In this document: positions 1 through 64,000 of the stretch, one piece after another | How the letters are laid out: each line of letters starts with the position of its first letter | Numbering within the stretch: the first letter of the stretch is position 1 | Program-made: the position numbers and the translations under genes | The notes under the pieces: model-generated | Databases searched by the model: none | Told to the model about the DNA's origin: nothing | The model's input: only the letters and a program-made list of their open reading frames with translations | Assembly (NCBI GenBank): GCA_029203185.1 | Contig: CP119310.1 | Location: 3,626,052-3,690,051, forward strand | DNA: 64,000 nucleotides | Direction of reading: 5' to 3' | From: Candidatus Chryseobacterium colombiense | GTDB lineage: Bacteria; Bacteroidota; Bacteroidia; Flavobacteriales; Weeksellaceae

Positions 1-321
1 CATTACTTTTACTAATTCTTCACATTCCAATTTTAAATGTAGAATTTTTTCCTCATTTAAATATCCTAATTCCTCAATTATTTCCAGCCAGAATTGAGTC
101 TCATCAATTTCCTCAACAACAATACAAATTTTTGCAAACCTTTCTTTTTCGGATCTTGCTCTTGAAGCGGCCCTGTAATTGGCCGCAACAGATGTTGCAG
201 ATCTGATAATTTGTTTTCTGATTATTGAAAGATCATCAGAATAAGCTAATGGCGATAAAGATTTAATAATAGAGACAGAAATTTTTTTAGTTATATCTCT
301 AAATGTTTGATTAAAATCCAT
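1..321 (-). CDS. four-helix-bundle protein (23S rRNA intervening-sequence protein family); C-terminus runs off the window
   Basis: Own translation from ATG at 321-319: MDFNQTFRDITKK...RKQIIRSATSVAANYRAASRARSEKERFAKICIVVEEIDETQFWLEIIEELGYL. The frame stays open to position 1, which is why it is missing from the ORF track (no stop in window). The helix pattern matches my memory of the TIGR02436-type family. Confidence 0.6.
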   Translation of the reverse strand, partial: MDFNQTFRDITKKISVSIIKSLSPLAYSDDLSIIRKQIIRSATSVAANYRAASRARSEKERFAKICIVVEEIDETQFWLEIIEELGYLNEEKILHLKLECEELVKVM

Positions 322-366
322 AGTAGTAAAAATTACTCATTGCCCATTACTTAATACTAATAATAT

Positions 367-825
367 TTATACTCTAACGGAATCGGGAACAAGCAGTTCA
401 TATTCTCCGCCATGGTTGATGATTTCTCTTACAATGCTGCTGCTGATAAAAGATTTTCCTGATGAAGTTAATAAAAATACCGTTTCCAGTTTTTTGTGAG
501 CCAGTGTTCTGTTGGTGTGGGCAATAGCTTTTTCAAATTCGAAATCTGCGGGATTTCTCAAGCCTCTTAAAATAAACTGAGCATTTTTTTCAAAACAGAA
601 ATCCACCGTTAAACCTTCAAAAAAATCAACTTCTACATTGGGAAATTCTGCTACGGAATTTTGAATAAATTCTATTCTTTTTTCCAGAGGAAACATATAT
701 TTTTTTTGAGAATTCTGACCAATTGCGATAATTAATTTATCAAAAAGCGGAGCTGCTCTTTCAATAATATCGTAGTGTCCTAGAGTAATGGGATCAAAAG
801 ATCCCGGGAAAACAGCAACTTTCAT
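367..825 (-). CDS. coaD: phosphopantetheine adenylyltransferase
   Basis: 152 aa. N-terminal MKVAVFPGSFDPITLGHYDII nucleotidyltransferase motif and C-terminal SSSIVREI are typical of CoaD. Confidence 0.95.
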   Translation of the reverse strand: MKVAVFPGSFDPITLGHYDIIERAAPLFDKLIIAIGQNSQKKYMFPLEKRIEFIQNSVAEFPNVEVDFFEGLTVDFCFEKNAQFILRGLRNPADFEFEKAIAHTNRTLAHKKLETVFLLTSSGKSFISSSIVREIINHGGEYELLVPDSVRV

Positions 826-829
826 ATTC

Positions 830-1282
830 TTAGTTGTTTTCGTTTGATTTTTCGTAAAATAGCCTCAAATTATCAATATTTAAGGTACAATCATTATTTA
901 AAACTTGATTGGAAGATAGGTTTAAAATTAGTTTATTTCTTCCTATAATTTTTGAATTTTTATACAATTTTTCAATTGGTCTGAAATTAATAATGTTTTC
1001 AAAATTCCCCGATTCATTTTTTTTAATAATTCCTGAAAATAATACTTTATTATCCAGAGAGGTAATTTCAAAATAGTTTGGAACTCTTTCGTTGTCAATT
1101 ACTATATCGTGCTTCATGATATATATAAAACACTTCTTTTTATCTAAATAAATTGCATCTTCTTTAAAGCTGACATCTTTAGGTTCAAGATTCGTTTTAG
1201 GAATATCTAATTTAAGAGTTTCTAAACTTTGAGAGGCTCCTAAAAAAGGAATTAAAAATAAAATCGCTAAAAAATTCTTCAT
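830..1282 (-). CDS. hypothetical secreted protein
   Basis: 150 aa with a signal-peptide-like N-terminus (MKNFLAILFLIPFLGASQS). It is tightly packed between ddl and coaD (gaps of 4-5 nt). No recognisable domain. Confidence 0.6.
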   Translation of the reverse strand: MKNFLAILFLIPFLGASQSLETLKLDIPKTNLEPKDVSFKEDAIYLDKKKCFIYIMKHDIVIDNERVPNYFEITSLDNKVLFSGIIKKNESGNFENIINFRPIEKLYKNSKIIGRNKLILNLSSNQVLNNDCTLNIDNLRLFYEKSNENN

Positions 1283-1287
1283 TATTT

Positions 1288-2271
1288 CTATTTGTTAAGA
1301 ACCTTTTCAACTTCATTTCCGCAAAGATCAGTGATGGAAATTCCATATATTTTTGCCTGTTGAGGAAGGATACTTGCAGGGGAGAATCCCGGGTTCGTAT
1401 TCATTTCCAGCATATAAGGAATTCCGTTCATCAGAATATATTCACTTCTTGAGAAACCGCTCATTCCTAAAGAATTATAAGCTCTTTTAGAGATTTCTTC
1501 CACTCGCAGTCTGGTTTCATCATCAATTCTTGCCGGAGTAATCTCTTCGGAAGCACCTTCATATTTTGCCTCATAATCGAAGAATTCGTTTTGAGGAACG
1601 ATTTCTGTAATTCCTAAAACAATAGTTTCCCCTTTATAATCAATCACTCCCACAGAAACTTCCATTCCGTCAAGGAAACTTTCGATCAAGATTTCATCAT
1701 CTTCTTTAAATGCAATTTCCGTTGCTGCAATCAATTCAGATTTTTCTTTAACTTTTGAAATTCCTAAAGAAGATCCCGACTGATTCGGCTTCACAAAAAC
1801 GGGAAGACCAAGGGTTTCTATAATTTCATCAACATTGATTTCTTCTCCTTTTCTTAAGTAAACACTTTTTGCGGAAGGAATTCCATATTTTGAAAGTACA
1901 GCTAATGTATCTTTTTTATTGAATGTTAAAGCACTTTGATAAAAGTCACAACCCGTGTATTTTTGTCCGATGGCATCCCAATAAGCCTGTAGTATTCCGT
2001 TTTCTCCGGGCGTTCCGTGGATGATATTAAAGCATACATCAAATTGTAATGTTTCATTATCACTTAATGTGACAGAAAAATCTCCCTTGTTAATGTTGTA
2101 TTTTGTGTCATTTTCGTCCAAAAAATACCATTCCTTTTTAAGGATAACTACTTTATATACATTGTATAAGTTTCTGTCTAAAGAATCAAAGATTAATTGA
2201 CCGCTTTTTAAGGATACAACGTATTCGTCGGAATAGCCTCCCATTACTACGGCAACATTTTTTTTGCTCAT
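1288..2271 (-). CDS. ddl: D-alanine--D-alanine ligase
   Basis: 327 aa with an ATP-grasp layout: VAVVMGGYSDEYVVSLKSG, HGTPGENG, FVKPNQSGSSLGISKV, LEMNTNPG. Confidence 0.95.
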   Translation of the reverse strand: MSKKNVAVVMGGYSDEYVVSLKSGQLIFDSLDRNLYNVYKVVILKKEWYFLDENDTKYNINKGDFSVTLSDNETLQFDVCFNIIHGTPGENGILQAYWDAIGQKYTGCDFYQSALTFNKKDTLAVLSKYGIPSAKSVYLRKGEEINVDEIIETLGLPVFVKPNQSGSSLGISKVKEKSELIAATEIAFKEDDEILIESFLDGMEVSVGVIDYKGETIVLGITEIVPQNEFFDYEAKYEGASEEITPARIDDETRLRVEEISKRAYNSLGMSGFSRSEYILMNGIPYMLEMNTNPGFSPASILPQQAKIYGISITDLCGNEVEKVLNK

Positions 2272-2292
2272 ATCTATATAGTATCAATGAAG

Positions 2293-2300
2293 CAAATTTA
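2293..2300 (-). promoter_or_regulatory. Bacteroidota -7 box TAAATTTG upstream of the ddl-coaD operon
   Basis: The plus strand reads CAAATTTA, so the minus strand reads TAAATTTG. This matches the TAnnTTTG sigmaA -7 consensus and lies about 22 nt upstream of the ddl ATG. Confidence 0.45.
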
Positions 2301-2390
2301 ATGATTTTATGGAATCTGAACCGTGAAAATAAGAAATTTTAAAATCTGAATGAATTGTGTTAAATAAAAGTACATTCTAAAATTATTAGC

Positions 2391-2398
2391 TATATTTG
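2391..2398 (+). promoter_or_regulatory. -7 box TATATTTG upstream of the PASTA-domain gene
   Basis: Exact TAnnTTTG match 27 nt upstream of the ATG at 2425. Confidence 0.45.
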
Positions 2399-2424
2399 CC
2401 GTTATAATTAAAGTCATTTTAAGT

Positions 2425-3483
2425 ATGTTTAAATCACTTTTCAATTGGAAAGTTTTACTGAATTTATTAGTAGCCATCGGTGTTTTTGTGGGGTTGGTTT
2501 GGCTTACCTTCCGTTGGTTGGAATATCATACTAATCATGGTCAGGAAATTCCTGTCCCGAATGTGGTTAATAAAACCGTACATGAAGCAATCAAAATATT
2601 AGATGATACAGGACTGGAATATGAAGTAGACAGTTCAAAATATGATCCTAAGTTCAGACCTTTTCAGGTTCTTCAGGTATTTCCTTCGCCAGGTTCCCGT
2701 GTAAAAGACGGAAGAACGGTGAGATTGAAAGTGAATCCTAAGACCTGGGCTGCGATTGCTCTGCCGGATGTAATCAATAAATATTCCGGATTGGCTTTCC
2801 AGAGATTGGAACAGGTAGGTTTAAAAGTGGGTGATACAATCTATGAACCAAGTATTCAGAAAGATGCGGTTCTTAGAGTTCTATTTAAAGGAGTAGAAGT
2901 AAAGCCTAAAACCAAACTGCCAAGATTCTCCATTGTAGACGTGGTGATCGGCTCCGGACCGATGAGAAATATCGGAATTCCTAGTGTCGTTGGGTTAACG
3001 ATAAAAGAGGCAAAAGCACTTATTATCAGAAGTAAGTTTGAAGTAGGAGTTATAGAGTTTGAAGATGGAGGTAAAGATGAATCTGATATTGTATATTATC
3101 AGGATCCTGCAGCAGGAGATGTCAGGGATCAAGGAATGCAGATCGATATTTGGGCGAGCAAAAGAACGCCGGCAGAGTTAAGAAATAAAATTGACCAGCT
3201 TAATTCTATGTATCGTATGAAAGTAGATACGGCACTTCCTCCTGTAAGATATGAAGAAGTGGCGGTAGAACCTACTCATGCGGTTGAACCTGCTCCGGCT
3301 CCTAAAAAAGAAATTCCTAAACCAGAACCAGCCAAGTCGGAACCTCAAAAGACTACTACGAATGTAAAGCCGGCAACTGCTACAGAGGATAAAGCAAAAA
3401 CGACAGGAAGCAATATCAAAGGAACTACACAGCAACCTGCTGAAAGACCAAAAGCTAAAAAGGAAAAGGTAATTATTCAATAA
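2425..3483 (+). CDS. PASTA domain-containing membrane protein
   Basis: 352 aa. N-terminal TM helix (LLNLLVAIGVFVGLVWLTF), then repeated roughly 65-aa units of the form VPNVVNKTVHEA...L and IPSVVGLTIKEAKALI, and a P/K/E-rich low-complexity tail. Confidence 0.8.
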   Translation: MFKSLFNWKVLLNLLVAIGVFVGLVWLTFRWLEYHTNHGQEIPVPNVVNKTVHEAIKILDDTGLEYEVDSSKYDPKFRPFQVLQVFPSPGSRVKDGRTVRLKVNPKTWAAIALPDVINKYSGLAFQRLEQVGLKVGDTIYEPSIQKDAVLRVLFKGVEVKPKTKLPRFSIVDVVIGSGPMRNIGIPSVVGLTIKEAKALIIRSKFEVGVIEFEDGGKDESDIVYYQDPAAGDVRDQGMQIDIWASKRTPAELRNKIDQLNSMYRMKVDTALPPVRYEEVAVEPTHAVEPAPAPKKEIPKPEPAKSEPQKTTTNVKPATATEDKAKTTGSNIKGTTQQPAERPKAKKEKVIIQ

Positions 3484-3508
3484 TATTACCGTTATTATAA
3501 AAATTACA

Positions 3509-3539
3509 GGCTTCAACTTTACTATGTTGAAGCCTTTTG
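3509..3539 (+). terminator. rho-independent terminator after the PASTA gene
   Basis: GGCTTCAAC (3509-3517) pairs with GTTGAAGCC (3526-3534), followed by TTTTG. Confidence 0.6.
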
Positions 3540-3555
3540 CATAAAAAATAAAACA

Positions 3556-4629
3556 ATGACAGAAGATAACGAAGATTTTTTAGATGAAGAATTATTAAAT
3601 GCGAACAGCATTGATAATATCGATATTGATGAAGAAAATAAAGGATTGTATGAACATCTTAATCTCACTGTTGATAAAAGCCAGGAACCCTTAAGAATTG
3701 ACAAGTTTTTATTGATCTTTCGTCAGAATTCTTCAAGAAATAAAATTTCCCAGACTTGCAGGGCGGGGAATGTTATTGTGAACGGAACTGCAGTAAAACA
3801 GAATTACCGTGTAAAACCAGGAGATCAGATTTCTGTGCTATTGGCACATCCTCCAAGAGAAAATGTAATTATTCCACAAGATATTCCTATTAATATCGTT
3901 TATGAAGATGATGACCTTGTAGTAGTAGATAAAGATCCCGGAATGGTTGTTCATCCCGGATTTGGAAATTGGGACGGAACTTTGGTAAATGCATTGGCTT
4001 TTCATTTTGAAAAAAATGGTTCCAAATCTGATCTGGACAGAGTAGGATTGGTGCACAGAATCGATAAAGATACTTCCGGGTTACTTGTTATAGCCAAAAA
4101 TGAATATGCTTTAAGCTTTCTGGCAAAACAGTTTTTTGACAGGAAAACAAAGAGGCTATACTGGGCTTTTGTATGGGGAAATGTTCAGGACGATGAGGGA
4201 ACAATAAGAGGTCATATCGGGCGACATCCCAAAAACAGGATGCAGATGCATACCTATGAAGACGGAAGTCAGGGAAAACATGCGGTAACACACTATAAAG
4301 TATTAGAGAGATTTAAATATATGACCTGGGTGGAGTGTAAACTGGAAACCGGAAGAACTCACCAGATCAGAGCACACTTTAAACATATTGGTCATACCTT
4401 ATTTAATGATGAAAGATACGAGGGGCATACGCCTCTTCGTGGAGTGAATCTGCCTAAGTATAAGCAGTTTATAAAAAATGTATTTGAAATTTTGCCTAGA
4501 CATGCGCTTCATGCCCATACTTTAGGATTTATACATCCGACGACGAAGAAAGAATTATATTTTGAGAGCCCAATGCCAAAAGATATGGCGGATGCTGTAA
4601 AAAAATGGAGAAATTATTTAGAAAACTAA
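3556..4629 (+). CDS. rluD: RluA/RluD-family 23S rRNA pseudouridine synthase
   Basis: 357 aa. S4-like N-terminal region, the catalytic HRIDKDTSGLLVIAK motif, and GRTHQIRAH. Confidence 0.9.
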   Translation: MTEDNEDFLDEELLNANSIDNIDIDEENKGLYEHLNLTVDKSQEPLRIDKFLLIFRQNSSRNKISQTCRAGNVIVNGTAVKQNYRVKPGDQISVLLAHPPRENVIIPQDIPINIVYEDDDLVVVDKDPGMVVHPGFGNWDGTLVNALAFHFEKNGSKSDLDRVGLVHRIDKDTSGLLVIAKNEYALSFLAKQFFDRKTKRLYWAFVWGNVQDDEGTIRGHIGRHPKNRMQMHTYEDGSQGKHAVTHYKVLERFKYMTWVECKLETGRTHQIRAHFKHIGHTLFNDERYEGHTPLRGVNLPKYKQFIKNVFEILPRHALHAHTLGFIHPTTKKELYFESPMPKDMADAVKKWRNYLEN

Positions 4630-4649
4630 AAATATATTGAGAATTTTTT

Positions 4650-4657
4650 TATATTTG
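4650..4657 (+). promoter_or_regulatory. -7 box TATATTTG upstream of the PorP/SprF gene
   Basis: Exact TAnnTTTG. Its position argues that the ATG at 4681, not the TTG at 4663, is the start codon. Confidence 0.4.
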
Positions 4658-4680
4658 TTGAATTGAAATCAAGATTTGTT

Positions 4681-5631
4681 ATGAGAAAACTATATGCTAT
4701 CGTATGTTTAGCTCTTTTGTCGAATGCATACAAAGCACAAGAATCACTTCCATATTATCAACAATACTTATTGGATGGTGATTTCCTGTTCAACCCTGCT
4801 CAGTATGGAAAAACAGATGACGTACAACTTAATCTCAACTACCAACAGCAATTTTCAAAGTTCAGCGAGTCTCCCAATGTACAATCAGTGGGGATCAACG
4901 CTAATATCTTTGATAGAGTAGGTGCAGGGATTTCTGTATTTAGAGATAGCAACGGCCCTATTTCTGCTGGAGGTATCACAGCAGGAGCTTCTTACTTTAT
5001 TCCTTTAAGTAGTGAAGGAGACAGAAAAGATCAGTTCTCTTTTGGTACGAGTGTTAATTTTTACAATATGAATTTTGATTATTCAAAAATCAATACTGAA
5101 GAAGGTTATGATCCATTATTACAGGGGAACGAAAGCAATATTTTCATGGTGTATGCTAACTTCGGTTTAGCAGCTACCTATAGAAACTTATTTGGAGGGG
5201 TGTCTGTTAATGATATTGCTTTGAGTAATGACCAATCTATTGTTAATAACTATGAGCCATCTCCGATTAAGTTCTTCTTAAATTTAGGATATGACTGGCA
5301 TGTAGGTGATAATATGTATTTCTCTCCGTCAGTATTGGTAAACCTGAATACCAACTCTACAAGACTTATCGATTATAACTTGATGGCTACTTTCTTTAAT
5401 GACATCAACTCATTCTCTTTCGGGGTAAGTTATAGAGCTGCTCAGAATAGATTTGATAATCAGCAGTTACAGATTGCTCCGGTTGTTAAAGTTAAATTTA
5501 ACAAGTTTATGGTAGGAGCTACTTACAACTTAGGATTATCTGATATCCAGAGTTATGGAGGAAACAGCTTCATGGTAAGTGTAGGTTATAACTTCGATAA
5601 TTTCATTAACCGTAGAGGATATAGATATTAA
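4681..5631 (+). CDS. type IX secretion system membrane protein, PorP/SprF family
   Basis: Signal peptide MRKLYAIVCLALLSNAYKAQ, then the family-typical LPYYQQYLLDGDFLFNPAQYG opening and beta-barrel-like alternating sequence ending in RGYRY. Start moved to the ATG at 4681. Confidence 0.8.
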   Translation: MRKLYAIVCLALLSNAYKAQESLPYYQQYLLDGDFLFNPAQYGKTDDVQLNLNYQQQFSKFSESPNVQSVGINANIFDRVGAGISVFRDSNGPISAGGITAGASYFIPLSSEGDRKDQFSFGTSVNFYNMNFDYSKINTEEGYDPLLQGNESNIFMVYANFGLAATYRNLFGGVSVNDIALSNDQSIVNNYEPSPIKFFLNLGYDWHVGDNMYFSPSVLVNLNTNSTRLIDYNLMATFFNDINSFSFGVSYRAAQNRFDNQQLQIAPVVKVKFNKFMVGATYNLGLSDIQSYGGNSFMVSVGYNFDNFINRRGYRY

Positions 5632-5654
5632 TCAATTTAATTTAAATAAATTTG

Positions 5655-5681
5655 AGCTCTGAATTTTTCAGAGCTTTTTTT
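5655..5681 (+). terminator. rho-independent terminator after the PorP/SprF gene
   Basis: AGCTCTGAA (5655-5663) pairs with TTCAGAGCT (5667-5675), followed by a T-run to 5681. It overlaps the TTG-initiated part of the track ORF. Confidence 0.7.
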
Positions 5682-6806
5682 ATGATTTATATACACATTC
5701 CGTTTTGTAAGCAAAAATGCAGTTACTGTAATTTTCATTTTTCCACTTCTTTAAACTTTAAAGATGAAATGCTTGCTGCGATGAAGAAAGAAATCTTCAA
5801 ACGAAAAGATGAGCTGCAAAACAAAAACCTCCATTCCCTTTATTTTGGTGGCGGAACTCCGTCAATTCTCTCTCCTGATGAAATTAAATCTTTAATAGAT
5901 GAAGTTTTAAAATATTTCAGTTTTGAAAAAGATATTGAAATTACGCTGGAAGCTAATCCGGATGATTTAGGGAAAGATTTTCTGAAAGGACTTTCGACTT
6001 CTCCTGTAAACAGATTGTCAATAGGAACTCAGAGCTTCTTTGAAGAAGATTTGAAATTGATGAATCGTGCACATACAGCATCGGAAGCAGAAGATTCTAT
6101 CAAAAGAGCGCAGGATTTTGGTTTTGAAAATCTGAGTATTGATTTAATTTATGGTTCACCGACTTCCAATCTTGATATCTGGAAAGAAAATCTGAATAAA
6201 ACAATAGCTCTTGAAGTTCCTCATATTTCTTCTTATGCTTTGACTGTGGAACCAAAAACTGCTTTAGAAAACTGGATTTCAAAAGGAAAAGTAGTCAGTC
6301 CAAAAGAAGAGGAACAGAATAAGGAATTCTATTATTTATCAGACTTTTTAAAAGATAATGGTTTTGAGCATTATGAAGTTTCCAATTTTGCTAAACCTGG
6401 ATTTTACTCAAGACATAATTCTGCATACTGGAAATATAAGGAATATCTTGGAATTGGCCCGTCTGCACATTCTTACAATGGTTTTGATATCAGGAGCTGG
6501 AATGTTGCCAATAATCAACAATATATTAAAAGACTGAATTCAAACCTTCTGGCTAAAGAAGAAGAAATCCTTTCTCAGGAAGACCAGTTTAATGAGATGA
6601 TTATGATAGGCTTAAGAACAATATGGGGCGTTGATCTTGTAAGCTTGAAAGAAACATTCAGTGAAAATATTCTTGAACATTTTCAAAACGAAATTAAAAC
6701 AAAGCTGCAGGAAGGAATGTTAACCATTGATAATAACCATTTGAAAATTCCAGAAAAACATTGGTTTATGGCCGATGGAATTGCTTCCGATTTGTTTTTT
6801 GTTTAA
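5682..6806 (+). CDS. hemW: radical SAM heme chaperone HemW (HemN-like, oxygen-independent coproporphyrinogen oxidase family)
   Basis: Starts MIYIHIPFCKQKCSYCNFHF (CxxxCxxC radical SAM motif) and has a HemN C-terminal-like region. Start set at the ATG at 5682, just after the upstream terminator. Confidence 0.9.
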   Translation: MIYIHIPFCKQKCSYCNFHFSTSLNFKDEMLAAMKKEIFKRKDELQNKNLHSLYFGGGTPSILSPDEIKSLIDEVLKYFSFEKDIEITLEANPDDLGKDFLKGLSTSPVNRLSIGTQSFFEEDLKLMNRAHTASEAEDSIKRAQDFGFENLSIDLIYGSPTSNLDIWKENLNKTIALEVPHISSYALTVEPKTALENWISKGKVVSPKEEEQNKEFYYLSDFLKDNGFEHYEVSNFAKPGFYSRHNSAYWKYKEYLGIGPSAHSYNGFDIRSWNVANNQQYIKRLNSNLLAKEEEILSQEDQFNEMIMIGLRTIWGVDLVSLKETFSENILEHFQNEIKTKLQEGMLTIDNNHLKIPEKHWFMADGIASDLFFV

Positions 6807-6839
6807 ATTGATCATCAAAAATAAACTACAAGTATAACT

Positions 6840-8435
6840 ATGAAACTAAAATTGTTTTTCTTCCTGTTTTTTATAGGGGCTTTAATGTATGCTCAGAAAC
6901 CTATTTTTGTAAAAGCAAAAGTGAATGCCGTAAATGTATACCGAACATCAGCAGAATTACAAAGCTCTGTGAATGTATCATTACCGGCAGGAACATCTGA
7001 AATTGTGGTGACCAATATTTCCAATGAAATAAATGAAAGATCACTTCAAATCAATTTTAATAATAAGAATATTGCAATTCTTTCGGCTCAATATACCGAT
7101 AACTACGTCTCTGAATATGATATGGATAAAACCAATCCGAGAATCAAAAAGGCGACGGACAGTATTACTATTGTAGAAAATCTTTTAGCAAAAGCAAATA
7201 TTGAGCTGGATGCAAATAATAAAACCCTTGAACTTTTAGATAAAAATCAGACTGTTTTGGTAGGAAGTAATACTTCTAATGTTGCCCAGCTTATGCAACT
7301 TACAGACTACTACAAAAATAAAAGAGTAGAAGTAAGCGAAACGATTTCATCGATCAATAAAAAGACGAAGGAGCTACAAAAGAAATTAAACCGTTTAAAA
7401 AGCAGTCTTAAAATAAATTCTGAACTGGAAGAAAATCTATCTGATGGAGTTCTGATTTTAAAAGTAATGAGCAGTACAGCCTCAAGTACGAAGTTAGATA
7501 TTGGTTATCTTGCAGAAAGCGTTTCTTGGGAACCATTTTATGAAGTAAGAGGAAATAAGATTTCTGAGCCTTTAGATGTGACTTTTAAAGCGAAATTGAG
7601 ACAAAATACAGGATTAGACTGGAAAGGAGTAAAATTATCCCTGATTAATTCCAGATCTTCAAGAAATAATATGGCTCCTGTTCTTAGACCCTGGTTTTTA
7701 CAATCTGAAAAAAATGAAGATATTATAAATGCAGGAAGGCAAGCTTCATTTTCTGATTCGGCCAAAGAAAAAAATATTGAAGAAGTTGTGGTGGTTGGGT
7801 ATGGTGTAAGAATTATTGAGAATCAATTGAATATGAGTTTCGATGTAGATGTTCCTTACGATATTCTTTCTAATAATCAGGATCATTTTATTAATCTTAA
7901 GCAGATTAAAATACCTGCTGATTATAAATACTATACTGCACCTAAAGCTGGAAATGATGCATATTTAATTGCTACTATTAAAGATTTTAATAAATATAAT
8001 TTGATCTCAGGTTCTGCCAATGTAATTTTTGAAAATATGTTTATCGGAGAGACGAGAATTAACCCAAATCAGGTAACAGATGAATTAAATATTACACTTG
8101 GAGATGACAAAAAAATAAGTATTCGAAAAGAAATTGTCGATGATAAAGCCAGCGTAAAATTCTTTTCTTCTTATCAGGAGAAAACCTTTACTTATGATAT
8201 TGTGGTACGAAATAATAAAAAAGATGCGATTGATATTGAAATTAAAGACCAATATCCTTTAAGTAAGGATGAATCAGTTAAAATAGAATTATTACAAGCT
8301 GATAAAGCTGAAGTAGATAAAGAAAAAGGCTTTTTAACCTGGAATCTTAAAATATCTTCTAATGAAACTAAAAAAATAAGAGTAAGCTATAAAGTAAGAT
8401 ATCCGAAAGATTATTCAATCAGTAATCTTAATTAA
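6840..8435 (+). CDS. DUF4139/DUF4140 (MuiA-like) domain-containing protein
   Basis: 531 aa with a signal peptide, an N-terminal VNVYRTSAEL...L segment, a central coiled-coil and a long beta-rich C-terminus. Assigned from memory of the Bacteroidota MuiA-family layout. Confidence 0.55.
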   Translation: MKLKLFFFLFFIGALMYAQKPIFVKAKVNAVNVYRTSAELQSSVNVSLPAGTSEIVVTNISNEINERSLQINFNNKNIAILSAQYTDNYVSEYDMDKTNPRIKKATDSITIVENLLAKANIELDANNKTLELLDKNQTVLVGSNTSNVAQLMQLTDYYKNKRVEVSETISSINKKTKELQKKLNRLKSSLKINSELEENLSDGVLILKVMSSTASSTKLDIGYLAESVSWEPFYEVRGNKISEPLDVTFKAKLRQNTGLDWKGVKLSLINSRSSRNNMAPVLRPWFLQSEKNEDIINAGRQASFSDSAKEKNIEEVVVVGYGVRIIENQLNMSFDVDVPYDILSNNQDHFINLKQIKIPADYKYYTAPKAGNDAYLIATIKDFNKYNLISGSANVIFENMFIGETRINPNQVTDELNITLGDDKKISIRKEIVDDKASVKFFSSYQEKTFTYDIVVRNNKKDAIDIEIKDQYPLSKDESVKIELLQADKAEVDKEKGFLTWNLKISSNETKKIRVSYKVRYPKDYSISNLN

Positions 8436-8451
8436 TTACGATTCTATTCCT

Positions 8452-8459
8452 TATTTTTG
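8452..8459 (+). promoter_or_regulatory. -7 box TATTTTTG upstream of murI
   Basis: Exact TAnnTTTG 20 nt upstream of the TTG start at 8479. Confidence 0.4.
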
Positions 8460-8478
8460 TATAAAATTTCAGCTCGAT

Positions 8479-9309
8479 TTGAAAAATAAAAAACCAGACT
8501 ATTCGCATCTTTCATCCAACCAGCCTATCGGTATTTTTGATAGCGGGGTAGGAGGTTTGACGGTAGCTAAAGAGATAAAAAGGCTTCTTCCTCATGAGGA
8601 TTTAATTTATTTTGGTGATACAAAACATCTTCCTTATGGTGAAAAATCTAAGGAAGCCATTATAGAATATTCTACAAAGATTACCAATTTTTTATTGGAA
8701 CAGAACTGTAAAGCGATTGTCATTGCGTGCAACACAGCAACGGCCAATGCTTTAGACCAAGTAATGCAATCTGTTGCAGGCAGAGTTCCTGTTATTGATG
8801 TTATCAACCCTGTAGCGGAAAAAGTTTCGTATGAAATCCATAATAATGTTGGAGTTATCGCGACAAAAGCTACGGTGAATTCCGGATTATACAAAAAGAG
8901 TATTCGTAAACATAATAAATGGATTAAAGTAGATGAATTGGCGACACCTTTATTGGTTCCTGCTATTGAAGAAGGCTTTAAAAACCATCCGATTACCCAT
9001 GCTATTATCTATAATTACTTAAGCAATAGCAAGCTGAAAAATATTGAAACGCTGATTCTAGGATGTACTCATTATCCTTTATTGATCGATGAAATCAAAC
9101 AGTATTATGGAAACCGTGTTCGTGTGATTGATTCACCGAATATTGTGGCGAATCATTTAAAAATTATTTTAGATAAATATAATCTTTTAAATGAAAACAA
9201 TCCGAAGCCTAATTATCACTTCTACTTATCTGACCTGACTAAAAATTTCGAAAAAATCTCAAAGAAATTCTTCGGGAAAACAATAGATCTGGAACTGAAA
9301 GTATTATAA
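8479..9309 (+). CDS. murI: glutamate racemase
   Basis: 276 aa with IGIFDSGVGGLTV, IACNTATA and LGCTHYPLL (the two catalytic Cys motifs). Confidence 0.95.
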   Translation: MKNKKPDYSHLSSNQPIGIFDSGVGGLTVAKEIKRLLPHEDLIYFGDTKHLPYGEKSKEAIIEYSTKITNFLLEQNCKAIVIACNTATANALDQVMQSVAGRVPVIDVINPVAEKVSYEIHNNVGVIATKATVNSGLYKKSIRKHNKWIKVDELATPLLVPAIEEGFKNHPITHAIIYNYLSNSKLKNIETLILGCTHYPLLIDEIKQYYGNRVRVIDSPNIVANHLKIILDKYNLLNENNPKPNYHFYLSDLTKNFEKISKKFFGKTIDLELKVL

Positions 9310-9310
9310 A

Positions 9311-9342
9311 TAAAAAAAGACTCAAAAAAGAGTCTTTTTTTT
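9311..9342. terminator. bidirectional terminator between murI and the nitroreductase gene
   Basis: A-run, then AGACTC (9318-9323), loop, GAGTCT (9330-9335), then a T-run. The flanking genes are convergent. Confidence 0.6.
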
Positions 9343-9344
9343 AT

Positions 9345-9947
9345 TTATATCTCAAGAATGACTTCTTGTTTTTCATGTCTTGTTTTGGGAGTAATGGTCG
9401 GCTGATTGCTGTCTTCTTCAGCTCTTAGACCAATGGTAACCGCAAATAGAGTTTCATACTTTTCATTGTTTAAAATAGTGTCATACTTTTCTGGTTCAAT
9501 TCCTTCCATTGGTGTAGAATCTATTCCCATTTCTGCACATGCTGAAAGGAAGACTCCCAATGAAAGGTAAACCTGATGACCCAGCCATGATTTTATGGCA
9601 GCATTGCCCTTCGGTTTTACAAAATTTTTATAATAATTCACACTTCCTTCAGGAAGATAACCTTCAATCTTATTTTCAAAATCATCAGGGTTTTTCATGA
9701 CCTGAAATACAATTAAATAATTGCTGTCCAAAACTTTTTCCTTGTTCCAGTAAGAGGCTTCTGCCAAAGGTTGCTTTAAATCGGAAAAATTATTTACAAA
9801 AATAAAATTCCATGGCTGACTGTTGATAGAGGAAGGACTTAGCTGTAAAATGTCTTTTAACTGCTGAATTTTTTCTTCACTTATTGTTCCTTGAGGATTA
9901 TACTTTTTCACAGTATATCTCGATTTCATTTTTTCTAAAAAGCTCAT
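9345..9947 (-). CDS. nitroreductase-family NAD(P)H-dependent oxidoreductase
   Basis: 200 aa. RYTVKKYNPQG...LSPSSINSQPWNFIFV is typical of the nitroreductase fold family. Confidence 0.85.
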   Translation of the reverse strand: MSFLEKMKSRYTVKKYNPQGTISEEKIQQLKDILQLSPSSINSQPWNFIFVNNFSDLKQPLAEASYWNKEKVLDSNYLIVFQVMKNPDDFENKIEGYLPEGSVNYYKNFVKPKGNAAIKSWLGHQVYLSLGVFLSACAEMGIDSTPMEGIEPEKYDTILNNEKYETLFAVTIGLRAEEDSNQPTITPKTRHEKQEVILEI

Positions 9948-9974
9948 AATTTTATACTATATTTTTTATAGTTG

Positions 9975-9982
9975 CAAAACTA
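9975..9982 (-). promoter_or_regulatory. -7 box TAGTTTTG for the nitroreductase gene
   Basis: The plus strand reads CAAAACTA. It lies 28 nt upstream of the ATG at 9947. Confidence 0.4.
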
Positions 9983-9994
9983 ATTTAAGTTTAA

Positions 9995-10002
9995 TACATT
10001 TG
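9995..10002 (+). promoter_or_regulatory. -7 box TACATTTG for the HxlR-family regulator
   Basis: Exact TAnnTTTG 30 nt upstream of the ATG at 10032, divergent from the nitroreductase promoter. Confidence 0.4.
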
Positions 10003-10031
10003 CAATAACGGTAAAAAAGGATAGTATAAAA

Positions 10032-10370
10032 ATGTATACAATAGATAATAAAGTATATCCGTGTTGTACAAGTGTTACCATGCGGTTTATTGGAGGAAAA
10101 TGGAAAGCGGTAATTCTGGTCCATCTGAAGAATGGTCCCAAAAGATACAATGAAGTGAGAAAATTGATTCCCACGATTACAGAAAGAACATTAAGCCTAC
10201 AACTGAAGCAATTAGAAGAAGACCATATTATTGATCGAAAGGTTTTTACAGAAAAACCGCCGCTAATGGTAGAATATACATTGACGGATTTTGGGAAAAC
10301 ATTACTTCCTGTTTTGGAAGAAATTACAAAATGGGGAATTGAAGCTTCTGAAAGATTCAAAAAAAAATAA
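10032..10370 (+). CDS. HxlR-family winged-helix transcriptional regulator
   Basis: 112 aa. IGGKWKAVILVHLKNGPKRYNEVRKLIPTITERTLSLQLKQLEEDHII is the HxlR signature. Pairing divergently with a nitroreductase gene is a common arrangement. Confidence 0.9.
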   Translation: MYTIDNKVYPCCTSVTMRFIGGKWKAVILVHLKNGPKRYNEVRKLIPTITERTLSLQLKQLEEDHIIDRKVFTEKPPLMVEYTLTDFGKTLLPVLEEITKWGIEASERFKKK

Positions 10371-10387
10371 TCAAGAAAAAATCCTGA

Positions 10388-10966
10388 TTATTCTGTTATT
10401 TCTGTAGTCGCTTCCTGATTAGGTTTAAAAAAGCTGAAGCTTACGTTTCCGTATTTTCGGGTATCCATTAAATTCGGATGGTCAAATTTCATTCGGCTTT
10501 GATGCTCCACGATCAGTATGCCGTTTTCTTTTAGATATTTATTGTTTAATACTAAAGAAATCAATTCGTGGTATTTTTTTTCTTCCATTTCGAAAGGGGC
10601 GTCAGAAAATACGACCTCAAATGACTTTTTATTTCTAAACTTCTTTAGCCAGTCAAAAACATCCCCTCTCTGAACGTTAACCTGTAAGCTAAATCCTAAT
10701 TCAGAAGCTGTGGAATTCAGAAAGCTGGTGTGTTTGGGATTCATTTCTACAGAAGTAATGTCCTGACATCCTCTGGAAGCAAATTCAAAGGTTATAGAGC
10801 CAATTCCTGCGAATAAATCCAGCACGGAAACCGACTGCATATCATATGTATTTTCCAAAATACTGAATAGCGCCTCTTTTGCAAAATCCGTTGTTGGTCT
10901 TACATCAAAATTTTTCGGAGCGGCTATTTTTTTAGCTTTCCATTTTCCCGAGATGATTCTGTACAT
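10388..10966 (-). CDS. rsmD: 16S rRNA (guanine966-N2)-methyltransferase RsmD
   Basis: MYRIISGKWKAKKI..RPTTDFAKEALFSIL..VLDLFAGIGSITFEFASRG. Start moved to the internal Met (10966), which gives the usual family length. Confidence 0.85.
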   Translation of the reverse strand: MYRIISGKWKAKKIAAPKNFDVRPTTDFAKEALFSILENTYDMQSVSVLDLFAGIGSITFEFASRGCQDITSVEMNPKHTSFLNSTASELGFSLQVNVQRGDVFDWLKKFRNKKSFEVVFSDAPFEMEEKKYHELISLVLNNKYLKENGILIVEHQSRMKFDHPNLMDTRKYGNVSFSFFKPNQEATTEITE

Positions 10967-11038
10967 ATTATGGTAGGTTTTAAGTTGTAGATCGTAGGTA
11001 ACAGGTATACTAAACACATGTTATCTGGTTACTGCAAC

Positions 11039-11755
11039 CTAATTTAAAATAAAATTTTTATTAGGAATATTATCAAAAACGATTTTCAGATTCTTTACAA
11101 ACTTTTGTAATTCTGAAATAAAGGTTTCATTCTCTGTGGTTTCACCGTAGGCAAAAAAGCTGGTTTCATTAATTCCAAAACCTATTTTACTTAAAGTGAA
11201 CATCACAAAATAAAGAAAATCAACTTCTGAATTGACATCCAGATTATTATATAAGATGATTTTTTTATCATCAATAGCAAAAAACTCACACTGATTATGG
11301 TATAGGTTGATGTGAATTTCTTTATTGCTTTTATTATGAATAGCATTTAAAAACTTTTCCCCTGAAAAATTAAAATGAACAGGTATCCCTAGACTCTTTA
11401 TTTTCTGATAAAAATGTTTTGGAAAAGTGTAATAAAACTGAACCTTGAATTTTTTATTGACAGAAAGCATAAGCTCTTCGTTATCCTTATCAACAGGAGC
11501 GTTAAAAGCAATTAAGTCAAATCCTGCATCATGCTCAGAAAATCCTTCCGGCATTAAAGTAAAGTGATTCAAGGCTGAAATTACCTGAATTTCATCAAAT
11601 TTTTGTTTACCCAACACTTCATCCAGTTTATGTGAGATGAAATTTTCCGGAGTTTCTTCGTCTACGAAATAAGATTTTTCTTCCACAATGCTTTTATTTC
11701 TAGCAATTTGGAAGATCAGTCCGTCTTTGGTAAAAAGTAAATTAAGTACGTTCAT
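11039..11755 (-). CDS. DUF3822 family protein
   Basis: 238 aa. Assigned from the conserved Flavobacteriia position next to rsmD and from the size. The call rests on memory, not on a motif. Confidence 0.5.
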   Translation of the reverse strand: MNVLNLLFTKDGLIFQIARNKSIVEEKSYFVDEETPENFISHKLDEVLGKQKFDEIQVISALNHFTLMPEGFSEHDAGFDLIAFNAPVDKDNEELMLSVNKKFKVQFYYTFPKHFYQKIKSLGIPVHFNFSGEKFLNAIHNKSNKEIHINLYHNQCEFFAIDDKKIILYNNLDVNSEVDFLYFVMFTLSKIGFGINETSFFAYGETTENETFISELQKFVKNLKIVFDNIPNKNFILN

Positions 11756-11773
11756 ATTTCAATTCCTGCAAAT

Positions 11774-12268
11774 TTAGTGAAATTCTACCATTACTGCACC
11801 CGATTGATGATGAAGTATTTCCTTATTGTAAAAATCGAGATTGGTCTGACTTTCCAAAGTATCCCAAACCAACTTCTGTAAAATTCCGTCACCAATTCCG
11901 TGTACGATTTCCAGCCTTTTAAGATGATTTTTTCTGCAGAATTCCAGGGTTTCCACCAGTTTTTCCTTTTGAATAAACAATCTTTCAAAACTATCATAAT
12001 CATTAGGATTCTTAACTAAATTATGAAAATGCAGGTCTAACACCAAATGGTTTTTCTGATGTTTTTTAGAAATATTTTTTTTAGGTTCGGCTTTTTTTAT
12101 GATTTCTACCTTTTCATAAAAATCTGAAATTTTCGGAACCAGTTTCTCTTTCTGATATTGATGGGTAAAGCCATATTCATCTTTAAACACTACAATATTT
12201 CCATGAACGGAAGTTATTACTCCGTTTAAATCTTCATCTACCACAGAAACTTTGTCTCCAATCTTCAT
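11774..12268 (-). CDS. Smr/MutS2-C domain protein
   Basis: 164 aa. The C-terminal LDLHFHNL...LEIVHGIGDGILQKLVWDTL matches the Smr domain pattern (LDLHG...HGxG). Confidence 0.7.
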   Translation of the reverse strand: MKIGDKVSVVDEDLNGVITSVHGNIVVFKDEYGFTHQYQKEKLVPKISDFYEKVEIIKKAEPKKNISKKHQKNHLVLDLHFHNLVKNPNDYDSFERLFIQKEKLVETLEFCRKNHLKRLEIVHGIGDGILQKLVWDTLESQTNLDFYNKEILHHQSGAVMVEFH

Positions 12269-12279
12269 TTCTTAATAAT

Positions 12280-12774
12280 TTATTTCGGTCCCAGCTCAAT
12301 GACCTCCAGATCCTTTATTTCTGCACCATCAATCACAAAACGCATCATGGTCCTCATTTTGTGCCAACCTTGCTTACCGCAAGCTCCGGGATTGAGGTGA
12401 AGCAAATTATTTTTTTCATCAAACATCGCCTTCAAAATATGAGAATGTCCGGAAATAAATAAATTCGGTGCTTTTTCAGAAATCTCTTTTTTAGCTAAAG
12501 GAGTATATTTTCCGGGATATCCACCAATATGAATCATCACAATTTCAACTTCTTCACAGAAAAAACGGTTTACTTCAGGAAATTCAGAACGAATTTTAGC
12601 GTTGTCAATATTTCCGTAAACTCCTTTCAAAGGTTTGATTTTCTCAAGCTGTTCAATGACTTCCATACTTCCGAAATCTCCGCCATGCCATATTTCATCA
12701 GAGTGCTGAGCGTATTCTAAAATTCGGTCATCGATATAGGAATGAGAGTCGGATAGTAGTAATATTCTGGTCAT
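12280..12774 (-). CDS. YfcE/MJ0936-family metallophosphoesterase
   Basis: 164 aa with LLLSDSHS, WHGGDFG, GNID and SGHSH metal-ligand motifs. Confidence 0.85.
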   Translation of the reverse strand: MTRILLLSDSHSYIDDRILEYAQHSDEIWHGGDFGSMEVIEQLEKIKPLKGVYGNIDNAKIRSEFPEVNRFFCEEVEIVMIHIGGYPGKYTPLAKKEISEKAPNLFISGHSHILKAMFDEKNNLLHLNPGACGKQGWHKMRTMMRFVIDGAEIKDLEVIELGPK

Positions 12775-12875
12775 TATCTAAGGGTTCTTTCTGAAATCTT
12801 TAGATTCCACTTTCTCTTTTCAGTTAAAAAATTTAAAATGTAATAATCATCATTTTTCATGCTTAAAACTTTTTG

Positions 12876-12883
12876 CAAATATA
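12876..12883 (-). promoter_or_regulatory. -7 box TATATTTG for the minus-strand operon starting at 12774
   Basis: The plus strand reads CAAATATA, about 100 nt upstream of the ATG. Confidence 0.3.
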
Positions 12884-12911
12884 GGGGTTAAATAAAAATC
12901 TTAATATTTAG

Positions 12912-12919
12912 TACATTTG
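12912..12919 (+). promoter_or_regulatory. -7 box TACATTTG for the serine hydrolase gene
   Basis: Exact TAnnTTTG 14 nt upstream of the ATG at 12933. Confidence 0.4.
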
Positions 12920-12932
12920 AAAAAATAAAAAA

Positions 12933-14477
12933 ATGAAGCAGAAACTTTCTCTTTTCCTTTTTCTTTTGACCGTTGGTATTGCCAATGCACAGGTTGAGGA
13001 AAAAAAACTGGATGAATTGGTCCAGAATACGTTAAAAACTTTTGATGTTCCCGGAATGTCTGTAGGAATTATCAAAGACGGGAAATTAATTTATTCAAAA
13101 GGTTTTGGAGTACGCTCATTAACCACAAAACAACCGATGGATGACAATACTTTAGTGGGAATTGCTTCCAATTCAAAAGGTTTTACCTGTACAGCACTGG
13201 CTATTTTAGCGGATGAAGGGAAATTGAACTGGGATGATAAAGTTTCAAAATATATTCCTGAATTTCAAATGTACGATCCGTATGTTTCCCAAAATGTTAC
13301 CATTAAAGATTTGGTGACTCACAGAGCCGGATTAGGTTTAGGACAGGGAGATTTAATGTTTTTTCCGGAAGGAGGAAATTTAACGGTGAATGATATTGTT
13401 CATAATGTAAGGTATTTAAAGCCTGAAAATCCTTTCAGAACCACTCTGGATTATAATAATATCATGTTCATTGTTGCCGGAGAAGTAATTCACAGAGTTT
13501 CAGGGCTGAGTTGGGCAGAATTTATCGAGCAAAGAATTATGAAACCTGTAGGAATGACTTCAAGTTTTGGGAGTTATAACAGAGCAAAAGCAGTTGCCAA
13601 TAAAATTGATGCCCATGCTCCTGTAGACGGAAAAGCTGTTGCAGTTCCTCATGACTGGAATGAAACGGCCAATGCAGCAGGAGGAATTATGAGTAATATT
13701 AAAGATATGACACTTTGGGCTGAATGTTTGTTGAATAATTTCACGACAAAAGACGGAAAGAAATTAGTTTCAGATAAAAATGTTCAACAGCTTTGGAGCT
13801 TACAGATTCCAAGCGGAGTGTCAGCAAAAAATCCGTATGATACAAGCTTTTATGGGTATGGAATGGGCTGGTTTTTAAGTGATGTAAAAGGTCACAAACA
13901 AATCCAGCATACAGGAGGATTGATCGGAACGGTAACTCAGTTTACATTAATTCCGGATATGAAACTGGGAATTGTCGTTTTGACCAATCAACAGTCCGGA
14001 GCAGCTTTCAATACCATTACCAATACGGTTAAAGATTCTTATTTGGGCATTGCAGACAGAAACTGGCTGAAAACTTATGGTGACCGAATGAAAAAAATGG
14101 AAGAAGTTTTTGATAAGCAAAAGAAGGAAGCCTTTGCAAAATCAGAAGCTTTCAGAAAAGATAAAAATCTGCAGCCAAAGCCGGAACAGTTTGTTGGAAC
14201 TTATAATGACCAATGGTTTGGTGATGTAGAAGTTTCTCAACAGGGAAATACATACAGAATTCTGTGTAAAAACTCTCCAAGACTGAAAGGCGAATTATTA
14301 CCTTATTCAAATAATTCTTTTATCATTAAATGGGACGACAGAAGCTATGATGCGGATGCTTATATTATTTTTAATTATGATGAAACAGGAAAAGCTGAGT
14401 CTGCAAGATTAAAGCCGATTTCTGATGTTACGGATTTCAGTTTTGATTTTGATGATTTAGATCTTAAAAGAAAATAA
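12933..14477 (+). CDS. serine hydrolase (class C beta-lactamase/PBP fold) with C-terminal extra domain
   Basis: 514 aa with a signal peptide, an SxxK motif in IASNSKGFT, a YNN-type motif (LDYNNIMF) and an HTGG motif. Confidence 0.8.
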   Translation: MKQKLSLFLFLLTVGIANAQVEEKKLDELVQNTLKTFDVPGMSVGIIKDGKLIYSKGFGVRSLTTKQPMDDNTLVGIASNSKGFTCTALAILADEGKLNWDDKVSKYIPEFQMYDPYVSQNVTIKDLVTHRAGLGLGQGDLMFFPEGGNLTVNDIVHNVRYLKPENPFRTTLDYNNIMFIVAGEVIHRVSGLSWAEFIEQRIMKPVGMTSSFGSYNRAKAVANKIDAHAPVDGKAVAVPHDWNETANAAGGIMSNIKDMTLWAECLLNNFTTKDGKKLVSDKNVQQLWSLQIPSGVSAKNPYDTSFYGYGMGWFLSDVKGHKQIQHTGGLIGTVTQFTLIPDMKLGIVVLTNQQSGAAFNTITNTVKDSYLGIADRNWLKTYGDRMKKMEEVFDKQKKEAFAKSEAFRKDKNLQPKPEQFVGTYNDQWFGDVEVSQQGNTYRILCKNSPRLKGELLPYSNNSFIIKWDDRSYDADAYIIFNYDETGKAESARLKPISDVTDFSFDFDDLDLKRK

Positions 14478-14479
14478 AT

Positions 14480-14511
14480 AAAAAACTCCAACAAGCTGTT
14501 GGAGTTTTTTT
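14480..14511. terminator. bidirectional terminator between convergent genes
   Basis: A-run, then CTCCAAC (14486-14492), loop, GTTGGAG (14498-14504), then a T-run. Confidence 0.65.
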
Positions 14512-14529
14512 ATGCGTATATTATTTTTG

Positions 14530-15006
14530 TTAAATCTTCCCGGGCTCATAAAAAAATAAAAGCTTTTTGTTGGCTCCGTCAAAATCGGCCCAGGAATCAC
14601 AATCTATTTCAAAACCGGCTACACCACAGGTTGGAAAATGAAAAATATCTTCGGAAATTGAATTGGCAAAATTGGAAATTCCGTTATTATGAGAAAAAAA
14701 AGCGACTGAATTATGTTTGTTATCTAAATCATAAATCACCGACTCAAAATTTCTTTCCGACGGATTATACAATTTCTCATCAGTATTAAAATTAAGATTG
14801 TAGGTCTGATTGAAAATCTTACATGTATTTAATGCTCTTACAGCAGGGCTGGAAACAAGATAGTCTATAGATATATTATTGGATTTTAAAAACCTTGACA
14901 TATTCATTGCGTCTTCCAATCCTTTATCAGCCAAAGGTCTGTCAAAATCTTCGGTTTCCTCCGGCCAGTCGCTCTTCGCATGTCTAACGAGTATGATTTT
15001 CTTCAT
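14530..15006 (-). CDS. histidine phosphatase family protein (SixA-like)
   Basis: 158 aa. MKKIILVRHAKSDW contains the RHG-type catalytic motif. Confidence 0.8.
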   Translation of the reverse strand: MKKIILVRHAKSDWPEETEDFDRPLADKGLEDAMNMSRFLKSNNISIDYLVSSPAVRALNTCKIFNQTYNLNFNTDEKLYNPSERNFESVIYDLDNKHNSVAFFSHNNGISNFANSISEDIFHFPTCGVAGFEIDCDSWADFDGANKKLLFFYEPGKI

Positions 15007-15106
15007 AATTTAAGTAGTTTGGGAGAATAAAATTATAAAAAAAATAATGGAATAAAACATGATTTATAAAAAAAACTGTGTGTGGAATAAAATCATTAAA
15101 ATTTAC

Positions 15107-15114
15107 TAAATTTG
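15107..15114 (+). promoter_or_regulatory. -7 box TAAATTTG for ruvX-def
   Basis: Exact TAnnTTTG ending 8 nt before the ATG at 15122, which implies a very short or absent leader. Confidence 0.4.
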
Positions 15115-15121
15115 CAAACTT

Positions 15122-15538
15122 ATGGGACAAATCCTTGCAATAGACTATGGAAAGGCTCGTTGTGGTATTGCTGCAACGGATGATATGCAGATTATTGCGA
15201 GTGGTTTAGATACCGTTCAGACTCCTGTTTTGATTGAATTTTTGAAAAAATATTTTAACGCAAACAGAGTGGATGAAGTGGTAGTCGGACTTCCTGTAGA
15301 TTTGAGAGGAAATATTTCCGAAGTGGAAACAGATATTTTAAAATTCATAGAAGTTTTTCAAAAAGAATTTCCAATGATAAAAGTTAACCGCTTCGATGAA
15401 AGATTTACATCCAAAATGGCTTCGTTTTTTATTTCCCAAAGTGGAAAAAGTAAAAAGCAAAGACAGGAAAAAGGATTAATAGATAAAGTAAGTGCAACCA
15501 TCATATTGCAGAATTTTTTAGAACAAAGAACAAGATGA
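15122..15538 (+). CDS. ruvX: Holliday junction resolvase-like RuvX (YqgF)
   Basis: 138 aa with ILAIDYGKARCGIA and VVVGLP motifs. It overlaps def by ATGA. Confidence 0.9.
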   Translation: MGQILAIDYGKARCGIAATDDMQIIASGLDTVQTPVLIEFLKKYFNANRVDEVVVGLPVDLRGNISEVETDILKFIEVFQKEFPMIKVNRFDERFTSKMASFFISQSGKSKKQRQEKGLIDKVSATIILQNFLEQRTR

Positions 15539-16107
15539 TTTTACCGATAAGAGCCTTTGGGGATCCTGTTTTGAGAAAAGTAGGTAAGGATATAGATAAA
15601 GATTATCCCGAGTTACAAGAGTTGATAGATAACATGTTCGAAACCATGTACAGTGCCAACGGGATTGGTTTGGCTGCACCGCAGATCGGACTGGATATTC
15701 GTTTGTTTGTAATTGACGTTACTCCTTTGGCAGAAGATGAAGATTATGAAGATATTAAGGATGAACTGGCAGAATTCAAAAAAGTTTTTATCAATGCTAA
15801 AATTCTGGAAGAATCCGGCGAAGAATGGAAATTTAATGAAGGATGTCTTTCCATTCCTGATGTTAGAGAAGATGTAAAAAGAAAAAGTACTATTCTTATC
15901 GAATATTATGACGAAAATTTCGTTAAGCATACAGAAACTTTTTCCGATATTAGAGCCCGCGTAATTCAGCATGAGTATGATCATATAGAAGGAACATTGT
16001 TCACCGATCATTTAAGTGCTTTGAAGAAGAAGCTGGTAAAGGGGAAGCTTACAAAAATTACCCAGGGTGATGTAAGTATCAATTATAAAATGAGATTCCC
16101 TAAATAA
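15535..16107 (+). CDS. def: peptide deformylase
   Basis: 190 aa with GIGLAAPQIG, EGCLSIP and HEYDHIEG (the three PDF motifs). Confidence 0.95.
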   Translation: MILPIRAFGDPVLRKVGKDIDKDYPELQELIDNMFETMYSANGIGLAAPQIGLDIRLFVIDVTPLAEDEDYEDIKDELAEFKKVFINAKILEESGEEWKFNEGCLSIPDVREDVKRKSTILIEYYDENFVKHTETFSDIRARVIQHEYDHIEGTLFTDHLSALKKKLVKGKLTKITQGDVSINYKMRFPK

Positions 16108-16183
16108 TTTAAATAAAAACAAAAAGAAATATTAAACAGCAGAAAGCCTTAAGCAGACTGCTATATTCACAAACAATAAAATT

Positions 16184-16744
16184 ATGCTGTTAGAAAAAAT
16201 AATTTCAATCTCTGGAAAACCAGGACTTTTCAAATTAGTTTCTCAATTAAGAAACGGATTCATTATTGAAGATGTTACCACTAAGAAAAAAGTGAGCATC
16301 GGTAACTCTAGCCAGGTAAGTTTGCTAGATAATATCGCCATGTTTACATTTGATAAAGAAGTTCCTTTGTTCGAAGTTTTTGAAAATATTGCTAAAAACT
16401 ACGATTTTAAAGAAGCTATTCCTCACAAATCAAGCGATGCTGAATTGAAGGAATTCATGACGGCTTCTCTTCCGAACTATGATACGGAAAGAGTATATGC
16501 TTCTGATATCAAGAAATTGGCCCAGTGGTATAACATTCTTCATAAAGCAGGATATATCACTCCGGAAAGCTTTGTAAAAGCAGAACCTGAAACTTTAGAC
16601 GGTGAGTCTGCAGAAGAAGTAAGCGTAGAAAAAGAAGCTCCTAAAAAAGCTGCTCCAAAAGCTGAAAAGCCAGCCGCTCCAAAAGTAAAAGCAACTTCAG
16701 CAGCTAAAGCCGCTCCGAAAAGCACACACAGAAAACAAGGATAA
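16184..16744 (+). CDS. DUF5606 domain protein with A/K/P-rich histone-H1-like tail
   Basis: 186 aa in the conserved Flavobacteriia position after def. The tail reads KEAPKKAAPKAEKPAAPKVKATSAAKAAPK. Confidence 0.6.
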   Translation: MLLEKIISISGKPGLFKLVSQLRNGFIIEDVTTKKKVSIGNSSQVSLLDNIAMFTFDKEVPLFEVFENIAKNYDFKEAIPHKSSDAELKEFMTASLPNYDTERVYASDIKKLAQWYNILHKAGYITPESFVKAEPETLDGESAEEVSVEKEAPKKAAPKAEKPAAPKVKATSAAKAAPKSTHRKQG

Positions 16745-16767
16745 TCTAATCTTTGAATCTAAAATAT

Positions 16768-16795
16768 AACCTCGTCTTTTGGACGAGGTTTTTTG
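16768..16795 (+). terminator. rho-independent terminator
   Basis: AACCTCGTC (16768-16776) pairs with GACGAGGTT (16782-16790), followed by TTTTG. Confidence 0.7.
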
Positions 16796-16819
16796 TTTAT
16801 AATAGTTATAACAGTTGTC

Positions 16820-16880
16820 TGTCATTCTAACGAAGGAAGAATCTGTAAAATGTAGAGATTCTTCCTTCGTCAGAATGACA
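16820..16880. repeat. REP-like palindromic element (25-nt arms, 11-nt loop)
   Basis: TGTCATTCTAACGAAGGAAGAATCT (16820-16844) is the reverse complement of AGATTCTTCCTTCGTCAGAATGACA (16856-16880) with one mismatch. Confidence 0.7.
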
Positions 16881-16928
16881 ATAAATAAAATTGTAGTTTA
16901 ATATTTCTCTGCCTAAGTTTTCATTCCT

Positions 16929-16936
16929 TAAATTTG
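16929..16936 (+). promoter_or_regulatory. -7 box TAAATTTG for mazG
   Basis: Exact TAnnTTTG. Its position favours the ATG at 16959 over the TTG at 16944 as the start codon. Confidence 0.4.
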
Positions 16937-16958
16937 TATCACTTTGAATTCTCAAACT

Positions 16959-17726
16959 ATGAATACCAAACAGGAAAAACTGGAAGCTTTCGGAAGATTA
17001 TTGGATATTATGGATGATTTGCGTGAAAAATGTCCGTGGGATCAGAAACAGACCTTACAATCACTTCGCCATTTAACTTTGGAAGAAACGTATGAACTTT
17101 CGGATGCTATTTTACAGGATGATCTGCAGGAGATTAAAAAAGAGCTTGGAGATGTTTTGCTGCATTTGGTTTTTTATGCTAAAATCGGTTCAGAGAAAGA
17201 AAGTTTTGATATTGCAGATGTCATTAATTCATTGAATGAAAAATTGATTTTCCGTCATCCTCATATTTACGGAGATGTGGAAGTGAAGGATGAAGAAGAA
17301 GTAAAACAGAACTGGGAGAAACTGAAACTGAAAGAAGGCAACAAATCTATTTTGGGAGGAGTGCCTAAAAGTCTTCCGAGTTTGGTAAAAGCGTACAGGA
17401 TTCAGGATAAGGTAAAAGGAATAGGTTTTGAATTTCACGATGCGGAAGATGCCTGGAAAAAAGTGGACGAAGAAATTCAGGAGTTTCATGAGGAAACAGA
17501 TCCTGATAAAAAAGAGCAGGAATTGGGAGATGTATTTTTCTCCTTGATCAATTATGCAAGAATTTCCGGCATCAATCCGGACTCTGCATTGGAAAGAACC
17601 AATTTAAAATTCATTTCTAGATTTCAGAAAATGGAAATCTTAGCTGCAGAAGAAGGCTTAAAACTTGCGGATATGACATTGGAAGAAATGGATGTTCTAT
17701 GGGAAAAAGCTAAACTTTTGCAATAG
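16959..17726 (+). CDS. mazG: nucleoside triphosphate pyrophosphohydrolase MazG
   Basis: Tandem MazG domains: CPWDQKQTLQSLRHLTLEETYELSDAI, ELGDVLLHL and a second ELGDVFFSL. Confidence 0.9.
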   Translation: MNTKQEKLEAFGRLLDIMDDLREKCPWDQKQTLQSLRHLTLEETYELSDAILQDDLQEIKKELGDVLLHLVFYAKIGSEKESFDIADVINSLNEKLIFRHPHIYGDVEVKDEEEVKQNWEKLKLKEGNKSILGGVPKSLPSLVKAYRIQDKVKGIGFEFHDAEDAWKKVDEEIQEFHEETDPDKKEQELGDVFFSLINYARISGINPDSALERTNLKFISRFQKMEILAAEEGLKLADMTLEEMDVLWEKAKLLQ

Positions 17727-18806
17727 ATGAAGGTACAAAAACCGATACATCACAGATTTCAATACCTGTTGGAATTCAAAGAAACGGAAAGGAAATGGCA
17801 TTTTCCCTTTCTTGCAGCATTGTGTATAGGAAGCTGTCTTCTTATCGGATATTTTTTAGGAAAGCCAAATTACGGAGCGCTTTCAAGTTTGGGAGCACTA
17901 ACGATTTTATATTTCACATCGGCTCCGATTACACAGAGAATGATCCATTTAGTGGTGTGCGCTTTCGGAATTATATTTTCATTTACCATAAGCTCATTTT
18001 TTAGCTTTAATGCTTATTTTGCAGCATTGTCATTGGGAGTTGTTTCGTTTTTGGCCCATTTTATTACATCATATTTTAAAATTCCTCCGCCGGGAAACTT
18101 TTTCTTCATTATGGTTGCCGCAATGGCAAGTACCTATAAATTTGATTTAGAATTAATTCCTCTCAGAGTGGGGCTCGTTGCAATGGGAGCTATTTTATCC
18201 TGTTCATTTGCCTTTTTATATTCTGTTTTTATCGAAAAAAGTGAGATGGTGGTCATTTCAAGAAGATCATTCAATAAGAGGAGGTATACCAAATTTGTGG
18301 AGAGTACTATTATTGGATTTTTCATGGCTTCGACTTTAATTATCGGACATCTTTTGAAATTTGAAAATACCTACTGGATTTCTATCGCAGCAGTGGCTAT
18401 CATTCAGGGAAGGAATTTTGAACATGTCCGGCAGAGGAATACACACCGGATTTTAGGAACCTTCATCGGGCTTGGCCTGGCTTGGCTGATTCTTTTATTC
18501 GATCCTGAAAAGATTGTCATGATCTTGATCATCACAGTTTTGCAATTTATCATCGAGTTATTGGTCGTAAGGAATTACGGTTTTGCAGTAGTTTTTATTA
18601 CTCCGTTAACGATTCTTCTAGCGGAAACGGCAAGTGAGATTCATCATGATATTGAAAATCTGATGCGCGCAAGACTTATTGATACCATTATTGGAAGTTT
18701 AATTGGTTTGGCAGCTGGATTTTTCCTTCATCATCAGCAGATTATTAATAACTTAGAGAAAAATATCCGGTTTTCTTATTTTCAATTTAAAAAACTAAAA
18801 AAATAG
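17727..18806 (+). CDS. FUSC-family (aromatic/fusaric acid exporter-like) membrane protein
   Basis: 359 aa and polytopic, with YWISIAAVAIIQ and RILGTFIGLGLAW segments typical of the FUSC family. It starts directly after the mazG stop. Confidence 0.65.
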   Translation: MKVQKPIHHRFQYLLEFKETERKWHFPFLAALCIGSCLLIGYFLGKPNYGALSSLGALTILYFTSAPITQRMIHLVVCAFGIIFSFTISSFFSFNAYFAALSLGVVSFLAHFITSYFKIPPPGNFFFIMVAAMASTYKFDLELIPLRVGLVAMGAILSCSFAFLYSVFIEKSEMVVISRRSFNKRRYTKFVESTIIGFFMASTLIIGHLLKFENTYWISIAAVAIIQGRNFEHVRQRNTHRILGTFIGLGLAWLILLFDPEKIVMILIITVLQFIIELLVVRNYGFAVVFITPLTILLAETASEIHHDIENLMRARLIDTIIGSLIGLAAGFFLHHQQIINNLEKNIRFSYFQFKKLKK

Positions 18807-18808
18807 AT

Positions 18809-19678
18809 ATGTTACGCATCGTTGCTTTATCAGCGTTCTTATTATGGAGCTGCAATCCAAAGGCACAGGATTCATCCCAGAAGAATGAGCTAAAAGTAGA
18901 ATTTTCGCTGCCTAAAAAGCTGAAAGAGGTTTCAGGGATCGCCTTATCTCAGGACAAAAAAATAATCTGGGTTATAGAAGACCAGGGAAATAAAAATGTA
19001 GTCTATGGCTTAGATAAGCAGGGTAAACTGGTGGCGGATATTTTAGTGGAAAATGCCGAAAACAATGATTGGGAAGATATTACAAAAGATATACATGGGA
19101 ATATTTATTTAGGGGATTTTGGAAACAATGATAATGACAGACAGAATCTTTCGATCTTAAAATTAGATTTGAAAACACCTTCTCAGGCGACTACGAAAGT
19201 TGTTCAGACTACCCGGTTTCATTATGAAGGACAGACTGAATTTCCTCCTAAAAAATCAAAATTGTTGTATGATTGTGAAGCCTTTGTAGAGATGGACGGT
19301 AATTTTTACCTCTTCACAAAAAACAGAAGCAAAGGTTTTGACGGAACTTTTCTGGTTTTTAAGGTTCCTAATAAAGAAGGTGATTTTGAAGCGAAATTAA
19401 TAGGAAAGTTAAGGCTTGAGGGGAAATACAGTGATGCGGCTATAACTTCAGCAGCCATCAACAGTACAAAAGATAAAATTGTTTTGTTAAGCCATAAAAA
19501 TATTCACGTTCTTTCAGGATTTACAGCTAATGATTTTAGTAACGCAAAAATTGAAAAAGTTTCTCTGAATCATAATTCCCAAAAAGAATCGGTTGTTTTT
19601 CTTGATGACAAGACATTGTTGATTGCCGACGAAAAAAATAAGGATACAGGTGGAAATGTCTACAAATTTTCATTATAA
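18809..19678 (+). CDS. hypothetical lipoprotein (beta-propeller-like)
   Basis: 289 aa with a lipobox-like LLWSC. Repeated beta-strand-rich segments (EVSGIAL..., WEDITKD..GNIYLGDFGNN). No firm family. Confidence 0.55.
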   Translation: MLRIVALSAFLLWSCNPKAQDSSQKNELKVEFSLPKKLKEVSGIALSQDKKIIWVIEDQGNKNVVYGLDKQGKLVADILVENAENNDWEDITKDIHGNIYLGDFGNNDNDRQNLSILKLDLKTPSQATTKVVQTTRFHYEGQTEFPPKKSKLLYDCEAFVEMDGNFYLFTKNRSKGFDGTFLVFKVPNKEGDFEAKLIGKLRLEGKYSDAAITSAAINSTKDKIVLLSHKNIHVLSGFTANDFSNAKIEKVSLNHNSQKESVVFLDDKTLLIADEKNKDTGGNVYKFSL

Positions 19679-19716
19679 AAAACAAATCGCGGACTCATTG
19701 GTGCGCGATTTTATTT

Positions 19717-22700
19717 TTAAAACGTCATTCCTATTCCTCCGGAGATTCTTCCGCCATCGGAACCTGTAAAATAATTCAATCTTGCCGAGAATGTTTCTAC
19801 AATGCTCATCCAGAAACCACCACCAATAGACTGATGCCATTTTCTTGAATCTTCATGATCATTCCAGACTCTACCGATATCATACCCTATCAGAATTCCC
19901 ATGTTTGCAGGAACAATAGGATTTCTTACCCTTCCGAAATCCCATCGGATTTCAGAGTTATTGGTAAAATAAGATCTTCCTGAAAACCTGTCATTTCTGA
20001 AAGCTCTCATTCCGTTGTTACCTCCAATGCTTGCTGCCTGGTAGAATTCAAAATTGTTATTATTGATCCACATGGCGTTGGTAGAATTCGCCAATACAAA
20101 GTTTCCTCTTTTATCAAGTCGGTGGTCGATAGAAAGCGAACCGTTGAGAATAAGGAAACTTTTTTCAATATTTGATAGGTTGGTTTTCCAGTCTGCATTT
20201 ACAACAAACTCCATTCCTAAAGTAGGAAAAGCGGTATTGTCTAAATTTTTGTAGCTGAAAGTATAATTCGCTCCGGCAAATTGCTGACTGCTGAATACCT
20301 CTTGGTTTACATCCGGAGAAACGTCTACAAAACGATTCCCTTTTCTTTGTACTTTATTGTTTTCAAACGTAAGCTGAAACTGATGTTGCAGATTCATCCA
20401 GCTTTTCTTAGAAATAGACGGTGCAAAGTTTAACTTTGATATTCTTGCTCTGTTGTATTTTCGGTCTGTGTTTTCTTTATCGTATTCACTTTCATTGGAT
20501 AATCCGAAAAAGTTTTCAGAAAATCGGGGAGTGCTGTACAATGCATCAATATTAAAATCCCATCCTGCGATTGCTTTTTTGAATATTCCTTTATATGCAA
20601 GATTAAAGCCAGCTGTAGCAGTGTAAAAATTAGCTTTTAAGCTGTGCTTTTGTGTAAAAGGATCACGAATGAAGTTATTGACGGTATAATTGACTAATGC
20701 ACCAATGATAACGCCATCATCAGGATTAAAGTCTATATTAGGATAACCGGCTACAAAATTATATTTCGGATGCTTGTAATTGTAGGTATTGATATCATAA
20801 TCATCCGAAATCTTTTTGGCTCCTTCACCGTTGTATGTATTTTTCTGTGATTTAAAATCATAGATTTTTACTTTACTTCCGTTGGCAACGGTATAAGTGT
20901 CATGATTATAGCCTCCGATTAATCTGATATTCATTTTTGGATGGCCTTCCCCGGAAACCTCATAAATATCATCGTCTTCCAGTCCGTAAATCCAGAGTTC
21001 CTTGGTTTTGGAATCCTCATAGGTCTTCTCAAAAACAAGTTCAGGGTTTTCCTGGTTTTTATCAAGCTTATACTGCTGTACAAGAACGGAATTTCCGTTC
21101 TTGGTAATGACAAATTTGTCAGGATTTACAGTTCCGGCTAACGGTACTTTTTCCTGTAAAACATCATAATATTGGGAAGCGTAATCCTGAAGTTTTGTTT
21201 TTCTGATTTTTAACTTTCGCTGTATATCAGCAAGTGTTTCATCCTGTACTTCTTTAGGAATATTGGTAAATGCTTCATCGATATTTTTATCCGTAAGATG
21301 TTCCTGAATATATTTTGCCTGTGCAATCCAGTCTTCCTGAGTCGCTCCTTTTAAGAATATTAAATCTAACGGATAAGGTTCCATATTCATCCATTTTACA
21401 TTTTTAATATCCTCTTTAAACGTTTTCATATGTCGGATAGCCGGAATATTCATAATAATCTTGAAAGCAGCTCCGTCATATTTACTGAAAGCCTGATCCC
21501 GGTCTCGTGGAATCGGCTTGTAAATAACCTTCTTGCCATCCTCATATTCTGCCCATTTCCATTGATCAGAATGTCTGTCCCAGTCACCAATCAGCATATC
21601 GAAGATTCTTGCTCTGATATAAGATTCCTTATCAATCGAATATTTATAACTTTTATTTAAGTTCTTTAAAACATCATCGGTAGAAAGAAGGTCTTTTGCA
21701 TTATCCAGAGAAGCCAATGTTTTCGGATCTGAAGAAAAACGCTCTTCAATCATATACATTTCGTTGCCATAGTTCTGATTATATTCACCTAAAGCCTGTT
21801 GCTTAGGAATGTAATATAATCTTGGATTGGAATGAGGTATATTAAGTTTTTCGGCCATATTCCCCACAGAAAAAGGGGTGAATGGATGATTGGTCGTATA
21901 AAAATCCAGTAAGAATTTATCCGGGAAAGTATTATTAAGCTCGTTTCCGAAAGTACTTTTCTTAAAGGCCATATTGTTCAGAAAACGGACTGCGCTTTTT
22001 TTGACTCCCCTCATGACAAATTCCTGTCCGTCCTGAGTTTTAAGGCGTAAACTATTCGACTGGTTTCCGCCGCCTTCTCTGAAAGGGGTATAGCCTCCGT
22101 CAAGTGTCGAAAGATTGGCGGTAGGAGCTTCAATCGGCATTCCGTAATATTTTCTGTAATGTTCCCCCCAAAGCCATCTGTAAATCGGTCCTTTCTGTGT
22201 TAATTTTTTAGGATAAATAGTGGAAGTAACAGTGGCTGGAAAAGAATCGGGATAATTATTGATAAATTTTTGAGGTTTTTCAATAACCTGAACATGGGTA
22301 AGCTTTTTTAGAGTATTGTTTTTTGTTGAAAAATATTCAATATCCGAACTCTCATCTTTTCTGATGTTCAATATGGCAAAGCCGCTTCCTCCGTAGGAAA
22401 AATCTGTCCTTGAGCCAATGGTTGCAGGATCTACTTTTGAACCAGCTCCACTTACAATTTGTCTGATGTTTCTTTCTTCATGATATTGAAGATTATGATC
22501 ATGCCCGGAAACAAAAATAATATTTTCTTTATCCTGAACAATACTTTTTAACCGGTTGGCTAAATCAGCGTAGTGTTGATTGTTTATATCTTCCGGGTTT
22601 GCTCCTGAAGAACTTCTTAAAATATTGATAATGCTTGCAATTCCGGGAAGAGGAATCTTCGTGTTTAAAGGAAAAAGATGAGAAGCCACAGAATTGTATC

Positions 22701-23430
22701 CTGCATGAGTTCCGCTACTGATAATGGGATGATGGAGTGCAACAATAATTCTCTTATCCTGATTTTTAGTAATCAGGTCTTTAAAGTCGGTGAAGAGGTC
22801 TTCACGGGTTTTAATGTCACAATTTTTATTGATACCCGGATAATTATCCCAGTTTGCCAATGCCCATTCTGTATCGATTACAATTAATTTAATATCTTTC
22901 GTTAAGCTGATATCATCAAGCGGGCACGAGTTTTTTGGCAAGAAAGCTTTTTTATCATTAAAATAATTTTTCACCAATTCTTCCTGAGCTTTTAAGCCAT
23001 CCAGTCCGCTGTACCAGTCATGATTTCCCGGAATTACCAGTGTTTTTCCCTGAAAGTTTTTGGTGATATCCAGTTGGGTTTCCAGTTTTTTCTTTGCCAA
23101 AGCATAATTTTCATCAGATTTTTTCGGCATTCCGCTAGGATAGATATTGTCTCCTAAAAAAATCAGCATAGAATTTTTACTGGCGGAGTCAAGCTTGGAT
23201 TTAAGCAGGTTTAAGGTTTGCTGAGATTGTGGTTCATCCGCATTACCGGCATCACCTATGAGAAAAATCTGGAAATCATTTTCAGCTTTGTTGTCAGAAT
23301 GTTGTATTTCAGATAAGTTTTTACCCTTTTTTACGTTATATGTTGCGCAGGAATAGAGTACTCCTGCGGATAATACCGTTCTTATGACGACGGACGTATT
23401 TTTTAAATGAGTTTTAAAGGATAAATTCAT
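19717..23430 (-). CDS. large lipoprotein: N-terminal calcineurin-like metallophosphoesterase plus C-terminal Omp85/BamA-like beta-barrel
   Basis: 1237 aa with lipobox LYSC. Phosphoesterase motifs GDAGN, GDNIYPSG, PGNHDW, HHPIISSGTHAG and SGHDHNLQY. The C-terminal roughly 350 aa are beta-barrel-like and end in GGIGMTF. Confidence 0.75.
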   Translation of the reverse strand: MNLSFKTHLKNTSVVIRTVLSAGVLYSCATYNVKKGKNLSEIQHSDNKAENDFQIFLIGDAGNADEPQSQQTLNLLKSKLDSASKNSMLIFLGDNIYPSGMPKKSDENYALAKKKLETQLDITKNFQGKTLVIPGNHDWYSGLDGLKAQEELVKNYFNDKKAFLPKNSCPLDDISLTKDIKLIVIDTEWALANWDNYPGINKNCDIKTREDLFTDFKDLITKNQDKRIIVALHHPIISSGTHAGYNSVASHLFPLNTKIPLPGIASIINILRSSSGANPEDINNQHYADLANRLKSIVQDKENIIFVSGHDHNLQYHEERNIRQIVSGAGSKVDPATIGSRTDFSYGGSGFAILNIRKDESSDIEYFSTKNNTLKKLTHVQVIEKPQKFINNYPDSFPATVTSTIYPKKLTQKGPIYRWLWGEHYRKYYGMPIEAPTANLSTLDGGYTPFREGGGNQSNSLRLKTQDGQEFVMRGVKKSAVRFLNNMAFKKSTFGNELNNTFPDKFLLDFYTTNHPFTPFSVGNMAEKLNIPHSNPRLYYIPKQQALGEYNQNYGNEMYMIEERFSSDPKTLASLDNAKDLLSTDDVLKNLNKSYKYSIDKESYIRARIFDMLIGDWDRHSDQWKWAEYEDGKKVIYKPIPRDRDQAFSKYDGAAFKIIMNIPAIRHMKTFKEDIKNVKWMNMEPYPLDLIFLKGATQEDWIAQAKYIQEHLTDKNIDEAFTNIPKEVQDETLADIQRKLKIRKTKLQDYASQYYDVLQEKVPLAGTVNPDKFVITKNGNSVLVQQYKLDKNQENPELVFEKTYEDSKTKELWIYGLEDDDIYEVSGEGHPKMNIRLIGGYNHDTYTVANGSKVKIYDFKSQKNTYNGEGAKKISDDYDINTYNYKHPKYNFVAGYPNIDFNPDDGVIIGALVNYTVNNFIRDPFTQKHSLKANFYTATAGFNLAYKGIFKKAIAGWDFNIDALYSTPRFSENFFGLSNESEYDKENTDRKYNRARISKLNFAPSISKKSWMNLQHQFQLTFENNKVQRKGNRFVDVSPDVNQEVFSSQQFAGANYTFSYKNLDNTAFPTLGMEFVVNADWKTNLSNIEKSFLILNGSLSIDHRLDKRGNFVLANSTNAMWINNNNFEFYQAASIGGNNGMRAFRNDRFSGRSYFTNNSEIRWDFGRVRNPIVPANMGILIGYDIGRVWNDHEDSRKWHQSIGGGFWMSIVETFSARLNYFTGSDGGRISGGIGMTF

Positions 23431-23456
23431 AAATTTACAATAACAAAATTTCAGTG

Positions 23457-24632
23457 ATGAGCATTTTACAAAAAGCCAAAGATTATGTTGAAATCTTATT
23501 CAAAGATAAGTTATCTTCGGTATACTTTTATCATAATTTTATTCATACTACTTACACAGTAAACAAGGCTGAAGAAATCTTGAAGCATACACCGGTTTCT
23601 GAAGAAGATCAGGAGAAAGTGCTGCTTGCTCTTTGGTTTCATGATACAGGGTACATAGAATGTGCGCAGAACCATGAAGAAAAAGGCGTTGAAATCATGA
23701 AAGATTTTTTGAAAAAAGAAAATTATCCTGAAAACGGGATCGAAGATATTGCCAAGCTTATTTTAGCTACTAAAATTACTTATGAGCCCCAGAATCTGCT
23801 GGAACAGATTGTAAAAGATTCGGATTGCAGCCATTTTGCGAGCCATGATTATAATGATATTTCTGATGCGCTCAGAAAAGAATGGGAGCTTACCAATGTG
23901 AGATGCTTTTCCAATGATGAATGGAATGCCGGAAATCTGGAAATGCTTAAAAATAAACATAAATTTTACACAGAGTATGCCAAAATGGCGTGGCAGCCTT
24001 TAAAGGAGAAGAATATCAAGAAAATTGAGAAAAAGTTGGAAAAAGAAGATGAAAAGGAAAGCAAAAAAGAAAATTCAGGGAATAAAAAAGAAAAGGAGCC
24101 AAAATCTGACCGAAGTGTGGATACTTTGTTCAGAGTAACGCTGAGTAATCATACGAGATTAAGTGATATTGCGGATAGTAAAGCCAATATTTTGTTATCT
24201 GTAAATGCTATTATCATTTCGGTTTGTCTTTCTGTTTTGGTTCCCAAACTGGATGCTCCAAAGAATTCACATTTGATTATTCCGAGCTTTATTCTTTTGT
24301 TATCCGCGGTTTTAACGATCATATTTGCGATTTTATCTACAAAACCTAATGTTACACAGGCTAAATTTACCTTACAGGACGTTGCCGACCGAAAAGTAAA
24401 TCTTTTGTTCTTTGGTAATTTTAACAGGATGATTTTTGACGATTATCAGAACGCGATGAATGTATTGATCAAAGATCGTGATTATATCTACGATTCGATG
24501 GTAAAAGATTTATATTATCTTGGGAAAGTGCTTGACAGAAAGTACAGGCTTTTGTCTATAACCTATAAAATTTTTATGGCAGGAATCATCATTTCTGTAT
24601 TGTCTTTCGGATATGCCTTTCTTACGCTGTAG
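23457..24632 (+). CDS. HD-domain phosphohydrolase fused to a Pycsar-effector-like (DUF5706/PycTM) three-TM module
   Basis: N-terminus has H...HD (FIHTTYTV...LALWFHDTGY). A K/E-rich linker follows, then RSVDTLFRVTLSNHTRLSDIADSKANILLSVNAIIISV plus two more TM helices and YYLGKVLDRKYRLL. The pattern matches my memory of PF18967. Confidence 0.65.
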   Translation: MSILQKAKDYVEILFKDKLSSVYFYHNFIHTTYTVNKAEEILKHTPVSEEDQEKVLLALWFHDTGYIECAQNHEEKGVEIMKDFLKKENYPENGIEDIAKLILATKITYEPQNLLEQIVKDSDCSHFASHDYNDISDALRKEWELTNVRCFSNDEWNAGNLEMLKNKHKFYTEYAKMAWQPLKEKNIKKIEKKLEKEDEKESKKENSGNKKEKEPKSDRSVDTLFRVTLSNHTRLSDIADSKANILLSVNAIIISVCLSVLVPKLDAPKNSHLIIPSFILLLSAVLTIIFAILSTKPNVTQAKFTLQDVADRKVNLLFFGNFNRMIFDDYQNAMNVLIKDRDYIYDSMVKDLYYLGKVLDRKYRLLSITYKIFMAGIIISVLSFGYAFLTL

Positions 24633-24681
24633 AGTTTGAACAGTCGCAAAGAGATTTAAAAAAGCTTGGTGGCTATGTCGT

Positions 24682-26997
24682 TTATTGATCCTGCGGAACA
24701 AGGGAAACTCTTAAAGCCAAAAGTCCTGTAATTCCCTGCAGATCTTCTACTTTTAAGAATTCTACATCATGGTGAAGAATATTTTTTTTCTGTAGCTTAC
24801 TGATATACTCCAAATATTCTCTTTGATTTTCCATTCCGAAATATACAATGGTAATTTTTCCCGGACAGGTAATTCTGTCGGAAGAATCTTTGATGTGAGC
24901 TTTATCTAAACGTTTTTTGATGATCTCATAATAAGAATTATAAGCACCATCTATATCAAAACGTTTTTCATCCATTCTGAAGCGGATGTCCACCTTCTCA
25001 TTATAGACAAATATTAAAGAAGCAATATCCAGAGGAACGGGTAAGCTTGTTTTGAAATTTTGAAACTCCTGTTCCAATGTACAAACAGTTTTCAGCTGCC
25101 AGTATCTGAGCCTGTGAACTACTTTTGAGGTGTAATGCAATTCAGGAGCAATTGCGTTGCCAATATATAAATTATGCTCAACGCCATCTGACTTAAATCT
25201 TTCATAATAATGCGGAAAGATCTGCTGTGCTTTAATCTGGCCTTCATCCAGAATATCTGCAAGCTTTCTGTTGACTAGCGTAATAGATTCGTCCAAGCTT
25301 TTTCTGTGGCCATAAAAAAGGTGATTCTGAGCGAAAACTTTGGAGAAGTAGTTTTTAATTTTTGATTTTACTTCTTTCGTACTTTTTATTTCCAGTTTTC
25401 CCTGCAAAAAAGGGTGAATTTCATCTCTTAAAAGCCTTTGAAAACGTTGCTCTGTATCTGCTTTAATATCATTATTCAGTTCATTTTCAAAAATATCTAA
25501 AGCCAGTAAATATTTTTCCGAATCCGAATTGATAAGGGAAAAAAGATCATGAAGGTTTTCTATCTGCTCATTTAAGTCTGCAAGCATTAGATTATAGCGC
25601 TTTTCAGAGGACGAACGAATATCAGAAAAGCTAAAAAGCGGAGTAAGATTTTTGAATGAAATCTGCTTCAATGTATACATTTTTCTCCCTAAAAATGCAT
25701 TGTAATATTTTTCTGCTTCATTTCTGAATTTCCAGACTACACTGTCGTGAATCGTGGTGTATTCTCTTTGAATAATGGCTTCTATCTGGTTATTTCTTTC
25801 AAAACTGAATCTGCTCAGAGAGAAAAGAATCATATCAGCGAAAAATTCAAGTTTTTTAAGCTTTAAACCATTAAAACTATATGCCAAAGGAGACGTGAAT
25901 TCCATGATGGCAAGAAGTTCATTGTCTTTCATGATCGGGATGACCATGAAGCTGTTGATATTATTATCTTTTAAAATACTGAATGAAGGAAGTTTTTGGA
26001 TCTCATGATCCAAATGATCAACATTTGAAATGACAACCGGCTTGGAATTATGGCTTAAATTATTGAAAGTACTTTCCCTGACTTCCTGATCAAAAGTATT
26101 GATCCAGAAATCGAGAATATGATTGGTGAAAACATTTTCATAGATCGGGACCTTTTCCAGTCTTTTTTCCTTTTTGTTGAAAAGCATTAATCCAAAATTA
26201 AGCTCAGGAACATCGAAATAGGATTTGAAAATTTCCTTTAGATTATCATCGGGAACCAGATTCTCCGGATCAATTTTAATCATGGTGGATTTTAAGTCTG
26301 ATAAAGCCACTTCCGAGGTACAGTCTACCAGAGAAATAATAGTAAAACCACTTAATATCCAAGATTTTGAAGGGAAATACTTTTTCCATAGCGCAGTATC
26401 ATCCAGATTTTCCAGAAGCATATCTATAACTGTGTCTGGAGGAATTGGCGCATCCGGAGTGGGATAAACCTCCGAGAAATCAGAATTTACCGTAATTTTG
26501 TAATGTTTCATGATTCCCTGTTTATTGGGAATATCATAATAAAAGGGAAGTGTGGTCTTGATATCTCTTTTGAAATAAGTCTGCAGGATAAGACAACAGC
26601 AGAAAACATAAAACTCATCATCATCAATGTTTCTGAGTTCAATTTCAAAGTCTTTTCCGGCCTCTTTCAGTATATTCTTGAACCGTTCAGTATAATTGAA
26701 TGTAATATTGGACAGTGGAATACTTGCTGCTTTGATTTCATTATTCGTTAAACCTGTTGGAAAAAGATCGGCAAGTAAAAGCTGGATGATATCTTCATAT
26801 TTGTTTAATAAAGATACATCCTGAAAACCATTTTTCAGTTCCTGAAAATTATTGGTTTTTTCGATAAGTGATTCTGCATAGTTCGCCCGGTATTCTAATC
26901 TGTCGTTATAACGGATATGCTCCAACACATCCAAATATTTTTTGAACGATATGTAAACCTGAAATGGAGCGTCTTTTTTATAAAGGTTTGCCAACAA
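24682..26997 (-). CDS. GAF domain-containing protein with uncharacterised N- and C-terminal regions
   Basis: 771 aa with a TTG start. The central segment SFMVIPIMKDNELLAIMEFTSPLAYSFNGLKLKKLEFFADMILFSLS looks like the C-terminal half of a GAF fold. I cannot place the remaining 230 aa (N-terminal) and 370 aa (C-terminal). Confidence 0.5.
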   Translation of the reverse strand: MLANLYKKDAPFQVYISFKKYLDVLEHIRYNDRLEYRANYAESLIEKTNNFQELKNGFQDVSLLNKYEDIIQLLLADLFPTGLTNNEIKAASIPLSNITFNYTERFKNILKEAGKDFEIELRNIDDDEFYVFCCCLILQTYFKRDIKTTLPFYYDIPNKQGIMKHYKITVNSDFSEVYPTPDAPIPPDTVIDMLLENLDDTALWKKYFPSKSWILSGFTIISLVDCTSEVALSDLKSTMIKIDPENLVPDDNLKEIFKSYFDVPELNFGLMLFNKKEKRLEKVPIYENVFTNHILDFWINTFDQEVRESTFNNLSHNSKPVVISNVDHLDHEIQKLPSFSILKDNNINSFMVIPIMKDNELLAIMEFTSPLAYSFNGLKLKKLEFFADMILFSLSRFSFERNNQIEAIIQREYTTIHDSVVWKFRNEAEKYYNAFLGRKMYTLKQISFKNLTPLFSFSDIRSSSEKRYNLMLADLNEQIENLHDLFSLINSDSEKYLLALDIFENELNNDIKADTEQRFQRLLRDEIHPFLQGKLEIKSTKEVKSKIKNYFSKVFAQNHLFYGHRKSLDESITLVNRKLADILDEGQIKAQQIFPHYYERFKSDGVEHNLYIGNAIAPELHYTSKVVHRLRYWQLKTVCTLEQEFQNFKTSLPVPLDIASLIFVYNEKVDIRFRMDEKRFDIDGAYNSYYEIIKKRLDKAHIKDSSDRITCPGKITIVYFGMENQREYLEYISKLQKKNILHHDVEFLKVEDLQGITGLLALRVSLVPQDQ

Positions 26998-27207
26998 CTG
27001 AAATTTAGAGTAAAGTTATGAAAAAAATAGATTTTTTCAGGAACGAAAAGTCAGAGATATGTGAGATTTACGAATGTATTTAAACTTAAATGAAATTATG
27101 CTTTATGTGTTCGATAAAAAAGTAATACTGTTGTTATTGTGATAGCTTAAAGGGAAATCTTACGATTTATGGAGATGTGCTATTGATTAAAGGAAGTCAA
27201 AAAACAA

Positions 27208-28251
27208 TTATTTTATCCTGCTTTTATGGACATAGCCCTGTTTTCCATTTTTCGTTTTAACAAGCCACCAGTCTCCGGATTGATCTAAAACTTCTACCTG
27301 TTCGCCCGAGTTTATTTTTTCTACAATTTCGGAAGATGTATTTTTATCTTTTCTGAGGTTAGTATATCCATCACTATCGTGGATATAGTATTCTGTATTT
27401 TCGCCTTTAATGATATAAGATTTAAAAAACGGCTTATATTTTACATTGTAAAGGGACAATTCATTTTTATCAAGCTTATTAACGATTTTATCATCGATAT
27501 AGTGGTATAAATTATAGTAAATAACCGTTTTGTTTTTCCAGCCTGTATCATATGACGGAGAAAAAATGGCTTCCACTTTATCTGATTTCTCAATCTGTTT
27601 TTTCAGCTCTGGAATTGAAAATTTATTAACAGCATCTTCACTGATTAACAACGCATCCTTTTGAAAATTAATATCCACAATATTCTTATCAAAATAGTCT
27701 TTATTGGTTAAAAATGCCTGCGGAAGATTCTGGTTGATATAATCAAGGAGTTTATTTTGCTTGTATTTATATTCTCCTTTAATAAAATAAGAAGGTTTAT
27801 AGAGAAATAACTGGAATAAATCCAGCTCATAATCTTCCAGATAATATCCTAAATTCTGATCATTGAAAATGAGTGATAAAAAATAATAAGATCTTATATC
27901 ATCCAATTGCTGTATCCGAACGAGCAGCAGTTTGATAAAAAATACCTGTTCGTATTGACCCTGATCAAAATTTCTACTGGTTAAAAATTTAAAAAAGCTA
28001 TTTCTGAAAGACTGATCCTCCAAAGAACTCACTTCTATTTGTTCTATGTATTCTCCGTTATACTTGTATTTATTAAAATCTAAATCTTCAATAAAGGAAT
28101 TGGAAACATTAATTCCATCTTTTAATTTGTCATTTATATTCATTGGAGCTGTTGTATTTTTTGAGGTTTCAGAGATTTTGTCATTTTTGTCCTTACAACT
28201 TATCATTAAAGGCAAAAAAAGTATAAGAAAAAATTTTATAAAACTTTTCAT
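27208..28251 (-). CDS. lipoprotein with C-terminal bacterial SH3 domain (candidate immunity protein)
   Basis: 347 aa with lipobox LMISC. C-terminal GEQVEVLDQSGDWWLVKTKNGKQGYVHKSRI is an SH3b-type motif. Its start lies 1 nt after the stop of the upstream toxin-like gene. Confidence 0.6.
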   Translation of the reverse strand: MKSFIKFFLILFLPLMISCKDKNDKISETSKNTTAPMNINDKLKDGINVSNSFIEDLDFNKYKYNGEYIEQIEVSSLEDQSFRNSFFKFLTSRNFDQGQYEQVFFIKLLLVRIQQLDDIRSYYFLSLIFNDQNLGYYLEDYELDLFQLFLYKPSYFIKGEYKYKQNKLLDYINQNLPQAFLTNKDYFDKNIVDINFQKDALLISEDAVNKFSIPELKKQIEKSDKVEAIFSPSYDTGWKNKTVIYYNLYHYIDDKIVNKLDKNELSLYNVKYKPFFKSYIIKGENTEYYIHDSDGYTNLRKDKNTSSEIVEKINSGEQVEVLDQSGDWWLVKTKNGKQGYVHKSRIK

Positions 28252-28252
28252 A

Positions 28253-30478
28253 TTATTTTTTTATAGTTACTTTACCGGGTTTCACATTAGGATTATTTTT
28301 CTTAAAATCTACCCACCAATCATAGAAAGCTTTTGCATCATCATCCCAGACTCTTATACAACCTTGGGTTCTTTTTAATGTTTTAACTTCATATCCCTCC
28401 TGGCGCCCTCCATGAATTCTTATGGCAGATCTTCCACTTTTTGCAGCTTCATCTTTGTTTCCGGCGATAGGCTCAAAAACAAGTCTAGGATTGGGGCCAT
28501 ATGATTTTCTATTCTCTTTATTGGATTGATAAAAAGGAGTGCTCTGGTTGATCTGAAATTCTCCAAAAGGAACATCCGAATTGGTTTTCATATGATCTTC
28601 ACCTGCAATTCCTTCCAATAAACAGTCATTGAAAGTTAAGACAATTTTTTGGTTATGATCATATACCTCAATTTTTCCTCTTCTACAATTGTTTCTCACT
28701 GCAGTTCTTTCTATGTGAGTACATTTACTTCCTGTATATTTCTCTGTGATTACGACATTCCATGTACTTTTATCCAAGGTAGGCTGTGCAGCCGCAGGTT
28801 CACTTTTATTGCATTCAAAAAATTTCACTTTATTTTGCTTTCCTTCTTCATAAAATTTTGAAATGCTTTTTTCGATTTCCCAGATATAAGTTTTACCTTC
28901 TCCGTCATATTGTTTTTCTCCATTTTCGAACCATATTTTCTTTTCATCATACAATTCAGAGAAAGTCTGGGTTTTTCCGTTACTTCTTTTTACTTTAATA
29001 TTTTTGTGGAGCTCCCCTTCATAATAGAATGCGGGATTTTGACGGTAACCATAATGTCTTGATTTGCTTAGATCGGTCAGGTTTCCGCTTTTGGTATAGG
29101 CAAGAGGATATTTGTTATCAAAAACGACATGGTTTGGCTCATTCCCTTTACCTACATCAACAGGCATCAGGATAGATAGATAAAAATCTGTAAGGGTATT
29201 TATTTTATCTTTTTTCTTTTCAAGATATTTTTCTACATACTCTAATTGCTTAACAGCAGTCATTTTCAGTAATGCTTCGCGTGTGGTTTTAACAGATTTT
29301 GCTGCCGAATCTCCAAACTGTATCAGACCCACATAGCTTGTTCCTTTACCGGCAGTAGGTGAGAAGGTTTTTCCTGTTTCCAAAGCCATTCCTGCCATAA
29401 GGAGATTGGGATCTTTTCCTAGCCTTTTGGCTATTTCAACGACTTTTTTTCTAAACTCACAGCTTACTTTTCCTCCCCATATCAGATCTTTATATTGTTC
29501 TTTACAAATACAGGTACTAGGTGCTTTGCTATCCGCATTTACTACTGTCGGGCTTTTTCCCGATGGATTAGAAGGGGCTGGTTTTTGATCCTTTTTTACT
29601 GTCCCTTTTACTTCCGCCCAATCGTGAATTTTTTTACTAATTTGTGTAACAACTCCTGAAATGACCTCTGTAGTTGTTTCTATGATTCCGTTTTGTTCTT
29701 TTTTGCTCTCTCCCTTTTTGGCAGCCGGAGAACCTGGAACTTTGGGTTGGGAAGTAGGAAGAGCGGGTTTAGATTGAGGTTTTCCTGGAGGGGTATTGAT
29801 TCCGGGAGGAGTATTGACGTTTACATTTTCTGAAGCATGTTTTTTATTTTCATAATATTCTACAGTGACGTAGAATTCCAGTTGTTTTACATCAGTTTCA
29901 CTTTGTATAGCTTTTTTCATCAAAGCTGAGGTAAGTATAAATTCTGCTTTAGCCGCTCCGTTTATTACTTTTCCCTGTTTACTGTCTACCTGCAAATTGT
30001 TAGCATTATGACCACTGTCTTTGGCATCATCTTCCCAAAGTGTAAATTTGAGATATTTTCCCTCTAAACCTACACATTGTGCTTCGGCGATAAGCTTTTC
30101 CGTAAAATTGAAGACTGTTCCCGGAGTATTGTCTACATATTTTAGCTGGATTCTATTTATCTTTGGAGTATCTCCAGGCTGAGGATTTATTTCAAGAGCC
30201 ATTGGAGCCTTGCCTTCCGGTTCGTGTAGATATGCTTCAATTCTATAAGTATTCTGATAGGCATTATTTTGAAATGTAAAACTGCTGATTCCTTTCTTTT
30301 TGATATTGGTAGGAACAAATTTTCCATTTACTTTCTTAAAAAGTTGCCATGTAACCAATGTCGGATTTCTTTTTTCTTTAGGGGTTGCCGGATACCATTC
30401 ATCAATGGTATAGGTTACAGTTTCTCCTATTTTGGGCTGGGTATTACCGGAAATTTTATAAACGCCTTGTTTTGACAT
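28253..30478 (-). CDS. multidomain peptidoglycan-targeting toxin candidate: SLT-like lytic transglycosylase motif plus C-terminal YkuD (L,D-transpeptidase)-like domain
   Basis: 741 aa with no signal peptide. A P-rich linker lies around aa 222-310. ALETGKTFSPTAGKGTSYVGLIQFG (aa 365-389) fits the GH23/SLT E-S-x-F-x-P...G-L-x-Q pattern. IRIHGG-x15-TQGCIRVWDDD (aa 686-714) fits the YkuD H-x(14-17)-[ST]xGC pattern. Confidence 0.65.
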   Translation of the reverse strand: MSKQGVYKISGNTQPKIGETVTYTIDEWYPATPKEKRNPTLVTWQLFKKVNGKFVPTNIKKKGISSFTFQNNAYQNTYRIEAYLHEPEGKAPMALEINPQPGDTPKINRIQLKYVDNTPGTVFNFTEKLIAEAQCVGLEGKYLKFTLWEDDAKDSGHNANNLQVDSKQGKVINGAAKAEFILTSALMKKAIQSETDVKQLEFYVTVEYYENKKHASENVNVNTPPGINTPPGKPQSKPALPTSQPKVPGSPAAKKGESKKEQNGIIETTTEVISGVVTQISKKIHDWAEVKGTVKKDQKPAPSNPSGKSPTVVNADSKAPSTCICKEQYKDLIWGGKVSCEFRKKVVEIAKRLGKDPNLLMAGMALETGKTFSPTAGKGTSYVGLIQFGDSAAKSVKTTREALLKMTAVKQLEYVEKYLEKKKDKINTLTDFYLSILMPVDVGKGNEPNHVVFDNKYPLAYTKSGNLTDLSKSRHYGYRQNPAFYYEGELHKNIKVKRSNGKTQTFSELYDEKKIWFENGEKQYDGEGKTYIWEIEKSISKFYEEGKQNKVKFFECNKSEPAAAQPTLDKSTWNVVITEKYTGSKCTHIERTAVRNNCRRGKIEVYDHNQKIVLTFNDCLLEGIAGEDHMKTNSDVPFGEFQINQSTPFYQSNKENRKSYGPNPRLVFEPIAGNKDEAAKSGRSAIRIHGGRQEGYEVKTLKRTQGCIRVWDDDAKAFYDWWVDFKKNNPNVKPGKVTIKK

Positions 30479-30495
30479 AACATTGCAATTTGGGG

Positions 30496-30996
30496 TTAGA
30501 TGGCATCGGCTTCATTGTCACTATTTTCCTTTTGGAATTCTTTAAAGTCCATAAAAGGATTAATGTTATGTTGTTCCTGAGGATCTGCATTCTGAACATT
30601 TTGATTATTCATAGCAGCAGTTTGCCCGTGTTCTTTTATTGTAATTTTTCCGCCTGTTGTACACATAAGTTCGGAAAGTTCTGTGACACAGGATTTGCCC
30701 ATGATTTTTACCTGTTCATAAGTTTTCTGCCATTTTCCGGCGGGTGCAAATGCACAAGGAAGATATCCTCCAGATGTAGGCTTGAGTTTACATTGTCCAA
30801 AACTTGGGCCTGGAGGAGTAAATTGCACATCGTCTTCTGTAACGGCTAAATAATCAGCTTCTCCTTCCTCACTGTTCCAATAATGTTTTTGGTGAGAAGT
30901 TACTTTATACTGCGGAAATTGATTGCCCTGATTACATTGGGCTTTCCCTTTTTGTACAACGAAATGCTTTCCGTCGTGTGGAGATGAACCGGACAT
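30496..30996 (-). CDS. DUF4280 (PAAR-like) domain protein
   Basis: 166 aa. HFVVQKGKAQCNQGN...FGQCKLKPTSGGYLPCAF...WQKTYEQVKIMGKSCVTELSELMCTTGGKITIKEHGQ reproduces the conserved Cys/Gly spacing I remember for PF14107. An acidic tail of about 40 aa follows. Confidence 0.7.
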   Translation of the reverse strand: MSGSSPHDGKHFVVQKGKAQCNQGNQFPQYKVTSHQKHYWNSEEGEADYLAVTEDDVQFTPPGPSFGQCKLKPTSGGYLPCAFAPAGKWQKTYEQVKIMGKSCVTELSELMCTTGGKITIKEHGQTAAMNNQNVQNADPQEQHNINPFMDFKEFQKENSDNEADAI

Positions 30997-31045
30997 ATTT
31001 TGTGTGTATTGATTTGGTTTTATAAATCTATAAAAAAATTAAGAG

Positions 31046-31068
31046 CAAAAAAGTAGTAGAATTACTAC
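31046..31068 (-). terminator. weak hairpin/terminator after the LysM-like gene
   Basis: GTAGTA (31053-31058) pairs with TACTAC (31063-31068). On the minus strand it is followed by a T-run (plus-strand A-run 31047-31052). The stem is short and AT-rich. Confidence 0.3.
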
Positions 31069-31123
31069 ATTTTTAAAACTTTAAATATTCACCTCATACA
31101 CTAATTGTTAAAAATAGTATTGC

Positions 31124-32188
31124 TTACTTCTCCTGTTTTTCCATCATGAAGATTTCTTTTTCCGTTACATCATCAATATATATATTGAAAGCAGCTTCTA
31201 TTTTCTTAAAAGATAAATCTGTTCGGTTAAAGCTGTACTCTGAAAAATAATCGCAATTAACAGCATTTTCTGTTAAAGGAGCTTTAGTATCAAAAATGGA
31301 AGACTTGGAGTAGAGCTGATCCATACTTCGGTTATCTGACGAACGTCCACTTTGGATAATTTTTAAGACAGCATCATTTTCTTTGGGCTGGATTGTATTC
31401 CGGAGTTCGAATCGGATAGGAGAGGCATTGGTAATCCAGGGTACAAAATCATAATAGATTTGTGAATCTGTCCAGTCACCATAGATTGCTCTATAGAAAG
31501 TACCTGTCAGAAAATGGACAGGTAATGTATTTTTGAGATTTTCTAAGAGAATTTTTTTATTTTCTATGACCGATTTCATTTGATTAATATATGAACTGGA
31601 ATATTCATCCGTGAAATAACTTTTCAGGGTCTCGAGGTGATCTTTAATTAAATTTTCAGGACTGGTTAAGCGGATATCTTTAATTTCAGTTTCCTCATTA
31701 ATGATAATTTGTAAAGGATATAAGACTTCAACACATGCTTTTGCCAAACTGGACATTTTGGTATCCGATTCTATTCCTTCTTTTTTAAAATCATACATTT
31801 GAAGGCTGAAAATATGTTCACTGTTATCAAGCTGGATATAGTTAAGATCAATTTGATACTCGTAATCTGTTAATAGAGCGTCATTTAAAAACTTCTGATG
31901 ATTAATTGTATACTTGCCTTTTAATAAATCAATTGGAAAGGGAATTTTACCTTGAGGCGGATGGTAATATAAGCTATCTCCGTTTTCAATAATTTTTTTG
32001 TTAAGTTCCTTTATTTCATTTCCAAATGGGAGCAGGAGAGATTGTCCCGTTCTCAAATCATCAAAAAAGCGTTCATGCTTAGCACAATGGGTATTATGAA
32101 ATTCTCTGAGATAGATTGGGTTTTCGATTTTAAGATCGGATGCAATTTTTTCTAATGAATCGTTGGGAAGGGCTATATAGGTAATCAT
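31124..32188 (-). CDS. hypothetical protein with N-terminal LysM-like motif
   Basis: 354 aa. YIALPNDSLEKIASDLKIENPIYLREFHN...LRTGQSLLLP resembles LysM (Y.V..GDTL..IA......L...N..L..GQ.L.IP) with an insertion. The rest is unassigned. Confidence 0.45.
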   Translation of the reverse strand: MITYIALPNDSLEKIASDLKIENPIYLREFHNTHCAKHERFFDDLRTGQSLLLPFGNEIKELNKKIIENGDSLYYHPPQGKIPFPIDLLKGKYTINHQKFLNDALLTDYEYQIDLNYIQLDNSEHIFSLQMYDFKKEGIESDTKMSSLAKACVEVLYPLQIIINEETEIKDIRLTSPENLIKDHLETLKSYFTDEYSSSYINQMKSVIENKKILLENLKNTLPVHFLTGTFYRAIYGDWTDSQIYYDFVPWITNASPIRFELRNTIQPKENDAVLKIIQSGRSSDNRSMDQLYSKSSIFDTKAPLTENAVNCDYFSEYSFNRTDLSFKKIEAAFNIYIDDVTEKEIFMMEKQEK

Positions 32189-32291
32189 ATGTTTTGTGCT
32201 GCGTTTTATAATAATTGCTGTTTAATTATTATAGGTTTGAATTAAAAGAATGAAGCTTTTAATTTTCAATAGGAAATTTATAAAAAAATAA

Positions 32292-32322
32292 CAAAAAAAC
32301 CTTTCAAGTAATTTGAAAGGTT
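32292..32322 (-). terminator. terminator of the nuo operon
   Basis: AACCTTTCAA (32298-32307) pairs with TTGAAAGGTT (32313-32322). A T-run follows on the minus strand (plus-strand A-run 32293-32299). It lies 26 nt downstream of the nuoN stop. Confidence 0.7.
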
Positions 32323-32347
32323 TTTAAATTTTATAATGGTAAGGCTT

Positions 32348-33733
32348 TTAGAACCCGGTTAATCTTGCAAATAAATCAGGGAAAACTCCTAAGATAATGA
32401 TTGAAGCGATAACAAATACTCCCACGATATTGTAAGTAAGAGTTACTTTCTCTGAAGATTTGAATGAGCTTTCTTTGAAGAAGAACATGGAAATGATCAG
32501 CCTCAAATAGTACGCAATAGAAACTGCAGATCCTAAAACCGCTACCAATACCAGGAAAACTCCATGATTAGAATTCATTGCCTGAGAGAATAAAGCAAAT
32601 TTTCCCATGAAACCGGCCGTTAACGGAATACCTGCCATGGAAAGCATAGAAATTGCCGCTGTTGTAGCTAGTAAAGGTTCTGTTTTTGCTAATCCTCTGA
32701 AAGCTCCGAAAGAGGTTTCTCTTTTCAGTTTTTCAACATAGATCAAACACATGAATACTCCCACTGTAGATAAAGCGTAAGCAAACAAATAGAACGCTAA
32801 ATTGTAAGTAGAAAGACTTGTCATTCCGAAGAATACCAATCCGATATATCCTGCGTGAGAAACTGAAGAGTAGGCCAACATTCTTTTCGCGTTTGTCTGA
32901 GCAAGACCCATAACGTTTGCTAAAAGCAATGTAATAATTAAGAATACTCCGAAAACATTGATCCATTCTGCTGTAACACCGCCAAATCCGATCGTCATTA
33001 ATCTGAACAGGGCAAAGAATCCTGAGATTTTCACAACACTTGCCATGAAAGCAGTGATCAATGAAGGCGCTCCATAATAAACATCGGGACTCCACATATG
33101 GAAAGGAGCCAATGCTACTTTGAATGCCAATGCACAAAGAATCAATAATACTCCCAAGATGAACATAGCATCATGAGGATTTGAAACTCCGAAACTCTGG
33201 ATTTTATATAAATCAAAACTTCCTGTACTTCCGTAGATAAATGCAATACCAAACAACAGGAAACCTGTTGCAAATGCACCCATCAGGAAATACTTGATTG
33301 AAGCTTCGTTTGATCTTAGATCTGTCTTGTTAGCTCCCGCCATTACATATAAAGGAATAGAAAGAATTTCAACTCCTAAGAATAGCGTTACTAAATTCTG
33401 GTATCCAAAAAGGATAATTCCTCCGCAAAGAGCAAAAAGCATCAATGCATATAATTCTGACTGGTGGCTTCTGTGGTTGCTGAATGCAAAACCTCCCAAA
33501 AAGAATAATAATAATGTCGTTACGATTGATATTTTTGTGAATAACGCAGTATTAGCGGTGTAGTCATACATGTGTTTGTACTGTCCGAAGAAAGCACATT
33601 CAGGCATGAAACTTACCCATAATGCGATGATTAATCCCAAAATCCCAATGTATCTTGCGAATTTCCCTTGTTCAAAAACTCCTGAAAATAACGCAACAAC
33701 TGCCGTTAGGAAAACAATAATTAAAACACTCAT
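32348..33733 (-). CDS. nuoN: NADH-quinone oxidoreductase subunit N
   Basis: 461-aa polytopic antiporter-like subunit, last cistron of the operon. Confidence 0.9.
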   Translation of the reverse strand: MSVLIIVFLTAVVALFSGVFEQGKFARYIGILGLIIALWVSFMPECAFFGQYKHMYDYTANTALFTKISIVTTLLLFFLGGFAFSNHRSHQSELYALMLFALCGGIILFGYQNLVTLFLGVEILSIPLYVMAGANKTDLRSNEASIKYFLMGAFATGFLLFGIAFIYGSTGSFDLYKIQSFGVSNPHDAMFILGVLLILCALAFKVALAPFHMWSPDVYYGAPSLITAFMASVVKISGFFALFRLMTIGFGGVTAEWINVFGVFLIITLLLANVMGLAQTNAKRMLAYSSVSHAGYIGLVFFGMTSLSTYNLAFYLFAYALSTVGVFMCLIYVEKLKRETSFGAFRGLAKTEPLLATTAAISMLSMAGIPLTAGFMGKFALFSQAMNSNHGVFLVLVAVLGSAVSIAYYLRLIISMFFFKESSFKSSEKVTLTYNIVGVFVIASIIILGVFPDLFARLTGF

Positions 33734-33749
33734 TTCTTAAAATATCAAA

Positions 33750-35243
33750 TTAGCTTACCATTGATTGGTAGATAAACTTCAACGAACTATTCACCATTTC
33801 GATTATCGGTTGTGGGAAAATACCAAATACAATCACAAAAACCGCTAAACTTGCCAATACAGAGAATTCTACTGCAGAAAGATCTTTCACTGTACTTAGC
33901 ACAGCATCATCACCTTGCCCGAACATTGCTTTTCCGTAGAATCTCAATAAATATACGGCAGCAAGGATTACTGTAAGACCAGCGATTACCGCTGCTAATC
34001 CATTAAAATCATAAACAGATTTCAATAAGATAAATTCTCCAATGAATCCATTAGTCAATGGAACTCCCATTGATCCTAATATAATGATCAAGAACAATAC
34101 GGCAAACTTAGGAGCAACTTTCGCCAAACCTCCCATTTGTCTGATGTCTCTTGATTTAAATCTCTTATATAAAATATCACAACAGTAGAATAGACCCACT
34201 ACGTTGATACCGTGAGCGAAAGTCTGTACTAAAGCACCTTCAGCACCCTCGATGTTGAAAGTTCCTCTTAAAGAAATTACAGCTGAAGCGAAAATACCTG
34301 CCACCATTAGTCCAACGTGAGAGAAAGAAGAATACGCAATGATTCTCTTCATATCGGTCTGGATGATTGCAATCAAAGCTCCGTGTACAATTCCTACAAT
34401 TGCCAGAATAATTACAATCTGTCCTGAAATTCCTGCGATCGGAAGGGGAGTGATCGGTAATAAATAACGGATAACTCCATACACTGCCATTTTAAGCATA
34501 ATACCAGATAAAAGCATCGAACCCTGAGTTGGTGAATACGTATATGTATCCGGTTGCCAAGTATGGAAAGGGAATACCGGTAATTTCACTGCAAAAGCAA
34601 AGAAGATAAACCAGAATACCACAGTCTGTTGTGTTTCGTTCAGTTGAGCATTATAAAGATCTGTCAGTGCAAAAGATGCAGAGTTGTTATACACATAAAT
34701 CAACCCGGCTAACATGAATAATGACCCAACGAATGTATAGACGAAGAATTTCGTAGTGAATTCAAATCTTTTATTTTCCTGACCCCAAAGTCCGGCAATA
34801 AACCAGATCGGAATCAAAGTAACTTCCCAGAAGATGTAGAACAATAGTCCGTCAAGCGATGTGAAAACTCCTACAAGCCCGAACTGCATCAGCAGGATCA
34901 AACCGTAGAATGTATTTCTGTAGCTTACATTTTCATTAAAAGAAGATAAAATAATGATCGGCGTTAAAATATTTGTCAACAACAAAAGAAGTAAGCTCAT
35001 TCCATCGATTCCGAAGTGAAGAGTACTTTTAATGAATTGTGACCAAGGGTAATTGATCTCATGCTGCAATACGCTGTCTACCGTTGGATTAAAATCAAAA
35101 TCCGCTGCAATATAGAACGTTATAAGCATTTGAACCAATGCAATTCCCAGTGCCAAATATTTGCTGGATTTATTTTTCCATGCAAAAACTAATCCCGAAC
35201 CTACTAGAGGTAATAGTAATAATGTTAATAATAAACCAGACAT
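33750..35243 (-). CDS. nuoM: NADH-quinone oxidoreductase subunit M
   Basis: 497-aa antiporter-like subunit. Its start overlaps the nuoL stop (TAATG). Confidence 0.9.
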   Translation of the reverse strand: MSGLLLTLLLLPLVGSGLVFAWKNKSSKYLALGIALVQMLITFYIAADFDFNPTVDSVLQHEINYPWSQFIKSTLHFGIDGMSLLLLLLTNILTPIIILSSFNENVSYRNTFYGLILLMQFGLVGVFTSLDGLLFYIFWEVTLIPIWFIAGLWGQENKRFEFTTKFFVYTFVGSLFMLAGLIYVYNNSASFALTDLYNAQLNETQQTVVFWFIFFAFAVKLPVFPFHTWQPDTYTYSPTQGSMLLSGIMLKMAVYGVIRYLLPITPLPIAGISGQIVIILAIVGIVHGALIAIIQTDMKRIIAYSSFSHVGLMVAGIFASAVISLRGTFNIEGAEGALVQTFAHGINVVGLFYCCDILYKRFKSRDIRQMGGLAKVAPKFAVLFLIIILGSMGVPLTNGFIGEFILLKSVYDFNGLAAVIAGLTVILAAVYLLRFYGKAMFGQGDDAVLSTVKDLSAVEFSVLASLAVFVIVFGIFPQPIIEMVNSSLKFIYQSMVS

Positions 35244-37156
35244 TATTGTAATATAAAGTTAACAATCAGTATAATTCCCACAGCCAAAGACATGATCAGA
35301 ATGTAGTTCTCTACATTTCCATTCTGGATACGCTTCATCGCTTTTCCGCTGTCTTCAGCACCTTCGCCTACGAAGTCTACAAAACGATCAAGAATACCTT
35401 TATCAAACATCTTTCCTCCGCGTCCTAATCCTTCAACAGTTTTTACAATTAATGCATTGTAAAGTTCGTCAACATATAATTTTTTAGCAGACAATTTTTC
35501 CCATCCTGTATACTGCTCTTCCGGTAATGCTTGTTTTTTCTTATTTACATAAGTGTTTTTAACAATGAACCAAACGCAGAAGAACATCAGAACAGTTGCT
35601 CCTAAAAGTATCATTTCAGTACCAAACGGAACTCCTGATAAGGTAGCTTCCATTTGTTTAAAGCTTTCCTCAGTAAGCACGGGCTTCAGCCATTCCATTA
35701 ATTTTGCATAATGACCGTGACCGATGAAGTGAGGAAGGTTAATTAATCCTCCTACAACAGAAAGAATAGCCAATACGATCAATGGTAACGTCATATTAGA
35801 CGGGCTTTCGTGTAAGTGGTGTTTTTGATCTTCAGTACCTCTGAACTCTCCGTGGAAAGTCAAATAGTACAATCTGAACATATAAGTTGCAGTAATAGCC
35901 GCTAAAATGAATAATAATACCCAATACATTGGATTTTTAGCAAAAGCTGCTACTAAAATTTCGTCTTTTGAAATCATCCCTGATAATAAAGGGAATCCAG
36001 AGATAGCTAATGTTCCGATCAGGAAAGTTGCGTGAGTAATCGGGATGTATTTTTTCAATCCTCCCATGAAACGCATATCCTGCTCGTTGCTCATAGCGTG
36101 GATTACAGAACCTGCTCCCAAGAACAACAATGCTTTGAAGAAAGCGTGTGTCATTACATGGAACATAGCTGTTGTATACGCTCCAAGACCTAAGGCAATG
36201 AACATAAATCCAAGCTGTGAAACCGTAGAATAAGCCAATACTTTTTTGATGTCGTTCTGACGAAGTGCGTAGAATCCAGCTAAAGCAGCTGTTAAGAATC
36301 CGATGAATAAAATTCCTCCCTGAACAGTAGGCGCTAAAGTAAATAAGAAGTTAGATCTTACTACTAAATAAATACCCGCCGTTACCATCGTTGCCGCGTG
36401 AATTAACGCAGAAACTGGAGTTGGACCCGCCATTGCATCCGGTAACCAAGTATATAATGGAACCTGAGCAGATTTACCAGTAGCTCCGATAAATAAACTC
36501 GCCGTAATAAAGATAATTACGTTTCCGTCCAATTCAAATTTTCCGGCATTCTGTGATACGGTAAGATAATCAACAGCGTTAGTCTGAGAAGCGATCATGA
36601 AGATACCGATCAGTAACGCTAGGTCACCAATTCTGTTCATGATGAAAGCTTTTCTTGCTGCTTTACCATATTCCTCGTTGGTATACCAGAATCCGATAAG
36701 TAAGTAAGAACACAATCCTACACCTTCCCATCCGATGAATAAGATCAGGTAGTTGCTTCCCATTACCAATAATAACATTGAGAAGATAAATAAATTCAGA
36801 TAAGTGAAAAACTTATAGAAACCTTTATCGTGACTCATATATCCGATAGAGTACAGGTGAATTAAAGAACCAATTCCTGTGATGATCATGATCATCATTA
36901 ATGATAACTGATCGATCTGGAATCCGAAATTGATCTGAACTCCGTTTACTCTAAACCATTCAAAAGCTTTTACAATTACAGGCTGGCTTTCGGAATCAAA
37001 ATTCATAAAAATACTCACTGCGATGCAGAAAGATGCAAAAACCATTGCTGTAGCCAAGCTACCCACAACAATTTTTGGAAGATTTTTTCCGAATAAACCG
37101 TTAATAAGAAACCCTAAAAGTGGTAAAAGTACTATTGCATATACTAAATTCTCCAT
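35243..37156 (-). CDS. nuoL: NADH-quinone oxidoreductase subunit L
   Basis: 637 aa, the longest antiporter-like subunit, with a C-terminal lateral-helix extension. Confidence 0.9.
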   Translation of the reverse strand: MENLVYAIVLLPLLGFLINGLFGKNLPKIVVGSLATAMVFASFCIAVSIFMNFDSESQPVIVKAFEWFRVNGVQINFGFQIDQLSLMMIMIITGIGSLIHLYSIGYMSHDKGFYKFFTYLNLFIFSMLLLVMGSNYLILFIGWEGVGLCSYLLIGFWYTNEEYGKAARKAFIMNRIGDLALLIGIFMIASQTNAVDYLTVSQNAGKFELDGNVIIFITASLFIGATGKSAQVPLYTWLPDAMAGPTPVSALIHAATMVTAGIYLVVRSNFLFTLAPTVQGGILFIGFLTAALAGFYALRQNDIKKVLAYSTVSQLGFMFIALGLGAYTTAMFHVMTHAFFKALLFLGAGSVIHAMSNEQDMRFMGGLKKYIPITHATFLIGTLAISGFPLLSGMISKDEILVAAFAKNPMYWVLLFILAAITATYMFRLYYLTFHGEFRGTEDQKHHLHESPSNMTLPLIVLAILSVVGGLINLPHFIGHGHYAKLMEWLKPVLTEESFKQMEATLSGVPFGTEMILLGATVLMFFCVWFIVKNTYVNKKKQALPEEQYTGWEKLSAKKLYVDELYNALIVKTVEGLGRGGKMFDKGILDRFVDFVGEGAEDSGKAMKRIQNGNVENYILIMSLAVGIILIVNFILQ

Positions 37157-37158
37157 TC

Positions 37159-37488
37159 TTATCCTCTTAATTTATTAAATATACTTACATCAACAGAACG
37201 GGTATTTCTATATAGCATAGCAATAATTGCCAAACCTACCGCCACTTCCGCAGCAGCAACCACCATAATGAAGAAAACTAATAGTTGTCCGTCGCCGTTA
37301 CCTTTGTATGCAGAAAACGCAGCCAATAAAAGGTTTACAGAATTCAGCATAAGCTCTACACAACCCAAAATAACAATTGCATTTTTTCTCAGCAATACTC
37401 CCAAAACTCCCAAACAGAATAAAACTGATGAAAGTATGATAAAGTAATTCAGAGGGATGCTTTGTATAAATGTATTTACTTCTCCCAT
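37159..37488 (-). CDS. nuoK: NADH-quinone oxidoreductase subunit K
   Basis: 109 aa with three TM helices, in the expected operon position. Confidence 0.9.
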   Translation of the reverse strand: MGEVNTFIQSIPLNYFIILSSVLFCLGVLGVLLRKNAIVILGCVELMLNSVNLLLAAFSAYKGNGDGQLLVFFIMVVAAAEVAVGLAIIAMLYRNTRSVDVSIFNKLRG

Positions 37489-37492
37489 AATT

Positions 37493-37990
37493 TTATAAAT
37501 CTTTTTTACCGATTAATACCGCACCTACGATACCTGCCAAAATAAGAATGGATGCAAGCTCAAACGGTAAAACATATTCATTAAACAAAAGTCTACCCAG
37601 ATTTTTCGTTAGACCAACTCCTCTGTCTACATTTTCAACTACAACATGGTTGTCCTGAACTCCTCTGAATACCCCTAAAACTCCAATTAATAAAAGACCT
37701 GCTGTAAAAACTCCAACAAATTTTAAAGTATTGTTCTTCTTACTTTCGTCTTGTTTATTAAGGTTAAGCATCATCAGGATATAAAGAAATAATACCATGA
37801 TGGCTCCGGCGTAAACAATAATCTGGATAATCGCAAGGAATTGTGCATTCAGAAGGATGTACATACCCGCAATAGAAAACATTGTAACAATTAATGACAA
37901 AATAGCATATAAAGGATTTCTCGCAAATACGAAATACACCGCACTTGCCACTGCTAAAAACGCCACCAAGAAAAATAAAAACTGATCCAT
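37493..37990 (-). CDS. nuoJ: NADH-quinone oxidoreductase subunit J
   Basis: 165-aa membrane protein. TAATG overlap with nuoI. Confidence 0.9.
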   Translation of the reverse strand: MDQFLFFLVAFLAVASAVYFVFARNPLYAILSLIVTMFSIAGMYILLNAQFLAIIQIIVYAGAIMVLFLYILMMLNLNKQDESKKNNTLKFVGVFTAGLLLIGVLGVFRGVQDNHVVVENVDRGVGLTKNLGRLLFNEYVLPFELASILILAGIVGAVLIGKKDL

Positions 37991-38547
37991 TATTTTACCG
38001 CATTTTTTTGTTTCTCGGATTGTCTTTCAGTGATATCAATCCTTTCATTTATTTTTTCAACCAATTTATCTTTTCCGTAAATGAAAGAACCTCTGTTGGT
38101 TTCCACATCTACCAATCTGTCTGTAAGATAGATGGCTGATTTCGGACAAGCTTCTTCACACATACCGCAGAAAATACATCTTAGCATATTAATTTCATAT
38201 ACTGATGCATATTTCTCTTCTCTGTAAAGGTGTTTTTCTTCTTTAGTTCTTTCAGCAGCAGTCATTGTAATTGCTTCTGCAGGACATGCCACCGCACAAA
38301 GTCCGCAAGCGGTACATCTTTCTCTGCCTTCCTCGTCTCTTTTCAGAACGTGCTGACCTCTCCAGATTTCTGCTCTCGGTTTCTGTACTTCCGGATACGA
38401 ATATACTGCGGGAGCACCTTTCAATACGGTTCTTACAGCATGCTTAAATGTAATCCCCATTCCTGTAAAAATCGCAGGTAAGTAGATTTTTTCAGCAAGG
38501 GTCATTTCTTTATTAGAAACAACTTTTGATCTGTTCGTAAGTTTCAT
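37990..38547 (-). CDS. nuoI: NADH-quinone oxidoreductase subunit I
   Basis: Two 4Fe-4S ferredoxin motifs: CTACGLCAVACP and CIFCGMCEEACP. Confidence 0.95.
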   Translation of the reverse strand: MKLTNRSKVVSNKEMTLAEKIYLPAIFTGMGITFKHAVRTVLKGAPAVYSYPEVQKPRAEIWRGQHVLKRDEEGRERCTACGLCAVACPAEAITMTAAERTKEEKHLYREEKYASVYEINMLRCIFCGMCEEACPKSAIYLTDRLVDVETNRGSFIYGKDKLVEKINERIDITERQSEKQKNAVK

Positions 38548-38605
38548 TTATTTTAATTTTTTAGGCTGAACTTCCATCCAGCATTTAAAAATATATTCTT
38601 ATCTC

Positions 38606-39670
38606 TTAGTTTCCAAATGCTAAAATTACAGCTCCTGTAACCAGCAAGTTTACCAATGCCATTGGAATTAAAGTTTTCCAACCTAAATGCATTAATTGGT
38701 CATATCTAAATCTTGGAAGCGTCCATCTGATCCACATGAAGATCAAAATTCCGATTATTGTTTTCGTTAAGAATGCTACGATACTCAAGATACCTGCTGT
38801 GTTTTCACCCCAGTGCTGAGTTACCCATTCTATTCCAGGATAGTTGTACCCTCCGAAGAAAAGAACTACCATGAATGCATTGGAAATAAACATATTCACA
38901 TATTCACCGAACATGTATAATCCTAACTTCATTGATGAGTATTCTGTAGAATATCCTGTTACCAATTCAGATTCACACTCAGGTAAATCGAAAGGGTGTC
39001 TGTTGGTTTCTGCTAAAGCGGCTACAATGAAAACAAGGAAAGCAATCGGCTGGTAAAAAATGTTCCAGTTCAGCCCTGAAACCCAAGGAATGAATCCCCA
39101 AAGTTTTCCATTGGTCTGGCTAGCTGTAATTTCTTTTAAATCCAAACTTCCTGTCATCATAATGATAGAAAGTAAAGCCAATCCCATTGCCAGTTCGTAA
39201 GAAATCATCTGAGAAGAAGCACGGATTGCTCCTAATAATGAATATTTGTTGTTCGAAGCCCAACCTCCGATCATGATTCCGTAAACACCAATTGAAGCCA
39301 TTCCGATGATGAAAAGTACACCAACATCGATGTTAGCAACCTGAAGATCATAAGAAGTACCTGCAATATTTAAACTTTTACCCCAAGGAATAACCGCTCC
39401 CGTGATTAATGAAATAAACATTACCAAAGCCGGTCCCAATACGAAAAGGAATTTTTCTGCATTGGCAGGTGTAAAATCTTCTTTGAAGAAAAACTTTCCA
39501 CCATCAGCAAGAGGTTGCAGCAATCCGAAAGGTCCAGCTCTGTTGGGACCAATTCTATCCTGCATGATAGAGGCAACTTTTCTTTCTGCCCAGGTAGAGT
39601 AGGCCGCAATCGTTAATGAAAGCAGGAAAAGCGCTAATACAAGTATAAGTTTAAATGTAAGTAAATCCAT
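38606..39670 (-). CDS. nuoH: NADH-quinone oxidoreductase subunit H
   Basis: 354-aa polytopic protein with AERKVASIMQDRIGPNRAGPFGLLQP and ETNRHPFDLPECESELV motifs. Confidence 0.95.
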   Translation of the reverse strand: MDLLTFKLILVLALFLLSLTIAAYSTWAERKVASIMQDRIGPNRAGPFGLLQPLADGGKFFFKEDFTPANAEKFLFVLGPALVMFISLITGAVIPWGKSLNIAGTSYDLQVANIDVGVLFIIGMASIGVYGIMIGGWASNNKYSLLGAIRASSQMISYELAMGLALLSIIMMTGSLDLKEITASQTNGKLWGFIPWVSGLNWNIFYQPIAFLVFIVAALAETNRHPFDLPECESELVTGYSTEYSSMKLGLYMFGEYVNMFISNAFMVVLFFGGYNYPGIEWVTQHWGENTAGILSIVAFLTKTIIGILIFMWIRWTLPRFRYDQLMHLGWKTLIPMALVNLLVTGAVILAFGN

Positions 39671-39758
39671 TTTTATTTTTATAGATGTTAGATATTAGAG
39701 GTTTGAAGATGGGAGCTAAGCTTTCATTTTCAAATTCACTCATTATCAAATTTTCAAA

Positions 39759-40757
39759 TTATTTTTCGTCTTTTTCACTGATTTCTTTAGCCATCGGATT
39801 GTCTAAAACTCTTAGTTCATCTTTAGGCTTTTCATAGTGATTCAATGAAATAACGGAATGTCTGTCGATATGTCTAGGACCTTCAAGGTTCCAGTCGCTT
39901 AAGCTCTTTCTTTCGAAACGGCAAGTATCGCAGATGAATTCTTCCACTTCACCCCATTGGTCTTTTCTTGCTGTAACTCTTACGATCTCGTCACCCTTCA
40001 TCCAAACCGTAGCTTTTCCTGAACATTTATCACATTTGCAAGAGGCGTTCATTGGTTTTGTAAACCAAACTCTGCTTGCAAAACGGGCTGTTCTGTCTGT
40101 TAAAGCTCCAACCGGGCAAACGTCGATTACGTTTCCGATGAAATCATTATCCAAAGCTTTATTTAAATAGGTTGAAATTTCAGCGTGATCTCCTCTGAAA
40201 AGAATTCCATGTTCTCTTTGACCTGTTAACTGGTTGGCAGCCAATACACATCTTGCACACAGAATACAACGGTTCATGTTCAATTTGATGTGAGGACCAA
40301 GATCATCTGCTTCGTAAGTATTTCTTTCGAACTCAGTTCTTGTATTTTCCACACCATGCTCATATCCTAAATCCTGAAGATGACATTCTCCGGCCTGGTC
40401 ACAAATAGGGCAGTCTAACGGGTGGTTTACCAACAAAAACTCAGTTACAGCTTTTCTGCCTTCCTGAGCTTTTTCAGAAGTAAGATTTTTTACTTCCATA
40501 CCATCCATTACGTTAGTTCTGCAGCTTGCAACCAATTTTGGCATAGGACGAGGATCCGCTTCAGATCCTTTAGAAACTTCTACAAGACAAGTCCTACATC
40601 TCCCTCCACTAGTTTCCAACTTGCTGTAGTAGCACATTGCAGGAGGTACAGATTTTCCACCGATTTGTCTTGCTGCTTCCAAAATAGAAGTACCAGGCAA
40701 AACTTCAGTAGTCTGTCCGTCTATAGTTATTTTGAATTTTTTAACCTCTTCGCTCAT
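39759..40757 (-). CDS. nuoG: NADH-quinone oxidoreductase subunit G (short form)
   Basis: 332 aa with Fe-S motifs CRTCLVEV, HPLDCPICDQAGEC and CILCARCV. It lacks the molybdopterin-like C-terminus. Confidence 0.9.
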   Translation of the reverse strand: MSEEVKKFKITIDGQTTEVLPGTSILEAARQIGGKSVPPAMCYYSKLETSGGRCRTCLVEVSKGSEADPRPMPKLVASCRTNVMDGMEVKNLTSEKAQEGRKAVTEFLLVNHPLDCPICDQAGECHLQDLGYEHGVENTRTEFERNTYEADDLGPHIKLNMNRCILCARCVLAANQLTGQREHGILFRGDHAEISTYLNKALDNDFIGNVIDVCPVGALTDRTARFASRVWFTKPMNASCKCDKCSGKATVWMKGDEIVRVTARKDQWGEVEEFICDTCRFERKSLSDWNLEGPRHIDRHSVISLNHYEKPKDELRVLDNPMAKEISEKDEK

Positions 40758-40802
40758 ATTCTATGCTTTTCGCTTATGCTGTTAAAAGCTTTAAGCTCTA
40801 TT

Positions 40803-41684
40803 TTAATTATACTTTTTTGTATTAAATGTATATCCGATCCCCGCAAGTACCTGTCCGAAAACAAAATCCTGACGAGCTTTGTCCGGTTTATTGTTTAATG
40901 TGGTTTTAATGTCCCACATATTAATGTATCCAGCTTTTGCTTCTGCTCTGATCATCCAGTTTTTCCAGAAAACCAAGTTTAAACTTGATCTTAAATCGGT
41001 TCCCATCCCTGCAACGTGAAAACGGTCGCTTCTCTCATTTCCAAAAAGTTTAATATTACTTTTCGGGAACATTACTCCGATTCCGGCTCCGTAAGACCAT
41101 ACTAAATCTATATTTTTCTTATGAATAAGATTTTTGTATTTCTCAATACCCAAATTTTCATAATTCAATCCGTCTGTATGCTCAAAAGTAAGAAACTGTT
41201 CATCAGCTAAATTTACCTGACCGTTCTGTACCATCCCTGCATATTTCGGATCTGAAATATATCCTGAAAAATCAACCGTCTGGTTTTGTTTCATTACATA
41301 TTTCATATGGTCAATTCCAAGAACAAGAGCTAAATTATCTTTAATAAAATATCCTATTCTGAAATTATATTGCGTTACTGTAAACCAACTTGGATCAAAA
41401 TAAACAATTCCAAATTTTGTAGGTTTATCTCTTGCAGATACATTACTCAACTGAAAATCATAACCATTTCCTGTAAAGTGAATATCAGAATTACTGAATG
41501 CTCCCCTGTTCCATCCAAAGAAAGCGAACACCTGACCTTTTTTGCTTAACGGTAAAGGTTTTTCTTTCTTTTCTGCTTTATAAGGAGCTACCTCTAATTT
41601 ATATTCCTTTTCTAATGTATCTTTTTTGACTTGTCCAAAGGCAATCCCCGACATTAAAATACCGGCTACCAATAAATTTTTCAT
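40803..41684 (-). CDS. hypothetical outer-membrane beta-barrel protein embedded in the nuo operon
   Basis: Start set at MKNLLVAGILMSGIAFGQ (ATG at 41684-41682, 1 nt after the nuoF TAG stop). Signal peptide, alternating-hydrophobic beta-strand pattern, ends in IGYTFNTKKYN. Confidence 0.65.
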   Translation of the reverse strand: MKNLLVAGILMSGIAFGQVKKDTLEKEYKLEVAPYKAEKKEKPLPLSKKGQVFAFFGWNRGAFSNSDIHFTGNGYDFQLSNVSARDKPTKFGIVYFDPSWFTVTQYNFRIGYFIKDNLALVLGIDHMKYVMKQNQTVDFSGYISDPKYAGMVQNGQVNLADEQFLTFEHTDGLNYENLGIEKYKNLIHKKNIDLVWSYGAGIGVMFPKSNIKLFGNERSDRFHVAGMGTDLRSSLNLVFWKNWMIRAEAKAGYINMWDIKTTLNNKPDKARQDFVFGQVLAGIGYTFNTKKYN

Positions 41685-41685
41685 T

Positions 41686-43044
41686 CTAAGCATTGTTTTC
41701 AACAGCAGGAATTGGATCTGCATAATGTGCTAATCCGTAGTTTTGAGTCTGAGACAACTCAGGGTTTTTAATGTGCCATTCGAACTCATCTCTGAAGTGA
41801 CGAATAGCCGCTGCAACAGGCCAAGCCGCTGCATCGCCCAAAGGACAAATCGTATTTCCTTCGATTTTTCTCTGGATATCCCAAAGTAGATCGATGTCTT
41901 CCATTTTTCCTTCTCCTTTCTCGATTTTCTTTAAAATCTTATACATCCATCCCGTTCCTTCACGGCAAGGAGTACATTGTCCGCAACTTTCGTGATTATA
42001 GAATCTCGCTAAAGTCATAGTATGTTCTACGATACACTGGTCTTCATCCAACACGATGAAACCTCCTGAACCCATCATTGTTCCGGTAGCGAAACCACCA
42101 TCGGCTAATGATTCATAGTTCATATATCTTGGTTCTCCGTTTACGGTTCTTAATAATAAATTGGCAGGAACAATCGGAACTGAGCTTCCTCCAGGGATAC
42201 AAGCCTTTAATCTTTTTCCGTCTTTAATACCGCCGCAATATTCATCAGAGTAAATGAATTCTTCAACCGTGATGGTCATGTCGATTTCATAAACTCCTGG
42301 CTTATTGATGTTTCCACAAGCAGAAATTAATTTCGTACCTGTAGATCTTCCAACCCCGATTTTAGCGTATTCAGCTCCTGTAATATCAATGATTGGAACG
42401 ATTGCCGCAATAGATTCAACGTTATTAACTACTGTTGGTCTTTCCCAAAGTCCTTTTACAGCTGGGAATGGCGGTTTAAGTCTTGGATTTCCTCTTTTAC
42501 CTTCAAGAGATTCCAGCAATGCAGTTTCTTCACCACAGATATAGGCTCCACCACCTCTTTGAACGTAAATTTCGCAATCGAAACCAGTTCCTAAAATATT
42601 TTTACCTAAAAATCCTGCCGCTTTAGCTTCTTCAATTGCTTCTTCCAAAATATCCGGTATCCAAGAATATTCTCCACGGATGTAGATATAGGAAACATTT
42701 GAACCTAAACAGTAAGATGATATCAACATTCCTTCAATCAATAAATGAGGAAGAAACTCCATCAGATACCTGTCTTTGAAAGTTCCCGGTTCAGATTCAT
42801 CGGCGTTGACTACCAAGTGTCTTGGAACACCTTCTGGTTTTGCCAAAAAGCTCCATTTCATCCCAGTTGGGAATCCGGCTCCACCACGTCCACGAAGACC
42901 AGAAGCTTTTACTTCTTCAAGAATTTCGTCAGGTGTCATTTTCAAGGCTTTCTCTGCTGCGGTATAACCTCCCTGTTTACGGTAGGTTTCAAAATAGCGG
43001 ATACCTTCTATATGTGCGTCTTTAAGTAAAAGTTTTTTACTCAT
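41686..43044 (-). CDS. nuoF: NADH-quinone oxidoreductase subunit F
   Basis: 452 aa with GRGGAGFPTG (FMN/NADH site) and ESCGQCTPCREG (4Fe-4S). Confidence 0.95.
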   Translation of the reverse strand: MSKKLLLKDAHIEGIRYFETYRKQGGYTAAEKALKMTPDEILEEVKASGLRGRGGAGFPTGMKWSFLAKPEGVPRHLVVNADESEPGTFKDRYLMEFLPHLLIEGMLISSYCLGSNVSYIYIRGEYSWIPDILEEAIEEAKAAGFLGKNILGTGFDCEIYVQRGGGAYICGEETALLESLEGKRGNPRLKPPFPAVKGLWERPTVVNNVESIAAIVPIIDITGAEYAKIGVGRSTGTKLISACGNINKPGVYEIDMTITVEEFIYSDEYCGGIKDGKRLKACIPGGSSVPIVPANLLLRTVNGEPRYMNYESLADGGFATGTMMGSGGFIVLDEDQCIVEHTMTLARFYNHESCGQCTPCREGTGWMYKILKKIEKGEGKMEDIDLLWDIQRKIEGNTICPLGDAAAWPVAAAIRHFRDEFEWHIKNPELSQTQNYGLAHYADPIPAVENNA

Positions 43045-43133
43045 TGTAATATGCTTTTGGCGAATAGCTTCTACACTTCGACAGGCTTAGTGTGACAGCT
43101 TTTGCGCCTTTTTTAATTAGTTTAAAATTTATT

Positions 43134-43643
43134 TTAGTCTAAAGCGATTTGTCCTTCTCTGCAAAGATCAAGGATTTCGTCTACTTTTTCTATTGTTAAA
43201 TTTTCATGAAAGAATTTTCCTAACTGCATCATTGGAGCATATCCACAAGCACCCAAACATTCAGCAGGTTTCAATGTGAACATTCCGTCTTCTGTAGTTT
43301 GTCCGTCTTTAATGTTCAGCTTGGTTCTGATATGGTCAAGAATCTTTTCGCTTCCGCAAACCATGCAAGGTCCCGTTCTGCAAACTTCCAAAACATATTT
43401 ACCAACCGGCTTCATGTTGAACATCGTATAAAAAGTTGCTACTTCATATACTTCAATTGGCTTAATACTTAATAATTCAGCAACATAATCCATCACAGGA
43501 ACGTCTAACCATCCTCCGAATTCCTTCTGTGCCAAGTGAAGTACAGGAAGAAGGGCAGACTTCTGTCTTCCTTCAGGATATCTTGCGATAATTTTGTGTA
43601 CCTGTGCTAAACTTTCCGGTTTAAAAGCTATTGTTTCGCTCAT
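43134..43643 (-). CDS. nuoE: NADH-quinone oxidoreductase subunit E
   Basis: 169 aa with 2Fe-2S cysteines in CRTGPCMVCG and CLGACGYAP. Confidence 0.95.
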   Translation of the reverse strand: MSETIAFKPESLAQVHKIIARYPEGRQKSALLPVLHLAQKEFGGWLDVPVMDYVAELLSIKPIEVYEVATFYTMFNMKPVGKYVLEVCRTGPCMVCGSEKILDHIRTKLNIKDGQTTEDGMFTLKPAECLGACGYAPMMQLGKFFHENLTIEKVDEILDLCREGQIALD

Positions 43644-43650
43644 TTTTGAA

Positions 43651-43723
43651 ATTTTAGATTTTAGATTTTAAATGAATAACGGCCTAAAATCAATTTATAA
43701 TTTATAATTCAAAATTTATAATT
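43651..43723. repeat. nuoE-nuoD intercistronic spacer built from AGATTTTA and AATTTATAATT words
   Basis: ATTTTAGATTTTAGATTTTAAAT (43651-43673) and AATTTATAATTTATAATTCAAAATTTATAATT (43692-43723). Confidence 0.7.
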
Positions 43724-43727
43724 CCAG

Positions 43728-44951
43728 TTATGCGTCTAATTCTCCCGCAATAATATTCATACTACACATCGTTACGATCGCATCAGAAATTACAGAACCT
43801 GTAATCATTTCAGGATACGCCTGGTAGTAGATAAAACATGGTCTTCTGAAGTGCAGTCTGTAAGGACTTCTTCCACCATCACTCACCAAATAGAATCCTA
43901 ATTCTCCGTTTCCACCTTCTACAGCGTGGTAAACTTCACCTTTAGGCACTTCTGTTTCTCCCATTACAATTTTGAAATGGTAGATCAAAGCTTCCATTTT
44001 TTGATATACATCTGCCTTTTCAGGAAGATAGAAATCTGGAACATCCGCGTGGAATGGTCCTTCCGGAAGATTTTCGTAAGCTTGTTTGATGATTTTAATT
44101 GATTCCCAAATCTCTTGTTGACGAACCATGAAACGGTCGTAGGTATCTCCTGATGTTCCCACAGGAATAATAAAGTCGAAATCCTGGTATGAAGAATAAG
44201 GCTGTGCAACTCTTACGTCATAATCTACTCCTGCTGCACGTAAGTTCGGACCAGTAAAACCATAGCTTAACGCTCTTTCTGCAGAAATTGCTCCTGCTCC
44301 GATGGTTCTGTCCATGAATATTCTGTTTCTTTCCAACAAAGTACAGAATTCTTTGAATCTTGGAGGGAAAGTTTTAAGGAAATCCTTAATCAACTCATGG
44401 AATTTCGGTGTGAAATCTCTTTCAAAACCTCCGATTCTTCCCATATTCGTCGTCATTCTCGCTCCACAGATCTGCTCATACATATCGTAAATACGCTCTC
44501 TTTCGATGAACATATAAGTAAGACCAGTAATTGCTCCGGAGTCCATTCCCGTTACCCCGTTACAGATAAGGTGGTCACCGATTCTTGCTAATTCCATCAA
44601 AATGACACGCATATAATCTACACGCTTTGGAACTTCAACGCCAATTAGCTTCTCTACTGTCATGTGCCAACCTAAATTGTTGATAGGGGCAGAGCAGTAA
44701 TTCATACGGTCGGTAAGGGTAGTGATCTGAGAGTAGTTTCTTCTTTCTGAAATTTTTTCAAATGCTCTGTGGATGTATCCCACGGTTTGCTCAGCGTGAA
44801 GGATTCTTTCTCCGTCCATCGTTAAGATATTCTGGAAAATCCCGTGCGTTGCAGGGTGGGTTGGTCCCAAATTGAGGGTGTATAATTGACCATCAATCTG
44901 CTCCTTACTGTCGTACTGGTTTAGTATATTAGATAATGAGTTATCTTTCAT
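43728..44951 (-). CDS. nuoD: NADH-quinone oxidoreductase subunit D
   Basis: 407 aa with LNLGPTHPATHG and a C-terminal IIAGELDA-type ending. Confidence 0.95.
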   Translation of the reverse strand: MKDNSLSNILNQYDSKEQIDGQLYTLNLGPTHPATHGIFQNILTMDGERILHAEQTVGYIHRAFEKISERRNYSQITTLTDRMNYCSAPINNLGWHMTVEKLIGVEVPKRVDYMRVILMELARIGDHLICNGVTGMDSGAITGLTYMFIERERIYDMYEQICGARMTTNMGRIGGFERDFTPKFHELIKDFLKTFPPRFKEFCTLLERNRIFMDRTIGAGAISAERALSYGFTGPNLRAAGVDYDVRVAQPYSSYQDFDFIIPVGTSGDTYDRFMVRQQEIWESIKIIKQAYENLPEGPFHADVPDFYLPEKADVYQKMEALIYHFKIVMGETEVPKGEVYHAVEGGNGELGFYLVSDGGRSPYRLHFRRPCFIYYQAYPEMITGSVISDAIVTMCSMNIIAGELDA

Positions 44952-44997
44952 AATGTTTGCTTTTAGCTATTTGCTTTTGGCTAATTGCCTTCCGCTA

Positions 44998-45492
44998 TTA
45001 TCTTCCGAACATGCTATCGTTCTTATCGGTTCTTGTGCCGTCTTCCAAACGATATTCCTTCAACATTGGATGATATCCAAGATCTTCCATATTTAAAATA
45101 GGTCTAAGATCGGGATGTCCTTTAAATTTAATTCCGAAGAAATCATAAGTTTCTCTTTCCATCCAGTTAGCTCCAGCATATAATTCCACTAAAGAATCAA
45201 CCTCTATATTTTCTCTGGACATGAAGATTTTCAGACGCAATCTGAAGTTGGTCATCATATTGTGTAAATGATAAACCACTCCGATTTCTTTTTCAGGATA
45301 TTCCGGATAATGGATTCCACAAATGTCGGTAAGGAAATTAATTTCCAAAGATGAATCTTTAAGATAATGAATGATCTTTTTGATGTCTTCTTTTTTTACC
45401 TCGATTGTCAGCATTCCATAAGGCTCAGAACTCGCGATTACAGACTCCGGAAATTCTCTTGTGATTGCTTCTAATACAAATTCGTTTGTCAT
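44998..45492 (-). CDS. nuoC: NADH-quinone oxidoreductase subunit C
   Basis: 164 aa with ANWMERETYDFFGIKFKGHPDLR. Confidence 0.95.
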   Translation of the reverse strand: MTNEFVLEAITREFPESVIASSEPYGMLTIEVKKEDIKKIIHYLKDSSLEINFLTDICGIHYPEYPEKEIGVVYHLHNMMTNFRLRLKIFMSRENIEVDSLVELYAGANWMERETYDFFGIKFKGHPDLRPILNMEDLGYHPMLKEYRLEDGTRTDKNDSMFGR

Positions 45493-45497
45493 TTCCG

Positions 45498-46058
45498 TTA
45501 GTTGCTTATGTTGTAAGAATCTAATAATTTCTGATATTCAGGCATATCTCTTCTTCTGATGCTTTCGCTTTCTGCCAAAGCCTGAATCTGCATTACCCCT
45601 TCAATAATCTGCTCCGGTCTTGGAGGACATCCAGGAACATAAACATCTACAGGGATAATTTTATCGATACCCTGTAATACAGAATACGTATCAAAAATAC
45701 CACCGCTGGAAGCACAAGCTCCAACTGCTACCACCCATTTCGGCTCTGCCATCTGAGTGTAAACTTCTTTTAGGACAGGTCCTAATTTCTTAGATATAGT
45801 TCCGCAAACCATCAGCATATCTGCCTGTCTTGGTGAGAAAGAGTTTCTTTCCATACCAAATCTTGAAGCATCATACGTCGGGTTCAGGGTAGCCATAAAC
45901 TCGATACCACAACAAGAGGTTGCAAAAGGTAACGGCCAAAGTGAAAACTTTCTAGCCATCCCGATTACACTGCTCAGTTTCGTTGCGAAAAACCCTTCTC
46001 CTTCAAATCCTTCCGGAGCAGGTGCATCTGTTCTTATTACTGGTTTGTTATCTGACAT
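45498..46058 (-). CDS. nuoB: NADH-quinone oxidoreductase subunit B
   Basis: 186 aa with ATSCCGIEF, ACASSGG and GCPPRPE (N2 cluster ligands). Confidence 0.95.
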   Translation of the reverse strand: MSDNKPVIRTDAPAPEGFEGEGFFATKLSSVIGMARKFSLWPLPFATSCCGIEFMATLNPTYDASRFGMERNSFSPRQADMLMVCGTISKKLGPVLKEVYTQMAEPKWVVAVGACASSGGIFDTYSVLQGIDKIIPVDVYVPGCPPRPEQIIEGVMQIQALAESESIRRRDMPEYQKLLDSYNISN

Positions 46059-46063
46059 TTTAG

Positions 46064-46161
46064 TAGATTTTAGATTTTAAATTTTAGATTCTAAATTATT
46101 GTTAATGTTAACCTTAATCGAAAATCACCATCTAAAATTTGTAATTTAAAATTTATAATTT
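46064..46161. repeat. nuoB-nuoA intercistronic spacer with the same two word classes
   Basis: TAGATTTTAGATTTTAAATTTTAGATTCTAAAT (46064-46097) and AAAATTTGTAATTTAAAATTTATAATTT (46135-46161). Confidence 0.7.
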
Positions 46162-46162
46162 C

Positions 46163-46534
46163 TTATTTATCCCAATCTAATGCGCCACGTTTCCAGACAT
46201 AAAAAAATGCCATGAAGAAAATCGCCACGAATGTAAGTACTGCTAAGAATCCTTCCATTCCGAATTCTCTGAAGTTAACTGCATATGGATAAAAAAATAC
46301 GATTTCAATATCGAATAATACGAATAATACCGCTGTCAAAAAGTATTTGATGGAAAACGGCGTTCTTGCATTTCCTTCTACCGGGACACCACATTCCCAG
46401 CTTTGGTTTTTCACAGAATTTCCTTTTTTCTGTTTGGGTCCTAAAAAATGCGCTCCAAGCAAAGAAATGGCTACGAAACCTATCGCAACACCTGCTTGTA
46501 AAAGGATTGGAATATAACTTTCAGGTAAATTCAT
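46163..46534 (-). CDS. nuoA: NADH-quinone oxidoreductase subunit A
   Basis: 123 aa with three TM helices and YECG-like WECG plus FDIEIVFFYP. Confidence 0.95.
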   Translation of the reverse strand: MNLPESYIPILLQAGVAIGFVAISLLGAHFLGPKQKKGNSVKNQSWECGVPVEGNARTPFSIKYFLTAVLFVLFDIEIVFFYPYAVNFREFGMEGFLAVLTFVAIFFMAFFYVWKRGALDWDK

Positions 46535-46557
46535 TTTTGCATTATTATCTCAATTTG

Positions 46558-46565
46558 CAAATTTA
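46558..46565 (-). promoter_or_regulatory. -7 box TAAATTTG for the nuo operon
   Basis: The plus strand reads CAAATTTA, 24 nt upstream of the nuoA ATG. Confidence 0.45.
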
Positions 46566-46655
46566 GCGAATAAACAAGAAAGCATGAAATTTATCAGCTT
46601 TAAAATAGGATGAAAATAGGAAAAACTGATAATTTAGAATCAATAAAAATAGCGG

Positions 46656-46832
46656 TTATTTTTTCATTTTTTTAAGCAGAGCAAAGGCCATAAATGCTAT
46701 ATAGCCAAATAAGACGCTTGCATACATTATGTTAACTACAGTATTCATTCTGTCATCTTCTATTCTGAAAAAGAAATTGTAAACAATAAATCCTGCGATT
46801 AAAATGGCGAAAACAATAAGATGTGGTTTCAT
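46656..46832 (-). CDS. small hydrophobic protein (58 aa), not in the ORF track
   Basis: Own translation: MKPHLIVFAILIAGFIVYNFFFRIEDDRMNTVVNIMYASVLFGYIAFMAFALLKKMKK. It has two predicted TM helices and falls below the 60-aa track cutoff. Confidence 0.35.
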   Translation of the reverse strand: MKPHLIVFAILIAGFIVYNFFFRIEDDRMNTVVNIMYASVLFGYIAFMAFALLKKMKK

Positions 46833-46870
46833 TAAAAAATATTAAAATGTTAAGGCGAAGCAATTGCCTT

Positions 46871-48004
46871 TTATTTGTTACCAATATTGAGTGAATAAGT
46901 TCTTCTCCTTTTGTGATTTACAGGATTATAGTCCTGCCACAGCAGCTGTACGCTTTTGTTTTCTTCCAGTTCAGGATTGGTTTCCAGATATTTTACTCCT
47001 TTTTGTCTGAATAATTTCCAGATTTCTTTGAAAATAATAGAAGTTACGCCTCTTCTTTGGTAATCCGGATGAATGCCGATTAAATAAAAATTAGCTCTGT
47101 CATTTTTCTTGCCTGCTTGTAAAAAATGCCACCATCCGAATGGTAAAAGTTTTCCTTTAGATTTTTGTAAGGCTTTCGAATAGGAAGGCATTGTGATCGC
47201 AAAGGCAACCAGTTGATTAGATGCATCGGCAACACATACGATATAATCTTTGTTGATCAGCTTAAAATATTTTTCTTTATATGTTTTGCGCTGTTCATCG
47301 GAAATAGGAGTGTAGGTTGAAAGATGCTTGTAGGTCTCGTCCAAAAGGTCAAACATGGGATCAACGTATTCAATAATCTCTTCTTTAGTTTTAAATTCTA
47401 AAACTTTAAGATGATATTTTTGAGAAATCAATTCGTTGAACTTGTGTATTTTATCAGGTAGTGTTTCCGGAAACTGTAGTTCAAATTCCACCCATTCCTT
47501 TTCTTTTACCAAGCCGAGTTTTTCAAGATGTTTCGGATAGTACTCATGATTGTAAATTCCGATCATCGTTGCCAATTTGTCAAAACCTAATGTCAGCATT
47601 CCTGCTTTGTCCAGATTGGTGAAGCCCATTGGTCCTTCAATAGTGTCAATATTTTTCTCCTTAGCAAAATCTATGGCGGTCTGAATTAACGACTGAGAAA
47701 CTTCTTCGTCATCAATAAAATCGATCCATCCGAAACGGACTTTTCTGATTCCCAGTTCCTTTTCTTCCTTGTGGTTGATGATTACGGCAATTCTGCCAAC
47801 GATATTGTTGTTTTTATATGCTAAAAACTGTTTGGCTTCAGAATATTGAAGGGCAGGATTTTGCTTAGGATTCCAGATGTTCATTTCATCATTGATGAAT
47901 GCCGGAACATAGTTGGGATTGTTTTTATATAAATCCATCGGAAATCGGACAAATTTCTTGGCCTGATCCGGTGTTTTTACTTCAATAATGGAGATTTTCG
48001 ACAT
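46871..48004 (-). CDS. GNAT-family N-acetyltransferase-like protein
   Basis: 377 aa. IGIHPDYQRRGVTSIIFKEI is an acetyl-CoA-binding Q/RxxGxG/A-type motif. Confidence 0.65.
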   Translation of the reverse strand: MSKISIIEVKTPDQAKKFVRFPMDLYKNNPNYVPAFINDEMNIWNPKQNPALQYSEAKQFLAYKNNNIVGRIAVIINHKEEKELGIRKVRFGWIDFIDDEEVSQSLIQTAIDFAKEKNIDTIEGPMGFTNLDKAGMLTLGFDKLATMIGIYNHEYYPKHLEKLGLVKEKEWVEFELQFPETLPDKIHKFNELISQKYHLKVLEFKTKEEIIEYVDPMFDLLDETYKHLSTYTPISDEQRKTYKEKYFKLINKDYIVCVADASNQLVAFAITMPSYSKALQKSKGKLLPFGWWHFLQAGKKNDRANFYLIGIHPDYQRRGVTSIIFKEIWKLFRQKGVKYLETNPELEENKSVQLLWQDYNPVNHKRRRTYSLNIGNK

Positions 48005-48028
48005 AATGTAGGACGCTAATTAGACAGA

Positions 48029-48036
48029 CAAATATA
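48029..48036 (-). promoter_or_regulatory. -7 box TATATTTG for the GNAT gene
   Basis: The plus strand reads CAAATATA, 25 nt upstream of the ATG at 48004. Confidence 0.4.
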
Positions 48037-48110
48037 ATTAATTAAATACAATACTTTGGCACAGTTTTTACATCAAAATAGTAAAAAAAACACATTTAAA
48101 ATCTAATAAA

Positions 48111-48821
48111 ATGATAGGTTATTATATAATTATCGGTATTTCGATGCTGGTAAGCTGGTGGGTTTCATCGAAATTAAAATCAAAATTTGCATATTATTCC
48201 AATGTATATCTTCACAACGGGCTTTCAGGGAAGGAGGTTGCAGAGAAGATGTTAAGAGATAACGGGATCACAGATGTTCAGGTAATTTCGGTTCCGGGAC
48301 AATTAACGGATCATTACAACCCTGAAAATAAAACAGTAAATCTTTCCGAAGGTGTTTATATGCAGAGAAATGCTGCCGCTGCCGCAGTTGCTGCCCATGA
48401 ATGTGGACACGCCGTTCAACATGCTAAAGGATATTCCATGCTCCAGCTACGTTCTAAGCTTGTTCCTGTAGTAAGTATAAGTTCTAATTTAATGCAGTTC
48501 GTTCTGATTGCGGGGATTATGATTATGGCTGCAACCCGTACAATTGATAATCCTACGGGAAATAGACTGGTATTGGGAATAGGGGTTCTGATGTTTGCAT
48601 TTACGACTTTGTTTGCTTTTGTGACACTTCCTGTGGAGTATGATGCGAGTAACAGAGCGATGAAATGGCTGAAAGACACAGGAACTGTAACTTCTGAAGA
48701 ATATGTCGGAGTACAGGATAGTTTAAAATGGGCGGCAAGAACTTATGTTGTGGCTGCTATCGGTTCACTCGCGCAACTTCTCTACTGGCTCTCTTTATTT
48801 ATGGGCGGAAGAAGAGATTAA
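48111..48821 (+). CDS. zinc metallopeptidase (YugP/Zn_peptidase_2 family)
   Basis: 236 aa with TM segments and AAHECGHAVQH (HExxH). Confidence 0.85.
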   Translation: MIGYYIIIGISMLVSWWVSSKLKSKFAYYSNVYLHNGLSGKEVAEKMLRDNGITDVQVISVPGQLTDHYNPENKTVNLSEGVYMQRNAAAAAVAAHECGHAVQHAKGYSMLQLRSKLVPVVSISSNLMQFVLIAGIMIMAATRTIDNPTGNRLVLGIGVLMFAFTTLFAFVTLPVEYDASNRAMKWLKDTGTVTSEEYVGVQDSLKWAARTYVVAAIGSLAQLLYWLSLFMGGRRD

Positions 48822-49420
48822 TCTTTAAATTTAAATGAAACATACTGCATCTCGGACAATTTGTCCGAGATGTTTTCTTTTTGCGCAATTTTTAGTGAAG
48901 CTGTAAGAATACAATTTTCTTGAGTGTCAAAACTCAACACTTTAGCATCAAATTTTGAAAGAAGGGTAAAGATGGTATTTTGCTGATTAAACTGAAACTG
49001 AATCTCGATTTCTGTTTCTAATTCTTTGGTAATGATATTGGCTTCTTCTAATGTAATTTTCGCCGATTCTTTATAGGCTTTTACCAATCCTGAAACACCC
49101 AGTTTTGTGCCTCCATAATAACGAACGGATATCACTAAAACATTGGTAATTTCATTAGCTAATAATTGATTGTAAATTGGTAAACCAGCACTTCCGGAAG
49201 GTTCTCCATCGTCATTGGCTCGATAATTTTCGCCATTCAAGCCTATTCGGAATGCATAACAATGATGCGTTGCTTTGGGGTGTTCTGTTCTTACTTTTTC
49301 TAAAGCGTCTTTTAGTTCATTCTCATTATTAACAGGATAGGCAAACCCAATGAATTTACTTCCCTTTTCTTTTAATAGGGTGTTTTCTACTGCAGATTCT
49401 ATCGTCTTAAAACTGAACAT
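48818..49420 (-). CDS. yigZ: YigZ/IMPACT family protein
   Basis: 200 aa with KGSKFIGFAYPV, HHCYAFRIG, DDGEPSGSAGLPI and RYYGGTKLG. Confidence 0.9.
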   Translation of the reverse strand: MFSFKTIESAVENTLLKEKGSKFIGFAYPVNNENELKDALEKVRTEHPKATHHCYAFRIGLNGENYRANDDGEPSGSAGLPIYNQLLANEITNVLVISVRYYGGTKLGVSGLVKAYKESAKITLEEANIITKELETEIEIQFQFNQQNTIFTLLSKFDAKVLSFDTQENCILTASLKIAQKENISDKLSEMQYVSFKFKD

Positions 49421-49493
49421 ATTTTATAAAGAAAGCTGATGGCGCCTTGAATTTAGAATTAATTTTCAAATTTAAAGTTTTTTAAATACCGTA

Positions 49494-49518
49494 CAAAAAA
49501 AGAGAACTGTTAAGTTCC
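49494..49518 (-). terminator. terminator after the small Cys-rich peptide gene
   Basis: On the minus strand, GAACT-TAAC-AGTTC is followed by a T-run (plus-strand A-run 49494-49501). Confidence 0.5.
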
Positions 49519-49544
49519 CCTATGTTTTAATTGTTTTAAGAAAT

Positions 49545-49703
49545 TTAGCAGAATGTATTTGTAGGCCTGCAACCATCTGGGCACCATTTTTCTCCTGCAG
49601 GACATGGGCAAACTTTGGTTCCGTTAGCTAAGTAATAGCAAGTTTGAGCTCCTCCGTTTACGGACTTTAATTCTTTTTTTGATAATTTTCTTAGATTTTT
49701 CAT
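49545..49703 (-). CDS. double-glycine-leader, Cys-rich bacteriocin-like peptide
   Basis: MKNLRKLSKKELKSVNGG then AQTCYYLANGTKVCPCPAGEKWCPDGCRPTNTFC. This is the classic Bacteroidota KKLSKKELKxIxGG leader with a 34-aa core carrying 6 Cys. Start moved to the internal Met at 49703. Confidence 0.7.
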   Translation of the reverse strand: MKNLRKLSKKELKSVNGGAQTCYYLANGTKVCPCPAGEKWCPDGCRPTNTFC

Positions 49704-49805
49704 GATAATAATTTTTAGTTTCATCATGAAATTACATAATTCATTTCAAAGTATGGTGAAAAAATATTAAATATTTATTATGTTAAATTATTGATAATTA
49801 GTTGG

Positions 49806-50834
49806 TTAATTCTTGAGTTGATAGGATTCAATAGTGTTATTTCTGATTGTTTCGGATTTATAAGGCTTCATTTTGTTTAGAATAGGAGCATTTGTTCCAT
49901 TTTCAAGCTTCAGGTCTTCATTTTTAATAATAATTGCCTCATCCCAAAGATTTTCATCAATAAATTGCTGTAAAGTAAATCTTCCTCCTTCAATAATAAC
50001 GGACTGGATCTGTTCTTTATATAAAGCATTCATTAGATCATTCAGGAAGTTTTCTTTATTAATTTTAATAAAATGAATGTTATTTTGAATTTCCTGTTTT
50101 ACAGTATTGATAACAATCGTTTTTGCTTCTTTATTATATATGCTGAAATCCTGAGGAACTTTCAGATCAAAATCAATTAAGATCCTTACAGGATTAATAC
50201 CCTTTACATTTCTTACTGTTAAACTTGGATTGTCATTCAGTGCGGTTTGCGTTCCGACTAAAATCGCATGTTCATCGGCTCTTAACTGATGAACGAATTG
50301 ATTGACTAAAGCATTGGAAATAGAAGTGGGCTTAAAATCTTTATCCAAAAATCCATCCCCGGACTCTGCCCATTTCAAAATGATATAAGGTCTTTTCTTT
50401 TCGTGATAGGTGAAAAAACGTTTGTTGAGTTCAGTACATTCTTTTTCTAGAATTCCAGAAACCACTTCAATACCTGCATCCTGAATGATTTTTTTACCTT
50501 TTCCATTTACTTTGTCATGAGAATCCATAGCTCCGATTACTACTTTTTTAAACCCTAATTCTTTAATTTTTAAAGCACATGGCGGTGTTTTTCCGTAATG
50601 TGCACAGGGTTCCAGCGAAACATAGATTGTAGATTCCGGGATTAAACTTTTATCTTTAACGGAATTGATCGCATTGATTTCCGCATGAGGTTCTCCTGCT
50701 TTATGATGATAGCCTTCACCAATTATTTTTCCGTTATGAACAATTACACTTCCTACCAAAGGATTGGGATAGGTATTGCCGATGGCTTTTTGAGCCAGCT
50801 CAATACATCTTCTGATATAAAATTCGTCTTGCAT
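49806..50834 (-). CDS. ribD: bifunctional riboflavin biosynthesis deaminase/reductase RibD
   Basis: HAEINA and PCAHYGKTPPC deaminase zinc motifs plus a C-terminal reductase domain. Start placed at the ATG at 50834 (MQDEFYIRRCIELA). Confidence 0.9.
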   Translation of the reverse strand: MQDEFYIRRCIELAQKAIGNTYPNPLVGSVIVHNGKIIGEGYHHKAGEPHAEINAINSVKDKSLIPESTIYVSLEPCAHYGKTPPCALKIKELGFKKVVIGAMDSHDKVNGKGKKIIQDAGIEVVSGILEKECTELNKRFFTYHEKKRPYIILKWAESGDGFLDKDFKPTSISNALVNQFVHQLRADEHAILVGTQTALNDNPSLTVRNVKGINPVRILIDFDLKVPQDFSIYNKEAKTIVINTVKQEIQNNIHFIKINKENFLNDLMNALYKEQIQSVIIEGGRFTLQQFIDENLWDEAIIIKNEDLKLENGTNAPILNKMKPYKSETIRNNTIESYQLKN

Positions 50835-50894
50835 ATTGAATGAAAAAAGCGAAGTCAAATTGCTTTGCTCCGCCTTTTTAGATTTTTTATAAGT

Positions 50895-52703
50895 TTATTC
50901 TCCTGCGATAATGCTGTGAAGATTTTGTCTTAAGGTTTCTAAATGAGCTTTTTTCTCGTCAATTGTATTGAAAGTATCTTTCAATAGAGGGTTTTCTCTC
51001 GATGGTTTGTTGAAGAAAGCTAAATTGTTTTCCAGCTTTACGATTTCAGCTTCAAGATCCGAGATCTGGCTCTTGATTTTTCTGGCTTTGTCAGTAAGCT
51101 GGTTTTCGGATAATCCTTCTTCTTTAAGTTCCAGCTCGTTGATTTTATTTAATTTTAATTTTTCTCTCAACGCTTTATTAAACTCAGAATTGATGGAGAT
51201 TTTTTCTCTAGGAACTTTTCCAATATTATTCCATGCTGTTTTAATCGCTTCAATCTTTTCGATGCTGCCGTCTTCATTAGTAACGGTTTTCAGCTCTTCG
51301 AGAAGTTCTTTTTTATGTTTGTAATTCTCCTTCCAGTTATCGGTAGAAGTATTACTTTTTTCTCTGTAATTATTGAAAAATGTATTACAAGCATCACGGA
51401 ATTCATCCCATATCTTATTCGTCATGCTTTTAGGGACGTGACCAATTTTTTTCCAGTCTTCCTGAAGTTTTTTGAAGAGAGGCACAGCGATGTCCCATTC
51501 TTCACTATTCATATTGTCTTTAGCGGTCTGGATAAGTTTTAGCTTTTCTTCCAGATGACTTTGCTGAGAACCTTTTAATGACTTGTAATAATTGTTTTTC
51601 GTTGTGTTGAAGTTTCTTAATGTCGTTTTGAAATCAGTCCAGTTCTGATTGGAAAGCTTTCTTGGAACGCTTCCGGTTTTCAAAAATTCTGAACGAAGAT
51701 CCTCGACTCTTCGGATGGCATTTTGCCAATAATTATGATTAGGAGTTTCTGCAGGTTCCGAAAGTTTCTTGATTTCAGCAATGATCTGGTTCTTTTTCTC
51801 CAGATTAACGCTTTGCTCAGATTCTATCGCAGCAGAAAGTTCAGATTTTCTCTCGTGTATTTTGTTGGAAATTTCTTTAAATTCTTCCCAGGTTTTTTCA
51901 CGGAATTCTTCAGCAACCGGTTCAGCTTCTTCTTTCCAAAGTTTGTGAAGATACTGAAGTTCATTAAGTGCTTTCTGAATTACAGGTTCATTCTCAAGTT
52001 CTTTTGCACGTTCTATGATATGCTGTCTTTTCTCAAGATTGTGGCTGTATTCCTGCTCAAGAAACTCTTTATTTAAATCCAGCATCTGATAAAACTGATT
52101 CAGATGGTGGAAGTAATTGTTGTTAAGAATTTTAAATTCAGATTTGGCAACCTGTCCGGCTTTTGACCATTCTTCTTTTATTTCACGGATTGATTTAAAA
52201 AGGTTGGTTCCTGGTTCTGAATTCGTATATAGGTTTTTAAGTCTTTCGATAATATTTTGACGGTGTTCAAGGCTTTTCTTTTGCTCTTCTTCCTGTCCTT
52301 TCTGATAAGAATCGTGCTTTTCTCTGAAGATATTGATTAAAGCAGAAAGTTTAGCCTGTGAAGGATGCTCATAACTGAAATTTTCAGGAGCGTTTCCTCC
52401 TTCCACATATTCATGTTTTTTATCTTCTGTTTCATCATGAATATAGTGACTTGCTTTTTCTTTTAAAAGGTTGAATTTTTTGAAATTTTCACCAGCATTA
52501 GGTAAGTTGATGATTTTTTCCATTTCTTTTAAAGCATCCGCTAAAGAAATTTCAACTTCTTCTTCCTGATCTTCTACAGAATCTGCATCTTCATCATGAG
52601 GAGGCTCATGAGAAGGAACGGCTTCTTCTGATGGATTCTGTTGAGATACTTCTTGAACATTTTTCTTTTCTTCGTTTTCAGAAAGATTGTTTTCTGTAGT
52701 CAT
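50895..52703 (-). CDS. DUF349 domain-containing protein
   Basis: 602 aa. An acidic N-terminus is followed by repeated units of about 75 aa with a W..F......F pattern (e.g. KEEWSKAGQV, WKEEAEPVAEEF, QEDWKKIGHVP, KTAWNNIGKVP). Confidence 0.75.
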   Translation of the reverse strand: MTTENNLSENEEKKNVQEVSQQNPSEEAVPSHEPPHDEDADSVEDQEEEVEISLADALKEMEKIINLPNAGENFKKFNLLKEKASHYIHDETEDKKHEYVEGGNAPENFSYEHPSQAKLSALINIFREKHDSYQKGQEEEQKKSLEHRQNIIERLKNLYTNSEPGTNLFKSIREIKEEWSKAGQVAKSEFKILNNNYFHHLNQFYQMLDLNKEFLEQEYSHNLEKRQHIIERAKELENEPVIQKALNELQYLHKLWKEEAEPVAEEFREKTWEEFKEISNKIHERKSELSAAIESEQSVNLEKKNQIIAEIKKLSEPAETPNHNYWQNAIRRVEDLRSEFLKTGSVPRKLSNQNWTDFKTTLRNFNTTKNNYYKSLKGSQQSHLEEKLKLIQTAKDNMNSEEWDIAVPLFKKLQEDWKKIGHVPKSMTNKIWDEFRDACNTFFNNYREKSNTSTDNWKENYKHKKELLEELKTVTNEDGSIEKIEAIKTAWNNIGKVPREKISINSEFNKALREKLKLNKINELELKEEGLSENQLTDKARKIKSQISDLEAEIVKLENNLAFFNKPSRENPLLKDTFNTIDEKKAHLETLRQNLHSIIAGE

Positions 52704-52776
52704 AGCAAGTCTTTTATGTGAGTGGCATTAATATCTTTTAAATATAGCAAAAAGCCAATTAAAACACTAATTTATG

Positions 52777-53514
52777 TTATTTTTTTTGAAAATTCCAAAT
52801 TTCCCAGGCTTTTTCTGCCTGCTGTTCCAGCATATAGTATCCATTCACGGTTTTTGCTCCTTTTTCAGAGGCATTGATGATGAATTGGGTGTAATTGGGA
52901 TTGTAAATTAAGTCAATAACCAGGTGGTTTTTAGAGAGTCCTTCAAAAGGAAATTTCAGGCAGTCTTCTACATTCGGAAAAGTTCCTACGGGGGTACATT
53001 GAATAATAATAGGATGGTTTTCCACCGTTGCCTGATCTAAATTGTCAAAGTTGATTTCCGTAGTTCTGGAAACTGTAATAGAGCTGATTCCGTGCTTGTT
53101 CAAAACATACTGTACGGCTTTTGCAGCTCCGCCGTTACCTAGAATAAGAGCCGTGTTTTGATGGGGTTTTTTATGAAGAAGCAGTGTTTTTTCAAACCCG
53201 AAAGCATCCGTATTATATCCTGTTTTCTTTCCGTCCTGAATTAGAACACAATTAACAGCACCTATTTTCTGAGCTTCATCGCTCAGTTCATCAAGATAAT
53301 CAATTATTTTTTCTTTGTACGGAATTGTTACATTAAATCCCAAAAGGCCTGAGGTGGAAAATAACTGCTCAACCTCATGTATTTCATTCAAGTCAAAAAT
53401 ACTATAAGAAAAATCTTTCAGCATGAGTTTCTGAAATTTATCTTCAAAGAACTTTTTTGAAAAAGAATACGAGATGTTACGTCCTATTAAGCCTAATTTT
53501 GTATTGGAAATCAT
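52777..53514 (-). CDS. aroE: shikimate dehydrogenase
   Basis: 245 aa with LGLIGRNISYSFS, FNVTIPYK, GAVNC, NTD and LGNGGAAKA. Confidence 0.9.
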   Translation of the reverse strand: MISNTKLGLIGRNISYSFSKKFFEDKFQKLMLKDFSYSIFDLNEIHEVEQLFSTSGLLGFNVTIPYKEKIIDYLDELSDEAQKIGAVNCVLIQDGKKTGYNTDAFGFEKTLLLHKKPHQNTALILGNGGAAKAVQYVLNKHGISSITVSRTTEINFDNLDQATVENHPIIIQCTPVGTFPNVEDCLKFPFEGLSKNHLVIDLIYNPNYTQFIINASEKGAKTVNGYYMLEQQAEKAWEIWNFQKK

Positions 53515-53523
53515 ACTTCAAAA

Positions 53524-53554
53524 ATAAAAAAAAGACCGAGAATTTCGGTCTTTT
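53524..53554 (-). terminator. rho-independent terminator after the nuclease gene
   Basis: AAGACCGA (53532-53539) pairs with TCGGTCTT (53545-53552). A long T-run follows on the minus strand (plus-strand A-run 53524-53533). Confidence 0.7.
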
Positions 53555-53571
53555 ATAAATTAATTTTGTAT

Positions 53572-55350
53572 TTATTGTACAATGAATTTTGTTGTGTTTA
53601 TATCTGTTTTCAGAATATAGACTCCTTTCGATAAGTTTTTAAGATCTATCTTATTAGAATTTTTAAACGGATGATGAATCACCTGAATAAGCTTTCCTGA
53701 AAGGTCAATAATTTCTGCTTTTGTGATTTTACTGATATTTTCACCCTTCACAAACAGTTCATTATTCTTAACAGGGTTAGGATAGATGCAGAATGTGTTA
53801 TCTTTTGAAGTTTCTGAAGTCGACAAACTGGTGTAGCAAGTCCAGCTTAGGTCATCAATAGCCACTCTGTTTGCTGAAACCGGATTAACTAGTTTAATGG
53901 TAACATTACCACTTACATTGATGTTGTTGATTGTATATGTTCCTGCTGTTGCACTGTAGGGAATGGTTCCAACCTGAACACCATTTACTAACAGATTTAA
54001 AGCACTGTCAGAACCGTTGAATTTCAACTGAGTTTTTACAGTTAAGCTTTGGATTCCTCCGGAAAGGGTAGAGCTTAATAAATAACCGTCTCTTATCGTG
54101 ATTGCTTTTCCAGTAATCGTTTGGTCTGTTCTTGCATCTGTTGCATTCCATGTGATTCCGTTGTTAGTCCACGTTTGGGTCGCATAGCTTGAAGAGGCTG
54201 CCGGAATATTGCTGAAGTCTTCAGTACCACAACTTCCTCCGCCCGGCTGTCCTGCAAGAGTCGTTTCTGTTGCAGTGTTACTCTGTGGCGATGAGTTCCC
54301 AGCGGCATCTCTGGCAATAACATAGAATGTATAGGTAGTAGAAGGGGTTAATCCCTGAACTGTTGCGGTAGTTCCTGTAACGGTAGCATAGAAAGTTCCG
54401 TTTGAAAAATAAATATCATAACCTGTCACTCCAATATTGTCAGTAGCTGCAGTCCAGCTCAAAGAAATTGAATTGCTTGTAGGGTTATTCGCAATTAAAT
54501 TAGTTGGTGCTGTAGGAGCTTGAGTATCAACAACTGGTGTTCCCCAAATCTGATCAACGTATTCAGGATGGTCAATATAAGGATTTCTGTTTCCCTGATA
54601 TACATAAGAAGCATTATTTCTTCCGATTTCTGCAGGAGAAACAGGGTCTAATGCATTCCAAGCCAACAGCTGATTAAGTTCCCAAGTCTGAAGACCAGGA
54701 AAAGCTGAGCTTCCCAACATATTTCCAGAGCTGAATCCAGAAAGCTGTGTTTCATATCTTGTTACAAAATAAAGGATCATTCTTGCCACATCTCCTTTAA
54801 AGGCATCAACAGGTTCAAAAACAGTTCCTGAATATCCCGGAGACACAGAAGTTCCAAGTTTAGATCCGTTTAAGGAAGTAAAAGATGCTGTACCTACTTT
54901 TCCATAAGGATAGTTAGACCTCATTCCGTTTACCTTTCCGTCAGTAGCTCTAATGAAGTGAATATCTGCAACCATAGGAGAGCCACTGTTGAATAAACTC
55001 TGTGGTACTACGTGTTCTCTATTGTAGCAGTTTCCTTCTGTAGTGTAAGAGCCGCACTGGTTGGTTCCATAATTGAATGTGTAAGGATCGGGACCATTGG
55101 CGTTTTCGGAATAAATATCTAAAATTGTTCCGTCGTTTTCATAATAATAATCACGGTCTGTAGTTTGATAGCCACTCCAAAGCCCGTTATAGCCGTGATC
55201 AATATGACCACTGGTGATAATCTGATTCAGCTTACTTTTTAAAGCAGCGCCAGTAAGTCCTGTTGTTCCGTTATAGTATCCTGCCGGAATTTGTGCAAAC
55301 GCATTGATGAATACAAATGCAAACAACAAAGAAAATAATATTCGTTTCAT
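53572..55350 (-). CDS. secreted endonuclease I-family nuclease with FN3 domain and T9SS C-terminal sorting domain
   Basis: 592 aa with a signal peptide. N-terminal YYNGTTGLTGAALKSKLNQII...CYNREHVVPQS resembles endonuclease I. LSWTAATDNIGVTGYDIY marks FN3. The C-terminal FCIYPNPVKNNELFV...GVYILKT is a type-A T9SS CTD pattern. Confidence 0.8.
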   Translation of the reverse strand: MKRILFSLLFAFVFINAFAQIPAGYYNGTTGLTGAALKSKLNQIITSGHIDHGYNGLWSGYQTTDRDYYYENDGTILDIYSENANGPDPYTFNYGTNQCGSYTTEGNCYNREHVVPQSLFNSGSPMVADIHFIRATDGKVNGMRSNYPYGKVGTASFTSLNGSKLGTSVSPGYSGTVFEPVDAFKGDVARMILYFVTRYETQLSGFSSGNMLGSSAFPGLQTWELNQLLAWNALDPVSPAEIGRNNASYVYQGNRNPYIDHPEYVDQIWGTPVVDTQAPTAPTNLIANNPTSNSISLSWTAATDNIGVTGYDIYFSNGTFYATVTGTTATVQGLTPSTTYTFYVIARDAAGNSSPQSNTATETTLAGQPGGGSCGTEDFSNIPAASSSYATQTWTNNGITWNATDARTDQTITGKAITIRDGYLLSSTLSGGIQSLTVKTQLKFNGSDSALNLLVNGVQVGTIPYSATAGTYTINNINVSGNVTIKLVNPVSANRVAIDDLSWTCYTSLSTSETSKDNTFCIYPNPVKNNELFVKGENISKITKAEIIDLSGKLIQVIHHPFKNSNKIDLKNLSKGVYILKTDINTTKFIVQ

Positions 55351-55398
55351 TTTTTAAAATTGGGGGCGTAAAGATACAAAAAAATGAAATGTTATGTA

Positions 55399-56604
55399 TT
55401 AACTTTTAGTAATATAGTCTTTGCTTATTTTTGAAAAGAACCATGAAATAAGTATCCCGAATACGGCTGCTGTAAGAGCTACGATGATGTAATTATTGCC
55501 TACGATTTTAATAGGGAAGGGTAGTGTTCCTATGGCTTTGAAAAATTCAGTATACTGCTGGAAGTAGCATAAGAGCGTACCTAGAATCAGTCCGGAAATA
55601 ATTCCTAAGACTACAATAAGAACTCCCGTATAGAAGTATGTTTTTCTTAAATGCGCTAAAGGAAATCCAAGAGAAATCAATGAACGGGCCTGTTCTTTTT
55701 TATCAAGCTGGAGAATAATGATTGCGCCTGCAAGATTAAAAGTAGTAATGAAAATAACTAAAGCAAAAATAAGGTATATAAATAGCTTTTCGGTATTAAT
55801 CATTTTCCAGAAAGCAGCATTTTCCTCTTCTTTAGTTTTGACTTCAATACTTTTACCAAGTTGCGAAACTAAATTTTGTTTTACAAGGTCTGCGTTTTCA
55901 GGATTTTTGAGTTTAATCACAATTTGATAGGCAGATTGCTTGGGAAGATCCAGCAGTTCCTCGGTAAGCTCAATCGGAGCTATTATATAGTTGTTAAGCT
56001 GATCATTCCCCGGAAAAACTCCCGTTACAAAAATATTTTTCTTGTTATAAATATCCTCTTCTTTATTGATGATTCCTGTACCGGGTTTAGGCATGAAAAC
56101 TGTAGCAAAATCAGAAGTGGAATCTATAGGAATAGAAAGTCTATTTTTAAGGGAATGCTCCATAAGAACTTCATTGGAATACTTGAAGCTTGGATAGGTT
56201 CCGTAGAATATACTTTTATCGATAGGATTTACTTTAGTATAAGAAGAATCTACCCCTCGTAAATAAGCAATATCCCCTTTGCCATTGTAGTTGATATAAA
56301 CTTTTTCTTCAATCACTTTAGAAAAGCTTACAATTTCTTTGTTCTTTTTTAAAGCGGTTTCGGTCTGTTGTATATTTTTAATGGTTTTTCCTGAGCTGCT
56401 TTTTAAGGTAAGATCGGCATGCAGATTGGCAATAAGATCTTTATTAAAATCTTCCAGTCCGGAGAAAACAGAAATAATAACGAACATTGCTGTCACGGCT
56501 ACAGTCATCGCTCCCACAGCAAGCCACGTAATAAACGTAACGGCAGTACTCCCTTTTTTTGACAAAAGGTAGCGGGATGCGATATAAAATGCAATGTTCT
56601 TCAA
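55399..56604 (-). CDS. FtsX-like ABC transporter permease (LolC/LolE-like)
   Basis: 401 aa with an N-terminal TM helix, a large periplasmic loop and three C-terminal TM helices. The FtsX-family topology includes FNLAGAIIILQLDKKEQ. Confidence 0.8.
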   Translation of the reverse strand: MKNIAFYIASRYLLSKKGSTAVTFITWLAVGAMTVAVTAMFVIISVFSGLEDFNKDLIANLHADLTLKSSSGKTIKNIQQTETALKKNKEIVSFSKVIEEKVYINYNGKGDIAYLRGVDSSYTKVNPIDKSIFYGTYPSFKYSNEVLMEHSLKNRLSIPIDSTSDFATVFMPKPGTGIINKEEDIYNKKNIFVTGVFPGNDQLNNYIIAPIELTEELLDLPKQSAYQIVIKLKNPENADLVKQNLVSQLGKSIEVKTKEEENAAFWKMINTEKLFIYLIFALVIFITTFNLAGAIIILQLDKKEQARSLISLGFPLAHLRKTYFYTGVLIVVLGIISGLILGTLLCYFQQYTEFFKAIGTLPFPIKIVGNNYIIVALTAAVFGILISWFFSKISKDYITKS

Positions 56605-56610
56605 AATGTA

Positions 56611-56970
56611 CTATAAAACAGGATTGTCACCTTCGCCTCTTAATTCTCTTTCAAGTTTTTCTACATCATCAAGAGTAGTGTCCAGGTAAAAATTAAGATT
56701 GGGAATTACACGTACTTGTTTTGCCATTTTCTGGCCGATGAAATTTCTATACTGAGCTTTATTTTCTTCTATTTCCTTCATCACTGCATTGCGGTGTTCC
56801 TGTGGGAAAATGCTTAAATAGATTTTGGCAATACTCAAATCTGCCGTTACCTTTACGTCAGAAACGGTTACTAAAATGTTTTGCTTGCTGTTGGCAGCCT
56901 GCTTGCGGAAAAGCTCTGCGAAGTCTTCCTGTATAATCTGTGCTACTTTTCTTTGTCTGTTACTTTCCAT
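56611..56970 (-). CDS. rbfA: ribosome-binding factor A
   Basis: 119 aa with RQRKVAQIIQEDFAELF and VTVSDVKVTADLSIAKIYLS. Confidence 0.9.
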   Translation of the reverse strand: MESNRQRKVAQIIQEDFAELFRKQAANSKQNILVTVSDVKVTADLSIAKIYLSIFPQEHRNAVMKEIEENKAQYRNFIGQKMAKQVRVIPNLNFYLDTTLDDVEKLERELRGEGDNPVL

Positions 56971-56978
56971 AAGTTCTG

Positions 56979-56986
56979 CAAATTTA
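56979..56986 (-). promoter_or_regulatory. -7 box TAAATTTG for rbfA
   Basis: The plus strand reads CAAATTTA, ending 9 nt before the rbfA ATG. This implies a very short leader. Confidence 0.35.
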
Positions 56987-57062
56987 GTACTTTTGTTTGA
57001 ATTGATGCTTTGAAATTCGGAAGCAGTATCAAAATTACAATTTAAATTATTGATTAGTATTT

Positions 57063-57461
57063 ATGAAGTTAGAACATATTGGTATAGCCGTAAAGTCTTT
57101 AGGAGTTTCTGATGAGCTCTTTGCTAAATTACTGGGGAAAGAATCTTACAAAAAAGAAACCGTAGAAAGGGAGGGGGTAGTTACTTCTTTTTATGAGACG
57201 GGAGAAAGTAAAATAGAGCTTTTGGAAGCCAATAATCCTGAAAGTCCGATCTCAAAATTTATAGATAAAAGGGGAGAAGGTATTCATCATTTGGCATTTG
57301 GAGTAGAAAATATCTACGCTGAAGTGCAAAGACTGAAAAATGAAGGCTTTCAATTTATTTCTGAAGAACCGAAAGAAGGTGCTGATAACAAATTAGTTGT
57401 ATTCTTACATCCTAAATCTACCAATGGAGTGCTGGTAGAATTATGCCAAGAAAAGCAATAA
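57063..57461 (+). CDS. mce: methylmalonyl-CoA epimerase (VOC family)
   Basis: 132 aa with MKLEHIGIAVKSL, GEGIHHLAF and NGVLVELCQ. Confidence 0.85.
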   Translation: MKLEHIGIAVKSLGVSDELFAKLLGKESYKKETVEREGVVTSFYETGESKIELLEANNPESPISKFIDKRGEGIHHLAFGVENIYAEVQRLKNEGFQFISEEPKEGADNKLVVFLHPKSTNGVLVELCQEKQ

Positions 57462-57487
57462 AAAATTTTGTAGTGAAAGAATTTTTG

Positions 57488-57495
57488 CTATTTTT
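57488..57495 (+). promoter_or_regulatory. -7 box TATTTTTG for the tRNA gene
   Basis: Exact TAnnTTTG 28 nt upstream of tRNA position 1. Confidence 0.4.
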
Positions 57496-57522
57496 GCAAA
57501 CACAAAATTTAACCAAGTTTTG

Positions 57523-57596
57523 AGGTCCTATAGCTCAGTTGGTTAGAGCACCTGACTCATAATCAGGTGGTCCCTGGTTCGAGCCCAGGTGGGACC
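57523..57596 (+). tRNA. tRNA with CAT anticodon (elongator Met or lysidine-modified Ile2)
   Basis: Hand-folded 74-nt cloverleaf. Acceptor GGTCCTA/TGGGACC, D-stem GCTC/GAGC, anticodon stem CCTGA/TCAGG with loop CTCATAA, T-arm CCTGG-TTCGAGC-CCAGG. The G1-C72 pair and the absence of a GGG/CCC anticodon stem argue against an initiator. Confidence 0.9.
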
Positions 57597-57608
57597 ACTT
57601 TTTAAATC

Positions 57609-57639
57609 AAGCACTTACAGAAATGTAGGTGCTTTTTTT
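57609..57639 (+). terminator. hairpin/terminator after the tRNA
   Basis: AAGCACTTAC (57609-57618) pairs with GTAGGTGCTT (57625-57634) with one G-U pair, followed by a T-run. Confidence 0.55.
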
Positions 57640-57796
57640 GTGCTTTATTCTTTATTTTAGGGTGTTGTAGTATTGTCTTAATTACTACAATTCAATTTGT
57701 TCTATATAATCAGATGTATAGAATGCTTATTAAAAGGTGTCCTATTAGGTGTCCCACTTCTACTTTTTGGTGACCCATTTTCTAAAATTTAAATCA

Positions 57797-59005
57797 ATGA
57801 ATAACAATAAATTATCAATACTTTTTCTATTGCAGAAAGCAAAAGTGAATCAACAAGGAAAGTGTCCTCTCAGATGTAGGATTACATTTCAACAAGACAG
57901 AAAAGAGTTTTCTGTAGGATTATTCATAAACCCCAATTACTGGAATAGCAAACAGCAGAAAGCTAAACCACCCAATGATGAAAGTATTTTTATCAACTCT
58001 CAATTAAGCCTGATTAAAAATGAAATTAATCAGGCTTTTTTATTTCTACAGGTCAGTAGCAGTGATTTTAATATTGAAGATATTTATTCACAATACAAGG
58101 GACATGCTCCTAAAAAAGATAAAAGTATAATCCAGCTTTTTCAAGAGCATAACGAAAGAGTTGAAAAATTGGTAGGGAAGGAGTATTCTATAGCAACCTT
58201 ATGGAAATTCAAACAGGCAAAAGAGTTATTAAAAGACTTTCTTAAATCTTATTTCAACAAAGCTGATTATCATTTCAAAGATTTAAACTTGAAATTTATT
58301 CAGGATTATGAGTTTTACTTGAAGACAGAAAAGTCTTTAGCTATTGTTACTACGAATAAAATGATACAGAGATTCAGGAAGATTGTAAAGATAGCTATAT
58401 CTCAAGATATTATATACAAGGAACCATTTATTAACTATAGAGTTAAACATATAAAGAAAGAAATTATTTATTTAACGAAGGAAGAATTAGCTAAAATTGA
58501 AGATTACCAATTTAAAGCTGAAAGATTACAAATGATTGCTGATATGTTTGTATTTTGTTGTTATACTGGGTTAGCTTATAATGAAATGGTTAATCTTGAA
58601 AAGTCTCACATTGTAAAAGGTCTAGATGATAATGAATGGATAAATATGATGAGAGAGAAAACTCATAATATGTTATCAATACCTTTGCTTACTAAGGCTA
58701 AGAAGATAATTGAAAAATATGATTATGTCGATAACAAACGAGTTTTACCTAAGTTCAGTAATCAGAAGTTTAATTCTTACCTTAAAGAAATAGCAGACAT
58801 TGTTGATATTGAGAAAAGATTAACTCACCATTTAGCAAGAAGAACCTTTGCTACAACTGTATTGCTCTTTAATGATGTTCCAATGGAAATAGTGTCAGAA
58901 CTTTTAGGGCATTCTAAGATTGGTATTACTCAACAGCATTATGCAAAGGTTGTTAAAAAGAAGGTTGGGGAGCAGATGAGTAAGTTAAATTCTAAGCTGA
59001 AATAG
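57797..59005 (+). CDS. site-specific tyrosine recombinase (phage-type integrase, Bacteroidota Arm-DNA-binding type)
   Basis: The N-terminal LSILFLLQKAKVNQQGKCPLRCRITF is the typical Bacteroidota integrase opening. The catalytic region has HHLARRTFAT and LLGHSKIGITQQHYAKV (R...HxxR...H...Y). Start moved to the ATG at 57797. Confidence 0.9.
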   Translation: MNNNKLSILFLLQKAKVNQQGKCPLRCRITFQQDRKEFSVGLFINPNYWNSKQQKAKPPNDESIFINSQLSLIKNEINQAFLFLQVSSSDFNIEDIYSQYKGHAPKKDKSIIQLFQEHNERVEKLVGKEYSIATLWKFKQAKELLKDFLKSYFNKADYHFKDLNLKFIQDYEFYLKTEKSLAIVTTNKMIQRFRKIVKIAISQDIIYKEPFINYRVKHIKKEIIYLTKEELAKIEDYQFKAERLQMIADMFVFCCYTGLAYNEMVNLEKSHIVKGLDDNEWINMMREKTHNMLSIPLLTKAKKIIEKYDYVDNKRVLPKFSNQKFNSYLKEIADIVDIEKRLTHHLARRTFATTVLLFNDVPMEIVSELLGHSKIGITQQHYAKVVKKKVGEQMSKLNSKLK

Positions 59006-59054
59006 CCTGATATTAAATGCTTTGTAGTAAATTTACAAGTCAGTTTATAAGATT

Positions 59055-61484
59055 ATGTATAAAAAACTACTAACAGTTGAAAACACTCCAATTCAGTACA
59101 AGGAAATCAGACCTACTGACTTTGAAGGCTATAATATTTCTGATGAAGATTTAATAATAATCAAGGAAGATGAAAAAGGATATATCTCTGATTTTCTTGG
59201 ATCAAACATTGATTTAAGCATTAAAGATACAACAGTCATCAATGCAAGTGTTGGGCAGGGTAAGACAACAGCATTGGTAGACATGGTTAAAAGATACCAT
59301 CAGGATAACAATTACATGGTTTTGTTAGTTTCTCCTTTTAAGTCTTTGCTTGACCAATATTATTCATCATTACTTAGTAAGGGCATTCCTTACAAAGACA
59401 TATTCGACTATAGAGCTTTAGAAGATGAGAATTTCGATGATGAAAACTCTGACCCTATTAATAGAAGAATACAGCTTATAACCTTTAATTTCCTACTTGG
59501 AAATTCAGGAGAAACTTATCTGAAGCAGTCTTCTAAAAAGACTGAGTTTATAGATGAAATACTGGGGAAATGCAAAGAAGAGAACAGAAAGGTTGTTCTC
59601 ATTTTTGATGAGGTACATGATGCTATTCACAATTTCAAAGAAGAGTTAGTATTCAATCTGTTCAGGTGGAGGAAATATGTACACAAAATCTTTGTATCAA
59701 GTGCAACTTATAATGAAGCTTCAAAAGTAGTAATCAAGTATTTTGCAGAGCTTACTGACAGGAAGATTAAAATATTCGAGTCTCTAAGAAAGCAAGATGA
59801 AGACAATCTTAGTGAGCTTAATGTTATGATATATGACCACAGCACCTATGATGTTGATAATATTAATCTGATTAATCTTTTCAGGAGTGAGATTGGTAAG
59901 GCTTCTAAAATTAATATTTTGACTTACACCAAGGCACTTACAGACAGATTAAGTAAGAGTATAATAGGTAAAGAAATCAGGAAATCTTATGGAGATATTA
60001 ATATCTGTACTTCTGATACTGGAAATATTTTTGATGATTCCAAATGTAATATGGGAACTAACTTTAAGACTGGAATAAGTATCAATAAGAAAGATACAGC
60101 CTATTTTATATTTCTACCACAGAAAAGGTCTTATGAAAAGTTACCTGGGGAGTTGGGCGTTTTTACAGAAGGCATTAATACCTTAATCCAAGCCTTGGCA
60201 AGACCAAGAGAGAAAGCAAGAATTTATGTGATAACACCCAATGTTACTAGTGTATTAGTAACGTCAAATGACCCAATACCAAAGTCCAATGCTATAATCA
60301 ACATCAACAAACAAGATAGGCTCCTAAGGTTGTTCTATGACCAGACCAAAGAAAAACTTAAGGAAGAAATTGGATATTTTGAAGATGGGCATACTTTGAT
60401 TAATGCAAGGTTTCCTGACTATGACCAATTTAAGCTGTCTCAAGGTGAGAAGTATTTTAGGGTCTATTTTGATGCCTTTGGAAAGAATCTTTCTAACTAC
60501 TTCAACTGGGCTGCAAGAAATAATCAGTTTGTTAACTGTAAACTTAAGTATCTCTTTAAGCTTGATCTGGAAATAGAAGAAGGTAAGATGTTACAAGGTA
60601 TTAAGGATTATTTTAACTCAGCTTTTTATGAGAGTGAGATGTTTAGATACCTTTCTCCATCAGAGCAGTATCAACAACTTAGAGAATCTATTTTTTCAAA
60701 TTATGTAACTATTAAATCAAAAGATAACAGTATTAAAGAGCTCAAACCTTATGGTAAAGTAGAATTTGAAAAGAATATAATTAAGTTTATTCAGCAATAC
60801 AACAGTCCTATCCCATACTTGGAAGACTATCTAGGTATTAATTATGAGAACTATGTTGATACAATGAGCCATAAGGAAACAATAGACACTATAGAAAAAT
60901 TAGAGCCTCATAAGAAGACTGCCCTATTAAACTATAAGCATTACAAACAAGATGATTATGTAATTTCTACTGAAGAATACATCAGAAGTTCCATGTACTT
61001 TGCTAAGAATACTTCTTTAAAAACAGAAACAATTTCAAAGAATGAGGACAGTTTAATCTACCTGTATTCAAAACTATATGACTTTAAGGATACTTTGACA
61101 AGTTATCTCAAGAGCAATGCTAATGGACAAGTAATACTACCCCAAGACAAGGATTTTAAATTCAACAGCACTGATTTCAGTTACCTGGAAAGCTTAATTG
61201 ATAGGTTGAAACAACATGACCCCACTCTTAAAAATGTTTTCAATTTTATGCAGACTGGTATTAGTGAGAAAAAGGTTTATAGTCTTTTGAAAAAACTGTA
61301 TTTCGAAACAGACAGAACAAGTATAAACTCAGGCTCAGGTAAACAGACTTACATTAAAAGGGATATTACAGATGATGAGCATGGAAAGACCAACTTAATT
61401 TACAAACACATTGATTTTGTCAGCTTAGTGAAAAGCTATCAGGAAGAGTATACAAAGGAGTACCTGGAGGCTAAAGAAGACTAA
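59055..61484 (+). CDS. SF2 helicase-like protein with about 400 aa of unassigned C-terminal region
   Basis: 809 aa. Motif I SVGQGKTT, Ia LLVSPFKSL, II IFDEVHD (DExH), III SSATY, and a VI-like QALARPRE. The C-terminal half has no motif I recognise. Confidence 0.6.
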   Translation: MYKKLLTVENTPIQYKEIRPTDFEGYNISDEDLIIIKEDEKGYISDFLGSNIDLSIKDTTVINASVGQGKTTALVDMVKRYHQDNNYMVLLVSPFKSLLDQYYSSLLSKGIPYKDIFDYRALEDENFDDENSDPINRRIQLITFNFLLGNSGETYLKQSSKKTEFIDEILGKCKEENRKVVLIFDEVHDAIHNFKEELVFNLFRWRKYVHKIFVSSATYNEASKVVIKYFAELTDRKIKIFESLRKQDEDNLSELNVMIYDHSTYDVDNINLINLFRSEIGKASKINILTYTKALTDRLSKSIIGKEIRKSYGDINICTSDTGNIFDDSKCNMGTNFKTGISINKKDTAYFIFLPQKRSYEKLPGELGVFTEGINTLIQALARPREKARIYVITPNVTSVLVTSNDPIPKSNAIININKQDRLLRLFYDQTKEKLKEEIGYFEDGHTLINARFPDYDQFKLSQGEKYFRVYFDAFGKNLSNYFNWAARNNQFVNCKLKYLFKLDLEIEEGKMLQGIKDYFNSAFYESEMFRYLSPSEQYQQLRESIFSNYVTIKSKDNSIKELKPYGKVEFEKNIIKFIQQYNSPIPYLEDYLGINYENYVDTMSHKETIDTIEKLEPHKKTALLNYKHYKQDDYVISTEEYIRSSMYFAKNTSLKTETISKNEDSLIYLYSKLYDFKDTLTSYLKSNANGQVILPQDKDFKFNSTDFSYLESLIDRLKQHDPTLKNVFNFMQTGISEKKVYSLLKKLYFETDRTSINSGSGKQTYIKRDITDDEHGKTNLIYKHIDFVSLVKSYQEEYTKEYLEAKED

Positions 61485-61558
61485 CATAATTAAGGACAAA
61501 ATATAATCCTACTTCTATAAGGTACAGGGTAAATTTTGTCCTTATTCTGAAAAAATTC

Positions 61559-61596
61559 AGCCAACCTACAATTCAGTAAGGTTGGCTTCTTTATTT
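61559..61596 (+). terminator. hairpin/terminator after the helicase-like gene
   Basis: AGCCAACCT (61559-61567) pairs with AGGTTGGCT (61579-61587), followed by TCTTTATTT. It is preceded by a second long-loop inverted repeat, AAGGACAAAAT (61492-61502) with ATTTTGTCCTT (61532-61542). Confidence 0.45.
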
Positions 61597-61700
61597 GCAA
61601 CACAGCAAAAACACTTTAAAGTTTACACCTTAGGAACTCTATAAAAAGAAATCTTATAGAAGTTTCAAATTAATCTTAACAATTTTAAATACAAAATATT

Positions 61701-62618
61701 ATGCAATTAAAACAGTCACAAAGACAACAAGTAAAGCTCAGATTAGGATTATCAGGAGCTAGTGGATTTGGAAAGACCAAATCAGCTTTATTATTAGCCT
61801 ATGGAATGACACAGGACTGGAATAAAATAGCAGTCATAGACACAGAAAACTCCTCAGCTTCCCTGTATTCTGACCTGGGTAGCTATAAGGTGTTGGACTT
61901 ACAAGCTCCTTATTCACCAGAAAGATATATACAAGCTATAGAATTGTGTGAAAAGTCAGGAATTGAAGTCATTATCATAGATTCAGCCAGCCATGAATGG
62001 AATGGTTCTGGTGGATGTCTTGAAATACATGAGAAACTAGGTGGTAGGTTTCAGGATTGGGCTAATGTAACTCCAAGACATCAAGCGTTCATCAACAAGA
62101 TATTACAGTCAAGCTGTCATATCATTACCACTACAAGAAGGAAGATGGACTATTCTTTAGATATTGGTTCTAATGGTAAAACAAAAGTAGTCAAACATGG
62201 AACCAAAGAAATCACTAGGGATGGCTTTGAATACGAATTAACTATCAACTTCGAATTAATTAATGATAATCATTTGGCTAAAGCAAGTAAGGATAGAACA
62301 GGGCTGTTCATGAATAAACCTGAGTTTTTGATAACCCCTCAAACTGGTAAGGTGATTCTTGACTGGTGTAATGCAGGAACAATTAACCAAGCCCAGGTAA
62401 CCCCTTCTATGCCTAAACAAAGTTACCTGGGCACTAATGAGATTAACGCTCTAATTAATAAAATAGGAGACTGTAATGCAATTAGTGACCTTTTAGCTCT
62501 TTACAAACAATATCCCCAATATCAGGAAGAGTTAAAGCCTGAATATGAAGCCAGAAAATCATTTTTAATCAAACTGTCTAACCCACAAAACTTTTCAACT
62601 AATGGAGTACACAGATAA
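61701..62618 (+). CDS. AAA_24-type (Sak4-like) phage/element ATPase
   Basis: 305 aa with Walker A GASGFGKT, VIDTENS, and Walker B VIIIDSASHEW. Confidence 0.7.
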   Translation: MQLKQSQRQQVKLRLGLSGASGFGKTKSALLLAYGMTQDWNKIAVIDTENSSASLYSDLGSYKVLDLQAPYSPERYIQAIELCEKSGIEVIIIDSASHEWNGSGGCLEIHEKLGGRFQDWANVTPRHQAFINKILQSSCHIITTTRRKMDYSLDIGSNGKTKVVKHGTKEITRDGFEYELTINFELINDNHLAKASKDRTGLFMNKPEFLITPQTGKVILDWCNAGTINQAQVTPSMPKQSYLGTNEINALINKIGDCNAISDLLALYKQYPQYQEELKPEYEARKSFLIKLSNPQNFSTNGVHR

Positions 62619-63729
62619 TACAGCAGTAATGGAACTGCACAATGTTCAAAGAAGCAGTCACCTTAACCTGGAGGCTGTAAATATCCAAGAGGCAGAGGTC
62701 TTTTATCCAAGCAGAATGAATGAAATTAAGGAGGTTGAACCAAGAAGTGTTCAGCCTCTTTTGATTTCTAATGCAGTCAATACTATCATTAGCACAACAG
62801 GCTCTACCTATGTTCATAAACCTTTTATTGAAGCTAATACCTTACAGGTAGATTTAAATCATCTTAAAAGTGAGTGTATTATTCCTGTATTTAGTAAGGA
62901 CAATGAAAAGACCATTGCTCACCAAGAGTTTATAGAGATTGTTATTAATACAGTGTTGAAACTGTTTCCTCACCATAGTATCAGTAATCCTGAAATAAGG
63001 GTGTCACATCAAATAAAAGGCAGAACTCCTGATGCTATCTATAAAAGTGCTAAGGAATTATTAGACCATGAGAAGACCATTTACTATGAAAGAATGGCTT
63101 TTATTATTCAAATACCATCTATTGTAGATACTATCAATGGTAATGAATTAGCTCTTACTTTGGGAGGAGTAAGAAGTTATAACCTGGAGAACCTTTACAA
63201 CAAGAAAACCTTTGAAAAATTCAAGTTCTTCATTGGCTTTCAAAATAAGGTTTGCTGTAATTTATGTGTTAGTTTTGATGGTTTTGTAGAAGAAATGAGA
63301 GTTGGAAATTATCGTGAACTACAGGAGAAAATTACTCATGTGATTCAAAACTACAATGCAGAAAGCCACCTGGAGGTTATGAAATCTTTATCTCATAGTC
63401 ACCTTACAGAACATCAATTTGCCCAGCTCTTAGGTAGGTCAAGGTTATACCAACATCTATCCAAAAAGGAGAAATTGGTAATTCCAAGTCTGAACTTTAA
63501 TGACAGTCAGCTTAATACAGTTGCAAAAGACTATTACGAAGATGAAAGCTTTTGCAGGAATGAAGATGGAAACATTAGCCTATGGAATGTGTATAATCTC
63601 TTTACACAGGCTAATAAGAGTAGTTATATAGATACTTTCCTTGACAGGAACTTGAATGCTTTTGAATTCTCAAGAGGTATACAGAAAGTACATAATGGTG
63701 ATAATAAGTACCATTGGTTTTTAAGTTAG
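62602..63729 (+). CDS. DUF3871/DUF932-like mobile-element protein
   Basis: 375 aa. It overlaps the upstream ATPase gene by 17 nt. The family is assigned only from memory of Bacteroidota element gene order (AAA ATPase followed by DUF3871). No catalytic motif is recognised. Confidence 0.4.
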   Translation: MEYTDNTAVMELHNVQRSSHLNLEAVNIQEAEVFYPSRMNEIKEVEPRSVQPLLISNAVNTIISTTGSTYVHKPFIEANTLQVDLNHLKSECIIPVFSKDNEKTIAHQEFIEIVINTVLKLFPHHSISNPEIRVSHQIKGRTPDAIYKSAKELLDHEKTIYYERMAFIIQIPSIVDTINGNELALTLGGVRSYNLENLYNKKTFEKFKFFIGFQNKVCCNLCVSFDGFVEEMRVGNYRELQEKITHVIQNYNAESHLEVMKSLSHSHLTEHQFAQLLGRSRLYQHLSKKEKLVIPSLNFNDSQLNTVAKDYYEDESFCRNEDGNISLWNVYNLFTQANKSSYIDTFLDRNLNAFEFSRGIQKVHNGDNKYHWFLS

Positions 63730-63734
63730 TTTTT

Positions 63735-63760
63735 TATAGCCACTGATTTAAGTGGCTATA
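63735..63760. other. 10-bp-stem hairpin between convergent element genes
   Basis: TATAGCCACT (63735-63744) pairs with AGTGGCTATA (63751-63760). It overlaps the stop codon of the minus-strand partial ORF. There is no clean U-tract on either side. Confidence 0.4.
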
Positions 63761-63998
63761 ATTCTACTGTATAGATCCAAAATCTAGAAATTCCTTGGGA
63801 TGTTTCTTTTTCATATCCTTCACAAAAAGGGAATATTATACTTGCAGGTTTATCCAAGCATTCTTTCACATAATACAAAGCAACACCTAATGTTTGGGCT
63901 TTGCTTGAGAGTGGGCTTAAATATAAATTTGTTATTTGTTTGTGTGAATTAATTTTTGCGATTGTCTTACTTAGTAAAGATGCTGTTACAAATGGATC
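63756..63998 (-). CDS. hypothetical protein, C-terminal 80 codons only (N-terminus outside the window)
   Basis: Own translation of the minus strand: ...DPFVTASLLSKTIAKINSHKQITNLYLSPLSSKAQTLGVALYYVKECLDKPASIIFPFCEGYEKETSQGISRFWIYTVEL, with the stop at 63758-63756. The frame is open to the window edge. Confidence 0.35.
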   Translation of the reverse strand, partial: DPFVTASLLSKTIAKINSHKQITNLYLSPLSSKAQTLGVALYYVKECLDKPASIIFPFCEGYEKETSQGISRFWIYTVEL

Positions 63999-64000
63999 AT

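Follow-up and report, generated by a model that had tools for sequence, protein, structure and literature searches.

In a Chryseobacterium chromosome, four genes following nuoN very probably form an auxiliary T6SSiii spike-cargo set kept at a conserved chromosomal site. As judged from their sequences, they would make up a T6SSiii-type set of PAAR-like protein, cell-wall toxin and periplasmic immunity protein, with the machinery outside the window (the 64-kb stretch of DNA that was analysed), and this assignment is supported. The sequence-only reading of this DNA had proposed a cargo and immunity island, in agreement with T6SSiii linkage in Chryseobacterium gambrini and Flavobacterium anhuiense, a fusion to Hcp/TssD and a lipoprotein that tracks the toxin. 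Its alternative, a minimal, undescribed delivery module, gained no support, and the arrangement that it could not name has a name: the adaptor belongs to the BtapC/Ate3 family and the layout is published for Bacteroides fragilis (PMC13402684). The cassette is a further example of that recently described arrangement, and the kind of system is already known. Domain identities, cargo-chain homology, T6SSiii linkage in relatives, cargo polymorphism and lipoprotein-toxin co-variation were computed here.

The site after nuoN and T6SSiii linkage in relatives

An ORF check found four intact genes on the minus strand, where all features of the module lie, forming one cassette (27208-32188). The four co-oriented ORFs were recovered exactly where they had been read, and the 17-nt and 1-nt gaps between the last three genes had the same values. 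The upstream boundary is a hairpin terminator 3' of nuoN (32295..32325, minus strand) with 13-14 pairs and a T run; the nuo terminator proposed earlier is thus present, 3 bases off the position first given (32292-32322). No T6SS structural gene turned up in the 64-kb window when six T6SSiii proteins were run against it by tblastn and 26 of its ORFs were scanned with Pfam, in line with the earlier statement that the window holds no injection machinery. Published genome scans report T6SSiii for almost every complete Chryseobacterium genome, its genes being dispersed over as many as 4-5 loci (PMC10781749), so that, by inference from the genus, the machinery would lie elsewhere in this genome.

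Among the 22 recovered Chryseobacterium loci, 19 carry the adaptor, the DUF4280 protein and the effector N-module after nuoN, with exchangeable toxin and immunity cargo behind them. The module is thus no sporadic island; its toxin and immunity part alone varies. The conserved position also suits a second explanation, namely that the T6SSiii is dispersed and this locus an essential part of it, whose tip/adaptor/effector complex would be needed for assembly and firing, toxicity being secondary. Deletion of bte3, ate3 or pte3 in B. fragilis abolishes Hcp secretion (PMC13402684), the dispersal of Chryseobacterium T6SSiii genes over several loci fits as well, and in C. gambrini the equivalents sit inside the main T6SSiii cluster. 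Contrarily, several DUF4280 paralogues occur per species (P0331, P0388 and P0398 in C. jejuense; P0343 and P0373 in C. contaminans) and the sister strain S-02 has two tandem sets, which makes redundancy likely. We consider this explanation possible but rather doubtful.

The linkage to T6SSiii comes from relatives. In C. gambrini (L003), the gene order is TssO-TssO-PKD-TssR-DUF4280-effector homologue-...-adaptor homologue-TssD-ClpV-SLT-VgrG, the adaptor homologue being 30% identical to that of the window. In F. anhuiense (L029), it is TssN, adaptor-like, DUF4280, N-module-LT/YkuD and immunity homologue. Moreover, the cassette of lytic transglycosylase (LT) and YkuD domains is also found fused to Hcp/TssD (P0044; locus L005). 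Baseplate proteins of phage-like machines can contain LysM domains, which counts for the module being cargo of another contractile injection system (extracellular CIS or tailocin). So do the DUF4280/PAAR-like proteins reported at eCIS tips (PMC8651086). This origin is nevertheless very unlikely: all informative neighbourhoods (L003, L029 and L005) are T6SSiii, the closest solved structures are chains of a T6SS cargo complex, and no sheath, tube or baseplate gene of any kind was found near the module.

A prophage or tailocin origin, with the module as what is left of a lysis or tail-lysin cassette, is hardly credible. It would account for the best solved relatives of the LT domain being phage proteins (9udh, "bacteriophage lytic transglycosidase", and 9k2v_E, an internal protein), but the interval from nuoN to the GAF gene has no phage genes, synteny at the locus extends through the genus, and the closest integrase (57749-59005, beside tRNA-Met) is >25 kb from the module.

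Adaptor, spike tip and N-module

The first gene (31124..32188) encodes the 354-aa adaptor, assigned by AlphaFold2, Foldseek and a family profile; no signal peptide was visible in its sequence. In the model (pLDDT 85.5, pTM 0.79), residues 2-53 (32030..32185) adopt the beta-alpha-alpha-beta topology of LysM, and residues 91-351 (31136..31918) form an open beta-barrel of 11 strands. The top Foldseek match was 9jg8_A (E 3.5e-9, TM 0.69 on target), and the family profile A3 matched this same chain, "Bacteroides T6SS Adapter Protein C" (E 2.8e-22); the fold matches of the barrel after BtapC were lipid-binding open barrels, e.g. MTP, ApoB and lipovitellin. A LysM domain was found in about half of the adaptor family, and a wider-family profile matched solved LysM domains in the PDB (LytE, E 3.9e-9; 4uz2, E 4.5e-7; MltD, E 0.006). 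The LysM-like call made earlier thus holds by model topology and PDB profile matches, but not by Pfam LysM, which gave no match in the window adaptor and only sub-threshold ones in 5 of 37 orthologues. The 354-aa protein is a LysM domain fused to a T6SS adaptor of the BtapC/Ate3 type.

The second gene (30496..30996) encodes a stand-alone DUF4280 PAAR-like spike-tip protein of 166 aa. The DUF4280 pattern reported earlier was confirmed by Pfam well above the cut-off (E 7.8e-19, 68.7 bits, cut-off 26.3). Cysteines C21, C69, C81 and C112 are invariant and the C-terminal tail is conserved. The protein also matched in sequence the N-terminus of BtpeA (9jg8_B, E 1.9e-5). Sister Chryseobacterium DUF4280 proteins bear an N-terminal LysM.

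The effector (741 aa; 28253-30478) begins with an N-module of two beta-sandwich domains (residues 1-225; 29804..30478; pLDDT ~80 in AlphaFold2), which we propose as a loading domain. Its Foldseek matches were the N-terminal domain of BtaeB (9jdh, E 1.1e-8) and 9jg8_C (E 2.3e-8), with a high rmsd (10.9-15) and a modest TM (0.30-0.41 on target), and generic tandem Ig-like proteins scored only 2-3 orders of magnitude worse. Altogether, the three chains of the VgrG cargo complex 9jg8 from B. fragilis each have a match in the module: the adaptor, the DUF4280 protein and the effector N-module.

Toxin domains, cargo exchange and the lipoprotein

Behind the N-module, a disordered Lys/Pro/Ser-rich linker (residues 227-321; 29516..29800; pLDDT <50) leads to a lytic transglycosylase domain (residues 322-556; 28811..29515), defined by PDB sequence and fold matches. 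For residues 333-451, the search found the solved lytic transglycosylase 9udh (E 2.3e-25), and the fold superimposes with an rmsd of 1.5 at 44% identity; the phage internal protein 9k2v_E was matched at E 1e-6. The ALETG/GLIQ positions E367, G384, L385 and Q387 hardly vary across the family. The SLT-type motif first noticed therefore corresponds to a lytic transglycosylase by 9udh and by this conserved motif, but the effector has no match to Pfam SLT.

The C-terminus (residues 565-741; 28256..28786) is a YkuD domain, of L,D-transpeptidase fold. Here the motif seen earlier was borne out, both by Pfam YkuD (residues 633-723, E 2.5e-8, above cut-off) and by the sequence H689-x14-T704-Q-G-C707, whose H, G and C, along with an R, are invariant in 17 homologues. 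The second motif His is Gln in the window protein and His in some homologues, and the YkuD-domain profile found no solved L,D-transpeptidase, hence no Tlde1a, at E<=10; the YkuD activity and its substrate are therefore uncertain.

NCBI names the effector homologues L,D-transpeptidase and all domains are peptidoglycan-related, as would be expected if the proteins were housekeeping cell-wall remodelling enzymes acting on the cell's own wall alongside a LysM protein and a lipoprotein with SH3b. However, inspection of the effector reveals no hydrophobic signal sequence, as the earlier description of a signal-less protein had it, and it could therefore not reach its own periplasm by Sec. Its gene is translationally packed behind the PAAR-like gene, its C-terminus is swapped between species while the N-module is kept, and the LysM protein shares homology with a T6SS adaptor, all of which makes a housekeeping role highly improbable.

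The swapping is seen best against S-02 (L006). By blastn, identity is 84-91% on either side of 28136..29442 and absent across it, and this interval, the swappable cassette, holds LT-YkuD and the first ~40 lipoprotein codons. Effector identity to S-02 drops from 76-92% to 18-38% past residue ~344, and S-02 carries an LT-variant-M23 cargo with a new lipoprotein in place of LT-YkuD. The N-module is also found in proteins with C-terminal M23, Amidase_2, GH19, CHAP or VanY. Effector breakpoints fall at residues ~313-345, 447 and 560, with recombination clustering at ~313-345. This exchange of C-termini on a fixed N-module is polymorphic-toxin behaviour.

The last gene (27208..28251) encodes a lipoprotein of 347 aa, assigned to immunity by its lipobox, SH3_3 and linkage. 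Its N-terminus, MKSFIKFFLILFLPLMISC, reads as a lipobox with Cys19 (28195-28197), and its SH3b tail (residues 297-346; 27214-27363) matches SH3_3 at E 2e-13, so that both features claimed for it earlier were found. Between them lies the putative immunity core (residues ~38-282; 27406-28140); outside the SH3b tail, the lipoprotein had no Pfam, NCBIfam or PDB match. A homologue of the core stands downstream of the LT-YkuD effector in all five other complete loci examined (L007, L028, L029, L030 and L005) and is absent after the M23 effector of L003. S-02 retains the lipoprotein, at 91% identity, as an orphan beside the swapped toxin. These results indicate that the lipoprotein co-varies with the LT-YkuD toxin across genomes.

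For the auxiliary T6SSiii spike-cargo set, we propose the following physical interactions, secretion, enzymatic activities, toxicity and protection. The DUF4280 protein would cap the VgrG trimer, and the adaptor would link this tip to the two N-terminal beta-sandwiches of the effector, which would thus ride the spike. Upon firing, the effector would reach the periplasm of a neighbouring Gram-negative cell, where the lytic transglycosylase domain would cut glycan strands and the YkuD domain may cleave or rewire peptide stems, as a Tlde1-like L,D-carboxypeptidase or transpeptidase. Sister cells would be protected by the periplasmic lipoprotein, its core presumably neutralising the LT-YkuD cassette and its SH3b tail tethering it to the sacculus.

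Comparison with known systems

The layout of adaptor, DUF4280 protein, beta-sandwich effector and lipoprotein was described in B. fragilis in 2025-2026 (PMC13402684, Nat Commun 2026), where Bte3 depends for its secretion on Ate3, an adaptor, and on Pte3, a DUF4280 protein, and where Bti3 is the lipoprotein. The window module shares with this GA3 T6SSiii set a stand-alone DUF4280 protein, an 11-strand open-barrel adaptor, lipoprotein immunity and adjacent genes, the likeness to Ate3 and Bte3 being drawn from the published description. In contrast to the B. fragilis module, it lies outside the main T6SS cluster, its adaptor and tip genes come first, and a LysM domain is added at the N-terminus of its adaptor. 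The window effector combines two sandwiches with an LT and YkuD peptidoglycan toxin, whereas Bte3 has three and ends in an open barrel of unknown target.

Adaptor, DUF4280 protein and N-module are likewise matched by BtapC-BtpeA-BtaeB on VgrG (9jg8, 9jdh; Li et al. 2025, Cell Host Microbe 33:1901, as cited in PMC13402684). BtpeA (608 aa) is both PAAR-like and an effector, with a DUF3289 toxin, whereas the window tip protein carries no toxin domain, so a single effector would be loaded. The BtapC chain (254 aa) lacks the LysM, since it begins with the barrel and its alignment to the profile opens at position 81. Francisella IglG and F. johnsoniae Fjoh_3275/Fte1 (PMC5014421) are also DUF4280 proteins with four conserved cysteines; IglG binds IglF through a helical extension at its N-terminus, while the window protein has only its short conserved C-terminal tail.

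Tlde1, the YkuD-fold T6SS toxin of Salmonella Typhimurium (PMC9638812), shares with the window effector, whose delivery is predicted, the fold and the H-x14-17-(S/T)-x-G-C motif; the gene next to each codes for a periplasmic immunity protein, putative in the window. The two differ in that the window YkuD has no detectable sequence relationship to solved Tlde1a, even by profile, has Gln for the second motif His and is joined in one protein with a lytic transglycosylase and a putative loading module, in a Bacteroidota host and with T6SSiii as the predicted system. The immunity protein is unrelated to Tldi1 as far as the Pfam, NCBIfam and PDB searches outside the SH3b tail go.

Finally, the organisation of the window module differs from that of Vibrio cholerae in its T6SS class, iii and not i, and in its adaptor, of the BtapC/Ate3 type and not DUF4123, DUF1795 or DUF2169. 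In V. cholerae, auxiliary T6SS clusters exchange their effector-immunity modules and hold orphan immunity genes. As in those clusters, the module combines a fixed site, conserved loading genes and exchangeable cassettes with an immunity gene kept after the effector swap.

Gene order and chromosomal surroundings of the module

Four intact, co-oriented ORFs encoding proteins of 354, 166, 741 and 347 aa were recovered on the minus strand within 27208-32188 by an ORF check, in agreement with the sequence-only reading. The genes, at 31124-32188, 30496-30996, 28253-30478 and 27208-28251, respectively, are separated by 127, 17 and 1 nt, so that the lipoprotein gene starts 1 nt after the effector gene. 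The set is bounded on one side by the nuoN terminator hairpin (32295-32325) and on the other by a gene encoding a 771-aa GAF-like protein. The rest of the window is ordinary Chryseobacterium chromosome, with ddl, murI, the nuo operon, ribD and others. The injection machinery had been said to lie elsewhere, and indeed no T6SS structural gene was found in the 64-kb window with six T6SSiii tblastn queries or with Pfam scans of 26 ORFs. A consensus promoter scan gave 29 sites for 25.3 expected, no better than shuffles, and none of the four genes had a PADLOC defence-system match.

Several other features of the window were recorded. A 392-aa protein (23454-24632, plus strand) is a fusion of an HD phosphohydrolase domain (E 3.3e-9) and a transmembrane domain of the Pycsar-effector type (PycTM; E 2.4e-32 with Pfam and 3.1e-16 with PADLOC), and no cyclase gene was seen beside it. 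Since this HD-PycTM gene and the GAF gene stay side by side in many Chryseobacterium species, the former does not resemble a mobile defence island. At the far end, a tRNA-Met (57524-57598) is followed by genes for a tyrosine integrase (57749-59005), a DEAD/ResIII helicase (59055-61484) and an AAA_24 protein (61701-62618), and the stretch 57524-64000 is probably the first part of a mobile element that has integrated here and continues past the window end. A protein combining Endonuclease I and fn3 domains (53572-55350, minus strand) has a C-terminal sorting domain for type IX secretion, and is thus a secreted nuclease. A PorP/SprF gene is located at 4663-5631.

The predicted DUF4280 tip protein, adaptor and effector

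The 166-aa protein had been assigned to DUF4280 from its Cys/Gly pattern, and Pfam confirmed this assignment (PF14107, E 7.8e-19, 68.7 bits for a cut-off of 26.3, profile positions 1-109 of 109). PAAR-like DUF4280 proteins are defined by four conserved (metal-binding) cysteines (PMC5014421). Here, C21, C69, C81 and C112 were invariant in seven homologues down to 35% identity, and C103 was variable. The protein aligned with the N-terminus of BtpeA (9jg8_B, E 1.9e-5), which sits on VgrG in 9jg8, the solved VgrG cargo complex of B. fragilis. By analogy, the 166-aa protein would cap the tip of a VgrG trimer. Its tail, residues ~126-166 (30496-30621), starts with QNVQNADPQEQHNINPF and has an 'NAD...INP' pattern kept even in 35%-identical Flavobacterium homologues, the alignment with BtpeA reaching residues up to ~140. 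The tail may be where the adaptor or the effector makes contact.

For the 354-aa protein, nothing usable was obtained from Pfam or NCBIfam, and neither the protein alone nor the profile of its close orthologues (A1) found a PDB match by sequence search. Its identity was resolved only by a fold search and by a wide family profile (A3). The AlphaFold2 model, made from 37 orthologues (pLDDT 85.5, pTM 0.79), shows a beta-alpha-alpha-beta unit at residues 2-53 (E2-5, H12-19, H25-34, E50-53) and, after residue 90, 11 strands forming an eleven-strand open beta-barrel. The top PDB fold match was BtapC (9jg8_A, E 3.5e-9, TM 0.69 on target), followed by lipid-binding open barrels. In total, 261 relatives were found among 1.84 billion representative proteins; 139 of them make up A3, with the window protein at its head, and in a PDB search this profile matched 9jg8_A, the 'Bacteroides T6SS Adapter Protein C' (E 2.8e-22). 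Ate3, the orthologous adaptor of B. fragilis, is likewise an 11-strand open barrel; it is needed for the effector-tip interaction, and secretion of the effector Bte3 requires both Ate3 and the DUF4280 protein Pte3 (PMC13402684). The adaptor gene adjoins the DUF4280 gene and the effector in the window, in 22/22 related loci, in the F. anhuiense locus (L029) and in L028, another LT-YkuD locus. These results indicate that the 354-aa protein is a T6SS adaptor of the BtapC/Ate3 type.

The description of this protein as LysM-like was borne out in part. No match to Pfam PF01476 was obtained for it, and sub-threshold matches were given by just five of the 37 orthologues (best E 0.019), but the modelled unit at residues 2-53 has the LysM topology, and the family profile showed homology to solved LysM domains, A3 positions 5-56 matching LytE (E 3.9e-9), 4uz2 (E 4.5e-7) and MltD (E 0.006). 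BtapC begins at the barrel and has no LysM part, and the N-terminal LysM domain is present in 65 of 138 full-length adaptor representatives, about half of the family. Moreover, many Chryseobacterium proteins of 275-283 aa bear the NCBI name 'DUF4280 and LysM peptidoglycan-binding domain-containing protein', and the N-terminus of one of them matches the HMM of the adaptor N-domain (E 5.6e-11). LysM-like domains dock in phage baseplates. The LysM of adaptors and sister DUF4280 tips could be a functional part of the spike complex that binds glycan or docks at the hub, a proposal that we regard as improbable. It would either ride with the spike and anchor the peptidoglycan-degrading cargo on the target sacculus, or attach the cargo set to one specific VgrG. 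If true, either role would be a so far undescribed targeting or specificity layer in T6SSiii effector loading. The LysM on adaptors and tip proteins poses a simple, testable question of cargo selection or targeting.

The 741-aa effector has no signal peptide, as judged from its sequence. Its AlphaFold2 model (pLDDT 73.9) comprises two beta-sandwiches (residues 1-225, here the N-module), a disordered Lys/Pro/Ser linker (227-321), a transglycosylase (322-556) and a YkuD domain (565-741). An SLT-type motif had been noticed; Pfam SLT (PF01464) gave no match at E<=1, but the homology to lytic transglycosylases (LT) held, residues 333-451 matching the solved enzyme 9udh at E 2.3e-25, with a fold match of rmsd 1.5 and 44% identity. 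E367 (ALETG, the catalytic Glu) and positions G384, L385 and Q387 of the GLIQ motif are nearly invariant in the family.

After 9udh, the Foldseek matches were, for the N-module, 9jdh (the BtaeB N-terminal domain, E 1.1e-8) and 9jg8_C (BtaeB, E 2.3e-8), with rmsd of 10.9-15 and TM on target of 0.30-0.41; generic tandem Ig proteins came at E 5e-6. Taken alone, this modelled likeness to BtaeB is suggestive. Altogether, the three non-immunity genes each map to one chain of a single solved spike-cargo complex.

The YkuD domain inferred from an HG...GC motif was confirmed by Pfam (E 2.5e-8, residues 633-723). The motif reads H689-x14-T704-Q705-G-C707-I, with Q where H-x14-17-(S/T)-H-G-C-h has its second H; in the family, H, G, C and R are invariant, and position 705 is Q, H, E, S or K. 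The fold search with the whole 741-aa protein was dominated by Ig-like matches and was uninformative on this domain. When the domain was searched against the PDB as a single sequence and as a 17-sequence profile, no solved L,D-transpeptidase was found at E<=10, the Tlde1a crystal structure (PMC9638812) being assumed present in the copy searched. Membership of the Tlde1 family was therefore dropped. By analogy, the domain probably works like Tlde1. The public names 'L,D-transpeptidase' and 'hypothetical protein' of the module genes are corrected by these assignments. The effector is a putative two-enzyme peptidoglycan toxin, combining a lytic transglycosylase with an L,D-transpeptidase fold, and its proposed immunity protein represents a new family.

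The effector family has the features of a polymorphic toxin: in some relatives, residues 1-313 or 1-560 are retained and followed by M23, Amidase_2, GH19, CHAP or VanY ends, and in others residues 323-741 are retained after different N-modules. One relative, P0044, is a TssD(Hcp)-LT-YkuD protein; in its locus (L005 9989-12516), the LT-YkuD cassette is joined to TssD/Hcp and there is no beta-sandwich module. This domain fusion suggests that not only the spike but also the tube may deliver the toxin.

Cargo exchange and proposed immunity among related loci

The module had been proposed to be a cargo/immunity island. The cargo part of this proposal stands. A sporadic occurrence is contradicted, since the order nuoL-nuoM-nuoN-adaptor-DUF4280-effector was found in 19 of 22 Chryseobacterium loci, taken from a one-genome-per-species scan with strict peptide patterns that gives synteny and not prevalence. 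Across the nuoN-flank loci, the effectors are 58-85% identical over their first ~225-313 residues; a variable stretch follows the N-module, and then the GAF and HD-PycTM genes where the contig allows. Most effectors at this flank are ~1000 aa long with an M23 end; besides the window, C. tagetis RG1 and one MAG have the LT-YkuD version. Within the genus, the nuoN flank is thus a conserved locus for T6SS cargo, and this cargo is exchangeable. With YkuD, M23 and CHAP/GH19 replacing one another at a single fixed position in the chromosome, it offers a natural series of swaps.

Relatives of the module also occur among T6SS genes. In the T6SSiii cluster of C. gambrini (L003), the order is TssO, TssO, a PKD protein, TssR, DUF4280, a 742-aa effector homologue (N-module, LT and M23), two lipoproteins, a 319-aa adaptor homologue, TssD, ClpV, SLT, VgrG and a Tle1-like protein. 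In F. anhuiense, TssN is followed by an adaptor-like gene, DUF4280, a separate N-module gene, LT-YkuD and an immunity homologue. Two neighbouring genes there (L029 7190-9245) encode the N-module (252 aa) and the LT-YkuD toxin (414 aa) separately. More LT-like, SH3 and CHAP-like genes come next and are possibly an effector/immunity array.

The 347-aa protein starts with MKSFIKFFLILFLPLMISC, a lipoprotein signal with a lipobox, and its predicted SH3b tail was confirmed (Pfam SH3_3, residues 297-346, E 2e-13). A PDB search returned just SH3 domains, leaving the core (residues ~38-282) without a relative. A homologue of this core directly follows the LT-YkuD effector in all five other complete loci examined (L007, L028, L029, L030 and L005). 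Identity was 89% in C. tagetis, 68% in Chryseobacterium sp. c4a at another chromosomal site, 34% in F. anhuiense, 28% in Flavobacterium sp. H122 and 29-31% in the TssD fusion locus. In the latter (L005), the homologue is in two pieces, possibly through a frameshift: an ORF of 63 aa with the signal peptide and another of 235 aa. No core homologue was found after the M23 effector of C. gambrini. In the loci compared, the lipoprotein gene co-varies with the toxin and not with the loading module. The SH3b tail is an add-on, seen in Chryseobacterium copies of the lipoprotein.

The most telling case is the sister strain, Chryseobacterium sp. S-02 (L006). Its DNA is 84-91% identical to the window on both sides, and homology breaks between 29442 and 28136; past residue ~344, effector identity drops from 76-92% to 18-38%. 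The replacement encodes a different LT-M23 end and its own lipoprotein, and S-02 keeps a 91%-identical copy of the window lipoprotein just downstream. An immunity gene kept after a toxin swap is what is expected of effector-immunity loci. The adaptor is 79% identical between window and S-02 in aa and 84% in DNA, compared with 97% in aa for the flanking nuoN and 98% for the GAF gene; on this sequence comparison, the loading genes may diversify along with the cargo.

Two further differences were observed in S-02. A second, tandem cargo set stands right after nuoN (L006 3926-9887) and encodes a 342-aa adaptor, a 283-aa LysM-DUF4280 fusion, a 744-aa CHAP-ended effector, a lipoprotein and a 265-aa protein. 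A four-gene insertion (L006 11413-14883, minus strand) separates the adaptor from the DUF4280 gene; it encodes a Cys-rich protein of 371 aa, proteins of 297 and 318 aa and a 93-aa peptide and, read by eye, looks like a small peptide-modification (RiPP-like) cluster.

Proposed loading on the spike and comparison with known systems

Homologies, gene linkage, polymorphism and the co-variation of toxin and immunity were observed directly in these loci; the interactions and activities of the module are proposed here by analogy with B. fragilis (PMC13402684) and Tlde1 (PMC9638812). The DUF4280 protein would cap a VgrG, and the adaptor would join this tip to the beta-sandwich module of the effector, which would ride on the spike. 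After firing, the transglycosylase and the YkuD domain would attack the glycan strands and the peptide stems of the target wall, and the lipoprotein would protect kin cells in the periplasm. As to the machinery, near-all complete Chryseobacterium genomes have full T6SSiii sets, often over several loci, and the species with T6SSiii include C. indologenes, C. arthrosphaerae and C. bernardetii (PMC10781749). These three species also have the nuoN module or the adaptor family. From this strong genus-level prior (PMC10781749), we infer that the source genome has T6SSiii machinery.

The module could also be a structural part of T6SSiii, because Hcp secretion in B. fragilis depends on each of Bte3, Ate3 and Pte3 (PMC13402684). 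However, there are several DUF4280 paralogues per species and two tandem cargo sets in S-02, which suggests that the window set is one of several, and we consider a structural role rather unlikely. The reading as an exchangeable cargo set loaded on the spike is preferred. Readings of the module as eCIS cargo, as housekeeping enzymes or as a phage remnant were rejected.

No part of these findings overturns current understanding. They extend to environmental Flavobacteriales an adaptor/PAAR-like/effector loading scheme so far experimentally tested only in gut Bacteroides. Public annotation already shows LysM on spike parts. Orthologues of the module had already been noted in Flavobacterium columnare (PMC13402684). 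The layout is that of Ate3/Pte3/Bte3/Bti3 of B. fragilis (PMC13402684) and that of BtapC/BtpeA/BtaeB of the same species, both described in 2025-2026. Contrary to the B. fragilis systems, the window adaptor has a LysM domain, LT and YkuD make up a two-enzyme cargo as the proposed toxin, the putative immunity family is new and has an SH3b tail, and the module is located not in the main cluster but at the nuoN flank.

Follow-up and report, generated by a model that had tools for sequence, protein, structure and literature searches.

A predicted T6SS cargo toxin joining two cell wall enzyme domains in Candidatus Chryseobacterium colombiense

Here, we report that a 741-aa protein of Candidatus Chryseobacterium colombiense is probably a T6SS toxin that joins a glycan-cutting and a peptide-cutting wall enzyme. 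Only the combination is new, its parts being known, and the type of system is not novel; T6SS effectors with two wall-degrading activities have been characterised before, e.g., Tae17 and Tse4. The gene lies in a 64-kb stretch of DNA that was analysed as a whole and is called the window below. With an adaptor, a PAAR-like tip, and an immunity gene it forms a four-gene orphan T6SSiii module (Table 1), whose cargo toxin it most likely is, with a proposed attack on the cell wall. We document the domain identities, the gene linkage, the modular swapping, and the co-variation of immunity and toxin in this module and its relatives.

Table 1. Features of the effector cassette, in positions of the window
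Feature	Residues	Position	Strand	Details or basis
Effector gene		28253..30478	minus	ATG start, 741 aa and stop codon
Predicted loading domain, two beta-sandwich modules	aa 1-225	29804..30478	minus	AF2 model, pLDDT 84.6
Linker, low-complexity, K/P/S/T-rich	aa 226-325	29504..29803	minus	Composition; also recombination breakpoint
Predicted lytic-transglycosylase-type (LT) domain, lysozyme-like	aa 326-565 (approx.)	28784..29503	minus	PDB 9udh match
Candidate catalytic Glu	E367	29378-29380	minus	Motif
GLIQ	G384-L-I-Q387	29318-29329	minus	Motif
Predicted YkuD-fold L,D-peptidase toxin domain	aa 572-741	28256..28765	minus	Pfam PF03734
Motif His	H689	28412-28414	minus	Motif
Motif Gln	Q705	28364-28366	minus	Motif
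Motif Cys	C707	28358-28360	minus	Motif
Motif Arg	R709	28352-28354	minus	Motif
PAAR-like spike-tip gene, DUF4280	166 aa, short acidic tail	30496..30996	minus	Pfam DUF4280, E=7.8e-19
Adaptor gene	354 aa, N-terminal LysM-like module, then BtapC/Ate3-family T6SS adaptor domain	31124..32188	minus	Family profile
Candidate immunity gene	347 aa	27208..28251	minus	Lipoprotein signal (Cys19), ~230-aa core without known family, C-terminal SH3b
Terminator-like hairpin and T-run 3' of nuoN		32295..32325	minus	Consensus match only

The effector gene and its architecture

A first-pass annotation had placed two enzyme motifs in this open reading frame but gave no strand; the plus-strand frame of 28253..30478 is full of stops. 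Orthologues with 86-96% identity have identical length, which confirms the start codon. The residue positions were correct: ALETGKTFSPTAGKGTSYVGLIQFG lies at aa 365-389 and includes E367, and IRIHGGRQEGYEVKTLKRTQGCIRVWDDD lies at aa 686-714 and includes H689, Q705, C707, and R709, with 17 residues between H689 and C707. Equally real are the beta-rich N-terminus (aa 1-225) and the K/P/S/T-rich linker (aa 226-325), and sequence comparison indicated partner switching among the homologues at about aa 313-325. The core of that reading, i.e., a glycan-strand-cleaving and a YkuD-fold peptide-stem domain in one polypeptide, agrees with independent evidence from Pfam, the match to PDB 9udh, and the fold search; neither the Pfam match nor that to 9udh is fortuitous. 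The label of an "unusual two-warhead effector" was right about the two enzyme domains but overstated the unusualness, because an LT domain with a second wall hydrolase is common, occurring at most of the 80 related loci as well as in many of the 120 listed homologues, with Tae17 and Tse4 as precedents.

The effector has neither a signal peptide nor a T9SS C-terminal sorting domain. Export by the T9SS was rejected, since both a Por_Secre_tail domain and a signal peptide are missing. NCBIfam and PADLOC searches gave no match for the effector and none for the candidate immunity protein; homologues carry the plain NCBI label "L,D-transpeptidase".

Candidate immunity gene

The candidate immunity gene starts 1 nt past the effector stop, and its product matches Pfam SH3_3 (E=2e-13). 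Members of its core family lie no more than 60 bp downstream of all 16 YkuD-type effectors and of none of the 68 others, so that the downstream lipoprotein is likely the immunity protein. Most members of the family have a cysteine after a hydrophobic signal segment, with a strict lipobox in 14 of the 21 members listed, and these predicted lipoprotein signals support a periplasmic site of toxin action. A domain related to the putative LT immunity protein described below, possibly hidden in the window's immunity protein, was considered and rejected (hhalign probability 0.5%).

The LT domain

The middle domain matches PDB entry 9udh with E=2.3e-25; the name of this entry, "lytic transglycosidase", is the depositor's own, and no paper mentioning 9UDH was found in the literature. 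It also matches the phage internal protein 9k2v_E (E=1e-6) and PHROG virion-lysin families, including phrog_196 "baseplate hub" (E=1.4e-26). A glycan-strand-cleaving function of the LT type is a supported prediction. In an alignment of 12 diverse relatives, ALE367TG and G384-L-I-Q387 are invariant. As regards the earlier assignment to GH23/SLT, the catalytic Glu and the GLxQ pattern are there, but membership of the family is unshown because no Pfam SLT model matches the domain; Pfam offers Glucosaminidase as its only hint (E=0.02, under the cut-off of that model), and the link to the family comes from 9udh and the virion-lysin families.

In a second reading, toxicity is confined to the variable C-terminal domain, here YkuD, and the LT domain opens the wall locally in the manner of the phage-tail lysins; it would help the spike or cargo through the peptidoglycan and would not require its own immunity protein. 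This would fit an LT domain that stays constant while the C-termini vary and that has baseplate-hub and internal virion proteins as its viral relatives. However, at one related locus (L029) a protein with PAAR-like and RHS parts has the LT domain as its only toxin tip. The immunity family downstream of the effectors tracks YkuD strictly and not LT, and no LT-specific immunity candidate was found in the YkuD-type cassettes or elsewhere in the 64-kb window; yet the L029 protein is followed by a small secreted protein, and this looks like an LT-specific immunity protein because its homologues follow LT effectors with several different C-termini. The LT domain also dominates killing by Tae17 (PMC11796386), which has a parallel architecture and probably belongs to the same LT family. 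We consider it unlikely that the LT domain is only a wall-opening aid, and favor a toxin in which both wall enzymes would act.

Loading domain, spike tip, and adaptor

When the model of aa 1-225 was compared with the PDB by Foldseek, the top two matches were 9jdh, BtaeB-NTD (E=1.8e-8), and 9jg8_C (E=1.4e-7), i.e., BtaeB in the VgrG cargo complex, both ranking above generic Ig-like folds. The profile of the N-domain returned ribosomal eL24 noise from the PDB and 9jdh only at E=1, so the likeness to BtaeB is structural only. A PAAR-like ORF is located within 200 bp upstream in 43 of 48 effectors with the N-domain versus none of 29 without it. The fold matches and this linkage support the earlier suggestion that the N-terminal part is the loading domain for the PAAR-like partner. 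In the window, the DUF4280 gene ends 17 bp before the effector start, and its product resembles the N-terminal PAAR-like part of BtpeA (9jg8_B; phmmer E=1.9e-5).

The adaptor required a family profile, its single sequence giving nothing in Pfam and chance matches only in the PDB. The profile (29 members) matches 9jg8_A, "Bacteroides T6SS Adapter Protein C", with E=7.9e-16, and its positions 5-33 match LysM proteins (LytE at 2.8e-7). Homologues of the adaptor adjoin DUF4280 genes in 41 of the 48 loci of N-domain effectors. The effector shares two features with the adaptor-dependent T6SSiii cargo effectors, the N-terminal beta-sandwich and the adjacent adaptor and DUF4280 genes.

T6SS linkage of the relatives

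The 64-kb window holds no T6SS core genes, and a T6SS in the source genome is therefore assumed, not seen. Homologues of T6SS core genes lie within 8 kb in 18 of 85 related loci. A variant with M23 (P0057) sits between TssR/DUF4280 and TssD/ClpV/VgrG, the copy of F. anhuiense adjoins TssN, one protein is a fusion of TssD(Hcp), LT, and YkuD (P0044), and DUF4280 is fused to LT proteins at two loci (L023 and L035). The absence of these genes from the window could also mean that the cassette serves another contractile injection device, an eCIS or a tailocin, in keeping with the phage relatives of the LT domain and with PAAR homologues occurring on eCIS as well as T6SS, as stated in PMC8651086. This is very improbable to us, as the relatives sit inside T6SSiii clusters (TssN/O/R, TssD, ClpV, VgrG) or form fusions with TssD, a T6SS cargo complex of B. 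fragilis is matched by both the adaptor and the N-domain, and no sheath, tube, or baseplate genes were found near the four loci examined.

Domain swapping on a constant scaffold

For the T6SS toxin that we favor, the relatives display breakpoints near aa 320, 447, and 560, with M23, Amidase_2, CHAP, GH19 (chitinase), or VanY in place of the C-terminus. As in polymorphic toxins, the N-terminal part stays constant, the C-terminal toxin domains recombine, and a matching immunity gene follows directly downstream. Orphan copies occupy a hot spot flanked by nuoN and a conserved gene, and an M23-form paralogue has a set position within the core T6SS cluster in several Chryseobacterium species. The fixed place of the latter, the fact that some Bacteroides effectors are required for T6SS function itself (PMC13402684), and the simple NCBI name of the homologues might point to a housekeeping or machine-assembly enzyme that remodels the producer's own peptidoglycan, e.g., for T6SS passage, and is no antibacterial toxin. 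The effector, however, lacks a signal peptide, so its own periplasm is unreachable by Sec; moreover, hypervariable C-termini paired with matched downstream lipoproteins, orphan copies at the nuoN hot spot, and the use of both domains as Rhs toxin tips all speak against such a role, which we regard as highly unlikely.

The YkuD domain and the TQGC motif

The C-terminal domain of the proposed toxin matches PF03734 with 35.1 bits in the whole protein (curated cut-off 23.4; E=2.5e-8), over aa 633-723 and profile positions 38-139 of 146, and with 37.8 bits (E=3.5e-9) when taken alone. Its AF2 model (pLDDT 85) has L,D-transpeptidases as its top 11 PDB matches in Foldseek, all of them weak (E 9e-3 to 0.3, probability <=0.95, TM 0.34-0.39). 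The profile of the family found no L,D-transpeptidase among PDB sequences, only a chance-level collagen adhesin (E=0.07). By profile search, the same YkuD-like domain terminates proteins that combine DUF6443 with RHS (P0141, P0150, P0178, and P0225).

The motif reads H689-x14-T704-Q705-G706-C707-I708-R709, in line with the YkuD pattern of a catalytic His, some 14-17 residues, and [ST]-x-G-C-h-R, and C586, C598, and C619 are further conserved cysteines of the domain. Canonical L,D-transpeptidases read [ST]HGC; the second His before G-C is absent from the effector, which has Q705 instead. The H, G, C, and R of the motif are invariant in 26 homologues and nearly so, together with T, in 140 representatives. 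Position 705 is occupied in the latter by H (45), Q (20), N (16), E (14), and others, and in close homologues by Q, E, H, K, or S. TQGC had been flagged as a variant active site; it is present in the sequence but is no special variant. Judging from these homologues, it is unremarkable, the residue before G-C being the one free motif position in the toxin clade and, because it varies, not a defining one.

That Q705 disables or re-purposes the domain, leaving a binding module or a pseudo-enzyme, seems hardly credible: the canonical motif does have His, and the H129A mutant of Tlde1a loses most cross-linking and part of its carboxypeptidase activity, but the same mutant keeps D-amino-acid exchange at the wild-type level (PMC9638812), H689, G690, T704, G706, C707, and R709 show little or no variation whereas position 705 is free to vary, with His among the residues of close homologues, and a dedicated immunity gene is retained.

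Comparison with known systems

The closest gene logic to that of the proposed toxin module is found in the BtpeA-BtaeB-BtapC cargo complex on VgrG of the Bacteroides fragilis GA3 T6SS (PDB 9jg8 and 9jdh; Li et al. 2025, as cited in PMC13402684) and in the related Bte3-Ate3-Pte3, i.e., a BtapC/Ate3-family adaptor, a DUF4280 tip, and a cargo with a beta-sandwich N-terminus. The adaptor family, tip, and N-domain each match their own counterpart chain of the BtpeA-BtaeB-BtapC complex. There are differences: the tip is a bare 166-aa protein in the window but an effector fusion in the BtpeA system, the adaptor has an extra N-terminal LysM-like module compared with BtapC, the toxin part is LT and YkuD instead of a C39-like peptidase (BtaeB) or a beta-barrel (Bte3), and the host is a free-living member of the Flavobacteriia, not Bacteroides.

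In Tae17 of Acinetobacter baumannii AB307-0294, both activities, LT and amidase, have been demonstrated experimentally (PMC11796386). Like the present effector, Tae17 is a T6SS cargo of modular build, in which linkers connect an Ig-like N-terminal delivery domain, an LT domain bearing a catalytic Glu, and another wall hydrolase; unlike it, Tae17 has a CHAP amidase and not YkuD as its second domain, and is loaded straight onto the C-terminus of VgrG in a T6SSi of the proteobacterial type. Acinetobacter and Psychrobacter proteins with LysM, LT, and Amidase_3, CHAP-like, or M15 domains belong to the same LT family as the effector (38-42% identity), and the best non-Acinetobacter match of Tae17 is a Psychrobacter LysM protein (PMC11796386); Tae17 itself is probably in this family. 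Tse4 of A. baumannii ATCC 17978, a bifunctional T6SS effector with lytic transglycosylase and endopeptidase activities (bioRxiv 10.1101/2021.03.04.433973), is likened here by its description.

Tlde1/Tae5 (Pfam DUF2778) of the Salmonella SPI-6 T6SS is an L,D-carboxypeptidase/exchange enzyme (PMC9638812, bioRxiv 10.1101/2020.02.18.954545), which acts in the periplasm on the mDAP3-D-Ala4 bond. The comparison drawn with it in the first-pass annotation survives as one of analogy, i.e., a T6SS toxin with an L,D-transpeptidase-type fold, His/Cys catalysis, and a periplasmic immunity protein. Membership in Tlde1/Tae5-7 was rejected, as there is no DUF2778 (PF10908) match, PF03734 alone being reported even at E<=10; the DUF2778 clade is also marked by a shorter His-Cys spacing. 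Tlde1a had no sequence match to the YkuD family profile and was absent from the best 50 Foldseek matches listed. Tlde1 proteins are, in addition, mostly single-domain and proteobacterial, whereas the present domain is a C-terminal module behind LT in Bacteroidota. L,D-peptidase tips had been predicted for Rhs toxins in 2012 (Zhang et al., PMC3482391), and by profile search their toxin-domain clade appears to be that of the effector's C-terminus; delivery differs, being by an N-terminal loading domain and LT here and by the Rhs cage there.

Proposed mechanism

We infer the secretion route, the chemistry of each domain, and the toxicity. The effector would be made in the cytoplasm without a signal peptide, and its double beta-sandwich would dock onto the DUF4280 tip capping the VgrG spike with the help of the BtapC-family adaptor, as suggested by the BtpeA-BtaeB-BtapC-VgrG structure. 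T6SS firing would bring it into the periplasm of a neighbouring Gram-negative cell, where the LT-type domain (E367) may cut the MurNAc-GlcNAc backbone and the YkuD-fold thiol peptidase (H689/C707/R709) may attack the L,D bond at stem-peptide position 3, most likely as an L,D-carboxypeptidase or D-amino-acid exchange enzyme (as Tlde1) or by cleaving 3-3 cross-links. Both cleavages together would weaken the sacculus, and the downstream periplasmic lipoprotein would block the YkuD domain at least and so shield the producer and its kin.

Predatory lytic transglycosylases, among them the T6SS effector Tse4, are inhibited when the peptidoglycan of the prey has LD (3-3) cross-links, and predator workarounds were posed as a question (Alvarez et al. 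2024, PMC11390936). It is conceivable, albeit quite doubtful, that the fusion of LT and YkuD is such a counter-defence, in which a tethered L,D-peptidase locally lifts the block on LT, either by cleaving 3-3 cross-links or by trimming tetrapeptides to tripeptides, which would leave the prey L,D-transpeptidases without donor substrate. If so, LT could degrade otherwise resistant walls, and the two domains would be sequential steps rather than independent toxins.

Significance

On confirmation, the protein would become the first T6SS effector characterised in which a lytic transglycosylase is paired with an L,D-peptidase, and the first toxin with a YkuD fold outside DUF2778 whose function in Bacteroidota has been shown. 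The gain is incremental and not conceptual, since every element has a precedent and homologues are already annotated publicly. The family is a natural domain-swap set on one scaffold, combining LT with M23, CHAP, amidase, chitinase, VanY, or YkuD, and could be used to study the cooperation of wall-degrading activities and the use of one or two immunity domains against bifunctional toxins. It is also suited to studying the BtapC-type adaptor route beyond gut Bacteroides.

Flanking elements

The promoter scan of the region was no better than shuffles (28 versus 22±4); its consensus is that of sigma-70, which is ill-suited to Bacteroidota. The immunity and adaptor genes show a mild GC dip (0.29-0.31 versus about 0.35), which is not decisive as a sign of recent transfer. 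The terminator-like hairpin 3' of nuoN seemingly separates the cassette from the nuo operon.

Gene model and modular family of the predicted effector

The effector is encoded by a single minus-strand ORF that starts with ATG and yields 741 aa, and the plus-strand frame across the same interval is interrupted by stops. The gene model is confirmed by orthologues of equal length with 86-96% identity, which also assign the window to Chryseobacterium, the nearest being from a Chryseobacterium MAG and C. tagetis RG1. The two motif peptides quoted in the first-pass annotation lie exactly at aa 365-389 and aa 686-714; E367, H689, Q705, C707, and R709 are all in place, with H689 and C707 separated by 17 residues.

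The comparative set consists of 80 loci retrieved with the LT (lytic-transglycosylase-like domain, aa ~326-565) alignment from one-genome-per-species contigs, four earlier loci, and the window; our own HMMs were used in its analysis, and part of the set consists of redundant strains. The homologues are modular in build, and their breakpoints fall near aa 320, 447, and 560. On the scaffold of N-domain (aa 1-225) and LT, the C-terminal L,D-transpeptidase-fold domain (YkuD, aa ~572-741) is replaced by M23, Amidase_2, CHAP, GH19, or VanY, and the LT-YkuD unit is also found behind other N-termini, alone, or fused with TssD/Hcp. In F. anhuiense, the loading domain and the LT-YkuD unit are separate adjoining genes, and the same two parts make up one 717-aa gene in another strain (L017); the two-gene arrangement reflects either splitting of the effector or a frameshift.

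Coordinates of features in the window and in related loci (L numbers)
Feature	Location	Strand	Description
Phosphoesterase	window 19717-23430	-	1237 aa; calcineurin-like phosphoesterase domain, Omp85/BamA-like C-terminus
HD fusion	window 23454-24632	+	392 aa; HD phosphohydrolase domain fused to Pycsar-type transmembrane effector domain
Conserved flanking gene	window 24682-26997		771 aa; weak GAF match
Hot spot	window 26998-32347		between nuoN and the 771-aa gene
Candidate immunity lipoprotein	window 27208-28251	-	347 aa
SH3b tail	window 27208-27366	-	aa 295-347 of the lipoprotein
Effector	window 28253-30478	-	741 aa
Adaptor	window 31124-32188	-	354 aa; LysM-like module at aa 1-55
ORF in nuo operon	window 40803-41723	-	306 aa
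F. anhuiense loading domain	L004 9190-9948		252 aa
F. anhuiense LT-YkuD unit	L004 10001-11245		414 aa
Unrelated lipoprotein sharing the SH3b tail	L004 13777-14934		Flavobacterium anhuiense effector array
~125-aa domain after Rhs-LT	L029 8592-9026		
~125-aa domain, C-terminal half of lipoprotein	L003 12238-13167		aa 189-309
~125-aa domain, further loci	L032, L033, L036, L037, L041-L050		

Loading domain, tip, and adaptor

The structure model of aa 1-225 (pLDDT 84.6) shows two β-sandwiches. Its best PDB match is the N-terminal domain of the B. fragilis T6SS effector BtaeB (9jdh, E=1.8e-8), followed by BtaeB within the BtpeA-BtaeB-BtapC-VgrG cargo complex (9jg8_C, E=1.4e-7), with generic Ig-like folds ranking below both. 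A PAAR-like ORF lies within 200 bp upstream of 43 of the 48 effectors with the N-domain versus 0 of 29 without it (some strains redundant); together with the BtaeB-like fold, this supports the earlier proposal that the N-terminus may be the loading domain for a PAAR-like partner. Here the putative partner is a DUF4280 gene (E=7.8e-19), 17 bp upstream of the effector, whose product aligns with the PAAR-like N-terminus of BtpeA (E=1.9e-5). The next gene upstream matched nothing in a single-sequence search; a profile of 29 relatives matches BtapC, a Bacteroides T6SS adaptor (E=7.9e-16), and reveals the N-terminal LysM-like module. The Flavobacteriia adaptor family carries this module, whereas B. 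fragilis BtapC lacks it; its presence in what is presumably a cytoplasmic chaperone is unexpected, and it is reminiscent of the LysM domain in the VgrG-binding region of Tae17, a bifunctional wall-degrading T6SS effector.

T6SS core homologues were found within 8 kb in 18 of the 85 loci and none within the 64-kb window. An M23 paralogue is part of a T6SSiii cluster, where TssO, TssR, and DUF4280 precede the effector and TssD, ClpV, and VgrG follow it; another homologue adjoins TssN. Between the cassette and nuoN lies a terminator-like hairpin. The interval from nuoN to the conserved 771-aa gene is a hot spot: in other Chryseobacterium species, this flanking pair encloses other variants of the effector (L071, L038, L059, L064), and the one in C. 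soldanellicola is without tip and adaptor genes.

The LT domain

The middle domain has no family in Pfam. Against the PDB, it matches 9udh, named "lytic transglycosidase" by its depositor (E=2.3e-25), and a phage internal protein (E=1e-6); PHROG families, "baseplate hub" among them, are matched as well. E367 and G384-L-I-Q387 do not vary across diverse relatives, in keeping with the catalytic pattern noted earlier; membership in GH23 could not be shown. In one PAAR-like+RHS protein (L029), no toxin tip other than LT is present. Acinetobacter and Psychrobacter have the domain in LysM+LT+(Amidase_3, CHAP-like, or M15) proteins, and in two species LT-bearing proteins are fused with DUF4280.

The YkuD domain and the TQGC motif

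Pfam YkuD (PF03734) matches aa 633-723 over the curated cut-off (35.1 versus 23.4 bits, E=2.5e-8). The C-terminus alone retrieves YkuD (E=3.5e-9) as the sole family even at E≤10; we therefore rejected membership in Tlde1 (DUF2778), an L,D-transpeptidase-fold T6SS effector family from which this effector is distinct. With an AlphaFold2 model of aa 568-741 (26 homologues, pLDDT 85), a Foldseek search of the PDB gave mycobacterial L,D-transpeptidases as all eleven of its best matches, although weak ones (E 9e-3 to 0.3, TM 0.34-0.39, probability up to 0.95), and the family profile matched no solved L,D-transpeptidase among PDB sequences. Taken together, the C-terminal domain is probably a divergent member of the YkuD fold.

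The first-pass annotation singled out TQGC as a variant active site. Q705 is real; it is, however, not special. In a set of 47 close homologues, G-C is preceded by Q, E, H, K, or S, with IRIHGGRQ and GC[IV]R constant. The profile retrieved only 246 relatives at E≤0.001 from 1.84 billion representative proteins, and the 140 that span every motif column show almost no change at H, T, G, C, and R, whereas position 705 is H in 45, Q in 20, N in 16, E in 14, Y in 8, K in 6, or others. At the equivalent position, Tlde1a H129A loses most cross-linking and part of its carboxypeptidase activity and keeps wild-type D-amino-acid exchange (PMC9638812). Given this variation and the retained exchange, TQGC is ordinary variation at a non-essential position. 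The YkuD-like domain also ends DUF6443+RHS proteins as a tip on its own, which fits the L,D-peptidase Rhs toxins predicted in 2012 (PMC3482391).

Candidate immunity genes

One nucleotide downstream of the effector lies the gene for a lipoprotein with a C-terminal SH3b domain. By our own HMMs, one lipoprotein family lies within 60 bp downstream of 16/16 YkuD effectors versus 0/68 others (some strains redundant). The SH3b tail is 70% identical to that of an unrelated lipoprotein, and the immunity-core homologue in F. anhuiense has no SH3 domain; the module thus seems to be shuffled among immunity-type lipoproteins.

A secreted domain of ~125 aa directly follows the Rhs-LT toxin and recurs after LT effectors of at least four C-terminal types, alone or as half of ~300-aa lipoproteins, which suggests a candidate LT-specific immunity family. 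It is found in no YkuD-type cassette and nowhere in the window, and it is unrelated to the window's candidate immunity lipoprotein. Either this lipoprotein neutralises the two domains alike, or in this subclade the LT half is a wall-opening aid and not a toxin.

Proposed mechanism

The evidence best fits a cargo effector of T6SSiii. Via its N-domain and with the adaptor, the protein would be loaded onto the DUF4280 tip of the VgrG spike and delivered into the neighbour's periplasm, where one domain would cleave glycan strands and the other attack the L,D bond at stem position 3; the periplasmic lipoprotein would neutralise at least the YkuD half. The present analysis shows the identity of the domains, the linkage of the genes, and the co-variation of immunity with toxin domain. 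We infer export, chemistry, and toxicity from Tlde1, from the B. fragilis cargo complex, the source of the loading analogy (PMC13402684), and from Tae17, in which LT and amidase activities are both demonstrated and LT dominates killing (PMC11796386). LD-cross-links shield walls from predatory lytic transglycosylases, a T6SS effector included (PMC11390936), and a tethered L,D-peptidase could strip this protection from the prey wall; this idea is speculative, given that many other hydrolases are found on the same LT scaffold.

The cassette would work like BtapC/Ate3 adaptor systems and like Tae17 and Tse4 (also bifunctional), and the effector is a variant of an already known system type. Databases already name homologues "L,D-transpeptidase"; our literature search turned up no description of an effector that pairs LT with an L,D-peptidase, or of this YkuD toxin clade in Bacteroidota.

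Other genes in the window

The HD fusion protein matches PycTM in Pfam (E=2.4e-32) and PADLOC (3e-16); no cyclase gene was seen nearby, and C. tagetis RG1 has a conserved copy of the fusion gene. The 306-aa ORF, which has no Pfam family, lies between NuoF-type and NuoG-type genes and shares 38 bp with the end of the gene upstream.

Follow-up and report, generated by a model that had tools for sequence, protein, structure and literature searches.

At the right-hand end of the window (the whole 64,000-nucleotide stretch of the Candidatus Chryseobacterium colombiense chromosome that was analysed), housekeeping genes for an FtsX/MacB-like permease, RbfA and a glyoxalase end at a tRNA gene, raising the question of what kind of element follows it. 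A preliminary description had proposed a discrete integrative element at the 3' end of this tRNA, with only its integrase-proximal arm inside the window and its cargo past position 64000, and had left its type open between a satellite, a cryptic phage-like replicon and a defence island.

A repeat-bounded island in the 3' end of a tRNA gene

Reading beyond the window end located the downstream repeat of the tRNA 3' end that the description had suggested searching for. The element is 15,548 bp long and bounded by a 66-bp direct repeat (repeat family D1), whose two copies are 98% identical and lie 15,548 bp apart. Coordinates past 64000 are given as window equivalents (genome C1 coordinate minus 3,626,051); those of locus L001 are window coordinates minus 57000.

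57524..57598, + strand: tRNA with CAT anticodon, the integration target (ARAGORN: tRNA-Met; Rfam tRNA)
57573..57638, + strand: attL, 66-bp direct repeat comprising the final 26 nt of the tRNA and the terminator hairpin
57736..57776, + strand: three GGTGWCCY words just 5' of the integrase ATG
57797..59005, + strand: tyrosine integrase, 402 aa (reading frame open from GTG at 57749)
70128-70370 (window-equivalent), - strand: XRE-type HTH
70454-71056 (window-equivalent), + strand: tm200
71068-71352 (window-equivalent), + strand: o94
71359-71736 (window-equivalent), + strand: tm125
71795-72154 (window-equivalent), + strand: o119
72161-72562 (window-equivalent), + strand: o133
73121-73186 (window-equivalent, outside the window): attR, partner of attL with one mismatch
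from 73302 (window-equivalent): chromosomal DUF4861 gene, right flank past attR

The target tRNA stays intact, being rebuilt by the insertion. It is probably tRNA-Ile2 rather than tRNA-Met, a reading reached by elimination among the three kinds of CAT tRNA in the genome (four genes: the initiator in two copies, one elongator-like tRNA and the target). The GC content of the element (30.4%) and its cargo (26.7%) compares with 35.1% for the genome. The related genome G080 has the exact empty site, in which glyoxalase, tRNA, terminator, DUF4861 and pectate lyase follow one another with a single repeat copy, and this was the only contiguous empty site among 240 genus genomes. In the genus genomes read downstream of this tRNA, the genes that follow it and their order vary, and several relatives carry repeat-bounded elements of their own. 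The gene of the right flank, when a relative has it, is mostly found at another place. The locus is a discrete site-specific integrative island in the 3' end of a CAT-anticodon tRNA.

Its gene order is integrase, 809-aa helicase, AAA_24, DUF3871, cargo, o123, XRE repressor, small membrane proteins and RadC. The reading frame is uninterrupted in each of the 16 annotated genes, and catalytic motifs were intact in the five checked. Capsid, conjugation and relaxase families had no match in any ORF of the whole element, extending the absence of capsid, conjugation and mobilisation genes described for the left arm, and no primase or polymerase gene is encoded in the element.

The integrase combines Arm-DNA-bind_5, SAM_5 and Phage_integrase domains; the first two together are typical of Bacteroidota CTn/NBU-type integrases. 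Its start is most likely the ATG at 57797, giving 402 aa as in relatives, and not the GTG at 57749. The only three GGTGWCCY matches in 19 kb, all at 57736-57776, compare with 0.64 expected by chance (3/200 shuffles also gave three). Similar GGTGTCC repeats precede int in the tRNA-Val element on L060/L061, and the words may serve as arm-type sites for the integrase or as int operators.

A UL9-like helicase and phage-related core genes

Searches of the ORFs for domains bore out the earlier account of the integrase, the 809-aa SF2 helicase, the AAA_24 ATPase and the overlapping 375-aa DUF3871 protein.

59055..61484, + strand: UL9-like SF2 helicase, 809 aa (motif I VGQGKTT, motif II DEVH)
61493..61542, no strand: 50-nt imperfect palindrome AGGACAAAAT...ATTTTGTCCT, 9 nt past the helicase stop codon
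61558..61587, + strand: terminator-like hairpin CAGCCAACCT...AGGTTGGCT between the palindrome and the AAA_24 leader (read from sequences)
61701..62618, + strand: AAA_24 (Sak4-like, RecA-fold) ATPase, 305 aa (Walker A GASGFGKT; phrog_1366, E 3e-77)
62602..63729, + strand: DUF3871 protein, 375 aa (DUF3871, E 6e-147)
69402-69773 (window-equivalent), + strand: o123
69838-69887 (window-equivalent): second palindrome with the same arms as the first, after o123
72588-73034 (window-equivalent), + strand: RadC/JAB

In Pfam the helicase matches DEAD/ResIII, with Herpes_ori_bp just below threshold (18.2 bits, cut-off 20). When its AF2 model (pLDDT 90) was searched against the PDB with Foldseek, the top four hits were all HSV-1 UL9 in complex with OriS, the alignment covering the full length (E 6e-11). 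Sequence identity was ~11%, and the global TM-score was ~0.3 with the high rmsd that a multi-domain protein would be expected to give. Like UL9, it is an SF2 protein of ~800-850 aa whose motor is N-terminal and whose C-terminal domain is large (PMC12543377, PMC3632103), here a C-terminal half of ~400 aa. UL9 is a virus gene and the present helicase belongs to a bacterial integrative island; phages with UL9-like helicases are already known (T5 D2; PMC12543377, PMC3632103). Helicase homologues were absent from PLSDB plasmids. We propose the 809-aa protein as a replication initiator.

The UL9 binding site consists of inverted boxes with an A+T-rich spacer between them (PMC12543377), and each helicase gene here has a palindrome directly 3', a putative binding site. 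A palindrome of 45-52 nt lies within ~10 nt 3' of every type-A helicase gene examined, its arms vary with helicase type across elements, and the one at 61493-61542 may be an origin or helicase binding site. However, the palindrome abuts the helicase gene and would be co-inherited with it whether or not they are functionally related, so that the association may reflect linkage only, and the second palindrome, conserved regardless of helicase type, fits a simple cognate-site model poorly. The ~150 nt past the palindrome are conserved in type 1 and type 2 elements, both of which keep the hairpin at 61558-61587.

The AAA_24 protein matches phrog_1366 and Sak4-like families and is present in 417 phage records. 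Its gene is overlapped by 17 nt by that for DUF3871, for which disorder is predicted over the ~68 N-terminal residues and whose fold is that of DUF932/TIGR03299 (structure search against BFVD, probability 1.0, E down to 3e-8). For o123 there was no family and no solved-structure match. AAA_24, DUF3871 and RadC form one operon in phage-like IMG/VR contigs of 28-65 kb, four of them without a tyrosine integrase, and in L076 tail and endolysin genes are 7-9 kb away from this operon. These DUF3871-bearing contigs are linear and metagenomic with the trio near one end, and some could be composites of a prophage and an adjacent island. Judged by these matches, the core genes of the island family appear to be phage-related.

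Cargo, relatives and closest known systems

The cargo is a four-gene operon spanning 63756-68931, largely past 64000 as had been anticipated. The ORF at the window end, earlier described as convergent and unknown, is indeed convergent, and is now recognised as the CARF-like last gene of this operon (324 aa).

63756-64730, - strand: CARF-like stand-alone protein, 324 aa, last cargo gene (3' end, 63756..64000, inside the window)
64736-66721 (window-equivalent), - strand: ORC/Cdc6-like ATPase
66663-67607 (window-equivalent), - strand: PRTase-CE
67600-68931 (window-equivalent), - strand: amino-DNA methyltransferase

Catalytic motifs of the cargo are intact, and an identically ordered set of these four genes is present in a Vicinamibacterales MAG (Acidobacteriota) at 29-38% identity. 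The PRTase (Pfam PRTase-CE) matches PADLOC PRTase_III-A models, and PRTases of this family or type serve as proven or proposed defence effectors in type III-A retrons (Retron-Eco11), ShosTA, PsyrTA and Ophion (PMC12746101; bioRxiv 10.1101/2025.09.30.679545). Unlike those systems, the cargo has no reverse transcriptase, ncRNA, DprA-like antitoxin, radical-SAM or PHP partner; the PRTase is instead accompanied by a DNA methylase, an ORC/Cdc6-like ATPase and a stand-alone CARF-like protein, a combination for which we found no experimental report in the literature. Its slot position, family names and guilt by association make the operon a candidate anti-phage system.

Nine related elements keep the backbone: five in genomes G002, G004 and G005 and IMG/VR record G256, three distinct elements from metagenomes (contigs L051-L054 and L060-L063), and a second element in the same genome, which lies at tRNA-Ser(GGA) between the copies of a perfect 77-bp repeat. 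In 8/9 relatives the cargo includes defence genes, known or candidate, and the set differs from one relative to the next (Upx; Tmn; Septu-like PDC-M62; bSEFIR; McrBC-like and type II REases; Dcm and Vsr; SIR2/PDC-S25; PDC-M65; Abi_2 with type I RM; SIR2 and Hachiman; SNF2, MTase and UvrD/PD-(D/E)XK; and an 877-aa protein with a weak HSDR_N match only). The cargo of the tRNA-Ser element is less clearly defensive (by Pfam scan only, a SIR2_2 protein, an AAA_17 kinase-like protein and weak PIN and ASCH matches). The interval from DUF3871 to o123 is thereby identified as a slot for cargo. AAA_24 and DUF3871 are 87-97% identical across elements, integrases 56-79% and helicases 33-87%, and in type-B elements genes of the DUF3987 primase-helicase type and HTH_17 (Xis/AlpA-like) replace the UL9-like helicase. 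Integrase targets were read for two classes, CAT tRNA and tRNA-Val. Integrase, helicase, core and cargo are separately reassorting modules.

At 11 distant Bacteroidota loci, DUF3871 adjoins AAA_24 in 9, o123 in 7 and RadC in 6; the 20 kb fetched includes a tRNA or tmRNA at 8 of these loci, and at 5 there is a homologue of the integrase. The island family is phylum-wide in Bacteroidota, its core being a tyrosine integrase, AAA_24, DUF3871, o123 and a short RadC/JAB protein; we found no published description of it. Tandem arrays with partial tRNAs between elements occur in G005 and G256, and in the latter a true prophage also occupies this att site with the same 42-bp att core, beyond which prophage and elements have no DNA in common. 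Metagenomic contig L061 contains an internal RadC-attP-int junction; placed on the map of that element, its two ends are separated by 33 bp. A circular B. finegoldii record of 15.5 kb, typed non-mobilizable, carries DUF3871 and two integrases with no annotated rep or mob gene. DUF3871 fragments adjoin or lie near the target tRNA in G021 and G008, and in L054 the helicase is split into two ORFs.

Among known systems, E. coli K-12 CP4-57 also sits at a small-RNA gene, which we take to be the tmRNA gene ssrA, just downstream of smpB. It has Int, AlpA and DUF3987 (YfjI) as in type-B relatives, defence cargo (AbpAB, RnlAB) without virion genes as in the family, and, like the element, a DUF932 protein (YfjQ) and a short RadC-like protein (LfgB, 38% identical to the element RadC). 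The resemblance of DUF3871 to DUF932 is at fold level only, the profile comparison with YfjQ giving no significant match; CP4-57 lacks the AAA_24 gene and UL9-like helicase, whereas the element lacks its KlcA/ArdB-type antirestriction gene and CbtA/CbeA toxin-antitoxin pair. Riemerella belongs to the same family as Chryseobacterium, Weeksellaceae. The 10K island of R. anatipestifer is likewise small, beside a tRNA and bounded by an att of tRNA 3' end plus terminator; experiments showed that its IntN1-like integrase and 53-bp att suffice for integration and excision, and the excised circle is detectable (PMC6764341). However, its target is tRNA-Arg, and its annotated genes (Fic, AntA/AntB-like, hypotheticals) show no visible AAA_24, DUF3871 or helicase when compared by annotation (PMC6764341).

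Tycheposons, which belong to another phylum, also combine a tRNA-specific tyrosine recombinase, genes for autonomous replication (helicase or primase) and a cargo module, and form tandem elements with partial tRNA copies between them; their integrase class sets the target tRNA, and cargo-carrying and satellite-like variants share modules (bioRxiv 10.1101/2020.12.28.424599). The tycheposon gene labels read do not include the AAA_24/DUF932-like/o123/RadC core or the UL9-like initiator, and the cargo described is mostly for nutrient acquisition, compared to candidate defence here. The present family is not known to be enriched in vesicles or capsids.

Mobility and mode of life

Taken as a whole, the locus is quite likely a defence-carrying integrative island of a phage-related Bacteroidota family that operates as set out at the end of this section. 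The choice of types left open by the preliminary description narrows to a defence-carrying, phage-related island, probably one with a replication module. A phage satellite of the PICI, P4 or PICMI kind, kept silent by XRE until infection by, or induction of, a helper phage and then excised, replicated by its own UL9-like initiator and packaged in helper capsids, is conceivable but rather doubtful. Its expected integrase, repressor, replication-type helicase and cargo are present and structural genes absent, the tandem arrays adjoin a complete prophage using the same 42-bp att core, core genes are common to phage-like contigs, and minimal satellites without capsid genes, like defence cargo in satellite hotspots, are established. 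However, terS, a capsid-remodelling gene, an AlpA-type activator and an antirepressor were not recognised in the element, no cos- or pac-like DNA is common to the elements and the neighbouring prophage of G256, and searches gave no viral contig of element size with terminal repeats, IMG/VR records being only proviral or linear. Some tycheposons are PICI-like (bioRxiv 10.1101/2020.12.28.424599).

Conjugative spread as an integrative mobilizable element, with transfer machinery borrowed from a co-resident conjugative element, would make AAA_24, the DUF932-like protein, o123 and RadC leading-region functions that both protect and establish incoming single-stranded DNA, and is improbable. Gene types such as DUF932, RadC and antirestriction genes do occur in plasmid and ICE leading regions, and CP4-57 groups all three, its LfgB being the RadC relative noted above. 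The Arm-DNA-bind_5 and SAM_5 build and the IntN1-like Riemerella integrase (PMC6764341) also favour it. Yet relaxase, Mob and coupling-protein families were unmatched in any ORF, oriT was not recognised, the circular B. finegoldii relative is typed non-mobilizable, and the core trio lies near tail and lysis genes in phage-like contigs, which points to phages, not conjugation. Very improbable is a decayed, immobile prophage or island remnant gathering defence genes by hotspot recombination. The DUF3871 fragments, the split helicase, the varied post-tRNA gene order, the scarcity of contiguous empty sites and the annotation of CP4-57 as a cryptic prophage would suit such a remnant, but the uninterrupted genes, intact motifs, near-perfect 66-bp and perfect 77-bp att repeats and attP-type junction in a metagenomic contig would not, and recent movement with exchange of modules is needed to explain a backbone that is 87-97% identical between elements differing in integrase, tRNA target and cargo.

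For the favoured defence-carrying island, we infer that the integrase would excise the element as a circle through attL x attR recombination and that the UL9-like helicase would bind the palindrome just past its own gene and start replication of that circle. AAA_24, DUF3871, o123 and RadC may form a phage-type DNA recombination or establishment module, and the XRE repressor would hold the element quiescent. Our best guess for cell-to-cell transfer is a phage-linked route, by hitchhiking or transduction. In the cargo, the methylase may mark self DNA, the ORC-like ATPase and CARF-like protein may sense, and the PRTase may be the effector, so that the cargo would shield the host, and hence the island, from phages or plasmids.

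Borders and gene content of the island at the CAT tRNA

The preliminary description had housekeeping genes ending at a tRNA gene and a discrete integrative element starting at its 3' end, and both points held. Upstream lie genes for an FtsX/MacB-like permease, RbfA and a glyoxalase, followed by the single tRNA of the 64-kb window (ARAGORN), which carries a CAT anticodon. The window (C1:3626052-3690051) forms part of a single-contig 4.23-Mb genome, and the suggested search for the tRNA end was extended past position 64000 (higher positions continue the window's numbering). The tRNA 3' end recurs once downstream, 15,548 bp away, as part of a 66-bp direct repeat with one mismatch that comprises the last 26 nt of the tRNA and a terminator hairpin; the second copy (attR) is located at 73121-73186, so that the repeat marks both borders. 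Comparison with relatives lacking the insertion, also suggested previously, identified an empty site. Among 240 Chryseobacterium genomes searched, the site was unoccupied in one (G080), in which glyoxalase (96%), tRNA, terminator, DUF4861 (88%) and pectate lyase (95%) are found together with a single repeat copy. The GC content was 30.4% for the element and 26.7% for its cargo, against 35.1% for the genome.

The order of genes 3' of the CAT tRNA varied among the Chryseobacterium genomes in which the downstream region was read, and several carried a second copy of the tRNA end ~19-45 kb downstream of the same tRNA, suggesting that this site is an integration hotspot. The pattern held earlier to speak against a discrete element, i.e. 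the same genes after this tRNA in all relatives and no repeat, was therefore not what we found. In G001, the distance between the tRNA and DUF4861/pectate lyase is 20.7 kb (loci L031/L032), which represents a different insertion at the same hotspot; a second tRNA-end copy and the family backbone genes were looked for in this insertion and neither was found. Short DUF3871 fragments were also observed ~100 nt (G021, locus L019) and ~16.5 kb (G008, locus L026) after the same tRNA, with no repeat-bounded element there; these are probably scars of decayed islands. The other CAT tRNAs in the genome are the initiator (two copies) and one elongator-like tRNA (C1:3546035, C1 being this genome's contig), so by elimination the target is probably the lysidine-modified tRNA-Ile2 rather than tRNA-Met. 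C4 and C5 are present in its acceptor stem. If the target is tRNA-Ile2, the island occupies a single-copy essential tRNA gene.

Features of the island and its target tRNA (position, strand, description)
57524-57598, +, tRNA with CAT anticodon
57797-59005, +, tyrosine integrase (int; Arm-DNA-bind_5, Phage_int_SAM_5 and Phage_integrase)
59055-61484, +, UL9-like SF2 helicase, 809 aa (DEAD/ResIII; Herpes_ori_bp just below cut-off)
61701-62618, +, AAA_24, Sak4-like ATPase
62602-63729, +, DUF3871 protein (E 6e-147) with a predicted DUF932 fold
63756-68931, -, cargo operon of four genes
69402-69773, +, o123, without known family
70128-70370, -, XRE-type HTH protein
70454-72562, +, five small ORFs, three apparently hydrophobic (by eye)
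72588-73034, +, RadC/JAB protein, 148 aa
73121-73186, n/a, attR, second copy of the 66-bp repeat

The integrase gene begins ~200 nt 3' of the tRNA; judged by its relatives, translation probably starts from ATG 57797, giving a product of 402 aa. All ORFs initially listed after the tRNA were re-found, namely the integrase, the 809-aa helicase, the AAA_24 ATPase, the DUF3871 gene (overlapping the ATPase gene, as described, by 17 nt) and the convergent ORF leaving the window. The latter belongs to the four-gene cargo operon, which lies mostly past the window end, where cargo had been anticipated; the element is a mobile integrative island with cargo beyond 64000. Likewise, the reported absence of capsid, conjugation and mobilisation genes was borne out, as none of the submitted ORFs matched a capsid, terminase, relaxase or conjugation family in Pfam, PHROGs or NCBIfam. 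The Rfam scan returned nothing besides the tRNA. Promoter matches were close to the expectation from shuffled sequence (95 vs 86) and terminator-like sites were enriched (12 vs 5.3 expected), although they pointed to nothing further.

A shared backbone with a variable cargo slot

Nine relatives were compared. These comprised elements at the same tRNA in three genomes (G002, G004, G005), two tandem elements in an IMG/VR record (G256), three distinct metagenomic elements (contigs L051-L054 and L060-L063) and a second family member in the same genome. Genes for the integrase, AAA_24, DUF3871, o123 and RadC were common to all nine, and the XRE gene was present in most. The stretch between DUF3871 and o123 differed in each relative, and in the eight from other genomes it held known or candidate defence genes. 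Its contents included Upx; Tmn; Septu-like PDC-M62; bSEFIR; McrBC-like and type II restriction enzymes with Dcm and Vsr; SIR2/PDC-S25 and PDC-M65; Abi_2 with a type I RM system; SIR2 with Hachiman; SNF2, MTase and UvrD/PD-(D/E)XK; and an 877-aa protein with a weak HSDR_N match only. Separately, the G005 element is variable in a second region, located right of XRE, which contains a 278-aa PRTase-CE homologue (L015:1278-2114) preceded by a 575-aa ORF spanning the L014/L015 boundary; this may be another PRTase-based system.

The second member in the same genome is inserted at tRNA-Ser(GGA) (C1 ~3,859,396-3,877,923; L058 597-19124), bordered by a 77-bp direct repeat whose two copies match perfectly and lie 18,451 bp apart, and has the same gene order. 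Identities to the window element were 52% (integrase), 39% (helicase), 55% (AAA_24) and 63% (DUF3871). Its cargo, including a 1016-aa SIR2_2 protein, an AAA_17 kinase-like protein and weak PIN-like and ASCH matches (Pfam scan alone), is less clearly defensive than that of the other eight relatives.

The left end of the elements occurs in two forms. Type A, to which the window element belongs, has int followed by a helicase of 800-850 aa, whilst type B has DUF6617, HTH_17 (Xis/AlpA-like), a 141-aa ORF and DUF3987, all before int. AAA_24 and DUF3871 were 87-97% identical across our element, the UVa element and those on L052, L054, L062 and L063. Integrases fell into classes of 79% (CAT tRNA), 57% (tRNA-Val(TAC)) and 56% (L052/L054) identity, with targets known for the first two. 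The helicase types (84-87%, 71% and 33-40% identity) did not follow these integrase classes while AAA_24 and DUF3871 stayed at 87-97%, demonstrating that the modules reassort. Across the phylum, DUF3871 was sporadic (17/401 evenly drawn genomes, 13/179 genera). At 11 distant DUF3871 loci (20 kb fetched), AAA_24 was a neighbour in 9/11, o123 in 7/11 and RadC in 6/11, a tRNA or tmRNA was present in eight and an integrase homologue in five; none had the helicase.

Cargo proteins of the window element (all on the - strand)
amino-methyltransferase, 443 aa (MTase_II, 1.6e-45)
PRTase-CE, 314 aa (PF24390, 1.5e-62)
ORC-CDC6-like ATPase, 661 aa (PF24389, 1e-122)
CARF-like protein, 324 aa (PADLOC CARF6, 1e-95)

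The four cargo genes are adjacent and co-oriented (gaps of -8, -59 and +5 nt), and motifs of the methylase (DPFCGSG and SPPY), the ATPase (GSKGSGKT) and the PRTase (IFIDDICGSG) are intact. The same four genes occur in the same order, at 29-38% identity, in a Vicinamibacterales MAG (L056); the ORC-like protein as a single query retrieved only two genome loci. Because the slot occupied by the operon mostly contains defence systems in other elements, this association supports a candidate defence role. Type III-A retrons are accompanied by effectors of the PRTase-CE family (PMC13712802), Retron-Eco11 (type III-A3) has a PRTase-like effector (PMC12746101), and defence PRTases act in ShosTA, PsyrTA and Ophion (bioRxiv 10.1101/2025.09.30.679545). 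A type III-A retron was considered for the PRTase and rejected, since RT and msr/msd ncRNA were absent: no cargo or element ORF matched an RT family and Rfam detected no ncRNA. The cargo also contained no nuclease. Our literature search for an MTase/PRTase-CE/ORC/CARF cassette returned no experimental report, only passing mentions of PRTase with CARF and ORC, and that for CARF6 returned no relevant paper.

The UL9-like helicase, associated palindromes and core proteins

The helicase was modelled from 71 homologues (pLDDT 90, pTM 0.87). Its best four PDB matches were all structures of HSV-1 UL9 in complex with OriS; the alignments span the full length (844-929 columns including gaps), with E ~6e-11 and a global TM of only ~0.3. 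The SF2 motifs VGQGKTT and DEVH are intact. Pfam Herpes_ori_bp scored 18.2 bits, below the gathering cut-off of 20, and the helicase had no PDB match by sequence and no plasmid homologue in PLSDB. UL9 binds inverted boxes that flank an A+T-rich spacer (PMC12543377), and UL9-like helicases are known from phages, e.g. T5 D2 (PMC3632103). Within one relative (L054 1497-4111), the helicase is split into ORFs of 588 aa and 272 aa, reflecting a frameshift, a pseudogene or an assembly error.

An imperfect palindrome of 45-52 nt begins no more than ~10 nt after every type-A helicase gene examined, with an A+T-rich centre in elements carrying helicase types 2 and 3. In elements with types 1 and 2, it is followed by a conserved terminator hairpin and the AAA_24 leader. 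The palindrome arms are kept within a helicase type and differ between types. This co-variation fits cognate initiator-origin pairs from which the island may replicate, but plain linkage predicts the same pattern. A second palindrome, at 69838-69887 after o123 (12838-12887 on L001, the extracted locus of this element), has the same arms as the helicase-proximal copy at 61493-61542, so that two 50-nt palindromes bracket the segment from AAA_24 to o123. However, the o123-proximal copy is near-identical across all of the type-A relatives regardless of helicase type, and only the helicase-proximal copy varies. A simple two-site cognate model is therefore unsupported, and the palindromes were rejected as module boundaries or a universal origin, since only one of them tracks the helicase. 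Possible roles for the o123-proximal copy are those of operator, terminator or second cis site.

The DUF3871 model has a well-defined core (pLDDT >95) after ~68 disordered N-terminal residues. Foldseek against BFVD gave matches with probability 1.0, E of 3e-8 to 6e-4 and TM up to 0.52/0.67, among them phage proteins named DUF932, TIGR03299 and DUF945; on this model, DUF3871 is predicted to share its fold with named DUF932 proteins. It had no solved-structure relative in the PDB, either by sequence or by fold. Alignment of the DUF3871 family (A2) to E. coli YfjQ as a single sequence with hhalign gave no significant similarity (probability 0.9%, E 0.06), and the literature search for DUF3871 returned an unrelated mention only. 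AAA_24 strongly matches phrog_1366, and the gut-phage homologue encoded on contig L076 has matches to Sak4-like annealing proteins as well. No match to o123 was found in Pfam, PHROG or NCBIfam, nor by profile search of PDB sequences. The RadC protein is 38% identical to LfgB of E. coli CP4-57. To our knowledge, DUF932 and short RadC proteins are common in mobile elements and unexplained there.

Phage links, classification and significance

Several of these genes are linked to phages. The 86-kb G256 record runs from an element end through att, a 45.5-kb prophage, att, an element and att to another element (att cores at 7225, 52719 and 70344; L046-L048, L034, L035), placing a prophage and at least three islands in tandem at one shared tRNA att site. 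The prophage is complete (terminase, portal, tape measure, O-like initiator, RecE-like exonuclease) and has no DNA in common with the elements beyond the 42-bp att core. DUF3871 was also present in ten gut IMG/VR contigs, six of which (28-65 kb, CheckV completeness 53-100%) lack a tyrosine integrase. In five gut contigs of 28-65 kb (L076-L080), AAA_24, DUF3871 and RadC form a single operon; four of the five have no integrase and the fifth, L077, was classed as a provirus. The L076 operon (9154-11556) lies 7-9 kb from genes for a tail protein and an endolysin, and its DUF3871 is 99% identical to that of MT839478, a GenBank scaffold named 'Bacteriophage sp.'. The trio operon in phage-like contigs shows that the AAA_24-DUF3871-RadC core is shared with phages, although some of the DUF3871 contigs may combine a prophage with an island next to it.

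Two further records bear on possible excision among relatives. The 13.7-kb contig L061 (ERZ1741875 NODE_1670) has an internal attP-type junction of RadC, partial tRNA-Val and int, and when it is placed on the L062 map its two ends are separated by 33 bp, meaning that the same tRNA-Val element was recovered in two circular permutations. Such a pattern points to either a free circle or a tandem array in the sample. NZ_OY725960.1 (L075), the circular 15.5-kb 'plasmid 58' of B. finegoldii, carries DUF3871, two site-specific integrases, HTH genes, an Eco57I-type RM gene and a serine recombinase; its annotation lists no replication or mobilisation genes, and it could represent an integrative element that had excised and was then deposited as a plasmid. 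For an island of Riemerella, both integration and excision require no more than an IntN1-like integrase and a 53-bp att that is built in the same way (PMC6764341). For the window element, integration, membership of the family, the cargo slot and the exchange of modules are shown, whereas excision, replication from the palindrome, the functions of the core proteins, defence by the cargo and the means of transfer are inferred.

The main rival to a phage-related, defence-carrying integrative island, or else a refinement of it, is a phage satellite (PICI, P4-like or PICMI). No helper-exploiting family (terS, capsid remodelling, cos/pac site or helper-responsive derepression) was detected in any ORF with Pfam and PHROG, although the small unknown ORFs could hide such genes, and the att sequence is all that the islands share with the adjacent G256 prophage. 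An integrative mobilizable, NBU-like element is disfavoured by the lack of any relaxase/Mob family in the Pfam, PHROGs and NCBIfam scans of the submitted ORFs. The phage-related island is closest in concept to tycheposons and CP4-57-type islands. Tycheposons similarly combine replication genes and cargo in a tRNA-specific integrase element, with tandem arrays split by partial tRNAs. CP4-57-like islands share a DUF932-fold protein and a short RadC-like protein on an integrase-bearing island with candidate defence cargo, CP4-57 itself carrying Int, AlpA, DUF3987, defence cargo, DUF932 and RadC. In contrast, AlpA, DUF3987, an antirestriction gene and a CbtA/CbeA-type toxin-antitoxin pair are absent here, and HTH_17 with DUF3987 occurs only in the type-B relatives. 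The AAA_24/o123 core and the UL9-like initiator distinguish the element from both groups.

More tentatively, these islands may form a class of their own, namely phage-derived 'defence shuttles' of Bacteroidota that replicate themselves, a proposal that as a whole we consider less likely than not. After excision by the integrase only, the UL9-type helicase, interchangeable with the DUF3987 primase-helicase, would fire a cognate palindromic origin. AAA_24, DUF932-fold DUF3871, o123 and RadC would process DNA for packaging or for establishment after transfer, and the carriers would be phages using the same tRNA att site. Independently of these steps, the cargo would represent a new immune system that is gated by methylation and works without a nuclease.

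If this proposal is true, the islands would be a new kind of satellite without recognisable helper-exploitation genes and would provide the first testable role for DUF932 and short RadC proteins. The backbone places a UL9-like, putatively origin-binding helicase in a bacterial island, and the cargo, a conserved, nuclease-free methylase/PRTase/ORC-like/CARF cassette, is a candidate immune system. The integrase and its 66-bp att could also serve as a single-copy integration tool for Chryseobacterium, an approach already taken in Riemerella. Defence systems are less well charted in Bacteroidota than in Proteobacteria. Compact islands with a fixed slot would be a vehicle explaining the spread of such systems in Bacteroidota, and new ones may be found by reading the DUF3871-o123 interval.
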